A DNA stretch of 64,000 nt from Blasia pusilla. Its lineage: Eukaryota. Made by a program: the position numbers and the translations under genes. Location: positions 32,302,001-32,366,000 of the forward strand of contig CM114271.1 of NCBI GenBank assembly GCA_050084515.1. The letters run 5' to 3'. Below the pieces are notes generated by a model. That model did no database searches, had not been told where the DNA came from, and worked only from the letters and a program-made list of their open reading frames with translations. Positions 1 through 64,000 of this stretch are shown in pieces; the stretch's first letter is position 1; each line of letters starts with the position of its first letter.

Positions 1-916
1 TAAACCCTTGCATCTCTACAATAATATTGCTCTCATGTTCCCAAGTCTCCACGATATTGATGATGTCCGCCATCTCCCAAATTGGTAGAGCACTCACATA
101 CTTTGTTGTTGAAAGGCCTCGTACATTCCACATCAACACTCTCAGCTTCTTGGATTGCTAGGTTGATAACTCTCTTTTTCTCTAGGTAACAATTGTTCGA
201 CCATCGCGTAAATAAGCAATAAAACCTGCTTCTTGAGCCTCTTTGACCTTTGCAAGCTCCTTTCTCCTAGCTTCGACTTGTAGAAGTGTAAGATCAGGAT
301 CCAACCATATCCTACGTCCTTTGAGAATGGCCTTGTTAGCCATAGCAGTATCACGTTTAGTTTGATCAACAAACTTAACTAGAATGGCACGAGGTTGTGT
401 TCCCATTTTCCCAATACAAAAATCTTAAACCAAGTCCGGGTTATGAACATGAAGTGTATCAACCAAGAACTTGGTGACGACACTCTTCACCTCTTCGCTC
501 TCTGTTTCTGGCAAACTTGAGATTCTCACATTCTTTCTATGGGCAAATTGGTTTTCCTGTTCTATCTCTTGCTCTTGATAGAAAGAGATATGAGGAACCT
601 TTGTACCTTCAGCATAAGATTTCATTTTCACTTCTAACGTTTCAACAACCTCATGCAATCTTGAACTATTGGGAGTAGTCACTAATGATGATGCCTTCTC
701 TTGAACATCCGCAACAGATTTGGAAAGATCGAGCATCACACTAGAACTATCTTTCAACACTTTCTTCAAAACGTCTTGCGTTGCCTTTAACTCTCGGATT
801 TGAATATGTGCAAGGTTTAATTGAGAATTTTTTACCTTGAATTCTTATTGAAGCTCTTTCAATTCATGCAAGACCACTTGCACTAGATTCAAGATTTCCT
901 CTTGAGTAGTCATCAT
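1..916 (-). mobile_element. 5' part of a non-LTR retrotransposon (LINE): decayed ORF1 followed by the start of the ORF2 apurinic-like endonuclease, running off the window edge
   Basis: ORF1 fragments RKNVRISSLPE...PRAILVKF...IWLDPDLT (182-769) resemble L1/CR1-type ORF1. Manual translation of 144->1 gives LRVLMWNVRGL...ADIINIVETW, the APE N-terminal WNVRG and ETW motifs. Confidence 0.85.
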
Positions 917-1024
917 GTAGTCGACTTCACTACATCCCAGATATTGCACGACCTCCACTCAAGTATAACCAAATCTCCAACACCACACAACTTCTGCTCA
1001 AGAAATTGGTTATAATTGAAATTC

Positions 1025-2323
1025 GTAGGACTAGGGCGCCTCTTAAAATCTCAACTTCATATGACACTCTACCTCAAAAATATGGCCTCAGCAAGATTCA
1101 GATCTGAAATCCAAAAATCTACAAAAGTAGAAACTCAAATATCTCACAACTTCGTCTCTGTGACTCGGTTGTGCTTGCAATTTTGAGGGCTAAGGCGCCT
1201 TCTTACACTCCACATTACCTAAAAATCTCAGTTTCATATGACACTTTGCCTCCAAGATATGGCCTCCGCAAAATTTAAATCTGAAATCATAAAATCTAGA
1301 AGAGCAAAAATTTAAATCTCTCACAACTTCATGTTTGTAACTCTGTTGTGCTTGCAATTTTTAGTGCTATGGAAAATCTTTACATTCCACATTGCCTCAA
1401 AATATGAGCTTCATATAACACTCCACCTCAAAGATATGGCCTCCGCAAGATTCAAATATGAAATCATGAAATCTAGAAGAGCAAAAAATTAAATCTCTCA
1501 CAACTTTGTCTCTGTAACTTGGTTGTTCTTGAAATTTTAAGGACTAAAGAGAATTTTTATAGTTCATGTTGCCTAGAAATCTCAGCTTCATATGACACTC
1601 CACCTCAAAGATATGGCTTCCGCAAGATTCAGATCTAAAATCCTGAAATTTACAAGAGTAGAAACTCAAATCTCTCACAAGTTCATGTTTGTAACTTGGT
1701 TGTGCTTGTAATTTTGAAAGCTAGGGCGCCTCTTTACATTCCACGCTGCTTCAAAATCTCGACTTCATATTACATTCCACCTTAAAGATATGGCCTCCGC
1801 AAGATTCAGATCTGAAATCATGAAATCTAGAAGAGCAGAAACTCAAATCTCTCACAACTTCGTCTTTGTAACTCGATTGTGCTTGCAATTTTTAAAGCTA
1901 GGGCACCTCCTTACACTCCGCATTTCCTCAAAATGTTAGCTTAATATTACAGTCTATCTTAAAGATATGGCCTCCGTAAGATTCAGATCTAAAATCATGA
2001 AATCTAAAAGAGTAGAAACTCAAATCTCTCACAACTTCGTCTCCGTAATTTGGTTGTGCTTGCAATTTGGAGGGCTAGGTGCCTCTTCACACTCCACGTT
2101 GCCTCAAAATCTCAGCTGCATATGACATTCCACCTTGAAGATATGGCCTCCGCAAGATTCAGATCTGAAATCCTGAAATCTACAAGAGCAGAAACTCAAA
2201 TCTCTCACAACTTCGTCTCTGTAACTCGATTATGCTTCCAATTTTGAGGGCTAGGGCACCTCTTCACACTCCATGTTGCCTCAAAAATCTCAGCTTCATG
2301 TGACACTCCACCTCAAAGATATG
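1025..2323. repeat. Tandem array of a ~177-bp unit, about 7.3 copies
   Basis: The anchor TATGGC(C/T)TC recurs at 1081, 1258, 1435, 1612, 1789, 1966 and 2142, with a truncated copy at 2320. Periods are 176-178 bp. Confidence 0.95.
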
Positions 2324-2599
2324 ATCGGGGTGACATTTCACCGCACGATTGCCCCCCTTGCTCTTGAAGTAAGTCTTCAACATGTATTTCCAACAACATA
2401 TGTTTGTACACAACATACATTGATGATTACATCTACACCACACAAAACCGATCTTTCCCACACACGGGTAGATCCAAACATGTATAAAAATCAACTCATA
2501 CATATACATGGAGATCACACAACCGTCCCCTAGTTGGCAGTTAGATCCCCCTAACTCCAGATAGAAAATATCACATCTCTCTCACATGACCTATTACCC

Positions 2600-5200
2600 T
2601 AGACATATCTCGGACACATCCATTGTCCTGTGGGAACTACATCAAGAGGGGGGGGTCAAACATGATATATGCCACCCTCGAGAACAACCATCACATATCA
2701 ATATGGTGGCTGCACCCCTCGCAGATCTACACAAGCATGCAGGTACCACTGCCAAGCTCGGATCCACTGTCCCGTCTACGTTCGGAAGATGATGTGGCGC
2801 ACAATTGCGCACATGATCCTTCCAAACCATACCACCCCGTCCCTCCAACATGAGGACTCCGGTCGGTAATACCTCGCGCACACATAGGATTGTGCGCCCT
2901 AGAGTGACATCTAGCGTCGTGGATGCCATCTGTTGTAAATGCACGTAATCTCCAGGATGAAACCTCATAATCCCTGGATGATAACCTCCTCCACGAATGG
3001 TTGCATACCTCAATGTATCTCTATGTTGAGCAATAGCTAAGTTCTCAAAGGCCATAGGCATAACTCTACGAAAAACCTCCACCCTCTGAGAACATGCTTG
3101 TACCCACACATCTGGATCATCAAGATCTAACACCTCTGCCATGTCACGTCGAATATTTGCAAGTAAATTTGGCTCTCTACCAAAGAGCAAAAAGTACGGT
3201 GAAAATGACGCCAAGGATGCATGCCGACTAAAACGATAATCCATAGCCAACCATGGCAATTGTAGGTCCTACTCCCTCAACTATCCCCGTTGCAAGCCAT
3301 ACTTACGCAATCCTCTCCTCATCCTCCCATCCGTCTCAAGATGATCTTTGGACGTGGTGCGGTGATCTATCAGCGCTTGATCACACAAGGCCTGAAACTC
3401 TCCCCTAAACTCGGTACCCTGGTCAGTCAACACCTCCGTCGGGGCACCAAAATGACTAATAAATGGTAAATGGTAAATGGTAAATAGATCAGGCCCGTGG
3501 GACCCAAAGGATCAAAAGGCTGAAAAACACATTACAAGTCATTCATGCACTGACCCTGAAAAAGATCCTTAAGATCTTCTCCTAGCTACAGCCTAGAGCA
3601 CTTTAGCGATGAATGATGACGTCCCTAAGATAACAACCTAAATCATAAGGCACTAGCTTTAGTAAAGAATAGAAATTCTCCACATCTATTTTATGAGCTA
3701 GTCTAATCTCTTCATACCTTGGACATGTAACAAACACATGCTCTTCATCCTCAATATTTTCTCCGTCACATAACTTACAAATTCGTTCACTTCTATCAAT
3801 TTTAAACCATCGTCCTTCCTCAATTCCTAGCCTATGAGACCCAGTTCTATGACGTGCAATAATATTTCGTAAGAAAGTGGAGATCCCCGCAAGTAGGTAT
3901 CCTTATTCACAATATACAAGCATAGGATTAACATGAAGTTGATAAAACTCCATTTTGGTGCCCGGACTGCTCCAAATGATGTTGAGAAATTGCTTTTGTA
4001 GATGCTCACGGAGGGCCATCGGTTTCAAGTCCCAATCGCTTTCCGCCACATTGCACTTTGAAGACCAAGTCACCACATCCGCCATCCACCTTATGGAACG
4101 TGTGGCTCGCAAAGCTTGATGAGGGAGGCGAGAAACATCAAGAGATCTCACCCTTGCGATGTAAGTGATGGTCAAGTAAAGAGCTTAAGCTTCTAGAGGA
4201 AGAAAACCTGTTTCCGCAAGAAGAATAGCATACGGAGTTTGGTTTCTTACACCCAATTCTTCTTGTAGAAAGATCTTTTGCACTCTTTCCACGTGATCCC
4301 AACCTGTCTTCTTACAACTAGAGCCCCAAACTTGGGTCCCATATAAGATCACCGACAACACTAAGCTCCTAAATAAGAATTTCTTAAGACTCCAAGACAC
4401 AAGATGAGCTCTTCTACACCGGTTTAAAAATGAATATAGAGCTTTGTAACTAGCTTCTACTCTCTTTTGCACGCAAAGTGCCCAACTATAGTCATAAGAG
4501 AAATCGATGCGTAGATATTTGTAACTCTTCATTTGTTCTAATTGTAGACCTTTGTAAAAGAACGAGAACTAGGATCTAGTACCCACTATAATGACTTTAG
4601 ACTTCTCTATATTAACCTCCATCTGATTCTGGGTATAAAACCTTGCTAAAGTGTCGAGGTGCTTTTGTAAACTTATGCCATCATATGCTTTTGTAAACTT
4701 ATGCCATCATAAGTTGTTCCCTTGCTTGCCTTATCCGGTAGTGACTAAGCACACGATCTAGGAGCGCATAAGCTGTTCCCTTGCTTGCCTTATCCGGTAG
4801 TGCCACCAACTCTATCCACTTGGAGAAATGCTCCACCATGACCAACACATACCTGTGATGACGCCCCGTCAATGGCAAAGGTCCCGCAAAGTCTAAACTC
4901 CACCGATAACCTAAACCCATAATCGGCAAAGGATGTAACTGCAGAGTGGGAGCATTTAAGGATGCTCGCACTCTGTCACATACCATACATCTGGCCACAA
5001 ACTACTGTACCCCAGTATGAATGCCACGCCACCAATACTGAACCTGGAGTAAGTTATAAGTGCGCTTTACTCCAAAATGCCCCAACTCCTCATGGGCATG
5101 TCGCACTACACGTGCTCGTTGGGAAGGATGAGGTACCACTCATATCCTACCATCTTCCCATACCTGCAAAATATGAGTCCCCTCCCACCTAAACCTCATA
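2600..5200 (-). pseudogene. Gypsy integrase (HHCC + core) with a C-terminal PHD finger, interrupted by a LINE insertion at 3460-4741
   Basis: GHFGVKRT...CMVC, RWSLDFAGPLP, VEHFSKW, then after the insertion FGAPTEVLTDQG and FSPYFLLFGREP. The C-terminus reads LICDGCSRGWHISCLTPP/LDVVPTGQWMCPR with a frameshift in a poly-C run. Confidence 0.88.
3460..4741 (-). mobile_element. 5'-truncated LINE (C-terminal RT region and CCHC finger) inserted into the Gypsy integrase
   Basis: ORF2 fragments YKYL..., ILYGTQVW, SHRLGIEEGRW...ICKLC...EDEEHVFVTCP. The 3' tail is a short (TAAATGG)n repeat at ~3460-3485. A 7-bp TSD TGACTAA lies at 3453-3459 and 4742-4748. Confidence 0.88.
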
Positions 5201-5373
5201 GCTCTCTATAGGATCCGATCCCGCTCCCTAGCACTCACTGTGCCCACTATGACCCCAGTGCGCAAGAACTCCACAACCTCCACATCGTCATGGACATCAC
5301 GACCACATGTTGCCTCCTCACTAACCTCCACATCCAAAGACTCATCATCCAATCCCACCACTGGAGTCATCAC

Positions 5374-6870
5374 CTATGACTGACCTACCATAGTCAACCA
5401 ACAAAGATAGGCAGATGCATGCCCACCGGGCACCATCTCCTCATCACTCTCTCCATGCCATCGAGCTCCTGTATCGTCTCTTTGATTCGGACATGGGTTA
5501 CGACTCAATCCATCCGCATCTTGGTTCAGCCGACCTAGCCTGTGAACCACCTCAAACTCATACTCCTGTAGTAATAGAGCCCACCTGGCAAGCTTTCCCG
5601 TAAGCTTGTCGGACTCCATCAACCACCTCAACGGCTGATGATTAGTGATAAGTGTGAAAGGGTTGCCGAATAAATAGCACCTGAAATGTGCCACGGCCCA
5701 CACTATAGCCAAGCACTCTCCCTCATAGGAGCTGTACTTTGCCTCTGCAATGTTGTTCAATCGGCTCGCGTAAGCCACAACGAACTCCCTCTCCTCGTCA
5801 TCCCTCTGAGTAAGCACTGCTCCTAGATCCAACATGCTCCAATCCGTATATAACTGGAATGGGCGACCCCTAACCGGTCTCTGTAAAATGGATGAGGACG
5901 TGAAGCTCTCCTTGAGCTCTTGAAATGCTCGCTCTTGATCATCTCCCCACAACCAAACCTGATCAAGTCTCGTCAACAAAGTCAAAGACTTTGCGATCGC
6001 ACTAAAACCCTTGACATACCGTGGATAGAAGTTTGCCACTCCAAGAAATGCTCAGACTCGACTCACATCTGTAGGGCGTGGAATCTGCGCAATAGCCTCC
6101 ACCTTTGTCTGCTAAACGCCTAACCCACTCGGGTATATAGTGTGTCCCAAGTACTCAATCTACTCCTGAAAGAATCTGCACTTGCTTGGATGTAACTTCA
6201 CTCCATGTAACTCCAATCGCTGAAACACCTCCTCCAGGTGTCACCCATGCTCCTCAACCGTGGAACTGAAGATAAGAATATCATCTATGTAACATCATAT
6301 AAATTCCAAGCCAGCCAGAATCATATCCATCACTCGCTGAAACTCTACAGGCGCGTTCTTCAACCCAAATGGTAAGAACCGCCAATGATACAAGCAATCT
6401 CTCCCGAACCGATCTATCCCCCATAATGTTGTCTTCTCCTTGTCTTCCAACCTGATAGGAAGTTGATGATAGCCAGCACAGAGATCTTAAGTACTGAAGA
6501 TCTTTGCATGCCCTACCGCATCAAAGATCTCCTCAGGAGTAGGCATGGCGTATCGATCTGACCTCGTTTGTCGATTGATAGGACGGTAATCTCCACACAT
6601 CCGTATATCCATCCAATTGCCATACATATCCTAGCTTCTTCGCTAACATGATTGTGGTAGATGCATACTCCCCATGTGGTAATTCCACAAGTCCTGCCTC
6701 CAACAAGTCCTGACTCCTGTTCTGAATCAAGGTTCGCTCCGTATTAGAATACTTGTAGGGTTGACAAAAGATTGGCGTATCACTAGCCAACTCAATCCGT
6801 ATCCCGGGACCCTTCAGCGTACCTAAGTCTCTCATACTGAAGGCAAAACAATTGACATGCCCTCTCAAAA
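5374..6870 (-). pseudogene. Gypsy reverse transcriptase and RNase H
   Basis: LPFGLKNAP (~6350-6380), CYIDDILIFS (~6270-6295), FQLYTDWS, YSSYEGECLAIVWAV, KLARWALLLQEYEF, NQDADGLSR. Several stops and frameshifts. Confidence 0.93.
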
Positions 6871-7239
6871 ACCTATGAACTCGCCGTCACTCTCCTCCTA
6901 TCAACTTGACACCTATCACAAGCTCCCAAGTCCCCATCGTGACACTCGGAGAGGACGCAACCTCCGACTTTGGTTCCTATGTAGCAACTCTAGCCACCTC
7001 CGCAACAGCTACTCCACTCTGACCTCCTACACCATGCTCCACATCCAAAAAATGAACATGTGCTACTGTGGCCACCTTCGCACTCTCTGCTCGAACGATG
7101 TCCCAAGAAGTCCATGGGTGTCTATCTCTTCTCGTCCCGCCCCCAGCCAATGCCTATACAGACCCTATAGGCAATGGTCCAGCTTGTGGACGTGATGAAA
7201 TGGATAACACTCACATCCGTCTCTCCTCAGCCATACCTA

Positions 7240-8175
7240 AGCTGACTATCAATGTGAGACAGTTGAGGTCCATCGCCTGTCCCAACACCTATCTTCGGGA
7301 TGCCTCAGTCATACCTAGCACCGCCGTAGTACCTATAGCAAACCCCATGGCGCGCTCGCGCTCATCTGCTGTAGGCTCCTCCAATGCTCTGGTCACCTCA
7401 TCCCAAATCATGCCTGGTCCTCCCTAACGAAAGGCATGGGATGCTGGGAAGCTCACCAACGTAGGTAAGGTTGCCCTCAACTCCCCCACCCTATTGGCCA
7501 TCGCCAACGGTGGTCTATCATCCCGTGTCACCATTTGAGATCGACGCCCTAAGCCCAAAATAGCATCCACTGTGAGATGTGGTGCTCTCTGGACTCCATC
7601 GTATGCTCAACTCAGTACCTTTGATGGTATCAGGTTCGTCCATCATAGTCATAGACGATGGGCACGTGATCCAACTCTCGCTGCATCTAGCAACACAGTA
7701 GGTCCCAACCAGAACCTCACCTAATGCACATACGTCATCACACGTGCACGAGTGTCTCCCAACAACGGCACGTTCTCCAAAATGTACGTTTGAGAACATG
7801 TCTAACTCTATTGCAAGTGCCATACTACTCGCAGCATCTCCCAAACCATCCTTGACCTCGGATCCTGCAATCCAAATCCTCGGCCAGTTGATGAATGACC
7901 CTGACAAGGCCATCCAGAAATCACCAAATGAATGGTGCCAACTCTATCCAGATTTTGCGCCCCCACCAAAGAGATGTATGTTGATATCCCCGTACTGCAC
8001 ATACAGGCAATAACTCAAGATACCTGTGGACCAATCTCGCTACGTAACGTAATGATACTCGCTGCGCGGTCTCATCTCTCCACATAAAGGTACTGATGCA
8101 CCCGTATGCAAGCCTCCAATATTGCAGCCAATCCAGTGCTAATCCCTCCAAAGAGATCTAACACCCTAACACCCT
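7240..8175 (-). pseudogene. C5 cytosine DNA methyltransferase domain embedded in the Gypsy polyprotein between protease and RT
   Basis: Manual translation: motif I VLDLFGGISTG (~8135-8165), motif IV LVISGWPCQGHS, GLQDPRS, motif VI YILENVP (~7765-7790), motif VIII DAARVGSRAHRL*L*WTNL, motif IX EPTADERERAMGF, motif X RR*VLGQAMD. Two frameshifts near the N-terminus and several in-frame stops. Confidence 0.9.
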
Positions 8176-8605
8176 CCTCTACACACTGCCACACAACGGG
8201 TGTGGTATCCAGTGGGGTCAACGTCTCCACTCCAAGAGCCCAATCGCCACGTGACTCTCGCTGCTCCAGGATAAAGGCATGACTCTAGGCCTGCCTCACG
8301 AGGTCGTCGGCACTCCTCTATAGCTCTCGAGTCATACCCCACAATGGTGAAGAGGTCTCACCAACACGGGAAGAGACACCAGCCATGTCCTATCTCTCCA
8401 TGGGACTATCCGCTACTAGGACATCCTCCGCATGTGCGTTCCCCTCCAACAACTCTCCTGGCCAACTAACACTACTTGTGAAAGCTGCCAACGTGGTCAC
8501 ACACTCGTCTCGTGATCGACCACCTTGTCCCGCAAACTGCACCGGTAACCGACTTATCCGCCCGTCACCTGACCGCCATCCAGGCCGATAAGCAACGGTC
8601 TCCTC

Positions 8606-9076
8606 CTAGAAGTCAAGGATGAATCCTAGGGGATATAACACTATACTCCCCACCAATACATTGTACGACTCAGCTGGTGTCGTAATCTCACATGTGCGCA
8701 CCATAGCACTATCTGTCGCATGCTCTGGCTGGACTCTGACAACTATCTCCTCTCGAGTCATATACTGCGTGGGTGATACATCCCCAATTAAGGTCTGTAT
8801 CTGGAAGGGACAAGTCTCAATGTCGGCCTTCCGTAATCCCAATGCTAAACACGTGGCCTTCCCTAACATCAAGGGCTGCGCTCCCGAATCAAGTAGGATG
8901 CGCTGCGGGTGGTAAACTATCCCCGTCGGACTAACCAAGCGAAATACTCGAGCTCGGTTATCCAGTAACACTACTCCATGTGTCACCACTCCTCGCTCTA
9001 TGGCCGATTGAGCTGGCATATCTACCAACTTTGCCCGTGCCGCATGCCATGACTCTGTCGGGAACGTCCCGAGCAC
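8606..9076 (-). pseudogene. Gypsy aspartic protease
   Basis: ILLDSGAQPLML active-site motif and downstream YNVLVG. Confidence 0.85.
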
Positions 9077-9336
9077 CGGCTCTTAGGGCAAGTCCACCAT
9101 CTTCTCAACTACCTCTGAACAAGAAGCAGTCACCTCTCCACGCTCACACAACGTGGCGGCCAATTGGAACACCTCAACTGGTCCAACTCCCAATGTCGCC
9201 AACTCTATGGCGAAAAATAACGGAGTCTGACTCACTCTAGTGGCCACCTCCAACACTATGGTCGACACTGACTCCACTCGAGCCGGCATAGGAGTTGTCA
9301 CTCCAACTCCTCATGAAGTCGATGTACGTGCCTGAA

Positions 9337-10391
9337 CTAGAGGCACCGCTGGTCGTCGAGGCACCATCGATGGTGTGTATAGTACCTCCGACAATGTGAA
9401 TGATTGTGGAATCCTGGCTTGCCGCTCATCGGTCCCCTCCGGTCTATCTCTGGACATGCCTCTTGACGAAGGTCAAAACATCTATCCCTAGTGTGACCAT
9501 ATCTCTGGCAATAGTCACACTTGTATTGTGGTGGGGCCATCCTTTGTGGCTCCTGAGCAATCGCAGGCACTCGTGGTCCTCTCCCATGCTGTGTGCAGTC
9601 TCTCTGCCTATCGGCCCCTCCACACGTCCAACAAGACAACATCGGTCCTTGTTGGGCAACATATGTAAGTACAGGTCGTTGCCTCATAGGCTCACGGTAC
9701 CTGGCCTGCTCTCTGGACACACTAGCCCGCTCCCGTGGTACTAGTGCTTGCTGTGGCACCTGTGGGGCCACCGTCGCTCGTGGACCCGTCGACTCTCGAG
9801 AAAATCCAGCGGTCACTACCTGCTTCTCACTCATGTTGAGCTCAATACGCTCAGACAACTCAAAGACCACCTTCAATGTGGGCTTTGTTGTGTGAATCAG
9901 CACCACATCTCGGACACTCCTTCGTACTTCTCGGTCTAGAATCCCGTACCAATACTGGACGTGAATGCCTCTCTCAAACTCTCATCCGATCATCGCTGAA
10001 AATCCTGTAGACTCTTCAGCTTGTCGGTGCGTACGCCTTGGTAGCTCTTCCCCAATTGTCGGAAGAACTCCATTGTGGGGCTGAAGCTGGGTGGCCCTCA
10101 ACCACCAAAGATATCTGCCACATCGCCTGTCTCATGGCCCTCCTCTCCATCTAGTCTGCGGGCTGATGGTGTGGGTCTCTCTCCTCTCACGATCCCATCA
10201 TATGCCTCGCAACCACTAGTGGACACATACCCTGGAGCCCAATACATCCTCCAAGCATCAATCTCTACTGAATATAGTGATCGAAACTCCATATAGTCAT
10301 CCATCGGAGGACCCTCCAAATGCTGGAACAACCCCTTCCATGCCATGAAAGGGTTGAACCGTGTCGAGAAGTCTCCTAGAAGTCGCACCAC
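9337..10391 (-). pseudogene. Gypsy gag remnant with two zinc knuckles
   Basis: CWTCGGADRQRDC (degenerate) and CDYCQRYGHTRDRC, located upstream of the protease. Confidence 0.75.
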
Positions 10392-12445
10392 GTGTCGAAC
10401 TCCTGGATAAAATCATCTAAGTCGATGGTGCCCATTGCACCCGAGAAACGACGCATGCCTTGATGGCCCATGTCGTCCATCTCCTGCCAAGTGATACTGC
10501 CTTCGTCTGCGATCTCGTCACCAGACCCAGTGTCTAGTGATGACGATCAAGCCACGGATGGATGTCGAGGTAGCTCCTCACTGGTAACCCCTCGGTATCT
10601 CACTCCACTCCGTGTCACTCCACTACTACTGCTCGCACTACCCCATTCTTCCAAACCCTGGAAGAACGTCGTGATGACAACCCTGTCTCACCCGCTCAAG
10701 CACTCAGACTCACCGAGAGTCTCCCACACTCCTCACTAGCTCACCTATTCTAACATCAATCCCATGATGACAGACCCAAGCTCATGCACACTCAACACTC
10801 ACGCTCACCATGAGCCTCCCAACTGACTCACCTAACCTAGCGACACTCTCTCGGGTCATACACACGATCCCTACTCGACAACCGCCGTATATCCACCAAG
10901 ATGCTACACATGAGAAGAGTCTACACTCGTCACCATCATTGCATCCACCTAGCACCAGCTACTACCCGATACCCAGCACTCTCAATCACACACGACAAGT
11001 GCAGGAAAAGGGACTCGAATGGGTAACCTGATCACGCCCTCCAACCTACGCACCGTCAACACTCACTCCTCCATGTGGTACGGCAACCTCTGCAACACGA
11101 CACTCTCCTTGACCACCATGTCAAACCTCCCGTCAGCACATGCGGACTACTTGTCGGCATCAATGCATGTGTCTCTAACAGTACAACTCCGTCGAAACAC
11201 CCTCCACCAAAATTGTCGGTGCGGATACCCCATGTCACTCACCAATACATCCAATCTCTCGGAAAAATCTCTGGCCCGTGGCCCTATGCGGGCCTCCCTA
11301 AGTATGGGGAGGGGGGGGAGAGTGGAAGAGGGGGAGGGAGACCTGGCCTGCGGCCCTATTCGCTTCCCGACTCCGTGGTCCTCAGTCCCTCTTCCATGAC
11401 CTAACCCTAGCCCGATCGTGCCCTAACTAACTAGCCCCTCGGCGGTTGCAAATGTATGAACACACACTCTCCTCTATCTCCTTCCCGACATCTGCCGTTC
11501 TCCTTTCAATGCTACACCCGAGCATCCTGTCTGCCACTCTGCTGCTGCTCTACTCTAGTCCACTACCCACGAAAAATCTGAGAAAAATGAGTAGCGCTTC
11601 CGCGTACAGCCTTCTGAACATAAAAACGACACACAAACGTCAAATGGTGTCTCCAAGGGCTCCTCGACCGAGGCAACTTGCTTGCCTACCCGCAAATAAA
11701 AAATTCCCTGCCCCCTTGCATCTTTCTCATGAAAAATAAAGAGTAGTAAAAATGGCACAACCAGCCTAAAACTCCACTCCTCAATCTACATCGGCATATC
11801 GAGCCTCGTCCACCCTGTGCTATCAAGGAATCCAGACGCTAGCACCCTAGTCCTAACTCACACACATACAAGAGAGGTGCTCCAACGGCCCAACATGAGA
11901 AAGATGGCTTAGGAAAGCCATCTTCCTCTCTTTCATAGGGTTGGAAAGAGCCAAAAGGCTCTTCCCCTTAAAATAGCCATCCCCTTGGTAACATGCGCGC
12001 ATAGGTTACCAAGGGCGGGTGACCTGGTCAACAAGTCACCCGGCTATGAAAGATCTCAACAAGAAAGTCGTCAGAAACAACGTTCCAGACACAATAAACC
12101 TATCCTCAACCTCATCTGACATTGTGAGACAAAGTTACACTCAAGATAGTCCGTTGGCTCCTACGCCCTATCCACGATAGATCTCGGCCTACCGGCTATT
12201 CATATGTGACAACTCGTTTGCTCTTCACCTTCTTTGTGGCTTGTCTGATTGCATCAATCATCTGTGTTCCTCCTTGCTCCTTTACTTTTTGCTTGATAGC
12301 CACCATCTGGAGCTCCTTCATTTCTGTTCTCCCTTCCTTTGATTTGTTATTACGGCCCCGAAAATAGTTGACTCCTACTGCACAGCCTGCAGAATGCAAG
12401 TTATTCTGTAGGTTCTCAACCCTATGTGTTTTTAACGGTCTGATG

Positions 12446-13078
12446 TGTCGTGCGCATACACATCGCTATACAACATACATCGATGTCACTGAACACATAC
12501 ACAAACACCCACAGTCCCATGCTAACTCATGGTATCCAAACAATAAGACAAGAAGTACCAAAATATCTCCAATTAAATAAGGTGAGATCTCTCTCACAAC
12601 ACCATAGCTCTCACATGTGTGCACTCTCACATGTTTTTATGAATGTCAAACCAAACCCACTCTCCTTATGAGAGGCTTGGGTTACTCTCACAAGGCAAGA
12701 GACCATAGTTGTGCTGCCTCATGTCAAGAGGTTCAACAAAGAGAGAATAAGCTCTCTCTCTTTGAGGTATATCCCTCCTCTCTCTCAAACTCTCTCCATG
12801 GTAACCTATGCTCCCAAGTCACCTCCTTGGTTCTTGACCTGATGTAGGAGGTCAATGGTCACTTCCCAAAATACAAAGTTGACCATATATTCAAAATGGT
12901 ACTTACCTAAAATAGTAAGTTCCTCAATATGGCTCAAATGAGCCGAAACGAAAGGAAAACTTGCTCTCTCAAGTTTCATGGGGCCTCAGCAAGTCATCCT
13001 CGACCTCTTGAGCCTGTCCTCCACTACTCGTGAAGGCACTCTACTAGATCTCACCAATCTATCCTAAAAGACGTGATA
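12446..13078. mobile_element. LTR-like unit (~630 bp) starting TGTCGTG and ending in a mutated CACGACA-type terminus, followed after 2 bp by the start of another copy (13081-~13155)
   Basis: Homologous to 33120-33768 and to reverse copies at 37588-38160 and 24500-26053. The reverse copy at 37588 shows the intact terminus TGTCGTGTCTTTTAGG. Confidence 0.7.
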
Positions 13079-15375
13079 GTTGTCGTGCGTATACACAACA
13101 TACATCACTATCACCGAACACACACACAAACACGCACGATCCCCTGCTAACTCACCAAGAGAGCTCATCCATAGGGTCAAGTGCAATCCTAGATAAGGGG
13201 AGGAGAAAAGCATAACAAAGGTAATCCTGAATAGCCTAGGGGATCCGATGGAACAATCTCGAGCAAGGAAAATGGATCTTGAAAAGACCCATGACACTAC
13301 TAAGGTGGGTCCTCAACCACTCCCTTGACTCCAGAGGGGGTTGTGATGCGGGAAACGTCGGAGAGCATCCATGGTCAACTAGAGGAACCACCCATCTAAA
13401 TCTATTAAAGTCGGGATAGTTTTCCGCTAAGTGGTTCCGAATTCCTAAATGAATGAAGAATTCGGGACAACAAGGGCATCTCGACTAGACGAACCGCGAA
13501 TCCCCACACGAGGGGTTGGATTGGGTCGAGGCATTAATAGGACTCACCAATAAGATACCATCACCCCCTCCATCCAACTCGAGAGACAAATCCCACCAAA
13601 AGCGCCTAAACTCTCCTCATTCAAACTAGGAATTACGGTAATTGACTCTCTTCCTATCCACAGTAATGCTCCCCCTGGAATAAACACTCAACTACCATCA
13701 CCATCTAGGACTTATAGAACCCAAACCCCTCCCCAAACATAACTAGAGGCTTCATGGTGATAATAAGGATATGGGAAGAGAAGTGTAAAAATATATAAAA
13801 ATGGATGGAAAAAGGATGTACCTAAGGGTGAATGGATGGAGACAACCATGAATTAAGCATAAGCAATAAATAAGGATGACACATTAAGATAAATGTAGAG
13901 GGAAGGGAGTGTATTATGAAAAGAAGTTACATAGGGATCGTTCGTTACATTACAACATGTGAAATGCTAATGCTTATATGGGAAACCCTAATAAGAGTAA
14001 GAATCTATGAAACAAAATAAAAATAAAAATACCTCACAATATGAGCCATGGTGCGGATCAAAACGAACACATAGTGGAGCTCGTTGTTTTGACATATAAC
14101 ATACTTTCTCTCCTAGACCCTCCTCGCCGCTGCGCACGTCCCACTTTGTCCGCCCACCCATCCGTCCGCATCCGTGTGCGCCACCAGTTATAGAGCCATC
14201 CCACTGAAAAGGAAAATGATTTCGTTAATTAAAATTAACTAAGAATTTAATTAGTAAATGTTATTTTGGTGGGAAGAGTAGGTATTGTTCAATTTTTAAT
14301 GAAAGAATGAAATTATTTAAGTATTATTTAAAAATGAAAATTTATTACTCTTTTGATATTAAAAAAAATTTAATTATATTTTGAAATGAAAATATTTCTA
14401 ACTTATTAAAAAATCATTTTCGTTACTAGTGGTGGATTAAAGAAGAAGATTCCGATTTGAGATTGTATTCACGTGAACACGAACGAATGGAAATTCACGA
14501 GAATGATGAAGTGCTGTGCACGAGCGTTTGAAGTAGTGTTCCCAGGGGCTTGTCTGTGCATGAGGCTTGGAAGTTGTGTTGGGCAAGGTTTGTTTGTGGC
14601 GAGGCCCTCCCTCGCGCTTGCGTGCGGAAAGGGTGGGTATGGTGGTCAGGAAGCCGAGCTACGAAGCACGAGGACGCAGCCAGATCTAAAACTGTGACTT
14701 CGGATCTCTCTTTCTCTCGCTCTCCGGAAAGGAAATGAAAGTTTCGCTTTCTTGCGAGTGCCGACCGATTCACACAGAAGTGGCGGCGGCAGTAGCAGCA
14801 CGGAGATGAGGATTCTGTAATTAGGTTTCCATATCCAACGATTAAATTTCATTACGCATGAATTTGACTTGCGCACTTTGCCCCGTTTCCTTGTAATGAC
14901 CATTTGTCCTCGTCGCTCGCAATTCCTGTCTTGGGATCGTTCTGCCTGAAAAAGCGCGCAGCTTCCGGATGGGCGGCAAGAAGCAATGGTTGTGGATACG
15001 ATGCGTGGATCCTAGTTTTAGAGGGTGCTGCAGGTGGAGCGGGTGATCCGGGATCGGGGCGTTTAGCTCGTGCTGATCACTTCCAGCTAGGGTTAGGGTT
15101 GGGAGCATTTCGAACGCGGAATGTTTGCCGAAGAGAGGAGAAAATTGGATTGAAGATTGGGGGCTGTGTTGCTGGCAGGAGTGCTTTTCGTTTCGCACCT
15201 CCTTGCCGTCTGGTTCGCGATTTACGGATGTAATTTGTGATGCGGATGAATTCCAGAATCTGTGTCTCGAAATTACGAGAATTTTGACAGTGGCGAGGCA
15301 ACGGAAAGGAGGACGGATTGGAGGGTTTGACAGAAATTGAAGGAATTTTGAAGCGAGCAGAAGAATTCTACGATT

Positions 15376-18300
15376 ATGGTGGGGCAGGCAGGAGGTGCGG
15401 GGGGTAGCGGGCCAGGAAAGAGGGGAAGGCCGGCTAACGCAGTAAATAACAATGCCAATCATTCGGATGCCGCCGGAGGGGCTGGAGCCGTGGCTCAGCC
15501 CACACTCGGGCCTTCGCTTCAAGTGCTCAATTCCTTTGCAGGTTTGTATCGTTAGTCCTTAGACAAAGGCTGCAAATGCTTTTTGATTTTTTTCTTCTCT
15601 ATATTAGTTAACCCTTAGAATTATATTGTACATTTAGGAGCATTATTTCCGGCATTTTTTATGGGGCACTTATTGGGTACTCGAACAGAAAGATGGCTAT
15701 AGGGATCCTCCTTTTTTTCGTTGGATTTACCCGGGATCAAATAGAGAACTCGTTCGGTTTGTGTAGTCGGAAAATATGGGTGTGACGTCGAGGTCGGTAA
15801 AAGAATATGAGCACCTTCTCCCATACCCTTCCTTCCTCCCCTCCCCTCCTCCCCTAGCCTTCCCTCCCCTACCCTCCTTTTTTAAAAAAAAGAAAGGGTC
15901 TCGTGGGTCTTGATTTGTGCCTAATGGAAAAGTCGATCGTGTAAATTTCCACGAATATTTGGCTAAGATGACCTAAGGATGGTGGTTGGTGCACGTTCTT
16001 CAAGTCAGCTCGTAGGCGTTAATTTGCCAGAAGAAGACTGCAATTTAAAAGTTGAGCTGATGTAACTGGTATCCGTGCGATTCAACGATCCACTAGTCCA
16101 TCAGAGACTGGGTCGAGTCTGAAGGCACCATTGGAATCATCCCACTTCCCTGTCTCTGGCCGAGTCTCACGGGAGGCTGGTGCACGGAACGAGTCACTTG
16201 GGGGCATGTTGTAACGGACTGTTCTATGTTCTTGAAGCTGCATTTACAATCCAAACACCAGCCCACTTTGACTATGGGTTCCGGGTCTGGCTTTGTGGTG
16301 CAGAACAACATCACAAGAGGTTAGTTATGGCGTTGCAGAGCGGACTCAAAGGAGAGCTCGCATGGGCTCTCAATGCTCTGACGATGCTCTCGTTCAAAGA
16401 GAAGGATGATAACAGGAAAGATTCGACTCCTCTGGCGAAAATACCTGGCCTTCTTGACGCACTCTTGCATGTGGTACGTGCCGAATTATCCTTGTGTCGT
16501 TCTCTGATCTTGTCGCTGTCTCGGGCTTACAGCCCTTGAATTGGAACCGCTTTTAAGTCCCATTTCATTATTGAACGAATCTCTCCTTGTCGATCATATA
16601 GCCCATGTGTTTGAATTCTCTCTCGAGATGATGGGTAGTTGGTACCAAAACCACGAACCCGGTCCATTCCACCTCCTACTTGTCTGCGCATTCCTGCAAG
16701 AACCGGCATGGTACGTTCTGAAAGTTGCGCCTTCTTGTGGGTTGTCAAGCGAAGATCAATGAGTGGCGCGATATTGGTCATAACAGAGAGTCAGCGAAGC
16801 TTGCTCGACCACGCAATTTGGGAGCTGGTCGCCCTTACACTGGCTTCGGGCTCGAGTACGACACCTCGAGTCCCAACGATCCTCTCAACCGCATAAGGTA
16901 AGGAGTTCAATGGCTCCAGGTCTTCTAGTTGATGGTATGTATTCCGAAAAGAGTATCTAGCGGTGAATGCACTGACTTTGAGACATCCGACCACGGCTAC
17001 TTTTGCGGAAGGTTCTGTAGGACAACCCATAGATCACATATCGATGCAAGCAAAGACTAGTCCATATGGCTTGCATCGGGCCGAAAATAAATGACCTAAA
17101 TAGAAAGAAGGAAGTTAGGACTCTAGCAAGGCTAAAAGATTTTTCCCTTGCTGTCGTCTGTTTCCGGATGTACACTATGCCTCCGAAATTATTTCATGTG
17201 AAGAGCTTAAAGAAGGTGCATGACAGGACATTATCAGAGAACTGGCCGCAAGATGATGCCCAAACCGATGGAGGCGGGCAAAGGAAAGCTTTGGATTGGT
17301 GGTGGGACGAAGAGGGACTTTTCAATCTAGATGAGCTGGGGAGGTCCGAGCGACAGCAATGTGCTGTAGCTGCATCCAATGTGATACGGAACTTCTCGTT
17401 CATGCCTGAGAATGAGGCTACCATGGCTCAACATCGAAACTGTCTGGAGACTCTGATAATCTGCATGGAGGACCATGAGACTGGTAGGCAAAGACCTTAC
17501 CCCTTGTGCTGCTTCTTGAGCCCACGCATTCGGACTGGGGAGAATTTACTCCTACGTTGCAACAGTCGGACTGTTTTGGAGATGGTGATGTGACACTGCT
17601 GCCGTTGCGCGCTTTGCAGAGGATGACGAGCTTGTGACCAACGCGCTCGACTCCATCGTCAATCTCGCTCCCTTTCTGGTTCTGAAGATCTTCGGTGAGA
17701 TGATTGATTCACCTGCCCGAGGTCGCATAACGTAAGTCGCCAAGCCTTCAGGATAAATCCACTCTCGTAGCAAGAGGATAACTGTTGGCTCCGAATCATA
17801 AGAACCATCAGTCTCTGAAACTATTGAGAGGCATGCGGTTCTCAACTTCCGACAGTGCGCGCCTTCCAAAAATCAACTCGACACGGAGAGTTTCGTAATG
17901 TATGTCGTAAATATTTTGTTCATATGCAGGGTCAAGAGAGCAGTGCAGGCTATTTTGGGGATGTTGGAATCGCAAGTGCGGGCATGGCACTGCTCAGCCG
18001 CAGAATTACTCGGCCGTCTTGTTGTCAACCCCGACAACGAAGCTTTCATTCTGCCCTTCGCTCCCCAGGTTCTACGAGCCATTCTTACTTTTCTCGCACT
18101 CGTCATCTTCTGTACAGTTTCCATTAGGAAAGTATAGAGAGGCGTCTTAGCTTCTGGCAGTGTTCAATTAATCACGAGCCTAGTGATGAATGCCATCTCT
18201 GAATGAAACTTACACTGCATTCAAGGACTTCGCAGATTTACAAACGATTGGTAGATTTGTTGGGGCTTCCTGGAGCTGATGCGCAAGCAGCTGCTGTAGC

Positions 18301-18904
18301 GGCTCTCTACAATTTTGCGGAGATAAACATGGATTGTCGATTGCGCCTCGCCAATGAACGCTGGTATGCAGGCATATGCAAATATCAAGATAGAGGGCTC
18401 TTTTCGTATCCCGGCGAGGGGCGGAACCGTAGTGAACACATGGCATCAACCAGTGCTACCCAGTTAGTACCCAGTTGCAAATTCGTTCTGTGCGAAGCTC
18501 GAACTCTGGTTAACATCTGGTGGTGTCTTTCGTACGGAGTCACAGGGTAGTGGGTACAGCTCAATTTCTTTGAATATGCTTCAAATAGAATCGACTACTG
18601 TACTGATGCAGATACGCAATCGTGGGTTGTGTTTATGTGACTTCGTAGGGCGATAGGCCGGCTGCTACGTGTGGTGCAATCGCCGCATCCTTTGGCGGAG
18701 ATCTGCAGAAAAGCAGCGCTGACATTGGAGAGTCTAGCATCTGAGCCGCAAAATCGGTCAGTGTTGATGTCACATGAGAACAGTTTTGTGGAGGTGGCGC
18801 TATTGGACATGCGAATGTCTGACATCTTCGCGCGCATATTGTTTGAACTAAGCTCTGGAACCAACTCCAGGGTGGCTCCCGTACGTGGGGTGTGGGGCTC
18901 CTGA
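15376..18904 (+). CDS. LFR: LEAF AND FLOWER RELATED armadillo-repeat protein (SWI/SNF-associated). Eight exons: 15376-15541, 16304-16473, 16755-16897, 17227-17483, 17620-17731, 17930-18068, 18236-18363, 18649-18904
   Basis: GT-AG introns join in phase into one ORF. Recognisable blocks: KRGRP, ALQSGLK..WALN.LT.LSFKEK, WWWDEEGLFNLD, ASNVIRNFSFMPEN, AAELLGRL..NPDNE, NMDCRL.LA.ERW, CRKAA, RGVWG. Confidence 0.95.
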
Positions 18905-21070
18905 TTTCCAACAGTAAATCACTTGTATCATACGTTTGGAGTGTACCGACCTTTTCGAGAAGATATTTTGGGTTGGCACTAGTGAGATTCTGGTGATATA
19001 TTGCAAATCGCTCAAACCACGTTTCATTGCGGACGCCTCCATGTACATTAACTAGTGATAAGCACAAAGGTGCCCGCGCTTTAGGCCACCGGAAGTGTTT
19101 TGCCACGCAGATGGCACTTATGGCATTCAGCTTATCGTAAACTAGATAGGATCCTTCGTTTTTGGACTGCTAGGATTAGCACCAAACATCTGGGAAACGT
19201 GGGTATCTTTCATCAGGAGAGAGTTCATCTGACATTACCGCCAGTCCTCTCACTTAGCTCTTGGGCTTCGTATACTGATGATGTCATGGCCACCCACGAA
19301 ATTGGTACCCGTATGAAAAGTTGATCATGTAGCACCTTGGAGGAATGGAGCCTACTACGGGCTTGGTTTGGCTAACAGGATCTATTACTGGAGCTTTCAG
19401 AGGAATCAAAACAGCTATGGTTCTCACGTAGGTTCTGACAACAACAATGAAGTACGTTGTCACGCCCAAATGCAGTCGAGTTCTTTCGGGTCACGTGAGA
19501 CCCATGTGAGGGATGATAGGCCACTAGTGTCAAAGCATTCATTTCTAGTGATAGTAATCATATCCACCAGGAACCCTGCATCCTCTTCCAGACGACGAGG
19601 TCTGAATCAGGTATAGTTAGGGCCCAAGGTGGAAGTAAATCCTGGAGCCTGTCACCAACACTGTTTCTCGAGCTCTGGGACGAAGAAAGTCCATGAAAAC
19701 CGGTCGCAGCAGATCGAGACTGGTGAGTCGGTGGCTAACAAAACTTGCTATACGTACATGTTCACATCGTGCAGGGGATCATGTGGCCCGAATATATGTG
19801 GAAAATTTACGACACGAAGTCTACCAGACTTGAAATTGCGAAGCTGTAACTATCTGTCTTTGCTGCATGTAAGGTGTAAGAATCTGGATTGATGGGCTGC
19901 CTCCAGCTGCAAGCCTTAAAATTATTTTTGAGGTCTAAAGGAGCAACGTAGACACCGTGAAGGTAGGCAGCGCGATGATGAGTTTCTTGTTGTTTTCTTG
20001 TAAGCTTCTCACCCCTTAAGGTCTCAGTATGGAAATGAATTTTGTTGATGTACGGAGGTCCCGCAGCAAAAGGTCTAGATTTTTGGTAGTGTGACGATGG
20101 ATGTTTCATGGGTCAGGCGGAAGTTGTAAACATCTACAATTTTTATACACAAACGATTTTGAACATCTACCAAATTTCCTCGTGATAAAATCTTCCAAAA
20201 GAATGCATATAATTTTACCACAGCTCTTGATGGCTTTACCCGTCTGCTAGTGTGCTACAGATTTGAAAGCTCGTCATTCGAAAGGATAATAAATCTATGA
20301 AATGTAGAGTTAAGGTAGATTCAGTAATTTCAGGTTCATTTTAGGGTTATGAATTTGTTACAATGAACTATATGTTAATAACAAAATTTGGTGATACTTC
20401 CAAAGCATTCATTTCATTTCACAATCTCGTGCAAGGAAGATAAGGTCAACATCTTACACAAAGAGTCTGCATGTAACAGCTCAGAGACAATTCTCATTCT
20501 CATTCTCCAGGAGACTGCAGACTTTAAACAGAAAACCACAAGAAACCTCAGAGACAATTCTCATCCCAATTATCCAGTAGAGTGCAAACAATAAACAGAC
20601 CTGAAGTTAAAAGGCAATGTGACAATTGGAAATTAAAAGTTGTACAATCCGCCCACATCAATTTCGTAATTCCCTTCGGAACAGTTGGTAATTGCCTCGT
20701 TACTTGCCGACAGGAAAGTCATAATATTTGCACTTGTCAATACCAGTTTGAGTACATAGGTGAAGATAGTAACCGTTTATTATCACGATAGGTGCCAAGT
20801 CTGGAAAAATTTATGTTTACATTCTCGTGAGTAAAATGATTTGCTCACTACCCGACCCTATTCAGCTGCTGAGTTTCATGAAGAGGTAGCATATCCTAGA
20901 AGATATCTATTCTTGGGGAATTGATATATAGTTAGTATACACACAGCTTTAGGTTTACAAAGACAAACTCTACTCTCTCATCTGAAATAAGCGCCTTTCT
21001 TTTGTGCAGCAGACGGATCACGACATTTTAGAGATACCCTCAAACTCATGTAGACAGTACCAGCTTTGCT

Positions 21071-22173
21071 CTACAGTCTATCAACAGGAAACTCCGTTTG
21101 TGTTGACAGGTTGGAACTGTCCAGATCGATGTTCACCCAGACCTCATTTAGTCGATCCCAAATCTGAAATGGAGAGTTGAACTGAGCAATGGCATAGGAA
21201 TCCAGACCAGAGATAGGAAAAGTTGCATTCCTGAGTGAGTCTGTCTTTGCAAGGCTTTTTGCCAATTCCTCAGCCTCCTGAGCCACATTGCTATCTTGCG
21301 CATAACCAGAGAACTTCCTCACTGCAATGGTCTTCTTTCCCCATCGCTCAAATGTTATGTCAAGCTCTGCAAGAGGAGTTGGTGGTGCTTTCTGGAATTT
21401 TGCAGGGATGAAAAATCGTACAGCAAAAGCAGAGGAGCAGAAGGGCCCAGCTGATGGAATAATTCCTGTCAGTACTGGAGCCGTCATAGGCACTCTTGTC
21501 CAGTTATAATTCCCACCTTCGATGTACTCTAAAAGCCTGTGATTTGCAAGGTTAACCAAATTTTTAGTCTCAGCAATGACCAACAATCTACCATAAAAAG
21601 TGCAGCACAAATTGACAATGAATTTCGTTTCCCCTTACCCAGCAAAGAAAAACACTATATTCCTTCACCAGTGGTGTGCTGCCTGGTCTTCAAAAGCGTC
21701 TAAATTCCCTCTGGTTTCCAGAACTGAATGATATATTCACTAATTGACAACGAATATTTCATTTCTCATTGTTCAGCAAAAAACAAACACTACTCATCGA
21801 GCTAATCTCCAAAATCATCTATGTTCACTCTTGCTTATAAGTTCCCCACAAACGTTTTCATTCCCGGCTGAAATTTACATTCTAAAGTGACAAAACCCCC
21901 AATTATCTCAGAACTCTTTGTCCAAATGATTTCATGCCACAAGGGAAGGGCCAACCTGTGGAATCCAAGTGTAGTGGCACGCACAAATGATACATCTTCC
22001 ACAAGCGCCACTGCCCATACTGACTCGTTATACAAACGAATCTCAAAATCAGATGATTCTTGCAAAACAACGTAGTCTGGCTTCTCCAGATGAAAACCTG
22101 TGCACAAGCTCAAAGCACACAGAAGCACCAAACTGACGGGCACCAAACTGACGGGCAACAACCTCAGGACCAT
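21071..22173 (-). CDS. SOUL/heme-binding family protein with an N-terminal signal peptide. Exons 22173-21956 and 21536-21071
   Basis: EKPDYVV...FEIRLY, GFHRL(L)EYI.GGN, PMTAPV, IAVRKFSGY, AQFNSPF...RLNEVW. The phase-2 GT-AG intron restores the frame. Hydrophobic N-terminus. Confidence 0.92.
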
Positions 22174-23969
22174 CTTTCCTTCTTTCTGTGTTCTGAAGTA
22201 CACTCGGGGCTTTCAAATCCTTCAAAAGACGACAACAGAATGCCAACTATTAGTTAACCTGAAAGATACCTCCAAGTGAACGACAAACTTCTAAACGCAA
22301 CTTTTAAAAGTCCATCAAAAGAGCCGCTAACAATTCAAATCGGAGAGCGGAATCCTCCCGATTCTTGGACCCAACATCCCACCCCTGTGGTTGATCCAGA
22401 CGCAGCTGCACAAGTCAATTTCCTCCTCCAAGAAATGATGTTTGCATTCTGAGTACTCATAAGCATGGCTGAATACCGACAATCACAGGTCCTCTCTCTC
22501 AAGTTGTGGGCAGCACAATTTAACGGTAGCTACTCAGCGCACTGTAGTGGAAAACGGAGCTGGAAAAAGATAGAGACTTCATTTTCCACCTCATCAATCG
22601 CACAGGGCTGCGCTAGTAAGCCCCAATCAGTGTCAGCCCGATGCTAACATTCAAATGTCCAAACACTCGAAACAGGCTTCACACAGCAATTCACATCCTG
22701 GATGTGGAAACTTCCACATATTTCAGCAGAAATTGAACCTTGCAATGGACGGAGGATAACTATGGGGAAAGAAAAAGTGGCCCACGAAAAACCACCGCGA
22801 TCAGTCGGACTTCCTCGTAAACATGTTAAGTCTGCAATCTGCATCGTCTAGAGAAATGCACCAGTAACAACAGAAACAGCGGAATGTGCCGATAGCCTCG
22901 GCAAGAGACTCACCTTCACAAGCGACAGAATACAGCGACAGAAGGCAAGAAAATGATGGAGAAAAAAAAGCTCAACAGAGAAAAACAGAAATCCTATGCA
23001 CTCGCAGCCAAACCTCGGACTCCAATCGCAAGACGACCGAAGCACAACAGGTGACAAGCCCATCCTAAAATAGCTAAACCCTTAGATTGCGAGGCGCACT
23101 GAACAAAACCCCAGCCCAAAAACAAGACAACCTCAAAGAAACAGCTCCAACCGGTAGAAATCGGGACAGGGGGCTCTTCGATGCACCCCTTCCAGTGAGC
23201 CTAATTGGCCCCACTACCCGCCAGTCATGCGCGAAACTGATCATCCATTCCTTTCCTCTGCCTCACATAAACCGCTTCATCAAGTGCAACACGGTCCAAT
23301 CCTACCTGTTACCTCCAATTACAAGACACGGACGACACCCTGCGACCGAAAATCCACACCAACCTGCAGAACCCGTAAAGTCGAACGCTGGCGCAGTACG
23401 AAGAATGCTCTGGAACGAGCTCAGGTCCTGCTCTCGCACATCAGAGGCACCTCCTTAAGGCGGGATCGGGGAGGCCGAAATGGATATCAGTTAGCTCGAC
23501 GGACGCATGGTGCGACGCATGACGGACACGCCAGTGCATGCGTGCCATTGGTTCCCTCCCGATTGGCGTGTGGCTCCGCCCGATGGATGGATTGATCGGA
23601 CAGACCGACAGTAAGTGCCCGGCCGGAAGCGGTGAAGAGCAGATTCTCATGAGAGGAGTGATTGCGAAGTAAACTTGGGATCGAAGTTTGCGGCCGCTGA
23701 ATTCGGGTACGTTGCGTTGGACTCCCTTCCGTTCGTTCGTTCGATTCACAACTCCAAGTGCTTCCCCCATATCAGTTTGGAGGGTGGGTCTTCAAACCGA
23801 AGCTTTTCTGCATTGTACTAGACCCCAGAATTCAATATCATCTATCCTAGCCGGTGATATTTCAAAAAAAATTATTATCTCTTTTTAATTCAACTCTCTC
23901 CCTCAAAGTGTCTATATCATACGGACACATGCGGAAACCTTTCGGTGTTTAGTTATGAGCTGTCCTCTA

Positions 23970-24136
23970 TTAGATTATTGGAGAATGCATTTTTGATTTG
24001 CAAATGTCTTTTTGTTTGACGTGTGGCAATAGGGTAATAAGATAATATTTTCTTCTCTCCTTGCAACAACAAAAAGATTTTATGTGCAACATGATTAGCT
24101 TATTCACTCTGTTGCATGACACGGGTTGCCCACTAG
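23970..24136 (+). mobile_element. Degenerate short Helitron-like element related to the 32.3-33.0 kb units
   Basis: Shares TTGATTTGCAAA...TTTGAC..GTG and TTTATGTGCAACAT blocks with those units. Ends in a decayed GC hairpin followed by CTAG|T at 24133-24137. Confidence 0.5.
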
Positions 24137-24499
24137 TTCTGACTACTATGTGATTTCGTTCGAGACTAACTTTTGGGAGTGTTATAAAATTATGTATTTC
24201 TTTTTGGCATCTTCGTATTTGGGGTACCATTTTAGGTTTCATTAGTGGAATAATGTTCAATGAAAAAGGAGATGAGTGGTATTTTTGCGGCCCCAAATTT
24301 TAATATTTTTTGGTGAATAAAATCTTATTCGAGCAAAATCTTATGACTTAGGAACAAATGTGTGGAATTTCTTGGGAATATCTATCAATTTTAATAAATT
24401 AGATTACCGGCCCAAAAAAGATTTTCTTGTTATCCTATTGTCATGTGCTAATTGAATAGGTATTTGCAAATCAAGAAGTTCTCACGTATTTTGTAATGT

Positions 24500-26053
24500 A
24501 TTGATGACTATTCCTTTAGTGCTTTCGAGGAGATAGGGAGACAACCTTAAGATGATCAAAGATGATTTGTTGAGGACTACAATAATCTGAGATAGCAAAT
24601 TTTCCTATGTTCAGGACTCATTTGGAACCGTATTGAGAAACTACAATTTCAATAAAATTATTATTATAAGCATCATTATATTTATATTTCGAGAATTGAC
24701 CCCTGCTATATGTTAAGAGCCAAAGAGATGATATGTGTGCATATGCCACAAGTAAGATCTTGGGGAGAAGCAAGGGGTATATATTGAAGATTGGGTTATA
24801 GTCAAGCTCATTGGATATCCGAATTGCTACATTTGGTACTCATACGAAGTAGGAAATTTTAATCTTGGTTGGTTAGTTAAGCACGATTATCTTAACTAGG
24901 GTTATTTAATCATAATTAGTTTAACTCAAGACTATGGTTAGGATTAGGGTTGCTTGTAAATACCCTATATAATTGAGAACGAGACCACCTCCACTCATTC
25001 TCTCGTTACAAAATTTCGTTCTCCACGATGATGTGTGAGTGTGAGAGTCATATCCCATCAGTTATGCTTCTTTTGTAGTTTTCTACACAGTATCAAAGTG
25101 ATAGGAGAACACGTATTGAAATTCTTGGTGTTTGAGGGGAGAATAGAGGCAAGAGATTGCACAATTCCAGTTTGGGAGAAGGAAATTTGGTTCAGAGCTC
25201 AATGATTTAAGATTTCAGGTGGAGTTGTGACGGTGACAAAACTAGGGAGGCGTTCTTTAAATAGGGCTTTCCTAGTCAATTTAAGAATCAAGATCCGCTT
25301 CGGTTAGAACAATGTCGAAGGCTAGTTTTGATAGGCTGGTAAAGCTCATCGATAGCTTTCCAATGCATTCGATTATGACATTTTGAGCTCTTGCAACAAC
25401 AATTTCATTGTAGGAAAGTGCAGTTAGTTAAGGAAAGTTGTGCATTTTGTTTTTTACAAGCCAATTTTGACTTGTTCTTCCATACTATTGGTCAATTTTC
25501 ACAAATTTCATGTCAATTTTTGTGTAGGAGTGGTCGATACTTCAATTGGAGCAGTGGAGAGCTTGAAATTACGTTTTTTTTAGTAAAATCTATCTCTAAC
25601 TCAAGTCTATGGTTGGGATTAGGGTTAGGGCTCCTTGTACCTAACCTATATCATTGAGAAGGGGACCAGCCTCCACTCATTCTCTTATTGAAAAATTTTG
25701 TTCTCCATAGTGTAGTGTGAGTATCATTGTCGTATTCCATCAATTATGCTTCTTTAGTATTTTTCTATAGTATATACCCAAGAAGAGAGAGTTTGGGAGC
25801 TCACTCTCGTTGTTGAACCTCTTTTTATGAGACGATGGAGCTATAATCCTCTTTGCCTTGTGAGTAACTCAAACCTTTCACTAGGAGAGTGGGTTTGGTT
25901 TGATATGAAAGAGATGTGAACAATATGTGAGAGTTTTGTTCTGAAATAATTTATTAAAGATATTTTGATACACGATCGTTAATGTTTGTAGATACGATGA
26001 GTGAGTATGTTGGCAATAATATATGTTATGTAGCAATGTGCGTGTGCACGGCA
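24500..26053 (-). mobile_element. Reverse-oriented LTR-like remnant of the TGTCGTG family, split by the Copia derivative
   Basis: 25780-25920 is the reverse complement of ~12645-12770, and the unit ends GTGCACGGCA, the reverse complement of a TGTCGTGC-type terminus. Confidence 0.55.
24782..25769 (+). mobile_element. Internally deleted Copia derivative: 5' LTR 24782-25087, decayed PBS, leader, partial 3' LTR
   Basis: LTR and leader are homologous to the Copia at 39656-44994. A 5-bp TSD GTATA lies at 24777-24781 and 25770-25774. All coding sequence is missing. Confidence 0.85.
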
Positions 26054-29000
26054 ATCTCTTCTAATTTCTTTGTATGCATGTCTATTTTATGTGTTTAATT
26101 AATGAGATACATAATATTGTATATATAGAAATACTTCTATCCAATACATCTTAGACATGTTCTTATTCAATATATTTTTTAATATTTTGACTACGAGCAT
26201 ATTCTTTGCCGGAGTACCTATGCATTCATTGGAGGATGAAATTTCCTAATTAATTTGTTCTTTGTTTGACACATGTTTCTACCCACTAAAAAATACTTTT
26301 GCGATCGGATGATATCCTTGTTTCCTTTGGTAAAGAAGACTTATAAAATTCAGGATTAGTAAGGAGAGTCCCATTTGCGCTCGAGTTATTAAATAGAGAT
26401 CCATGCATGGTGTGGTCATGTCTACTTACTAATCGAGGTAGTAATTGGATGGTTAGAGTTCTACAATGTTGAAAATGTAGGGTTTTATCACGATGTTTAG
26501 TTGTATTTTCTTTTGGTAGGATAAGATGAAATTGGTAATAGAGTTATTATGTCAAGATTAAGGTTTGTGAAAAATTTCTTTATTTTCTATTTCAAATGAG
26601 ATAACATGTTGACTTGCTCAATCATTAATTGTTAGAATGTATGTATGTATGTATATATGATTTATGGCTATCTTTGTGAGAAGCCTCCATAAAGTCTTCC
26701 AAAGGTTACTCGAGATAGAGAGAGGGCTCTCAAGAACTATCTTTTTCATGTTGAGTCTAAGAAGCATCACTCACGTGAGGGTTTGGTGGAAATCACGATA
26801 AAAGAGTCTCAATCCCCTTAGGATTGAGACTCTTGATGTAGGATTGACCAAAATGATGATGTTTATTGCGATTCAGGGAGAGATATTTGAAGTTGGTTGG
26901 GTATGAAATTTACTTTAATTTTATTGTGTGATTTTGATGTATATTTCACGGGATTTTTTTAGATTTGGGTTATATCATTATAGAAAGGCATCAAGATTTT
27001 GAGATATGAACTTGCCTTCTCCATCTAATCTTACTTTGAGAATGCTAATTTATTCGAGATTGTAAAATGTGTATTTATTTACACTAATTAGAATATTAAT
27101 TAGAATCATAAGTATGTTGTAGAAGAATCTTCCCCACCCAAACGAGGAAGTTGAGATCCATATATAAATATAAATGTATATAAATAATAAAGTATTGTTG
27201 AGAATGACAGGAAAGAAAGGGAGGATTGGTGGTAGGGGCGATGCCAAGGCAAAGAAGTTTCATGATGAGGACCTTTAAGCAAACGAGTCTCTCCATGGCC
27301 ATAAGAAGATGATGTTGCAAAACCAGCAGGAGAGATGTTGGGATGCCCTAGATCATTGCTACTTACACTTCAAGGGTGGGTACAATATATTCAAGACTAG
27401 TCTTAACACACGATAATTCTCATGCGCAACAGCATTGTACTTAGACTTATGTTTATCTACAATTTGTAAATATCTTTCTTTACATCTAAACGTCTTCTTT
27501 TTCACTTTTGGAATACATTACGCTAATGGTAAGAATTGAAAAATATGATACAAATATGATAGTAGCCCTACATCTCCCACGCTCCAATTCATGGTTGAGA
27601 ATATGTATACTTACAACCGCATAATTTTATTGAGAATGCAATGATACGCTACTATCCTGCACTTTTCAGCAAAAGATGAGATTTTCAGATTGCACCCAAA
27701 GTAGAATTTTACAACCACTTTTTGGTTTTTGCTGCATCTTAGTATCTTCAATACTCTCACCTAATATTTATGGTTACAAAATTCCTTATTCATTTACAAA
27801 CAATACAAGTATGTGGATATTGGGAGGATCGTGGAAAAGTATATCACTACATCAGATTTTCACATTTTTTTCATGATATTTTCTTGTACATATTTTGTGT
27901 GACCAACCATGCATTTGCAACTACCAGGACGACTTGGACTGCCCAGAAAACTTCATCATCTTGTTGAGAGGGTGATTGACATGATTTAGACTAAACTCCA
28001 CCAACACTAGAAGAACTTACACTTGACCCTGAATGTGGATTGAGAAAGAATTTCCATTTGAGAAATGAAGACGAAAAAAAAACCTTCCAACCATATCCAA
28101 CAAAGTCTGCCATTGTGATGCAATTTAAAAAAGAAAAGACTTCATAAATTCCAATTTGAGTTGTTCACGTAATATGTACAGAATTCCGAGAATGGAGGGG
28201 AAAAGAGTTCATGACAAAAAAATAAACATAATATTCTAAACTGAAACGAGAAACAAAGTTTCTTAGAGGAAATTGCAATAGAAACATCCCAATTATAGAA
28301 AATCAGCGAACAGAGTTATCTGGTCTGGGAGAAAGACGCCAAAAAAATCGTTGAGCAGCCAAAAATAGTCAAGAGAACCCGTTGATTTAAGACTACACAA
28401 AAAATCTTGGCAACCAAATTCGAATAGAAATTTTTACGAAGAAAAACTTTTGATGGCTAAAACATAATTTGCGACCTGACTACGTAAGCATAACAGAAAC
28501 TTGAAGAAAATTTGAAAAACCGCCATATGCGAATCAGGTTGGGCCCAACAAAGATGATGGGGCAAACTTAGAGTGTACAAAGACCCGTGAGGGAGATGAT
28601 AAATGTCTACGAAGGTACAAAGCAAGTAGATTCAGTGTAGTTTTCTGCGTGACCTCTCATAGAGCGCTGTGTTGGAGGCTCCGCCTAATACTTTTCTTCA
28701 TGGACAATGACCAATAAAATGTATTTGTGTAGCTACCAAACTAACCACCCAGTTAGTTTTGGTAACTACACAACTATCCGTGTCCAGAATTACCCAATTC
28801 ATGCTCGGGTACATGCTTCTATCACAGCTCAAGAGGCGATGGGGAACTGAGATTTCTTGTTGACCACTGCCAAGAAAATTACAAAGAAAAATGGAAGCAA
28901 GGCTGAAAGTAGAGTTGAAATCAGGAACAAAGAGGAACAAGGCCAAAGCAAAGGAGCAAGTAAAGCATGTCAGTGGCAATCTTGAGCAAAGAACAAACAG

Positions 29001-30629
29001 TCACTAAGCAGATGATGAATGACACCCACTTTATAAACGCACATAAAGTCCATAGCAGGATGTCTGGTGCATTTAGAGCACTACCTTCTGTTTGAAGACC
29101 ATGATTTCTGTAATGAAGAGAAGACTTGTATACCTAGAAGCGAGCATTCTGGTGAAAAGGGAAATCGAGCTGAAAGATATCCAACTAGGACGGGACACTG
29201 ACGGCCAGTCATCCATCACAGAGCAGCTTGGCTAATCTTGACCTTCATAGAGTAAGATCCCTGTTTGTATAAAGAGCAGCAAAATGTAAGGACTGCAGAA
29301 AGGAACTTGTTTATCTTTGTAAGATGAACACCTGTTCTCATTATGGATGATCTAAAGGAAACCCCATACACCCCATAAATACCAAGAAGACTGAACCCTT
29401 TGTGAGTAATTCAAGAGTCATAATGACTATCCCATGAACGTGGCTAAAATTCCACAGCTCGTTCGCATTAGGTTAGGAGAACTAAGTTAAAGTGAGCTTT
29501 TTAAATAGAGCGATCCTGTTACGAGATTTAACCCGCACAATAATTAATATGACTTCACAAAGTGTTTTCAGGAACTTTAAAGAAACACTCAGCTGAAGTA
29601 GACTGTTATCTTTAGGAGCATTTCTGATTGAACCTGGGTAAAAAGAAGTTCTCCAGAACTTCCTAGAAGAGGAGCTAAGAGAGACAAGACTCTTTAGAAG
29701 TGAGATGGACCAAGGCACCATTTTCAGCAACGAAATAGAGATACTAATACACTAAAAGTGCACACTGCACTCGTAAAGTAGTAGTGCTAGTTGTAGACTT
29801 TAAAACATAGACCCTGCACCTTTCTTGGATGGTGCTAGTACAGGGCGAGGAAACTATGAAGCCAATACCATACAAGAGGGAGGAGACTCTTCTATGGAGT
29901 GTGTGTGTACCAAGCTGAGTATTTGCATGGAGCTTACAGAAGTCAACTCGGAATATCTTGACGACAGAATTGACTTTATCTGAATTCGTACTTCAAAACC
30001 TATTTCTATTTTGAGTAAAAGCCTTAAGTGACGAAAGGCTTAGGGCTTGGACTCTGTTCACTTACTTAATGTATTGCAAATGTATCGCTCCTTATATCCT
30101 TCCTACTAACTACAAATTACTTCAGACTTGGCAAGAAAAATGGAAGAGAATTAACTCTTGGCTTCCCCCACCCCACATGTCTTTAACTGTTAAACACTCC
30201 TGCCATCCACTGATCACTGATATTGGGTTCATGATGTGTGTGTAGAGGGAAGTCAGGGTTGATCTTAACCTAATCACTCTCCACAATAATTACAAGTACG
30301 AATAAATGCTGTAGATAACAATCATAGACTCAGGAAACTCAACAGATCAAGTCTTGGTAACAAACATAAGAATAAACCATCTTCAAAAAAAAGTGATGAA
30401 CACCACCCAACTTTGCTACAACGCAGTTTGAACCAAAGTCTCCAAATGATCAAGGACAACATGTCTTTCTCTCATCTTGGCGGGTGGAGTCACTGTATAT
30501 CTTTACATGATTGCAATAGCTCCCTAGAAATCCATATATTTTTAAAGTATGGGAAAACCGAGAGTAAAGAGCACTCGATTTTGTGATTCCCTGTGCTTGG
30601 ACCAGAACTTGGCTGACTCCAAGCTGTGC

Positions 30630-31937
30630 CTACATTCTGTGGTGGAGCTTCTCCTTCTCTCTGGCATTCTCGGCATACCTGCCCATGACAATAATCCGGA
30701 TTAAAAACTATGAACAATCACAAAAATGCGTAAGTGATGAATTCTCTAAAGTGAACTATAAACCACAGAACTGCTATCCCCTTTCTGGTCTGTTATTTCC
30801 TGATGAAAAAGACACTTCTGGGTGGATTAGTTCTTTGGATTGGCCTAAAGAGCTAACTGCACGTTTTAAATCAAGGTCGTCAATGAGGGGAAAGGATTTT
30901 TTCAATGTCTTTCCAAGAGCTACGCAGACAATTTCTTTCGAATGAGTAAAAACTGCCCAACAGCCCTATTCAGAGGGAAATAATAAATTTCAAACTCAGT
31001 GTTCATCTCATTAAATTGATCAGCTTATCCTTTCCAAAGGCCATTCTTTGATGGACATGGTCTTTGGGAACAACTGCTGACAGCATAGTTTATATTCATC
31101 AAGACAAGTACGTCACGTATAAGAGCAAATGTAGGTGATCCACAGCATCTCTGAACAGCGTGAGGTTCTCAGCAAAGCATGTAGATGGCTTCTTCGTAAG
31201 AAATTTAGGGATCCCTCGGGCTTCGGTTGAACCTTGCAATGACCGAATCCGGCCACCGAAATAGAAGAGCCAATTCCAACTTGGAACCGTATCAATACTC
31301 GCAGACCGGACACTGAGCTTCGCTATTCAAAGAACTCTTTGGCTGCCGGTCCTCACCTCCCAATCTCTCCATAAGGATGCAGGTTATCTTTGTGAAAGAA
31401 GCATTACTACAACAAGCAGAGGAAATCCAGATTGAATCCCTAACTTCTACTCTTCACAAGTCCTAGCACAACTGCGGTAAACGATCCACGAGAAAGAACC
31501 AAGTCTACCTAAAATAGCCACACGAACGAACTGAAATTCATGTCTCCGTACCCCAAATTCCAAACTCAATCTGGAGGTTGAAATCTCATGGCGAATTCCA
31601 TTGATCTAAGGAATACTCAGGGGTCCCTCCACCGAAAATCCAAACATGTTGCACGGCAGCTACAGTCAGAGATCCATTGATTCGACCTAATTCTCACGAC
31701 CTTCCCACAGACAGAGCGAGAGATTCCACGATTACCATAGTCCTCGAATACGGCAGGAGCACAAACTTACGTGTAGGTACCAGCGATGGGCAGCACGAGA
31801 GTCAAGGCATTCGCCCAGTTCTCCGAAATCCGCTTCTGGGTTTTGTAGCTGAACTGGCTCCAGAAGACGCTCATGATCTTCTGCTCGAAGGGCGACAGAG
31901 TGTACACGACCTCCTTCAACTTGTATCCCTTCGCCAT
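30630..31937 (-). CDS. QCR8: Cytochrome b-c1 complex subunit 8 (ubiquinone-binding, QCR8/UQCRQ), 71 aa. Exons 31937-31771 and 30678-30630
   Basis: MAKGYKLKEVVYTLSPFEQKIM...KRISENW...GTYT plus YAENAREKEKLHHRM*, joined by a phase-2 GT-AG intron. Confidence 0.93.
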
Positions 31938-32319
31938 GACTCCGATCTGGTCTGTCACCACACTCACCGATTCCTCCCTGCCACGCACAGCTGCTCGGTC
32001 TCTCGACGACGATCAATCCTTTTCTCTCTCTCTGTTTCTGTGAACGCAGAAACGCGAGTATCGATTGATCACTCAGTTGTGTCTGTCACCGCAGCACCCA
32101 CGCACCTTCCAGGAAGCCGCATTAACTTACCGGGACATCCGGAAGTTTTTCCCACAAGCGATATCCCAGAAAGGTCGGCACCTTAGGGCAACTCATAGCG
32201 GCGTCTCGTAGAGTTCGCGATGTATCTTAGTACCCGGTCCCATGCGGACTTCCTCTACAATACGCCCCTTTTTGTTTCAAAACATGATTGTCCCCGATTT
32301 CTTAAACGAATCATTCTTC

Positions 32320-32961
32320 TCTTCACGGGCTATACATTAGTTCTTCAAACATTTTTTTATTTCAAACACTTTTCTTGAGACATGACAACTAGGCAATAAA
32401 AAAATATTTCACATGCTACGGACAACAAAATAAATAAATTTATGTGCAACATCATTAATTTCTTCCCTTCACGGGCTATACGTTAGATCTCCAAACACTT
32501 TTTTATTTCCTGTGCATCGCGCGGGCACCTTATCTATATTATTATGGGAGTCTATCTTCTTTATTTGTAAACACCTCTCTGCTTGACACATGGCGACTGG
32601 GCAACAAAAAAATATTTCACATACTACGGGCAACGAGAAAAAAAATTGAATTTATGTCCAACATCAATAATCTCTTCCCGTCACAGGCTATACATTAGCT
32701 CTTCAAAAAACATTTATTGCTCGTGCATCGCACAAGCACCTTACTAGTGTATTATTCTTGGAGAGTGCCTTCTTGATTTGCAAACATCTCTCTATTTGAC
32801 ACGTGATAACTAAGCAATAAGAAAATGTTTCAAATGTTACGGGGAGCAAGAATTTTTTTTTGAAATTGTGCACATCATCATTAATCCCACCGACTATATA
32901 CTAGTAAAAGTTGTTCAAACACTTCTTTATTTCCCATGCATCGCACGAACACCTTACTAGT
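32320..32961 (+). mobile_element. Tandem of ~210-bp non-autonomous Helitron-like units (about 3 plus a partial)
   Basis: Each unit ends in a CCGTGCATCGCACGGG-type hairpin (32509-32526, 32719-32737, ~32933-32950) followed by ACCTTACTAG|T; the first copy is degenerate. This is the canonical Helitron 3' signature. Confidence 0.75.
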
Positions 32962-33119
32962 CATCTTTTAATAATAGAGATATAGAATTATTATCACTAA
33001 CACAAATATATAAAATATTATATTCATGATGGTTGAATATTGAGATCATCTTATACCAAAATATTTTCAATTAAATTTGGTCATTTAAAAAAAATCATTT
33101 TTTTCTCTTTCATTTCAAA

Positions 33120-34621
33120 TTAACCTCATTATGTTATTGAGAGGTTTGGGTTATTCAAAAGGCAAGGAGTATCATAATTCCGTCGTCCTATGCCAAAAGG
33201 TTTAACAAAAAGAAAAAAATTCAAAAAATCTCTTTCTAGATATGCCCCTTCCCTATCCCAAACTCTTTTAATGGTAATCTGTGCTCGTAGGCTACCTCCT
33301 CAACTCTTGATTAAGTGTGGAGGATCATAAATTCCTTCCCAATATGGAAAGTAAACTATACTCATAATATAAACTTATAATAAAAAACCAGTATGCGGCC
33401 CAGTTTTTGGGTTTTGAGTTTAATATGAACGAAGGTTCGTATTAGATGTGGAAGTTAAGAGGCTTGACCTATAAATAACCCTATGATACATATCCATCCA
33501 AACCGTTAAAAGTTTTATATCCAATGGCTGAAAACTTGCAGAATATCTTGCATTCTGCAAGCTCTGCCCTCAAAGTCGCCTTATCGTAGGGGCCATAATA
33601 AGTTTCTCTACATAGTTCCAAATGAGCCAAAATGAAGAGGAAACCTACCCTCTCAAATTATCTAAACCTTCAACATATCCTTCAATCCTTGATCTCCTAA
33701 GGGCTATGCTCCACTCTCCTCGAAGGTGCTCCACGGATACTCGTCGATTCATCTTAAAAGATGTGACAATTATCGTGCGCATACACATCATTACACAATA
33801 TACATTATTATCATCGACTATCAACAAAACTAGTAAACTCATATCATACTCATTTATGGCATTTCAATATCAAGACGATGTCGTGCGAATACACATCGCT
33901 GGCAAGATACATTGGTTGTCATGCACACACATGTCTAAGATCCATCTAGTTATGAATCCTAACATCTCTATACATGAACGAATAGACAACTCCAATATAA
34001 AGTTAAATACGCAATATAAACTCTGATGAAATCTGCAATCAACCGTGCTTCATCCAAACAACCATACTCATGATTCAGATACACATTGGTGTAACAACAA
34101 GAGAAAGTATACACAAGGATTCCCAAAATGTGTGATCTTCCTATCGATCGCTCCTAGCCCACTCTTCAAGAGAGAATCCAGGCTCAATACATGCAAGCCG
34201 CATTGTATCACAGATCCCAACAAGGGTTTGCAATCCTAAGGAAATGAGCTCCAAATGAGCCTCTTCCGGAATATACTCCCCTAAGCACCTCCATGGGTGA
34301 CCTGTACACACAGGGCACTTTCCCTCAGCAAGTTACTAATGACCTGTAGTACCTAAGTACTAACTCCCTAACAACTACACATGTGGTCCCCTCATGAGAC
34401 CAACTACCAACTAACCCACGACCTTATAGGTCCAAGTGGAGCCATATATGGTTGGGAAGGTCAACCTCTCCAAGGTTGCCACTCCTCATAAAGGGAAGGG
34501 TGACCTACACTCGTAACTCACCTCCTAAGAGCAGGTCACATATGACCTCTCAAAATAGGGAAGTACAAGACCCGTCTAAGGCCTTGATACTATCTTACCC
34601 TATACCCCATCTACCATGACA
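33120..34621. mobile_element. Stacked LTR-like units of the TGTCGTG family (33120-33768, start fragment at 33771, related LTR 33880-34621)
   Basis: Homology to 12446-13078. Repeated T(G/A)TCGTGCG.ATACACATC starts and ...GACA ends. Confidence 0.65.
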
Positions 34622-34639
34622 ACGATCGTGTACCAAAAT

Positions 34640-35760
34640 ATCTCCAATCACTCTCTAGTTGGTGGTTAGGTCCCTCTAACTCCAAACAACCATATATCCC
34701 TATCTATCATGATGTACATCTCTAAAATCCTAAGAGCAAGAAGGTCGGATGCTCATGTAGTTCCATCGTTAGTTGTATTCTTGTCATCCATGTCACAAAT
34801 ACAAATCTCGCTTTATGATTATCTAGCAGCTACTCTATGTACATTTGGGATATATCCATCGTCCTTGAGGAACTATAGTGAGAGATGACATAAGTCATGC
34901 CATGCGCCATCCTTTCGAACATTCATCATAAACTAGGATGATGGCTACACTACGGGAAGATCCACATAACATACAACGTAAGCATATAGGAACTACTTCA
35001 AAACTCAAATCAACTATGTCGTCAATGTAAGGAAGGTAACATGATGCAAAATTATGCATATGATTCTTCCAAACCATACCATTACATCCCTCCAACAAAA
35101 GGACATCGAATGGAAATCCTTCACGCACTCTTAAGATTATGTGTCATGCCTGTTGTCACATCCAACATTTTGGGTGCCCTTTAATGCAAATAAACATAGT
35201 CTCCCTGATGAAACCTCTAAATCTTTGGCTGATAACCACCTCCCTCAATAGTTGCATATCTCAACGTATCCTAATGTTGCACAATCGTCAAGTTCTCAAA
35301 CGCCATGGGCATAACTCTTAGAAATAACTCAACCCTCTAAGAATATGCTCGTATCCGTTTATTAGGGTTATGAAGGTTGAACACCTCACCAACATTACAA
35401 ATGGGGGTAGGTAAGTCAAACTCTCGACCATAAAGCAACAAATTAAGTAAGGTGGAAAGATGTCGGGGATGGTTGCCTATCAAATCTATATCCCATTGTC
35501 AACCATGGCAATTATATATCCCAATCTAGGCGAACTCTTTGCAAACCATGCTTGCATAAATCTCTCTTCATCGTCTAAATAACTCTCTGTACTAGTCTAT
35601 TTGCCTCAAGATGATCTCACAAAGTAGTTTAATGGTCAATCATCGTCTGATCACACAACTAAAACTCCCATAGAAACTCTATACCTTGGTATGTAAACAT
35701 CTCGGTTGGTACGTCATAATGACTTACCACTTGATCTAGGAATGTATATGCTACTCTGGA
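34640..35760 (-). pseudogene. Highly decayed integrase-PHD fragment of the same Gypsy family
   Basis: LLEGCNGMVWKNH...CLRCMLCGSSRSVAIILVYDECSKGWRM matches the 2642-3259 integrase/PHD. Confidence 0.8.
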
Positions 35761-36829
35761 TCCTTGTTGTGTGCATACACATTGATGATCATACACACCG
35801 ATATTCCCAATACAAGGCTCGATCCACTTAGAAACGAAATATACTCACGCATGTATATTTAGACCACACAAAAAAATTCAGAGTAAACAACGGCTCACAC
35901 GGCCAACTCCACTCTTGAATCTACATCGGTATACCAAGCCACATCCACCCTCCGCTATGAGGGGATCTGGGAGTTCACACCCTAGTTCCTACACACACAA
36001 AGTAAGAGATGTGCTCCTACGGTCGTTCTTTTTGAGTGGAGAATTGATATCTTCGGATATCACACCTATTGTGTGGCAGCATCTGGAGGAGGATACGAGA
36101 GTGTTAGATTTCTTTCGAGGGATCAACATGGCTGATAGCTACAATGTTGCACGATGACATTCAGATACTTCAATATCTCTATGTGGGGATTGATAAGATG
36201 AATCCGCGAACCAGTATGTGTCGGAAGATGTGGCGTGAATGATGGCACCAACATTGCTAGATGTGTATAGAGTAGTAGATCATGACAGATAGATGTGATG
36301 TCTACTATCTGGAGTTAGGGGGACTTAATTGCCAGCTAGAGGGGCGGTTGTGTGGTCTTGATATATATATATTTTTATCCTGAGTGAATCGGCCCATGTT
36401 CTGGGAAGATCGGTGTTGTGCGGTGTATAGAAGTGACTAGCGATATGGATCATGTAGCAATGTGTATGCTCACAAAAACTGCCACATCTTAGTTAGTCCA
36501 AAAGTAGAGTTCTACCGCTTCAACGCCACAGAAGGTCAACAGGTTGTTTGGGCGTAACTTTGTCTTAAGCGAGCTCTTAAGGTGTTGAATGAGGTCGATG
36601 AAAAGTCCATTGTATTGGGAATATTTATTCTTAAAATTTCCCTATTTTTGTCTTAGTCAGCTAGGTGATCTGTTGACCAAGTCAACGATCACCCCGTAAC
36701 CTCTACACGGAGGCTATTTTTGGACGAAGAGCTTTTGGCTCTTCCAAAGACTATAAGAGAGGGAGAGATGGATTTCCCAAACCATCTTTCTCATTTTGGG
36801 CCGTCATTTGAATTTTTTCAGCTCCAAGA

Positions 36830-37585
36830 AATAGACATGGCTCCATGCCTGCCTCACGAGCTCGTTTGCAATCCTTTGCTACTCAACGCTCGTATCCAAT
36901 AACGATGAAGAGGTCTCCACGCCATAGGAAGAGACACCCACCCTAGCATGCATATCTCTCCGTGAGACTATTTGCTACCAAGATGTCCTCCATATGGATG
37001 CTCCCTCCAACAACTCCCTCACCAACTACTCACTATATGTGAATATTGCCAACATGGTCCACCACCACTACACCTCGCAAACTGCACTAGTAAATGGGTC
37101 ACATGTCCATCACCTGATCACCATCCCAGTTGACAAAAAACCATCCCCTCTCAAAAATCAAGGATAAAACCAAGATGGTACAATACTGTACTCCTTACCA
37201 ACACATCATACAACTTTGTCAATGTCGTAGTCACCTGTGTGCACACCGTCGCGCTATCTGACTCTAGCTCTAGATAGAGTCTAACAACTAACTCCTCTCA
37301 AGTAACATATTACATGCACGTGGGTGATACGCCCCCAAAAGAAATCTGTATATGGAAGGGATAAGGCTCAATGTCGCCCTTAAAAAACCCCAACTCCCAA
37401 CATGGTGCCTTCATTGACATCAAGGGTTGCGCTCCCGAATCAAGTAGGACGCTCTGTGGATGATACACTATACCTGTTGGACAAACCAAGCAAAACACTC
37501 CAACTTGGTTACCCAACAACACCACAATTGGAGTCACCATGGCTCGCTCTATAGCTAGTCAAGTTGGCATATCTGCCAACTTCCC
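36830..37585 (-). pseudogene. Protease-region fragment of the same Gypsy family, truncated just before the methyltransferase domain
   Basis: PTGIVYHPQSVLLDSGAQPLM is nearly identical to the 8606-9076 protease. Homology runs to the equivalent of ~8270. Confidence 0.8.
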
Positions 37586-37587
37586 TT

Positions 37588-38029
37588 TGTCGTGTCTTTT
37601 AGGATAGATTGATGAGATAATAGAGTGCCTTTGAAGATACTGGAAAACAACCTCGAGAGGTTGAGGATGACCTATTGAGGCAACAGGTAACCTGAGAGGG
37701 CAAGTTTTCCCTTCGTTTTGGCTGATTTGGAGCCACATAAAGAAACTACATATTTCGGGTAAGTTATCATTTTGAGAATAGTTGACTTTCTACTTTGGGA
37801 AGTCAACCTTGATCTCCTATAGCAGGTTAAGAGTCAAGGAGGTGACATGCAAGCATAGTTTATCATGGAGAGAGTTTGGGAGAGGAAAAGGGATATATCC
37901 AAAGAGAGGGAGCTTGAGAGCTCATTCTTTTTTTATTGAACTTCTTGGCATGAGGGGGTGGAGCTATGGTCCTCCTTGCCTTGTGTATGTAATCCAAGCC
38001 TCTCATTAGGAGAGTGGATTTGGTTTGAC

Positions 38030-38122
<93 letters not shown>

Positions 38123-38160
38123 AGATTTGTGGGCACCATAGAGAGACGTTGTTGTGAGAG
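37588..38160 (-). mobile_element. Reverse LTR-like unit of the TGTCGTG family containing a (GA)n expansion
   Basis: Reverse complement of ~12590-13078. Confidence 0.7.
38032..38119. repeat. (GA)44 microsatellite
   Basis: Uninterrupted GA dinucleotide run. Confidence 0.97.
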
Positions 38161-39655
38161 GTTACTTGATTTACAAAGAGAAAATGAGAGAATGAGAGCT
38201 CCAATGTGGAAGCTTGTTGGTGGCTAGTTGCTTTATGCAAGTTGGGGATGGTGTTCCCCATTAAGTGACTCATGGAAGTGCTCATAGGAGCAAGAGCCGC
38301 TCAAATTTTATGTTTCTTTGTTGATTTTTTATACGGGAGAGTGACGCACTGAAGCGGTGCCCAATTTTTTCATATGGGGGCGGGTTGCTCCATGCTATTG
38401 CTCTCAAAATTACCATGTAGCTCTTTGATTTGTGTCTTTGTAGGTTTGAAATTTTTCTTGGGAGAAATCACTTTGAAAGTGTTGTTGAAATTGTTGTAGG
38501 AGAAGAGGTTGTGGGCTACACAACAGTCCCTACTACTTTTTTATGGAAGGTCAAATGAAGAAAAATATTTCACAATGGCATAGATCAAGAAGCCGTACAC
38601 GCTATCAAAGATATGATGTATGAGTTCAAGATTTGAGCACAAAGTTATTATAATTTTTGTGAGGCTACCTAGCAATCGTCCCAATGTCTGAGTGAAATTT
38701 CAAATTTTTTTCAGTAAAAACCATTTTTGAGAGATAGAAAAAAATAAAAACCATTTTATTTTAAGGGATAGGATAGATGAGGAGCTAGAATGGTTTTGGG
38801 GGACGTTGACCCTCGATTCTAGGAGGGAGTTGTGGAGAAGCAACCTTGGAAGCAACTAAATAATTGTCATTATGGGATTGAGGTTACCCAATTCCAGATC
38901 AATGGCATCGACATCATGTGGAACAACCAGATATATGAGGGATCCTAGTTGGATGTGCGGGATTGCATAGATGGAGGCAATCGTTGTTATTATGTGTGGA
39001 GCAGCTGCAAAGTTGGATCCACAAAGAGGGGAAACCACGAAACAGACTATGCTTCCTCACTCACTTACTTTTTCTATGGCGATGAGGATCCCATTCATGG
39101 GTCCTAACCAGAGTTCCCAAAGTGTGGATGTTGTTGGTGCGTAGGCACGACAAGAAATAGGAGAAGCAAACGTAACGAATCCTATTGTTGATGCTCAGGT
39201 AGAGCCTCTATGAGGAGCGGTAAGAGGAGAGGAAGAGAGGAGAGAGGAAACTACCTTCAACCCAAAGAGATACTTTTTTTAAGAGAGTTTTCGGTGATTT
39301 GAAGAGAGGAAGATTTTTTGTGAATATTTTTGCACTTTAGTTCTCTGTGCTTAGTCAATTAGACATATTTATTTTTCCTCTTTCCTATTCTGGCAACTTG
39401 TTTGAATCCTACGGGTTACAAGTTGCAAAATACAAAAAAACTGAAAAATCATTGGAATCGATAATGTGGAAGAAATCACTTTTTCCATACAAGAGCCGGA
39501 ACAAATCTATGATTTTTAATAGAGTTCAAGCTCATAGTGAGCATCCTGGGAGTTGTACAATCTAAGACCTCATTTTGCATCCTCAAAGTGTTTTGTTTTA
39601 AATACTTCGCACTTCTTTGAGGGAAAAAAATTGGTTGGTGGATTCCTATTCCTAC

Positions 39656-42600
39656 TATTGAAGATTGAGTTATAGTCAGACACCTGAACTGCTATATTTG
39701 GTACTCACATGAAGTAGGGAAGCTTAATCTTGGTTAGTTAGTTAGTTAAGCGCGATTATATTAACTAGGTTAGTTAATTACAACTAGTATAACTCGAGAC
39801 TATGGTTAAGATTAGGGTTAGGATTGCTTGTACATGCCCTATATAATTGAGAAGGGGACAAGCCTCCATTCATTCTCTCATTGCAAAATTTTGTTCTCCA
39901 TGATGGTGTGTGAGTGTGAGAGCCGTTTTCCACCAATAATGCTTCTTCTGCAATTTTCTATATGGTATCAGAGCGATAGGAGAACATGACTTGAAGTTCT
40001 TGGTGTTTGAGGAGAGAAGAGAGGCAAAAGAAGGCACAATTTTAGTTTGGGAGAAGGAAATTTTGTTAAGAGCTCAGTGGGTGCAGGTTTCAAGTGGAGC
40101 TTTGATGATGATAAAACTTTAGAGGCGTTTTTTAGGGCTTTCTCGGTCGATATATCCATCTAGGTCCGCATTGGTTAGAATAATATAAAATTTTGTTTTA
40201 TGCATCTTATAGAGCTCATTGAGAGCTTTCCAACGCATCCAAAATCGTTTGATTCTGACTTTTTGAGCTCCTACAGTAGCAATTTCACTTTAGGAAAGTG
40301 AAATTAGTGAAGAAAAGTTGTGTTGTTTGCTCTCTATATGCCAATTTCGACTAATTCTTTCATGCAGTTGATCAATTTTGGAAAATTTCAGGTCGATTTT
40401 TATGTAGGAGTGGTCTATGCTTCAATTGGAGCAATGGAGTGCCCGAAATTATGTTTTTTATGAGGGAAATCGTTCGTAATGGAGTATTCCTCAACAACAA
40501 TCACAGGCGAGAAGCTAGATAAGTAGAATTACAATGTTTGGAAGTTTCACATGAAACAATTTCTCGTGGGTCAAGAACTATGGGAGCTTATTATAGGTGA
40601 TGTGGCCAAGCCAGAAGGTGACTCAAGTGACTTGAATATTTTCGCTTGGAACAAACGCGCAAGGCAAGTAATCCACTACATTTCAATAACTATCAATTCG
40701 CCAATGATAGGTCATATTCAAGATGTTGATACTCCAAAGGAGATCTGGGATGCATTGGAAAAGCTGTTCCAAACATCTACAAAGGCCAGAAATATTTAAT
40801 TGAATCAAAAATTGAATAAAGCGAGGAAAGGATCGTAGAGCATCAATGATTATATTTGAGTATCATACATATTGTTGATCAATTGAATAGCATTTGAGTG
40901 ATAGTAGAAGATGAGGATCTAATTTTGTTCATTCTTCAAAGCCTTCCGAAGGCTTATAAGTCTTTGAGATCTCTATCTCTGTGAGAGTGAAGTATCCAAC
41001 CTTTCAAGAGTGAGTCCCATTGTTAATCAGTGAAGATATACGCCTAGTAGGCAACAGTAGCTCGTCTAGTCTATAAGAGAGTGCGCTATTTGCAAGTTAT
41101 GGATCAAACAGAGGCAGGGGTCGTGATAGAAGCTTCCGTGGTCGTGGTGGATATCAAACTTATGGAGGAAGAGACACTCAATATAATCTTACTCAATCAA
41201 CTACGAATTAATACGAAACATAATCACAAGGTAGTGATAGTGGAAACCGTTGGGATCAGGGTCAACAGGAGAGGATCCATGGATCTTGCAATTACTATGG
41301 GATAAAGGGTCACTATGCAAATTTTTGTTTCAAAAAGAATGCAGATATGAGAACATGAGCCTTACAACAACAAAACTATATTGAGCAACAACACCAAGGG
41401 GAGTACCAAGAACAACAAAATTCACAAACTAAGCATCTCTTGTTCATGGCTCATCATATGGGAGCAATGGTCAAGAAAAAATTTGACAGCAGTTTGGTAT
41501 ATTGACTCTGGTAAATTAAATCATATGACCTCACAAGCTAAATGGTTCAGTAGTATGGAGCCGATGAAAGATCCCACAATTGTGCATAGAGGAGATGGCA
41601 CTCAACATCATATCACGCATACCGGTAAAGTTCTAATAGCATCAAATGGTCTTTGTGCTCTTGGAAATGTTCTCTATGAACCTACGATTGCAAGAAACTT
41701 CATCTCTATAGGACAGATAGTAGAACAGGGTTATCAAGTGAAGTTTAACACAGATGGTTGTTTAATTGAAACAATGGATGATTATATTACGATAGCCAAA
41801 GGAACTAGATCTGGAAAAATATTCAAATTAGATGTTTTTATGCTAGAGATTAAAACACCAATGTATGATCAAACTGGCCAACAAGTCACAGATCAAAATG
41901 TGTGACATAAGAGAATTGGAGATATGAATCTTCAAAGATTAGAGAGTCTTTTATCATCTAATATAGTAATAGGACTTCCTAAATTAGCGAGCTCTGCTAC
42001 GATAGAGGTATGTCCTGCTTGCCAACTTGGAAAACAAGCTAGATTTCTTTTTCCAAAGCAAGGTAGAAGAGCATCCAAGATATTGGAGTTGATCCACAAT
42101 GATGTGTGGACATCATCACAACATAGCTTTAGTGGTTGCTAGTACTTTGTTTCATTTATTGATGACTTCTCTAGGTATATGTGGATATACTTTTTGAAAG
42201 CCAAGTCAGATGTATTCTTTGTGTTCCAAACATTCAGAGTTTTAGTAGAGAAGCAAACTAGATAACACATTCTACAATTATGTTGTGATAAAGGAGGAGA
42301 GTACCTTTCAACATAATTTGATGACTATTTACGTCAGAATGACATCCAACATCAAGTGACTTGCCGTTACACTCCACAACAAAATGGAGTGGATGAGAGG
42401 AAGAATCGACATATTGCTGAGGCGGCACGAGCTATGCTGAATGAGAAGAATATGCCTAAGATGTATTGGGCAGAGGCTGTAGCATGTGCACTCTTCTTAA
42501 TCAACCAAACTCCAACACTAGGAGTTCATGATAAGACTCCATTCGAAGTCTTGACAGGAAGTAAACTTGATTTTTCCTTCTTGAAAATATTTGGTTGTAT

Positions 42601-44994
42601 TTGTTATGCTCATGTTCCTTCTGAAAGACTTCAGAAATTAGACCTCAAATTTGAAAGATGTATATTCATTGGCTACGCTATGGAACAAAGGGATATAAGT
42701 GCTATATTTCATCCTCTAGGCAGCTTATTATTAGTCGGGATATTATCTTTGATGAGCTAAAGTCATTATATGCTCCATCTGAGCTATTCCATCTCTATAA
42801 TATGGAAGTTTTTTTCTTTATTTTACAAAGATTCTATGGATCAATGGAACTAGAAGAATTACCTGAAGGGGAGAATATGACTGTAAACCAACAGACATTG
42901 TCTTCAAATTTCTCAAGAACTAGTGCAGGATTAGGAGAGGTCTTAGATTCGTTAGTTAAATGTGTGAGTCCATAGATGGGACGAGTACGTATTCAGTTTG
43001 TTGATATTAGTCACAGCTTGAGTCATGTGTCAGAGGCATCTACCTCTGAACAACAACTTTGTAGATCAAGTAGAGTCACACATCTTGTTCATAGATTCAT
43101 AAATGAAGGTTTCCTTGTGACACATCATGCATATATGATGACTACGCTTCAAGGACATGAGTCGAGTTGTTTTGAAGAAGCTACAAGTAAAGTCGAATGG
43201 ATTGAAGCTATGGAGGAAGAGCTTGTTGCATTAAGATATCAACAGACCTGGGAGCTCATTGATATACCTTCCGGTAAGGAAGCTATTGGTTGCAAATAAG
43301 TTTACAAAATCAAGCGTAATCAAGATGGTACAATTAATAGATACAAAGCAATATTGGTGGCTAAGGGCTATGCACAACAATATGGCATTGACTCTGAGGA
43401 AAAATTTAGCCATGTTGCAAAGATGGCGACTATAAAAACAATGGTTACAGTTGCAATAAGTAAGAAGTGGAGATTGCATCACATGGACATCATGAATGCC
43501 TTTTTAAATGGAGATCTATATGAGAAGGTATATATGACTCAACAACTTGGATATGAGCATTTCGCATATGCAGGTTGAAGAAAGCTCTATATGGGCTCAA
43601 ACAAGCTCCTAGAGCTTGGTATGGCAAGATTACATACGTCTTACAACAGTTGGGTTTAAGGGTATGTAATTTTGACTCCTCGTTATATGTCTTGAAAGGA
43701 AAAGATCATACGATTATCATTGTGATGCATGTTGAAAACCTCTTGATTATTGGGAGTACTAAGGATATGGTACAACAAGTCAAGCTAAAATTACAAGCAG
43801 AATTTGATATGAAGGACTTGGGAGAACTCAAGTACTTCCTTGGTGTTGACTTTATCAAGGTTGGAGAGAGCATGTGGTTACTACAACAACAATATGCTCT
43901 TCATATGCTTTCAAAATATGGTATGACGGCTTGTAAGCCAATCTCTATACCGTTGGACTAGAGTGTAAAGCTAAGAGTGGATTAATGAGAGTTGCTTGTA
44001 GATTCTAATATGTACAGGCACATGGTTGGAAGTTTGATCTCGCACCAGGCCAAATTTGAGCTATGCAGTTGGCCTAGTGAGCCAATTTATGCAAGCGCCT
44101 TGAAATCCTCACCTTGATGCTATGAGGAAGATTATACGGTATGTGAAATTATTTGTTCAATTTGGGCTTCAATTTGAACATTCTCCGAGTTTACAATTAC
44201 AGGGATTCATAGATGCTGATTGGGCAAGAAGCATGTCCGATTGACACTCCACATCTAATTATTCATTTACTTTGGGAAGCGTAGTTATAAGTTGGGCTTC
44301 AAAGAAGCAACCTATACTTGCTTTATCTTCAATAGAGGCTCAGTGCAGAGGAGCAACCAATGCAGCATGTAAGGCGGTGTGGCTTCATCGATTACTTATT
44401 GAGATTGATATTAGTAATTTATGACCTAGTGTAATATATGCAGACAATATTAGTAGCATCAAGATTGCTAATAACCCTGTGTTTCATGCTCGTACAAAGC
44501 ATGTTGAGGTGCACTATCATTTTATCAGAGAGAAAGTGCTTGCAGGAGAAATTGATCGTGTGTGTACAAGTACAAATCAGCAAATTACTGACATCTTTAC
44601 AAAGGCATTGTCTAGAGATAAGTTTGAGATGTTTAGAAATAATTTAGGCGTTAGAGATATCGATATGAGCTTGAGGCAGAATATTGAAGATTGAGTTACA
44701 ATCAAGTTCATGAGATACCCGAACTACTACATTTGGTACTCACACGAAGTAGGGAAGCTTAATCTTGGTTAGTCAGTTAAGAGCGATTATCTTTAGTAGG
44801 ATTAGTTAATCGCAGTTAGTCTAACTCGAGACTATGATTAAGATTAGGGTTAGGGTTGCTTGTACATACCCTATATAATTGAGAAGGGGACCAGTCTCCG
44901 CTCATTCTCTCATTGCAAAAGTTCATTCTCCGTAGTGTTGTGTGAGTGTGAGAACCGTTTCCCACCAATTATGCTTCTTTAGCAGTTTTATACA
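39656..44994 (+). mobile_element. Full-length decayed Ty1/Copia retrotransposon. LTRs 39656-39962 and 44682-44994, PBS TGGTATCAGAGC 39963-39974
   Basis: 5-bp TSD CCTAC at 39651-39655 and 44995-44999. Gag (QELWE...), WYIDSG protease, integrase (CPACQLGKQ, YTPQQNGV.ERKNR), RT (ALYGLKQAPRAW, MKDLGELKYFLG) and RNaseH (DADW, RTKHVEVHYHF, DIFTKAL) occur in Copia order. Many stops. Confidence 0.96.
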
Positions 44995-45217
44995 CCTACC
45001 TCCGACTATCTTAAAACTACAAGCAACACATAGTACATGTGCTTACAAGGGAAATACCTTTAACCAGTTGTCTCTCTTTGGACAAAGTCATCACAGGAAC
45101 ATATGAGAAAACAACAAATGTGTACCACATACATCCTTATCACACTTGAATTCACAGTGTTGTTCATGATCCAATACATCCTTCCTATTAAATTGCCATT
45201 ATGAACGTCTTTTGTGG

Positions 45218-48200
45218 CTATGATTTCGCTAGATAAGACTTTCGAAAACCGCATGATTCATTTGGGTTGAAGAAGTACTTCAATTGATCCCCGATTCTGG
45301 TAAAATGATCAAAGGTTTTCAGCCCCCAAAAACGTGGCAATGGTCGTCCTGTCCTTGTACAGTTCTTATTCAAGAAAGTGCCACATGCGCTCCTAATGCC
45401 ATCCGATCGTGCATGGTGGTAAGTTCCAACAACAGAGGGATTTTGAAATAAAACATTCACTGATTTTGCAGAAGGTAGGTCAACTCAAATTTGGGAGTAG
45501 TTCGGTGTCTCCGAAAACCTAGGCGGGGTAATTTCATCATCCAAATCAATCATTGGATTCTTTCCTCAATGTTGACGCTTGACTTTCCTGAGGTCAATAT
45601 ACTTATCAGGTCTCCAAGAGTCTCGTTCAGACTCCTCTACAACCATCTGTATGGGACGTCTCGAAACATGCCCATGAATATCCCCACCAATGTGGACGTC
45701 TTTCTCAAGAGGAGTTCCAGCTACGCACCGATTGAACACTTCCACATACAATTTCTCATCCTCAGATCTAACAACGGCTCCACGATGAACTTTTTTCAAA
45801 AAAAGGTGCTACCCGTCAGATTCCGACGCATTGCAAGATGAACTTTTTTTGAAAAAAAGTAACTTGCAACCCGTCGGATTCTGACGGGTTGCAAGACAAT
45901 TTTTTAAAGAAAAAATGTCATCATGGAACTCGTCCGATTCTGACGGGTTGCATGATGATCTTTTTTCAGAAAAAGATTTGCAACCCGTCGCATTCCGACG
46001 AGTTGCTTGATGAACTTTTTTTAGAAAAAAGTTGCAACTCGTCGTATTCTGATGGGTTGCAAGATGAACTTTGTTTGCAAAAGAGACGCAACCTGTCGGT
46101 TCCGACGGGTTGCTTTACCTACCTAATTTGCAACCCGTACAATTTCGACGGGTTGCAACCTTACACTTGGACCACATACTTGGAAAAAAGGGAGAAAAAT
46201 CACCTCATGCATAAAGTTTTCCCATTGCCTCATACGGACGGTCCACCAACTTAGCCACGAACACAACTCTTTGTATTTCCCCTCAATCGCATGCTTTCTC
46301 CGCCACTCATGAAGCTCTTCTTGGCACTCCATGGCTTGTTTCAAGGTTTTTCTATCCTTGCAACGTTGAAGTAGAGCTATATGCTCTATTCTGTTAGTCT
46401 CCTCGATGCAGGATTCTGTGTAGCAAGTCACAGACTGTTGCCAATGGAAAGCATCCGATCTTTCCCTTTCTGGTTGAACTGCCCTCCCCTCAGGACACTT
46501 CCCTGATTCCAATCCATCCCAGTTGCGCATTGTCTGCCATGAAGCCATAAATTTTAGGAGGAAGTCTTTTGTTCTCCTTCACCACCTCCAGTAAGAGTAA
46601 CCAACACATCTTCAAGCTGCCAACATCTTCCGCTTTCACCTCACAGATAAAAATGGTTTTGAGACCCTTCTCCACATGGTTGTAAACGTGTGCACCCATG
46701 GTCAATCATCCATTTAACACCTTAAAGCCCAACTCCGAAATAGATCTTCTCCCTCCCTCATTCTATCAATAAGATCCACGCCGCTAGACGTGCCTGTAGT
46801 AGATATTTTGAAGACATAAGCTCTAGATCCATGGCCTCCTTGGCCCATGAACTACCATCTCTGTATGAATGGAAACCGTAAGTTGGCCTTGATCCTGGCA
46901 ATAGCATTTATCTCCAAGGTCTTTCCATCAAGTATTTGTATTTGACACAGTAAGTTCCTGAAGCTTTCAAGATCAACCAAGAATGCAAGATTTTCCCATA
47001 GTTGCTTCTCCTCAGCTGTCGTGATCTCCCCTTGGCTAGGGACATCTAGCACTTGTTCACAAATTTATGATGATGTTGTTAATTTGATCCTTCCTAGATT
47101 TGATCTTGGAGAGTTTTTGTACACTTTGGCCACTTTCTTTGCCACATCCTCCTTGACGTGTCTCTGAATAGCACCCGTGACAGGATGAGTGTGACACCCA
47201 ACATGAATTTCCAGCCTTGTGTACTCAGACGTAGAATTGTTGTTGTGCACTATAAAAAAAATATAAGTCGGAAATGCTCTAACTTAGAAAGGGGAGGCTT
47301 GACAATGCAGACATCGATGGCCACCCGACAATATGGTTGTACCCACGGCATAAGGAGTTTCTGCATTTTTGGGAGGGAATTGGGAAGTGTTCACGACTTC
47401 GTTCCTCTCAATGAAGGGGCATCCTAGACTTCTGCACTCTAAGGCTCCCACGCATTGGCGACGAGACACAATCCAAGGACCACCTGGGATTGAAGCGCTC
47501 ATCTGCTGCAGTCTACACCATTGGTGACAGTCCAATTTTTGGTCCATACCCTTCAAGCCGCCTCAATCTTTCTTCTGAGCTGGACCGATAAGTGGAGGCA
47601 TCTCAAAAGTGCAATTTCCATCATACGTTGCTGGCAGCTCATCCAAGATAATGTGCTTGAATAGTTTCAAGGGAAGAGAAGAAAGCAAAGAATTCCCTGA
47701 AACTCGAAGCAGGAATGAGTAAGCAGATGTTGGGTCAGACATGTTTCCAACAGATCCTGTGAGATCGACAACATCTGAGATGTCCACAGCTTCAACGGCG
47801 ACATTCTATGCTTGTGAAATTAGAGTCAATGGTGGATTGGCCAAAGCAACCATGCCAAACGTGGAGCATGGAGTAGTCGAAGATTTCAAACCGTCTTCAT
47901 GAGTCGCAGTGGTGATCAAAGGTAGGGCATAAACTCTGAATTGTCCATTGGAGCAAGGTAAGAGGTTCCACACTTTGGAGCCTCCAATCCCCGGTTGGAG
48001 TGTTTCACCAATGACATCATCCGATCCATCAACCTTACATCCTTGGATACAAAGATGGTTCCACTCTGGAGAAGAAATTGGAGTGAGAGGAAATATTCTT
48101 CAACAATTACATGAATGTCACGAGGTTGGGCTCGAATTACCTCCGTAAGAGGAAGGCCTACTAGATGACTACCACATGTGAGCTTCACATACTTGTCCAT
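45218..48200 (-). pseudogene. Mutator-like DDE transposase, fragmented, with a Cys/His-rich N-terminal DNA-binding region
   Basis: CVGALECRSLGCPF, CLHC, HVGCHTHP, TMGAHVY, GFMADNAQLGW (candidate catalytic Asp), DAFHW (CxxH-like), WLSWW. A palindrome-filled probable intron lies at ~45800-46203. Confidence 0.65.
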
Positions 48201-50268
48201 TTGGGTCAGACCAAGAATGATTGCCCAGATAGAGGAATAAGAATGAGAATAAGAATGAGAATGTTGAATTTATAGTGAATAGTGTCGTTTAAATTCTGAG
48301 AGAATATGTCTGACATGTAGTTGGTAGTTAGGTTGAACCATCGTTTGGTGATTGGACTTGCCACAAAGGAATATTCGGACATGCTGGATGTCAAAAAGGA
48401 TTCGCCAAACTTCCTTCAACCCGTGGGAGGCAGACGGGTGGGAATGTCGACTGAAGGGGAACTCCAACCCGTCGGAGTCCGACGGGTTGGAAACCCTCAA
48501 GAGGGATCTCGAAGAAATGAACCCTAAGCCCTAAACGCATGTCAACGACTTGAATTGAGTTTGGGTGGGAGGGTACAACCTGTCAGAGTCCAACGGACTG
48601 CAAAATGAACAGACTCAAAATGGCGGTCCCTTAGGCACTTTGTTAGGAAATAAGGCAACAAGTTTGGCAGCTAGGGTTCCGTGCAACTCGTTGGAGTCCA
48701 ACGAATTGCACGAATCAGGCTGAATGGTCGTTGTGCAAGCTGTCAAAGTCAGACGGGCTGCCCGGGATACAGGCTAGATGGAGCCCATGCAACCCGTCAT
48801 GGTCCGACTAGTTGCAGGAAGTGGGCATGATCAATGGTCCCCGTGCAACCCGTGGGAGTGTGACGGGTTGTACGAGACCCAAGCCGTATGGATCCCATGC
48901 AACCCGATGGGGCCCGACATATTGCAGGAATTGGGAAAGATGAATGGACCATGTGCAACCCGTCAGAGTCCGATGGGTTGCACGGAACCAAGGCTAGATG
49001 GACCCCGTGCAACCCATCCGAGTGTGACGGGTTGCATGAACTGGGCAGGATGGACCCCGTGCAACCCCGTCGGAGTCTGACGGGTTGCACATCGAGTCCC
49101 GAGCATATCGCCCAAGTGTTGGAGTTGCAACCCATCGGGCTCCGATAGAATGCACGCAAACTAGGCATAACACGCACCGTAACGGTCCACCCTTGTACAC
49201 CAACGGTCGAGTCCAACGGCTTCGATAGAATATTAGGACCAGTTTAGAGGCTTTTCACTTTTCCATTCTACACTTTTCCGGGCTGGTTTCAACTCCCCTA
49301 TTTACACAACTATGAAAACTTACTTTCCAGTTACTCAAACATCTCGACGGTTGGTTCTTGTCTCTTCATTTGGGGGCTACAACGGTTCAAGTTGAATCAA
49401 TTCTTTTGAGAGGAAACGACGATTCAGGTCAAAACCCCTCGCACAACGTTTGATTATCGACTAATTTAAGGATGACTAAAAAAAAGACCTAAGCCACCAA
49501 GGTCGGGAGCTTCTCTCCCAAGTTCGGTGGAACTCCGTCTTCCGCATCATTATGTAAATTCCTTCGTCATTAAGTGTTAGATAGAATTTCATTAGTTTTA
49601 AGTAAATTGGCCTAGGAAAAGGAAATTCTTATGTTTAAACCTCTTTATGGTGCCTCTTTTATGCGGGCCCAACTTTAGAAAAAGAGGTAATAAATAAAAG
49701 ATGACTTTATAAAAGTAAAATAGTTGCTTTAATGAAAAGCAAAAGTAGTCTTGGTTGGTGGCTAGGTTAGTTGGAGTAATTTGGAAAATATCAAGTGGGT
49801 AAAAGAGGATATTTTGGAAGAGATAAGAGGAAATCTACTTGCGTCAAAATGTGATTGGCTAAGCCTTGAGAGGAAGCCATGTGGCACAAGATAAGATAAG
49901 CTCTATTTCGTACTCTTGTGGATCCCTTGTGAGTATATAAAGAGGAGGGACCTTCAAGGGTTCATCACCTTCTATTCCACATCTTGAGTCTCTCGTTTCT
50001 CTCTTAAGTGTATGGCTTTGGGATTGCTTGCTCTTCCAATGAGAGTGGATCACCCCTCTTGGGAGAGTAACTTGACCATGGTCTATTCTTGGAGAGGTTT
50101 CTAGAGTGTGGTGTGTGTGTGTGGGGATGAGAGGTTTGTCACAGTAGAGGAGTTTAGTCATACTAAAATAGCGGATGTTTTGGCTTGTTACTTTCCAAAT
50201 GAGAGTGGATTACCCCTCTTGGGAGAATAACTCCGCCAAAACCCATTCTTGAGGAGAGTAGAGAATGT

Positions 50269-50832
50269 GTGTCAAGCATGGATAGGGGTGGAGCACGAGC
50301 TGTGCCCAACTTTCCTTTCCTCAATCCTTACCATGTCAAGGTAATCTTTGTAGATAGGCACTGGTTCACTCGCTATTTAGTTTATGACTTTGGGGAGGCG
50401 TTCATGAACCAGGTCATGCAATCTCCAACTCCGGTGATTCTTCCTATCGTCACATATGGAAGGACATGGGATTGTACTTTGTATGTCCTTATATAGCGAT
50501 CCATGGATGTCAATAGGCCTGCTCAAGTAGGGTTTAACACTAGTTGTGTTATCTTCCTCGTGTACAAGCGTAAAATAGTTTATAGGGATTTTATAGTTAG
50601 GAATTTTGGGGTCCGATGTTACAAAGAAGTGATCGCCTCGGCACTTCCATTTGTGATACTTGTCGTGAGAGAATGGAGAGTGTACATCATAATTTGTATT
50701 AAAAAAGGAGAACTTATTAGAGAGTTCACCTTGCATCGACCGTATCTACCGCAGCTAGAAGGCCCGCCCTTGCTCGAAGAAAGACTCTCGGCACGACACC
50801 GTTGCCTTCCGACAGGTTGCAACTATCGTTAA
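50269..50832 (+). pseudogene. Cargo ORF of the MULE-like element with one in-frame stop; weak B3-domain-like pattern
   Basis: ORFs 50269-50496 and 50503-50832 are in the same frame. The HVKVIF...LV...GRTW...F...DFIV pattern is only suggestive. Confidence 0.3.
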
Positions 50833-51499
50833 CAATTCCTTGATTTTACACAAGTTAACCAACATGTCGAAGTCTGACGAGTTGAAACCGGTTCATTTTC
50901 AGGAAAAAAAGTTTCAGGATACTTACTTGTTTATGGCTCTGACCTTCCATAAAGAAAATTCAACTTGTCGGACTCTGATGGGTTGCAAACCACTCAAACT
51001 AGGCCCTTTCCTACCTCATATGCAACCCGTCAGACTCCAACGGGTTGCAATCCACTCAAACAAGGGCCTTTCCTACCGCATATGCAACCCTTCGGACTTC
51101 GACGGGTTGCAGGGCCAATCATACTTGGCTGTCAATGCTACAATTTGTGCAGCCCGTCGGACTCCGACAGGTTGCAAGAGAAAAAAACTTGCGTCAGATC
51201 CTGAACCCGGATGCAAACATAATACCCAGTGTGGGTGGCTTTGCAACCCGTAATTTTTGATGGATTGAATTTTTAATTTACTGGACTCAAGGTGCAACCC
51301 GTCAGACTCGGACAAGTTGCAACCCAACCGGATGGTCCCAGATGCAAACCATCGGTTGCCAATGGATTGCACCAGAAAGCTCTTAGAGCAACCCATCAAA
51401 CTCGATGGGTTGCCAATAACTATCATTTTGTTCGTCTACTTCCAACCCGTCGAAAATCGACGGGTTGCTAGCTGTAAATATTCTTACTTCTCATTTATG

Positions 51500-53451
51500 G
51501 TTGCAATATTGTGTGAGAAGGGAATGTTACCCATCACTGGATCTTGGAATGCGACCGCGTGAGGAAGGTTCTTACAACGCACCCGTCGCAATACAAAGGA
51601 TTCCTAGGAGAGGAGTTGGTGGATGAGATGCTTGCAAAAGGAGCACAAATCAAAAAGAAGACTTGGGCCAACACATTCATGTCCCAAGATGCAGCCGTTA
51701 TAATACTTTTCTGGTAAAAAATCCAAGCGGCGAAAAGAAGCGCGACACTGGAGCTAGAGCGGAGAAGGAATGCTTTGGCTTCTGAGAGAGCCAATTTCAT
51801 TCAAGCTGCGGTGTTGACGGCGACTAGGTACCTTGCAAGCAAGATGCAACGGTACATCGCCGTCCTCAAGCTCAAGCTCAGCCCGACTTCTACAAAGAGT
51901 TGAAGGTTATAATCAAGTAGTAGTGAAAGAGGGATAAGGATCCCCACGCAAGGAATGTAGAGAAGGTCTCTTTGGATGGAGTTCACCGCTTTGCCCTCTC
52001 AAGGGGTTTTGGAATTCAGGCGGATCCGACTGATGAAGATCTGTCTAGAAGGAATGGAGGCAGAGAAAAAATTGACACACCATCCCCTGGGGGTGTCGAA
52101 CCCAATCATCTCCCAGTAGCTGCGAGAGAGATCCTTCCGGGATACCTTGCGCTTGTTGGGAAAGTTAATGATTGAATGCCTTCAAGCCAACCTGCAGAGA
52201 ATTTAGCCAGTTCTGGAGGAGGATAGCCTCAAATTGACGGAGGAGTTCGAATTCTGGTTGAATGACATCCGAGATAAGCCAACAAAGAACCCTGGGTTCA
52301 AGACGATGTTCAAGAGCCACATTCTACCGTAGGGGGATGTCGACGATGAGATTGGAGACCCAAAGAAATGGGACTTTGCAAAAAAGAAGAAGGAGCTTCA
52401 AGATCAAGTTGCCGATTCATCCCGCCATTGACTTGCGGCGCTCAAGCTATGGGGAGATACTCTGGATGGCAAAGGATGCTCCATGTACAATGTGAAGATG
52501 GCCCTCAAAATGAGCCCGTGGGAAGTGCTCAACGTTAACTATCCAATCTAGTTGGACTTCAACAACCTCGATGAGCTGACTAATCCAGCAATGCGAGACT
52601 TGTATAATGCGCTAGCTGTTGGCAAGGAGGACATCCCAGAATTTTTCAAGACAGACGAATACTTCGAAGGGGATGCTGAGGCACAAGCGACTAAGGCGGC
52701 AAAGGTTTTGTCAAAAATAGTAACGGCAAAAGAAAATTCCACTGCGGGGTTGAAATCCAAGGTGAAGGCCTCAAAACCATCCAAAGGATGATCATCAAGA
52801 TAAGAAGGACGGCTAAGGGAGGCCCCCAAACCTAACTAATCCTATGGATTCCGCGGTCACGAAGACCCCAACAAGCAGACACCCCACTTGCGAGAAGCAA
52901 AAGAGGGAGACACCCGGTTCCTTCGAGGGGAGGGGGCCGGACAAGAATGTTGTCTATACTCCCTCATCATTGGGGAAGCACAAGGATGGAGCATCAAAAA
53001 TCACCATCCTGCTGCATCAAACATCTTTGCTAGAAGAATTGGAGAAGTTCTCAACACAAGAGTCCACGCTTGCCTTAGAGAAGCTGACACTGTTGGGACG
53101 TAAGCTTCTGTGAAACGGCCATGCCCCATGGACCGTCAATGGGGTACCTGAGGAGGTTGCAGTTCACCTCCTTATCGCAAATCTACCATCGGGGCTCAGA
53201 TTGTGGGCAAAGAATCCATGCAACACAGTCCGGACTGGAACATTCCATTCACATATGACCAGATCGCGTTGATGTTCTCCTTTGCCAACGCGTATCCGAG
53301 GGACACGAGGTGTTTTGTGGTTCTCATCGGAGGAAGCGAGGATGAGCTCTTCAACTTGCAATGCGTGAAGCGGTCGTTGAAGTGGAAAACAATGCACTCT
53401 TGGGTAGTGAAGAACAATGACCCGCTAAGGTTGGCTACAAACCAAGTCTTG
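51500..53451 (+). pseudogene. Second gene of MULE copy A (long exon), homolog of 61521-63569, ending in the N-terminal half of an amino-methyltransferase-like domain
   Basis: Colinear protein similarity with copy B (GNVTHHWI.., LDFN.., YTPSSLG.H, VHLLIANLPSG, PDWNIP..YDQIAL.FSFA). Splice donor GTAAGT at 53452. I could not find the motif-I exon downstream. Confidence 0.65.
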
Positions 53452-55399
53452 GTAAGTTCAAAAACTAATGCTTCATTTTTCTTCTTTTTCTGCAACTTTT
53501 TTCATTCTTTCCTGCAACCCGTGAGACTCTGACAGGTTGCAAAATACGGCCTAGAAATGGAGTGGGTCTTGCAACCCATCGGACTTTGACGGGTTGTAGC
53601 ACACCCCCTAACACGCCTTGTGCAACCCGTCTGAGTCTGACGGGTTGCAAACAGACTATGCAACCTGTCACTCTCTGACGGGTTGCAGCACCCACTCATC
53701 GGGTTTTGGGATGTGTCGAGCAACCCGTCAGATTTTGACGGGTTGCATATGGGCAACCGTTTGGAGTCGGGTTCCACATCCACGGTTGGTGGGCAACCGT
53801 TTGGAGTTGGGTTCCACATCCACGGTTGGTGGGCAATGTGTCTGAATGCTCCAGGCCCCCTAAATGCAAATTTCCTCGGTGACATCTTTCATTTGCAACC
53901 CGTCGGATTCCGTCGGGTTGCTCCTAGAAGACCTCTTCCTCCCATCAATTCAAACGAGAGGGTGAAGGGCATTTACAATTCGTCTGCATGGATAAAGGAG
54001 CCTGTTAGGGAATTTTCTTGTGCAGGAAATCAGATGTAAATAACCAATTCGCAAACGGTTTTAAATAAAGTGGTTTTTTTAAATGCACCCAATTCTCTTC
54101 ACGCTTATGGTCTGATGTTATATTCGATCACAGTCCGATATTGGGGTGAGGCTTTTTCTGCTTTTGCAATCCGCTAGAAACCAACGGGTTGCCTGTTGTC
54201 TTCTCACATTTACATTTTTCGTGATGTCTTTTCACTATACCAAGACCAATTTGTAACCTTCGACTCTTTTGGTGTGGTGTGCTTGCTTTCATGGACTCTA
54301 ACCTTTGGTTTCGAGAGGTTGGTAACCCGTCCGATTCCAAAAGGTTGAGAACCACTCCAACGGAAGAGTAGAATTGGTTTTTGCGGATAGTCCCGTTTCT
54401 TGCAACCCGTCGGAGTCCGATGGGTTGCAAGATAATCTAAACCAGAGACAGTTCACTCTTGCAACCCATCAGATTTTGATGGGTTGCAAGGGCTGCAACC
54501 TGTCGGATTCCGACGGGTTGCATGTCTGAATGAATGGACCTGGGTGCATATCAATTCCTCTTCACTCCTGACGGCTACCAACCTATTGCTTCAATTTTCC
54601 TCTTAGTCCTTCCTTGCACGTTTTCTTCTTGATGCATATATTTCCCAATGACTAAGAGAATAATGAAACCAAGTTGTCAAACCCACAACAGTCCATGGTA
54701 GACTTCATGCATCCATTCATGATCCAACATCATCCAAGACTATCATGAAATTAAGTCTTCGGCTATGCACAATGATCAGTGTTTTGTTTTGTTATGGAAA
54801 ATCCCACCTCATGGAATATTATTGATCGGATGGGATATTTCATGCCTTTTGCATGAAGAGTCAACAGTCCATAATCTCAACCACATCTTCTGAGAAGTTA
54901 AGCCCTGAAGGGCACAGGAGTCTATTGACACCATAGTCAGAGTCTTTATTAGAACGTTTCACTGAGATAAAATTGTTTCTACTGGTCAAATTATCTATCG
55001 ATGGTCCTCCAACAATAATACCCCTTAGCCCGACTTACTATAGAGTTGGCTTAGACATGCAATGTGAAGAAAATTGGGCTCACATGGAGAGTGATGGAAG
55101 GATGTTTGCAGTGGTATTCTGATGTCTACTTCTTTTTCCAAGCCTGGAAAAAGAAGGTTAGTTTAGGCCCAAATGTGGTCCTGTTGCTTCTCTCTTCTAA
55201 AGATTTCATGAATTTGAAAGCAAACAAAAATTTCAAAAATGTCAAAAAGTTTTGAAGAGAGGAGGCAGATTCTGCCTTTTTTTTTAAGAGTACCGTCCTC
55301 TCTTCCTCTCTTCCTCTCCTCTCTTACTCTCATGCCAGAATACCAGCCCTTGAGCCTCTATGAAGTATGTCATTGGGGCGGCCACTACTATGTACCATG

Positions 55400-56655
55400 T
55401 CTCATGATTAATTTTCCGCTTCTGATGTTATGAGTCTAACCACCAACTCCTGTCGAGTCATTCCTTTTGAGTCCTGTGGGTCAATCTCAAAGCCACCTCT
55501 CGATGGCTCGCTTACTCTCATAGCACCCCGAGTCACCACGTGCACTGCCACAACCTCAACTGAAGCCGCACTACACATAAATCCCATCCCCGTAGAATCC
55601 TCACTAGCATCGTGGTAAGATTTGGAGGTTTGCACCACACTAGCTACTCTTAGCTCCGGGCCTGCCTGTAGCTGTATCATTGTCATGGCAGCAATCCTCT
55701 GCTCCAACTGATTGATGCATATAAGGAGTGCTACATCGGGTGCTCGCCCTTCATCTCCTATGACTGGTGATGGCACTCTACCACCACGATCATCCACCAC
55801 TCGATCTCCACCAACTCTCTCGCCCCCAAGTCCTCTACCTATCTATCTCTAGGCGTACTTCCCAGTGAAGATCATAACACCTATCCCTAGTGTGACCATA
55901 TTGGTGACAATGATCACATTGCAACTATGGTGGGGCCATCTTGTGTATTACCATCCCCGTTCTCATCACAAGACCCATTCTCTAGTGATGACGATCCAAC
56001 CACTGATGGGAGTCGAGGTGGTTCTGTGAGAAAATAGAAAGTGACGAAATCACTGAAATCTTTACAAAACTTAGAGATACAAAGTGGCCTAGTCCGTCCG
56101 TGCGCTCACAGAAGAGCTTCGATGGAACCTGAATTGGGAGATAACTCGACATACGAGAATGCGCTACCGCTGCGGCTCCCGACTATTTGACTACTCGGAA
56201 AAACTAGGCTTCAAACTATGTCGGAACCATCAATCTAGGATTCTCCTCATACAAGGGGGCCGATCAGATTAATGGTGCTTAGAGAAGTGGATGTTGAGAA
56301 TCCAACAAGTTCCAACAAGTTCACTCGAAACCTCTCTATACTTCACACCACTCCGTGTCACTACACTACCACTACTCGTACTATCCCATTCTTCTGAACC
56401 CTGGGAGAACGCCGTGATGATAACCCTGTCTTACCCGCTCAAGCACTCAGCCTCACCAAGAGTCTCCCACACTCCTCACTAGCTCACATATGCTAATGCC
56501 AATCCCGTGACAACACACCCGGCCTCACGCACGCTCAACACTTGGGCTCACCATGAGCCTCCCGACTAACTCACCTAAGTCTCAAACATACTCTCGAGTC
56601 ATACACGCAACCCCTACTCAGCAACCATTGTATATCCACCAACATGCTACACATG
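55400..56655 (-). mobile_element. Fragments of gag and leader related to the DNMT-Gypsy family
   Basis: 55880-55940 matches 9481-9541, and 56330-56655 matches ~10590-10915. Confidence 0.7.
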
Positions 56656-56660
56656 AAAGG

Positions 56661-58649
56661 TATCACATTTGAGTAGCTGATAGGCCGAGATCTATCGTGG
56701 ATAGGGTGTAGGAGCCAATGGACTATCTTGAGTGTAACTTTGTCCCACGGTGTTGGATGAGGTTGAAGATAGGTCCATTATGTCAAAAACGCTGTTTTTG
56801 ACAACTTTCTTATTGAGGTCTTTCACAACCCGGTGACTTGTTGACCAGATCACCCTCCCCTAGTAACCTGTGTGCACAGGTTACCAAGAGGATAGCTATT
56901 TTTAGGGGAAGAGCCTTTTCTCTCTTCCCAACCCTATATAAGGGAGGAAGATAGCTTTCACAAGCCATATTTCTCATGTTGGGCCGTTGGAGCACCTCTC
57001 TTGTATGTGTGTGAGATAAGACTAGGGTGCTAGCTTCCGGATTCCTTGATAGCGCAGGGTGGATGAGGCTCGATATGCCGATGTAGATTGAGGAGTGGAG
57101 TTTTAGGCCGGGTGTGCCGTTTTTACTACTCTTTATTTTTACATGAGAAAGATGTCAGGGGGCTGGTGGGAATTCATTGTTTGCAGGTAGGCAAGCGAGT
57201 TGCCTTGGTGGAGAGCCCGTGGAGACGCTGGTTGGCGTTGTGTTTGTCATTTTTTCCATGTGGAAGGTCGTGGGCAGAAGCGCTCCCCATTTTTCTCAGA
57301 TTTTTCTGGTGGGGATTGACGGGGGACAACATCCGGGTGTAGCGTGTGGTGTGACGCTGAGTATATGCAAGCGGATATCTTATGAAAGAGCAAGAAGGAA
57401 AGGTCGCGGAGGTGGTTTAGGTCGGAGGCTAGGGTTAGGTTGCGGAGGCGCACTGGAGGTGGAGGCGGTGGGAGGGTTGCCCCGATTTACACCCCATGGG
57501 GGTGAGGGCCATTTTGGCTCCCCCCATGACGTGGTTGGGAGCGCCATGGTTGGCGACATCCCAATGTGGTACACACCAGGACGTGATTAGTCAGACGGAC
57601 GTAGTCAGGTAAGGTCGACGTGCTAGAGGCGCGGGTGACGTGATAGATGGTCTGACATGGTTGAGTGGGGACGGGGTTGAGTTGAGGTTGCGAGGCACGT
57701 CTGGGGGTGGGTGGATAGAACGTAATATTTTTCGGGCGTGACTGGGATTTGCGAGGGTTGTGGTGGAGAGTGTTCCGACGGAGTGGTAGTATTGGAGACA
57801 CATGCACTGATGCCGACGGGTCATCCGCATCTGCTGACGGGAGGCTCGACGTGTTGGTTGAGGAGAGTGTTGTGTTGCGGAGGTTGCCACACCATATGGA
57901 GGAGTGAGTGTTGACGATGCGTAGGTTGGAGGGCGTGATCAGGTTACCCATTCGAGTCCCTTTTCCCGCACTTGTCGTGTGTGATTGAGAGTGTTGGGTA
58001 TCGGGTAGTAGTTGGTGCTAGGTGGGTGCAGTGATGGTGACGAGTGTAGAATCTTTTCATGTGTAACATGTTGGTGGATATACGATGGTTGCCACGTAGG
58101 GGTCGCATGTATGACCCGAGAGTGTCGCTAGGTAGGTGAGTGAGTTAGGAGGCTCATGGTGAGCCCGAGTGTTGAGTGTGCATGAGGCCGGGTGTGTCAT
58201 CACGGGATTGACGTTAGCATAGGTGAGCTAGTGAGGAGTGTGGGAGACTCGTGGTGAGTTTGAGTGCTTGAGCGGGTGAGACGGGGTTGTCATCACAACG
58301 TTCTTCCAGGGTTCGGAAGAACGGGGTAGTGCGAGCAATAGTAGTGGTGTGACACGCAATGGACTGAGATACCAAGGGGTTACGAGTGAGGAGCTACCTC
58401 GACATCCATCCGTGGCTGGATCGTCATCACTAGACACCGGTTCTCATGACGAGATCATAGATGGAGGGAGTATCACTTGGCAGGAGATGGACAAGATGGC
58501 CATCGGGGCATGCGTCATTTCTCAGGTGCAGTGGGCACCATCGACTTAGGTTATTTTATCCATGAGCGACTTCCAGGAGATACGGACCCCGACACGGTTC
58601 AACTGTTCCATGGCATGGAAGCAGTTGTTCCAACATTTGGAGGGTCCTC
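56661..58649 (+). mobile_element. 5' part (LTR, leader, start of gag) of another DNMT-Gypsy family copy, cut by MULE copy B
   Basis: Largely the reverse complement of ~10307-12211, ending at AWK.LFQHLEGP exactly where the GAGGGCTGG terminus starts. Confidence 0.85.
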
Positions 58650-59346
58650 GAGGGCTGGTATTCTGGCATGAGAGAGGAAGAGAGGAGAGTCTCTCTTCAA
58701 AAAAAAGGGCCAAATCCGCCTCCTCTCTTCAAATTTTTTTGACATATTTGAATCTTTTATTTGCTTTCAAATTCATGAAATCTTTAGAAGAGAGTAGGTA
58801 GTGGTCCACATTCGGGCCTAAAGAAACCTCCTTTTTGCAGGGGGCGAAAAACTAGTAGACATCATAAGACCACTACAAACATCTTCCCATCATTCTCCAT
58901 GTGAGCCTAAGTTTTCTCACATTGCCTGTCTCAGTCTACAGTAAGCTGTGCCCAGGGCTATTTTTTTTGGAGGACCATTGGCAAATAATGTGACTAGAAG
59001 TAGCAATCTCATCTCAATGAAAGGTTCAAATAATGACCAACTTTGTGAAATGTGAACACAGGAGACGAGAATTGAACCAAAAGATTGTTAGTTGTCTGGA
59101 ATAAAGAGGAACTGATATCCCTTCATTCAGATCCTAAATCTGATAAATCGAGAAGCTGCACCCCTCCCAATCGGTCGGAATTTTACATATTGCAACTCTT
59201 GCAACCTGTTGGAATCAGATGGCTTGCACCCCTTGCAAGCAAACTCACCATAACAAAGGAAAGATTTTGAGAAGTGATTCCATTCCACCCTGCACCCACG
59301 AAGATCTAACTGGTTGGGAATCCGAAATGGCAATTCGACAGCCTTT

Positions 59347-60443
59347 AGGAATCCAACACGTATTAGAGAAGAAAAGAAGCCTATGACTGGTTTGACAATA
59401 CTAGGGGAAGGAGCCAAAAGTGAAGAATCCTGCCATAATGCCTCTGAAGTTGGTCTCATAGAGAAAGAGTCCGATCACCCAAGCAACCAACCTGTCGGAA
59501 TCCGACAGCTTGCTTGGAAATGGTTAAAAAGTTGCAGTGGTGAAAAAGTGAAAAGTTGCAACCCGTTGGAATCAGACGGGTTGCAAAAGCAACATTCTAA
59601 GTAGCTAGACGAACACAATCGACAAGTCCAAAAAAAATATTCTACAAACTTTTACAAACACTATTATCGTTTGAAAAAATCTTGTCCTTTATTACATCCG
59701 AAGGAAGCTCGGAAATGTACATTTGATCTAATCTATGATTTCTTCATCCTCGTCATCTACAAATTTACTCCTAACTCTCCTAGGTTCCTGTACAAAAGGA
59801 ATGTCCTGGGATACAAGTGGATCCTCTGGCCGATTGTAGACGGGGATTGAAAATGTTGGCAAATTTGACAACCTTGGCACCCCCCTAGGTACACCATAAC
59901 GGTCTCATATAACCTGATTTGAGTCCCACCGCCTTCCTCAGCAGTAAATCTTGTACGCTCTGCAAGGTGACACCCATCCAATATCAATATGTGCTCCGTC
60001 CTTGGAGACACCATCATGTCTACAGCGAGGTAGCAGGAATCCAACATGTCTTAGAGAAGAGAGGAAGCCTAAGACTTGTTTGACAAAACTAGGGGAAGGT
60101 GCCAAAGTGAAGAAGCCCGCCAGAATGCCTGTAAAGTTGGACTAACAGGGAAAGAGTCCCATCACTCACGTAGCCAACCTACTGGAATTCGACAGGTTGC
60201 CTCGAAGTGGTTAAAAAGGTACAGTGGTCAAAAAGTGAAAAGTTGCAACCCGTGGCAATCCAAGGATTGCAATATGAAGTGTCGGAGCACATAGACAATC
60301 ACAATCGACAAGATCAAAAAAGATATTTAACAAACTTTTACAAACACCATCATCGTTTGAAAAAATCTTGTCCTTTATTACATCTGAAGGAAGCTCGGAA
60401 TTGTGCATTTGATCTATTCTATGAATTCTTTTGCCTCGTCATC
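59347..60443. repeat. ~410-bp direct duplication (59347-59757 and 60035-60443) around a ~280-bp unique spacer
   Basis: AGGAATCCAACA...CCTCGTCATC blocks align end to end. Each contains two palindrome copies. Confidence 0.85.
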
Positions 60444-63400
60444 AAAGAAATCCCTACTCCAAAACGCTACAGTCAAGCTGGGTCCTTGAGGTCTTTGCAC
60501 TCACTCATCATCGTCCGAGAGCTCCTCCAAAATTATTGTCGGCCTTGCCCTCCCGGTTTTTGGAATTGTGGGAAGTGACGATGGTGTCACTACCAATGGT
60601 GGGTCTGGAATCGGAGCTGTCGGCTTCAGAGGAGAGTTGTACGCTCCAACTAGCCTGTCGTAATCTACATTTGTCTCTTTGCAAAGGTCAAACAGTAATT
60701 GCCTTCCCTCAAGGCAGAGAATGTTCCTGCCACTCTACCAGACGCCTCTGATACTCGCCCCTGAAAGGCCCACTAAGTCGAACACCAAGTCACCCGGCCT
60801 TGAGCAGAGCTTGATGAGCGTTTGCATCAACGCCGACAACTTTTCCCTTCCTCCAAGTGAGGGGGTACCATTTTCCATTTAAATTCCCAGGGGGAAATTG
60901 TATAAACTATCTAAGCTGTACCCATCAGAGCATGGATCCACTGGATCAAGGATCTGAAACACTTGGAAGTTATGCTCAGGCCTTACAAAACAATACACAA
61001 AGGAGTGGTCCATCTGAAAAAATGTCAGCAACAAGAAAGAGCTAATTTCAGTATGCAACAACAAGAAAGATATACTATCAGAATGGTGACACAATGTGCA
61101 ACTCGTTCCAAAAGAACTTCGCTTAACCCCAAAGAACTTAGTTATAGTCCTAACATTGGAGCAACCTGTCGGAGTCTGACGGGTTGTTTTACAAGTGTTA
61201 GTGATTTTTTTGGCCATGAGCAACGCGTCGGAAGGCGACAGGTTGTTGGCTTAGAGCAGCCCATGGTTGGCTAAGAGCAACCCGTCGCATTCAGACGGTT
61301 TGCATCATTCTAGAAACACAAGGAAAAGCATAAGCACTTGCAACCCGTCGGGTTCCGACGGGTTGCATTCACCCAATGGAGACTTGTGGTAAATTTGCAA
61401 CCCGTCGCTTTCACACGGATTGCACCACCGAAGTCTCTAGCTCAGACAATCCGATGGGTACTATGCAGAGATGTAACCCGTCGGAGCAAGAAAATTTGGA
61501 TATGGATTTAGAGCCCTTACCCGGATTTGACTCGTCGCGGATCGGAGTGGGTACTCGTTCTTGATGACCCACGATTGCGCCGTCCTCCACTTCAGCGACC
61601 GCTTGACGCACTACAGGTTGAAGAGCTCGTCCTCGCTCCCTCCAATCAAAACCAAGAAACAACCCTTATCACTGAGATAAGCGTCTGCAAAGGAAAACAG
61701 GAGCGCGATCTGGTCATAAGAAAGAGGGACATTCTAGTCTGGGACACCATCGGACGGATTCTCGTCCCGCAAGCGCAACCTCGAGGGAAAATCAGCGACG
61801 AGGAGATCCACCGCCACCTCCTCGACCTCCCCATGGACCGTCTAGGGAGCGTGCCCGTTTTGTTGAAGCTTCTGTCCTAGCGTTGTCAATTTGTCAATGG
61901 CGGGTGTCGACGCTTGGGAACTGAAACTTTTCAGCTCATATAGAAGATTCGTGCTGTGAATGATGACGCTTGTCCGGGTTGTTGTTTCTCTATGTCTTCC
62001 CAAGGATGATGGAGTGTATTCCATATCATGGTCTGCTCCCTAGGACAAACTGGCGCGCCTCTTGCTTCCGCTTCTCTTGAGTCTGGTCGGCTTGTTGGGG
62101 TCTCTATTACCTCAGACTTGGTGGAGTTTTTTTTGCAGAGGACCTGGTCCAACCCTCTCTCCTCGCTCGCCCGGACGATTCCGCCTTTCGCCTTGAATTC
62201 TCAGCCTCTTTTTGGGAAGACTTGGGCTCGGAATTCTTCGATCCCCTCGCCTTGGCTTTGAGACCCGCTGTAGATTTGTCCTTGGCGGTGACCACCTTAG
62301 ACATCAACTCCGCTGTCTCGATGGATTGCTCCTCTGCATCTCCTTCGAAAAAGTCTTCAGGTTGCACAAAATTGGGGATGTCGTCCCTACCTGCGGCCAC
62401 TGCATCATAGAGCAGGCGTAGATTTTTCTCGGTTATGTCCTCAGGGTCGTTGAAGTCCAGCCAGATCGGGAAATTCTCCACCTCCCAGTTGGACATGCTT
62501 TGAGCCATCTCCATGTCGTACATGGAAAATGTCTCTCCATCAAGCGGAGAAGCCCACAATTTGCAGGCTGCCAATATTTTTCGCCACGTATCTACATTCT
62601 TACAATGGACAAGGTACCTTAATACCATGTGTTGGGCAGCTCTTAGTCGAGATGCATCGGCCGCCTGCTCCTAAAGATCTCGCTTTTTCTTTGCGAAATC
62701 CCTTTTCTTCGCCTCTATTTCTTCATCAAGGTTTGCCTGAGGGAGGATGTGATCCTTGAACATCGTCCTGAAGCCTCGGTTTTTTAAGGGCTTTTCCCGC
62801 ATGTCACCAACCAAAGTTCAAAATCTTCAGCACTCTCCAAGTTTGCTTCCTCCGAAACTGGCTCTATTTTTTTCAGCTCCGCTTGGAGACCCACGAGCAT
62901 GGACTTCCCGAGAAGCCGCAACGTGTCCCAAAATGACCATACACGGAGCCAGTGGGAGATCACTGGATTAGAGACACCCGGAGAATGGTATGTTGCCCTC
63001 TTTTGGGCCTCTATGCCCTCGAGACTTATTTTCATCAGTCGGATTCTCCTAAATTCCGAAATTCTAGACAAGGCAAATCAATGGACGCGGTTGAGAGACA
63101 TTTTCTCCCCAATCTGACCCTGCGGATCTTCATCCCTCTTCCGCTGGCGCTTGATTATCGCCTTCAGCTCCTTGTAGAAATCGGGGCCAAGTTCGGGGTT
63201 GAGAATGGCTATGTAGCGCTGCATCTTGCTTGCAGTGTACTTTGTAGTTGCACATACTGCAGCTTGGATGGACTAAGCACGCTCAGACATAGACACTTTC
63301 TCCCTCCGCTCCAGTTCCAATGAAGCGCTCTTCTTGGCGGCCTGTATCTTTGACCAACAAAGGATTGTCATGGCTGCATCTTGGGAAATAAATGTATTTT

Positions 63401-63569
63401 CCCAAGTCTTTTTTTTTATTTGAGCCCCCTCCACCGGAATCTCATTTACAAGGGCGTCGCCCAAGAACCCCTTGTACTCTGCCGGGTGCGTCGTTAGCAC
63501 TTTCTTCACCCGATCGCAATCCTGGATCCAGTGGTGGGTGACATTCCCCTCGGATACAATCCTACACAT
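60420..63569 (-). pseudogene. Spliced MULE cargo gene ending in a beta-class N4-cytosine/N6-adenine methyltransferase-like domain. Exons ~63569-61521 and 61013-~60420
   Basis: Motif-IV-like VDLLVADFPS (61782-61811), then AYLSDKGCFLVL. After a phase-0 GT-AG intron (61520-61014): GGREKLSALMQTLIKLCSRPGDLVFDLVGLSGASIRGVW*SGRNILCLE (60708-60855), matching the beta-class motif X-I-II pattern. Confidence 0.7.
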
Positions 63570-64000
63570 CCAAACTCAATATAAGAAATTTTGCAAGCTA
63601 CATGGGTTCCTGCAACCCGTTGGACTCCGACAGGTTGTCACACCTCATGATAGGAATGGAAGCTACGAGCTAAATTTTGCAACCCATCGAAGTCCGATGA
63701 GTTTCTTTCGACCAAAAACATCCTAAAAACAGTGGCCAGTCGAGCAACTGGTCGGAGTCCAACGAGTTGCTTTCGGCCAAAAAAATCCTAAAGTAGCGGC
63801 CAGTCGAGCAACTCGTCGAACTCCGACGAGTTGCTTTCGGCCAAAAACATCCTAAAAAGAGCGGCCAGTCAAGCAACTAGTCGGACTTTGACGAGTTTTG
63901 TTACCACTAGTTAAACAACTCATCAGAGTCCGACGATCTGCACAATCAAAATAAAGGAAGAGGAAACTTACGTGTTCATGGCATGCATGGCGATCTCCAC

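Follow-up and report, generated by a model that had tools for sequence, protein, structure and literature searches.

A degenerate Ty3/Gypsy retrotransposon of Blasia pusilla with a predicted DNMT3-type cytosine methyltransferase domain between protease and reverse transcriptase

Retrotransposons known to carry a cytosine methyltransferase

The closest described system is KnitGypsy-Dnmt3 of the charophyte alga Klebsormidium nitens, in which an intronless DNMT3-type domain lies within the Pol open reading frame of a Gypsy element (de Mendoza et al. 2018, PMC5890265). According to the same study, Symbiodinium harbors DIRS- and LINE-borne DNA methyltransferases (DNMTs), and one of them, SymbioDIRS-Dnmt3, methylated CG de novo in yeast, which no other retrotransposon DNMT has been shown to do. 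When the Klebsormidium domain was assayed in yeast, no methylation was seen, a result which the authors considered inconclusive, as human DNMT3B had failed too. In addition, they discussed the action of such enzymes on the element's own cDNA or on a new insertion (PMC5890265). More recently, EpiLTRs were described from Cymbomonas and Euglena, which are likewise LTR elements with a cytosine methyltransferase and a chromatin-reader domain; unlike in the element reported here, their DNMT is sister to DNMT4 and is located at the pol 3' end, together with an adenine methyltransferase and a chromodomain (bioRxiv 10.64898/2026.05.21.726589).

As for green plants, the available text of this preprint and of PMC12344493 mentions 'streptophytes (Gypsy-DNMT3)' only, citing the 2018 paper, and the words Marchantia, moss and liverwort are absent from the text of PMC5890265. 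For liverworts and mosses, a full-text literature search returned no paper on a Gypsy element with a DNMT, though supplements might contain some. Such elements have been described in a green alga and apparently not in land plants. The kind of element is already published, and the bryophyte proteins stand in public databases as hypothetical proteins; new are the land-plant hosts, the high copy number and transcription, the position between protease and reverse transcriptase (PR-DNMT-RT), and the green-algal sister clade.

The DNA analyzed here, called the window, is a stretch of 64,000 nucleotides from the bryophyte Blasia pusilla (GenBank assembly GCA_050084515.1, contig CM114271.1, positions 32,302,001 to 32,366,000 of the forward strand), and a degenerate Ty3/Gypsy gag-pol occupies the minus strand of its positions 2640-10550. 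A previous examination of the letters and open reading frames (ORFs) of the window, here called the sequence-only reading, had noticed a methyltransferase in this element and mentioned precedents in dinoflagellates and charophyte algae, which is correct (PMC5890265). The element shares with KnitGypsy-Dnmt3 a non-rearranged and intronless domain of DNMT3 type in a Gypsy Pol, a streptophyte host, and key residues that are conserved in the algal domain as well as in the family of the element (PMC5890265). The two differ in that the host of KnitGypsy-Dnmt3 is a charophyte alga and that of our element a bryophyte land plant, that K. nitens has few copies whereas the present family is high-copy, and that DIRS-like repeats were reported for KnitGypsy-Dnmt3 whereas no terminal repeats could be paired here (PMC5890265). 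Where in Pol the Klebsormidium domain lies is not stated in the text of that paper. No Klebsormidium protein is among the named relatives listed below, and the likeness to KnitGypsy-Dnmt3 is thus one by description. SymbioDIRS-Dnmt3 also has its DNMT3-type domain within a retrotransposon Pol, but it resides on a DIRS (tyrosine recombinase) element of dinoflagellates, a backbone unrelated to Gypsy (PMC5890265).

Architecture of the element and its methyltransferase domain

Our preferred reading, to which we give a probability of about 0.8, is that the window contains a degenerate Gypsy copy from a family whose Gag-Pol polyprotein would run gag-protease-DNMT3-reverse transcriptase (RT)-RNase H-integrase-PHD-like, with the methyltransferase domain inherited and selected within the family and not captured by this copy. 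For the Pfam search, the minus strand of 2400-11500 was translated in its three frames with X in place of stops. The search returned the pol families RVT_1, RT_RNaseH with RT_RNaseH_2, Integrase_H2C2 and partial rve in the Gypsy-type pol order (Table 1), and DNA_methylase upstream of RT. By tblastn, pol is collinear with the relatives P0009, P0156 and P0159, and Mp_4g09160 of Marchantia polymorpha is collinear with window 10462-7031.

Table 1. Features of the element in the window, with the evidence for each
Feature	Position	Strand	Evidence
LTR-like segment upstream of gag	11732..12573	-	Read joints; 85% alike to 56663-57313
Gag-like region	9460..10462	-	Collinear with residues 9-353 of Marchantia P0159, tblastn 44-79% in pieces; no Pfam family above cut-off
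Aspartic protease (LLDSGA)	8525..9082	-	ORF 8606-9082; collinear with P0009 residues 770-929; Pfam gag-asp_proteas 16.2 bits, under cut-off
Predicted DNMT3-type C5 cytosine methyltransferase domain	about 7229-8239	-	Homology to relatives (tblastn), Pfam, motifs; stops and two frameshifts
Reverse transcriptase	6136..6886	-	RVT_1 95.1 bits at about 6136-6603; tblastn P0009/P0019 to 6853
RNase H	5560..5949	-	RT_RNaseH 113 bits, RT_RNaseH_2 103 bits (Pfam)
Integrase zinc-binding domain and first part of catalytic core	4729..5127	-	Integrase_H2C2 53 bits; rve 24.3 bits, partial, under Pfam cut-off
Private insertion splitting integrase	3451..4739	-	477 DNA reads from other copies pass from 3450 directly to 4740
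Integrase C-terminal part	2843..3460	-	tblastn P0156 residues 2021-2234, P0019 residues 1324-1605
PHD-finger-like integrase end	2642..2737	-	Pfam PHD 19.8 bits, cut-off 24; first 33 of 47 profile positions

The minus-strand segment between protease and RT is predicted to be a C5 cytosine methyltransferase domain. In the minus-strand reading from 8284, VLDLFGGISTG, GWPCQG, YILENVP, SRAHR..WTN, ERERAMGF and LGQAMD follow each other, and these correspond to motifs I, IV (Pro-Cys), VI (ENV), VIII, IX and X in canonical order when aligned to intact relatives. The read-through translation matches PF00145 with 27 bits (cut-off 22, E 3.8e-6), a family which scores 45-54 bits in intact relatives, and the remaining two minus-strand frames over the segment gave no Pfam family. 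Moreover, a phmmer search against 1.84 billion representatives yielded 1508 proteins at E<=1e-3; of the 165 that reached E<=1e-30, many have a length of 1000-3400 aa. We judge this methyltransferase likeness to be far beyond chance. The Protein Atlas gave no more than a generic C5-methylase cluster, with Streptophyta as the commonest phylum. The homology to relatives spans about 8239 to 7229, a little wider than the 7240-8175 of the sequence-only reading. The alignment to intact proteins shows no large gap or insertion within the domain, which is therefore intronless, and the LLDSGA protease ORF stands on one side of it and RVT_1 on the other, all on a common strand.

These results bear out what the sequence-only reading had claimed for the segment: all six motifs stand in one minus-strand reading, the Pfam map and the alignment to intact proteins confirm the placement between protease and RT, the pol strand and the intronless state, and the PF00145 check that it had proposed came out above the curated cut-off. 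It had also called this copy dead, with stops and two frameshifts, and this is confirmed as well. The copy makes no enzyme; its marks of decay are stop codons, two frameshifts, a private integrase insertion of 1289 bases and the lack of paired LTRs. The single-frame reading from 8284 meets 11 stops (6 TGA, 5 TAG, 0 TAA), two of which sit in a stretch that is properly read in another frame, and motif VIII is broken by two stops. Between motifs I and IV, a run of about 36 codons aligns with an intact relative in the third frame only (P0003 residues 66-101 against P0201 75-110, 64% identity), and two frameshifts must therefore have occurred; at one of the two sites, a two-letter indel separates 587 of 662 DNA reads from this copy.

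As to the methyltransferase family, the single broken reading matched the catalytic domains of DNMT3A and DNMT3B first in the PDB (1.1e-7), with M.HhaI far behind (0.17). A profile built from the alignment of 23 family members gave DNMT3A at 4.6e-25, DNMT3C at 3.9e-23 and DNMT3B at 7.9e-23, followed by plant DRM (2.9e-13 to 8e-11, confined to the motif I-IV half), M.HhaI (6e-8) and DNMT2 (2e-5), and no DNMT1-named chain was among the 58 PDB matches of this search at E<=1. An AlphaFold model was made of the intact relative P0201, which is 56% identical to the reading from this copy (pLDDT 87.2, pTM 0.87). With this model, Foldseek ranks 1-50 were all DNMT3A/B/C chains, with a best E of 1.7e-19 and a TM on target of 0.79-0.85. 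The profile search and the Foldseek ranking back a DNMT3-type assignment, where the sequence-only reading had likened motif VIII to DNMT3/DRM-type enzymes, and Pfam found no PWWP, ADD or DUF3444 in the three minus-strand frames of 2400-11500. The domain is thus best described as a predicted DNMT3-type catalytic domain without host-type accessory domains.

DRM enzymes, in contrast, have a circularly permuted motif order in which VI-X precede I-V. DRM identity was ruled out by the unrearranged order I, IV, VI, VIII, IX, X.

The catalytic domains of animal DNMT3A, 3B and 3C are the best matches in sequence and fold and have the same motif order, at approximately 20-23% identity to the element domain. 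The motif IV form GWPCQG of the element is unlike that in the DNMT3A alignment, and of the PWWP and ADD accessory domains of animal DNMT3, neither was found by Pfam in the element. In non-flowering plants, the host DNMT3 likewise has a non-rearranged DNMT3-type domain, which is joined to a C-terminal DUF3444 (Yaari et al. 2019, PMC6453930), whereas the domain of the element is embedded in Pol without DUF3444.

A DNMT2-like role, in which the domain would methylate RNA (the element's genomic RNA or the tRNA primer) instead of DNA, was raised as a possibility by de Mendoza et al. for a LINE-borne DNMT (PMC5890265). Here we regard it as very improbable, because DNMT2 is matched far more weakly than DNMT3A in the profile search and because the fold of the P0201 model matches DNA-bound DNMT3 structures first.

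The integrase end of the element carries a candidate chromatin-reading module. Searched against the PDB, the PHD-like end matched the PHD fingers of DPF2/3, BAZ2A, CHD4, KDM5B, PHF21A and AIRE, from E 4.5e-5, and several of these fingers read unmodified H3K4. Chromoviruses are Gypsy elements with a chromodomain at the integrase C-terminus; Pfam found no chromodomain in the element, which has the PHD-like finger in that place, and membership of the chromoviruses was rejected on this ground. Much like chromovirus chromodomains, the finger would steer integration, via histone H3 tails, which we put forward as a hypothesis only.

Reads of other copies bridge the integrase insertion, which is therefore private to our copy (Table 1). 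The insertion is itself repeated (DNA depth 390-625) and, by reading of its ORFs, looks like the tail of a non-LTR element; Pfam zf-RVT scored 17.5 bits there, under cut-off, and a LINE-like ORF at 3603-4568 had sub-threshold Pfam matches only. Regarding the element ends, the LTR-like segment upstream of gag also follows the internal 3' end in other copies (joint 12573>2527, 405 DNA and 170 RNA reads), where it comes right behind a G-run. This second occurrence is missing at the left end of our copy, and the sequence adjoining the segment differs between the ends. A repeat search and BLAST with word sizes of 7-11 detected no LTR pair in this copy; there were only weak end likenesses of 71-73% (2407-2480 with 12467-12542, and 2552-2591 with 12564-12603), and a comparison of 2380-2526 with 2527-2900 for a split repeat gave nothing. 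The LTR status rests on the pol domain order and the read joints, since the terminal repeats of this copy are unpaired.

Two further observations concern the left part of the window. At 1046-2406, a unit of roughly 177 bases is present in at least six tandem copies with 62-83% identity; this array adjoins the 3' end of the element, the place where an LTR would be expected. On the minus strand, the ORFs at 2-844 resemble, on visual inspection, a LINE in which ORF1 ends and an endonuclease begins, with no Pfam family above cut-off.

Relatives, constraint and abundance of the family

For 135 relatives with a length of at least 600 aa, we determined where the domain lies among the pol domains. The order is PR-DNMT-RT in 51 of them and RNase H-DNMT-integrase (RH-DNMT-INT) in 75, and nine were unplaced. 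The whole series CCHC-PR-DNMT-RT-RH-INT stands in a single unbroken ORF in three polyproteins (2318, 2327 and 2352 aa), and these are intact members of the sort that the sequence-only reading had proposed to look for; Pfam found no PHD in these three. Named relatives with the PR-DNMT-RT order come from Marchantia polymorpha, M. paleacea, Riccia sorocarpa, Calypogeia fissa and five Sphagnum species, and those with the RH-DNMT-INT order from the green algae Scenedesmus, Monoraphidium, Haematococcus, Chromochloris and Cymbomonas. The RH-DNMT-INT relatives mostly possess a PHD finger after the integrase, and a full PHD of 38-39 bits is present in most algal polyproteins.

These green-algal RT-RNaseH-DNMT-INT-PHD Gypsy elements have a related DNMT (33-44% identity) on a related Gypsy pol: between our element and P0019 the RT-RNase H has 42% identity, and the span from RT to integrase has 42% identity to P0009. 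A PHD finger behind the integrase is a further likeness, although the match in our element is below cut-off. They differ in that their methyltransferase domain lies between RNase H and integrase, whereas that of our element lies between protease and RT.

The Marchantia-type proteins were also considered as host genes, and this was rejected, as protease, CCHC or RT surrounds the domain in nine of the nine examined. Bryophyte gene models of the PR-DNMT-RT type that are annotated as 'DNA (cytosine-5)-methyltransferase' are transposon pol fragments and not host epigenetic genes.

Two trees were calculated by quick searches, and neither was given an outgroup. The first has 80 domains, among them a random draw of 35 from the 70 RH-DNMT-INT rows, and three duplicates were removed; in it the two architectures stand on opposite sides of one branch (SH-aLRT 99). 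In the second, a tree of 44 rows to which named short proteins were added, the element domain belongs to a clade with 29 rows, bryophyte or unnamed, in which four genera are named (SH-aLRT 99). The clades formed at genus level by Marchantia polymorpha, Calypogeia and Sphagnum (each SH-aLRT 100) do not include it. The family belongs to a clade present in liverworts and peat mosses, and this placement points to a bryophyte as the most likely host. The Sphagnum domains share 72-77% identity with those of liverworts, among which they nest with a support of 84-92; such a nesting, weak as this support is, is at odds with the host tree.

Conservation of the domain was compared among 44 PR-DNMT-RT relatives, which kept the PC motif in 38, ENV in 42, the motif VIII form AHRxR in 41 and motif I (F.G) in 41. 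Between distant full-length polyproteins, identity was 42-43% for the DNMT, 26-31% for the protease, 23-28% for gag and 16-32% for the linkers, and 51-52% for RT, 58-60% for RNase H and 50% for the integrase. With its catalytic motifs kept and its identity above that of protease and gag, the domain therefore resembles a functional, selected domain. It could still be imagined as a pseudo-enzyme, i.e., a non-catalytic module that binds DNA or nucleosomes or serves as a structural spacer in Pol. The absence of methylation by the Klebsormidium domain in yeast (PMC5890265) fits this idea, and so does the algal RH-DNMT-INT clade, in which the Pro-Cys dipeptide is found as PC[QNY] in just 16 of 35 rows. 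However, the retention of the Cys motif, ENV and the motif VIII arginines in the PR-DNMT-RT rows speaks against it, as does that of motif I, and we consider a pseudo-enzyme unlikely in the present family. In many RH-DNMT-INT relatives, Glu replaces Pro ahead of the catalytic Cys (P0016, P0019, P0035 and others have this architecture).

The abundance of the family was estimated from raw-read runs, which were picked not by an indexed match but by the species label of those runs that share most of the stretch. In the sequencing-run index, 12 runs share part of the stretch, with a best share of 0.33, and no RNA run sharing it was present in the index. From DNA run X18, sampled at about 1 in 100, 103805 of 12.43 million records were placed at a likeness of at least 85%; most of them are 85-95% alike to this copy, and 387 of the 103805 reach at least 99%. 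Where the reads differ from this copy, 74% of the differences are transitions (1310 of 1762 places). With both orientations summed, the DNA depth over the methyltransferase (7010-8362) is 1020-1034; gag and protease reach 960-1110, and RT, RNase H and integrase 1127-1593, against 72 over the private stretch 11069-11519 and 0-16 over the flank 13775-16000. When the depths are added up, about 0.4% of all letters read belong to the coding part of the element; the copy number of the family therefore lies in the hundreds to thousands, according to the size of the genome.

These depths also bear on a one-off origin, in which the mRNA of a host DNMT3 would have been processed and captured between protease and RT by a single copy or a tiny subfamily. 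A retro-copied insert is expected to be intronless and may lie on the pol strand, and both are true of the domain. Nevertheless, the domain is as deep as gag and protease, approximately 1000-fold, and for this reason it is not a one-off; none of the 15 best-supported read joints, the weakest of which has 30 DNA reads, skips the methyltransferase. Moreover, the host DNMT3 bears a C-terminal DUF3444 (PMC6453930) of which Pfam found none in the element, the PR-DNMT-RT order recurs among the long relatives, and the element falls within the well-supported bryophyte clade mentioned above. A one-off capture is hence scarcely credible. The sequence-only reading had named other members lacking the domain as what would speak against it; instead, equal read depth, one-ORF polyproteins and annotated bryophyte proteins all show members that have it.

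Transcription was followed in three RNA runs. Over the methyltransferase, the depth with the first mate on the plus strand was 2.1-15.3, versus 0-0.45 on the other side; from RT to integrase it was 25-46, with 0-4 on the other side overall. Assuming the usual stranded libraries, these reads mean sense transcripts of family members. Because the depth over the DNMT is lower than that over RT to integrase, part of the RNA may stem from relatives that are less than 85% alike or lack the domain. The family is high-copy and transcribed in the organism of the read label.

The stretch 12446-13323 is the most repeated and most transcribed part covered, with a DNA depth of 1400-2900 and an RNA depth of up to 161. 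It is tandemly repeated elsewhere, as shown by a 635-base go-back joint in the reads (13080>12446).

Possible activity and significance

Cytosine methylation is the main plant route to transposon silencing. A transposon family with its own de novo methyltransferase would reverse this usual picture, and self-silencing, camouflage of the cDNA and marking of the insertion site are candidate uses of such an enzyme. By analogy with the published elements, the domain of intact copies would be made as part of Pol, be an active de novo DNA methyltransferase, and act on the element's own cDNA or new insertion; for this proposal taken jointly, the odds are about even. That a Gypsy-borne domain of this kind is active on DNA at all has, in our estimate, about even odds too. 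Published activity is that of the dinoflagellate enzyme only, and the charophyte case has few copies (PMC5890265). Relatives of the present family are annotated in the transformable model Marchantia polymorpha, which makes the use of the methyltransferase to the element testable in plants.

If the enzyme is active, a family of about a thousand copies could also act in trans and add to the de novo methylation of the host. In addition, the split between PR-DNMT-RT in bryophytes and RH-DNMT-INT-PHD in green algae would suggest a transposon DNMT3 lineage approximately as old as the green plants, and the weakly supported nesting of Sphagnum would hint at transfer between bryophyte lineages. This wider picture, comprising a long-lived, high-copy, transcribed Gypsy lineage of bryophytes, Marchantia included, with a de novo DNMT3 and, at least in this family, a PHD-type histone reader, host methylation in trans, an age near that of the green plants and a moss-liverwort transfer, is tentative, and we consider it unlikely to hold as a whole.

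Base composition was also inspected. The ratio of observed to expected CpG is 0.68 in the element versus 0.65 in the whole window, and, the two being alike, it provides no special evidence of a methylation history. Across the element, GC skew over 1-12000 is -0.20 to -0.28 on the plus strand, and the sense strand is therefore G-rich.

Finally, the window contains other traces of the family. At 34980-38031 there is a second copy, rearranged and truncated, which retains the end of the integrase, the protease and, of the methyltransferase, only a scrap of the start in inverted orientation, and at 55838-58650 a further rearranged and truncated copy has kept the leader and the start of gag. Beside the element, the plus-strand stretch 14677-15578 has a plus-strand RNA depth of 7-15 in the three runs and no DNA depth in the 1% sample, and it looks like a transcribed single-copy stretch.
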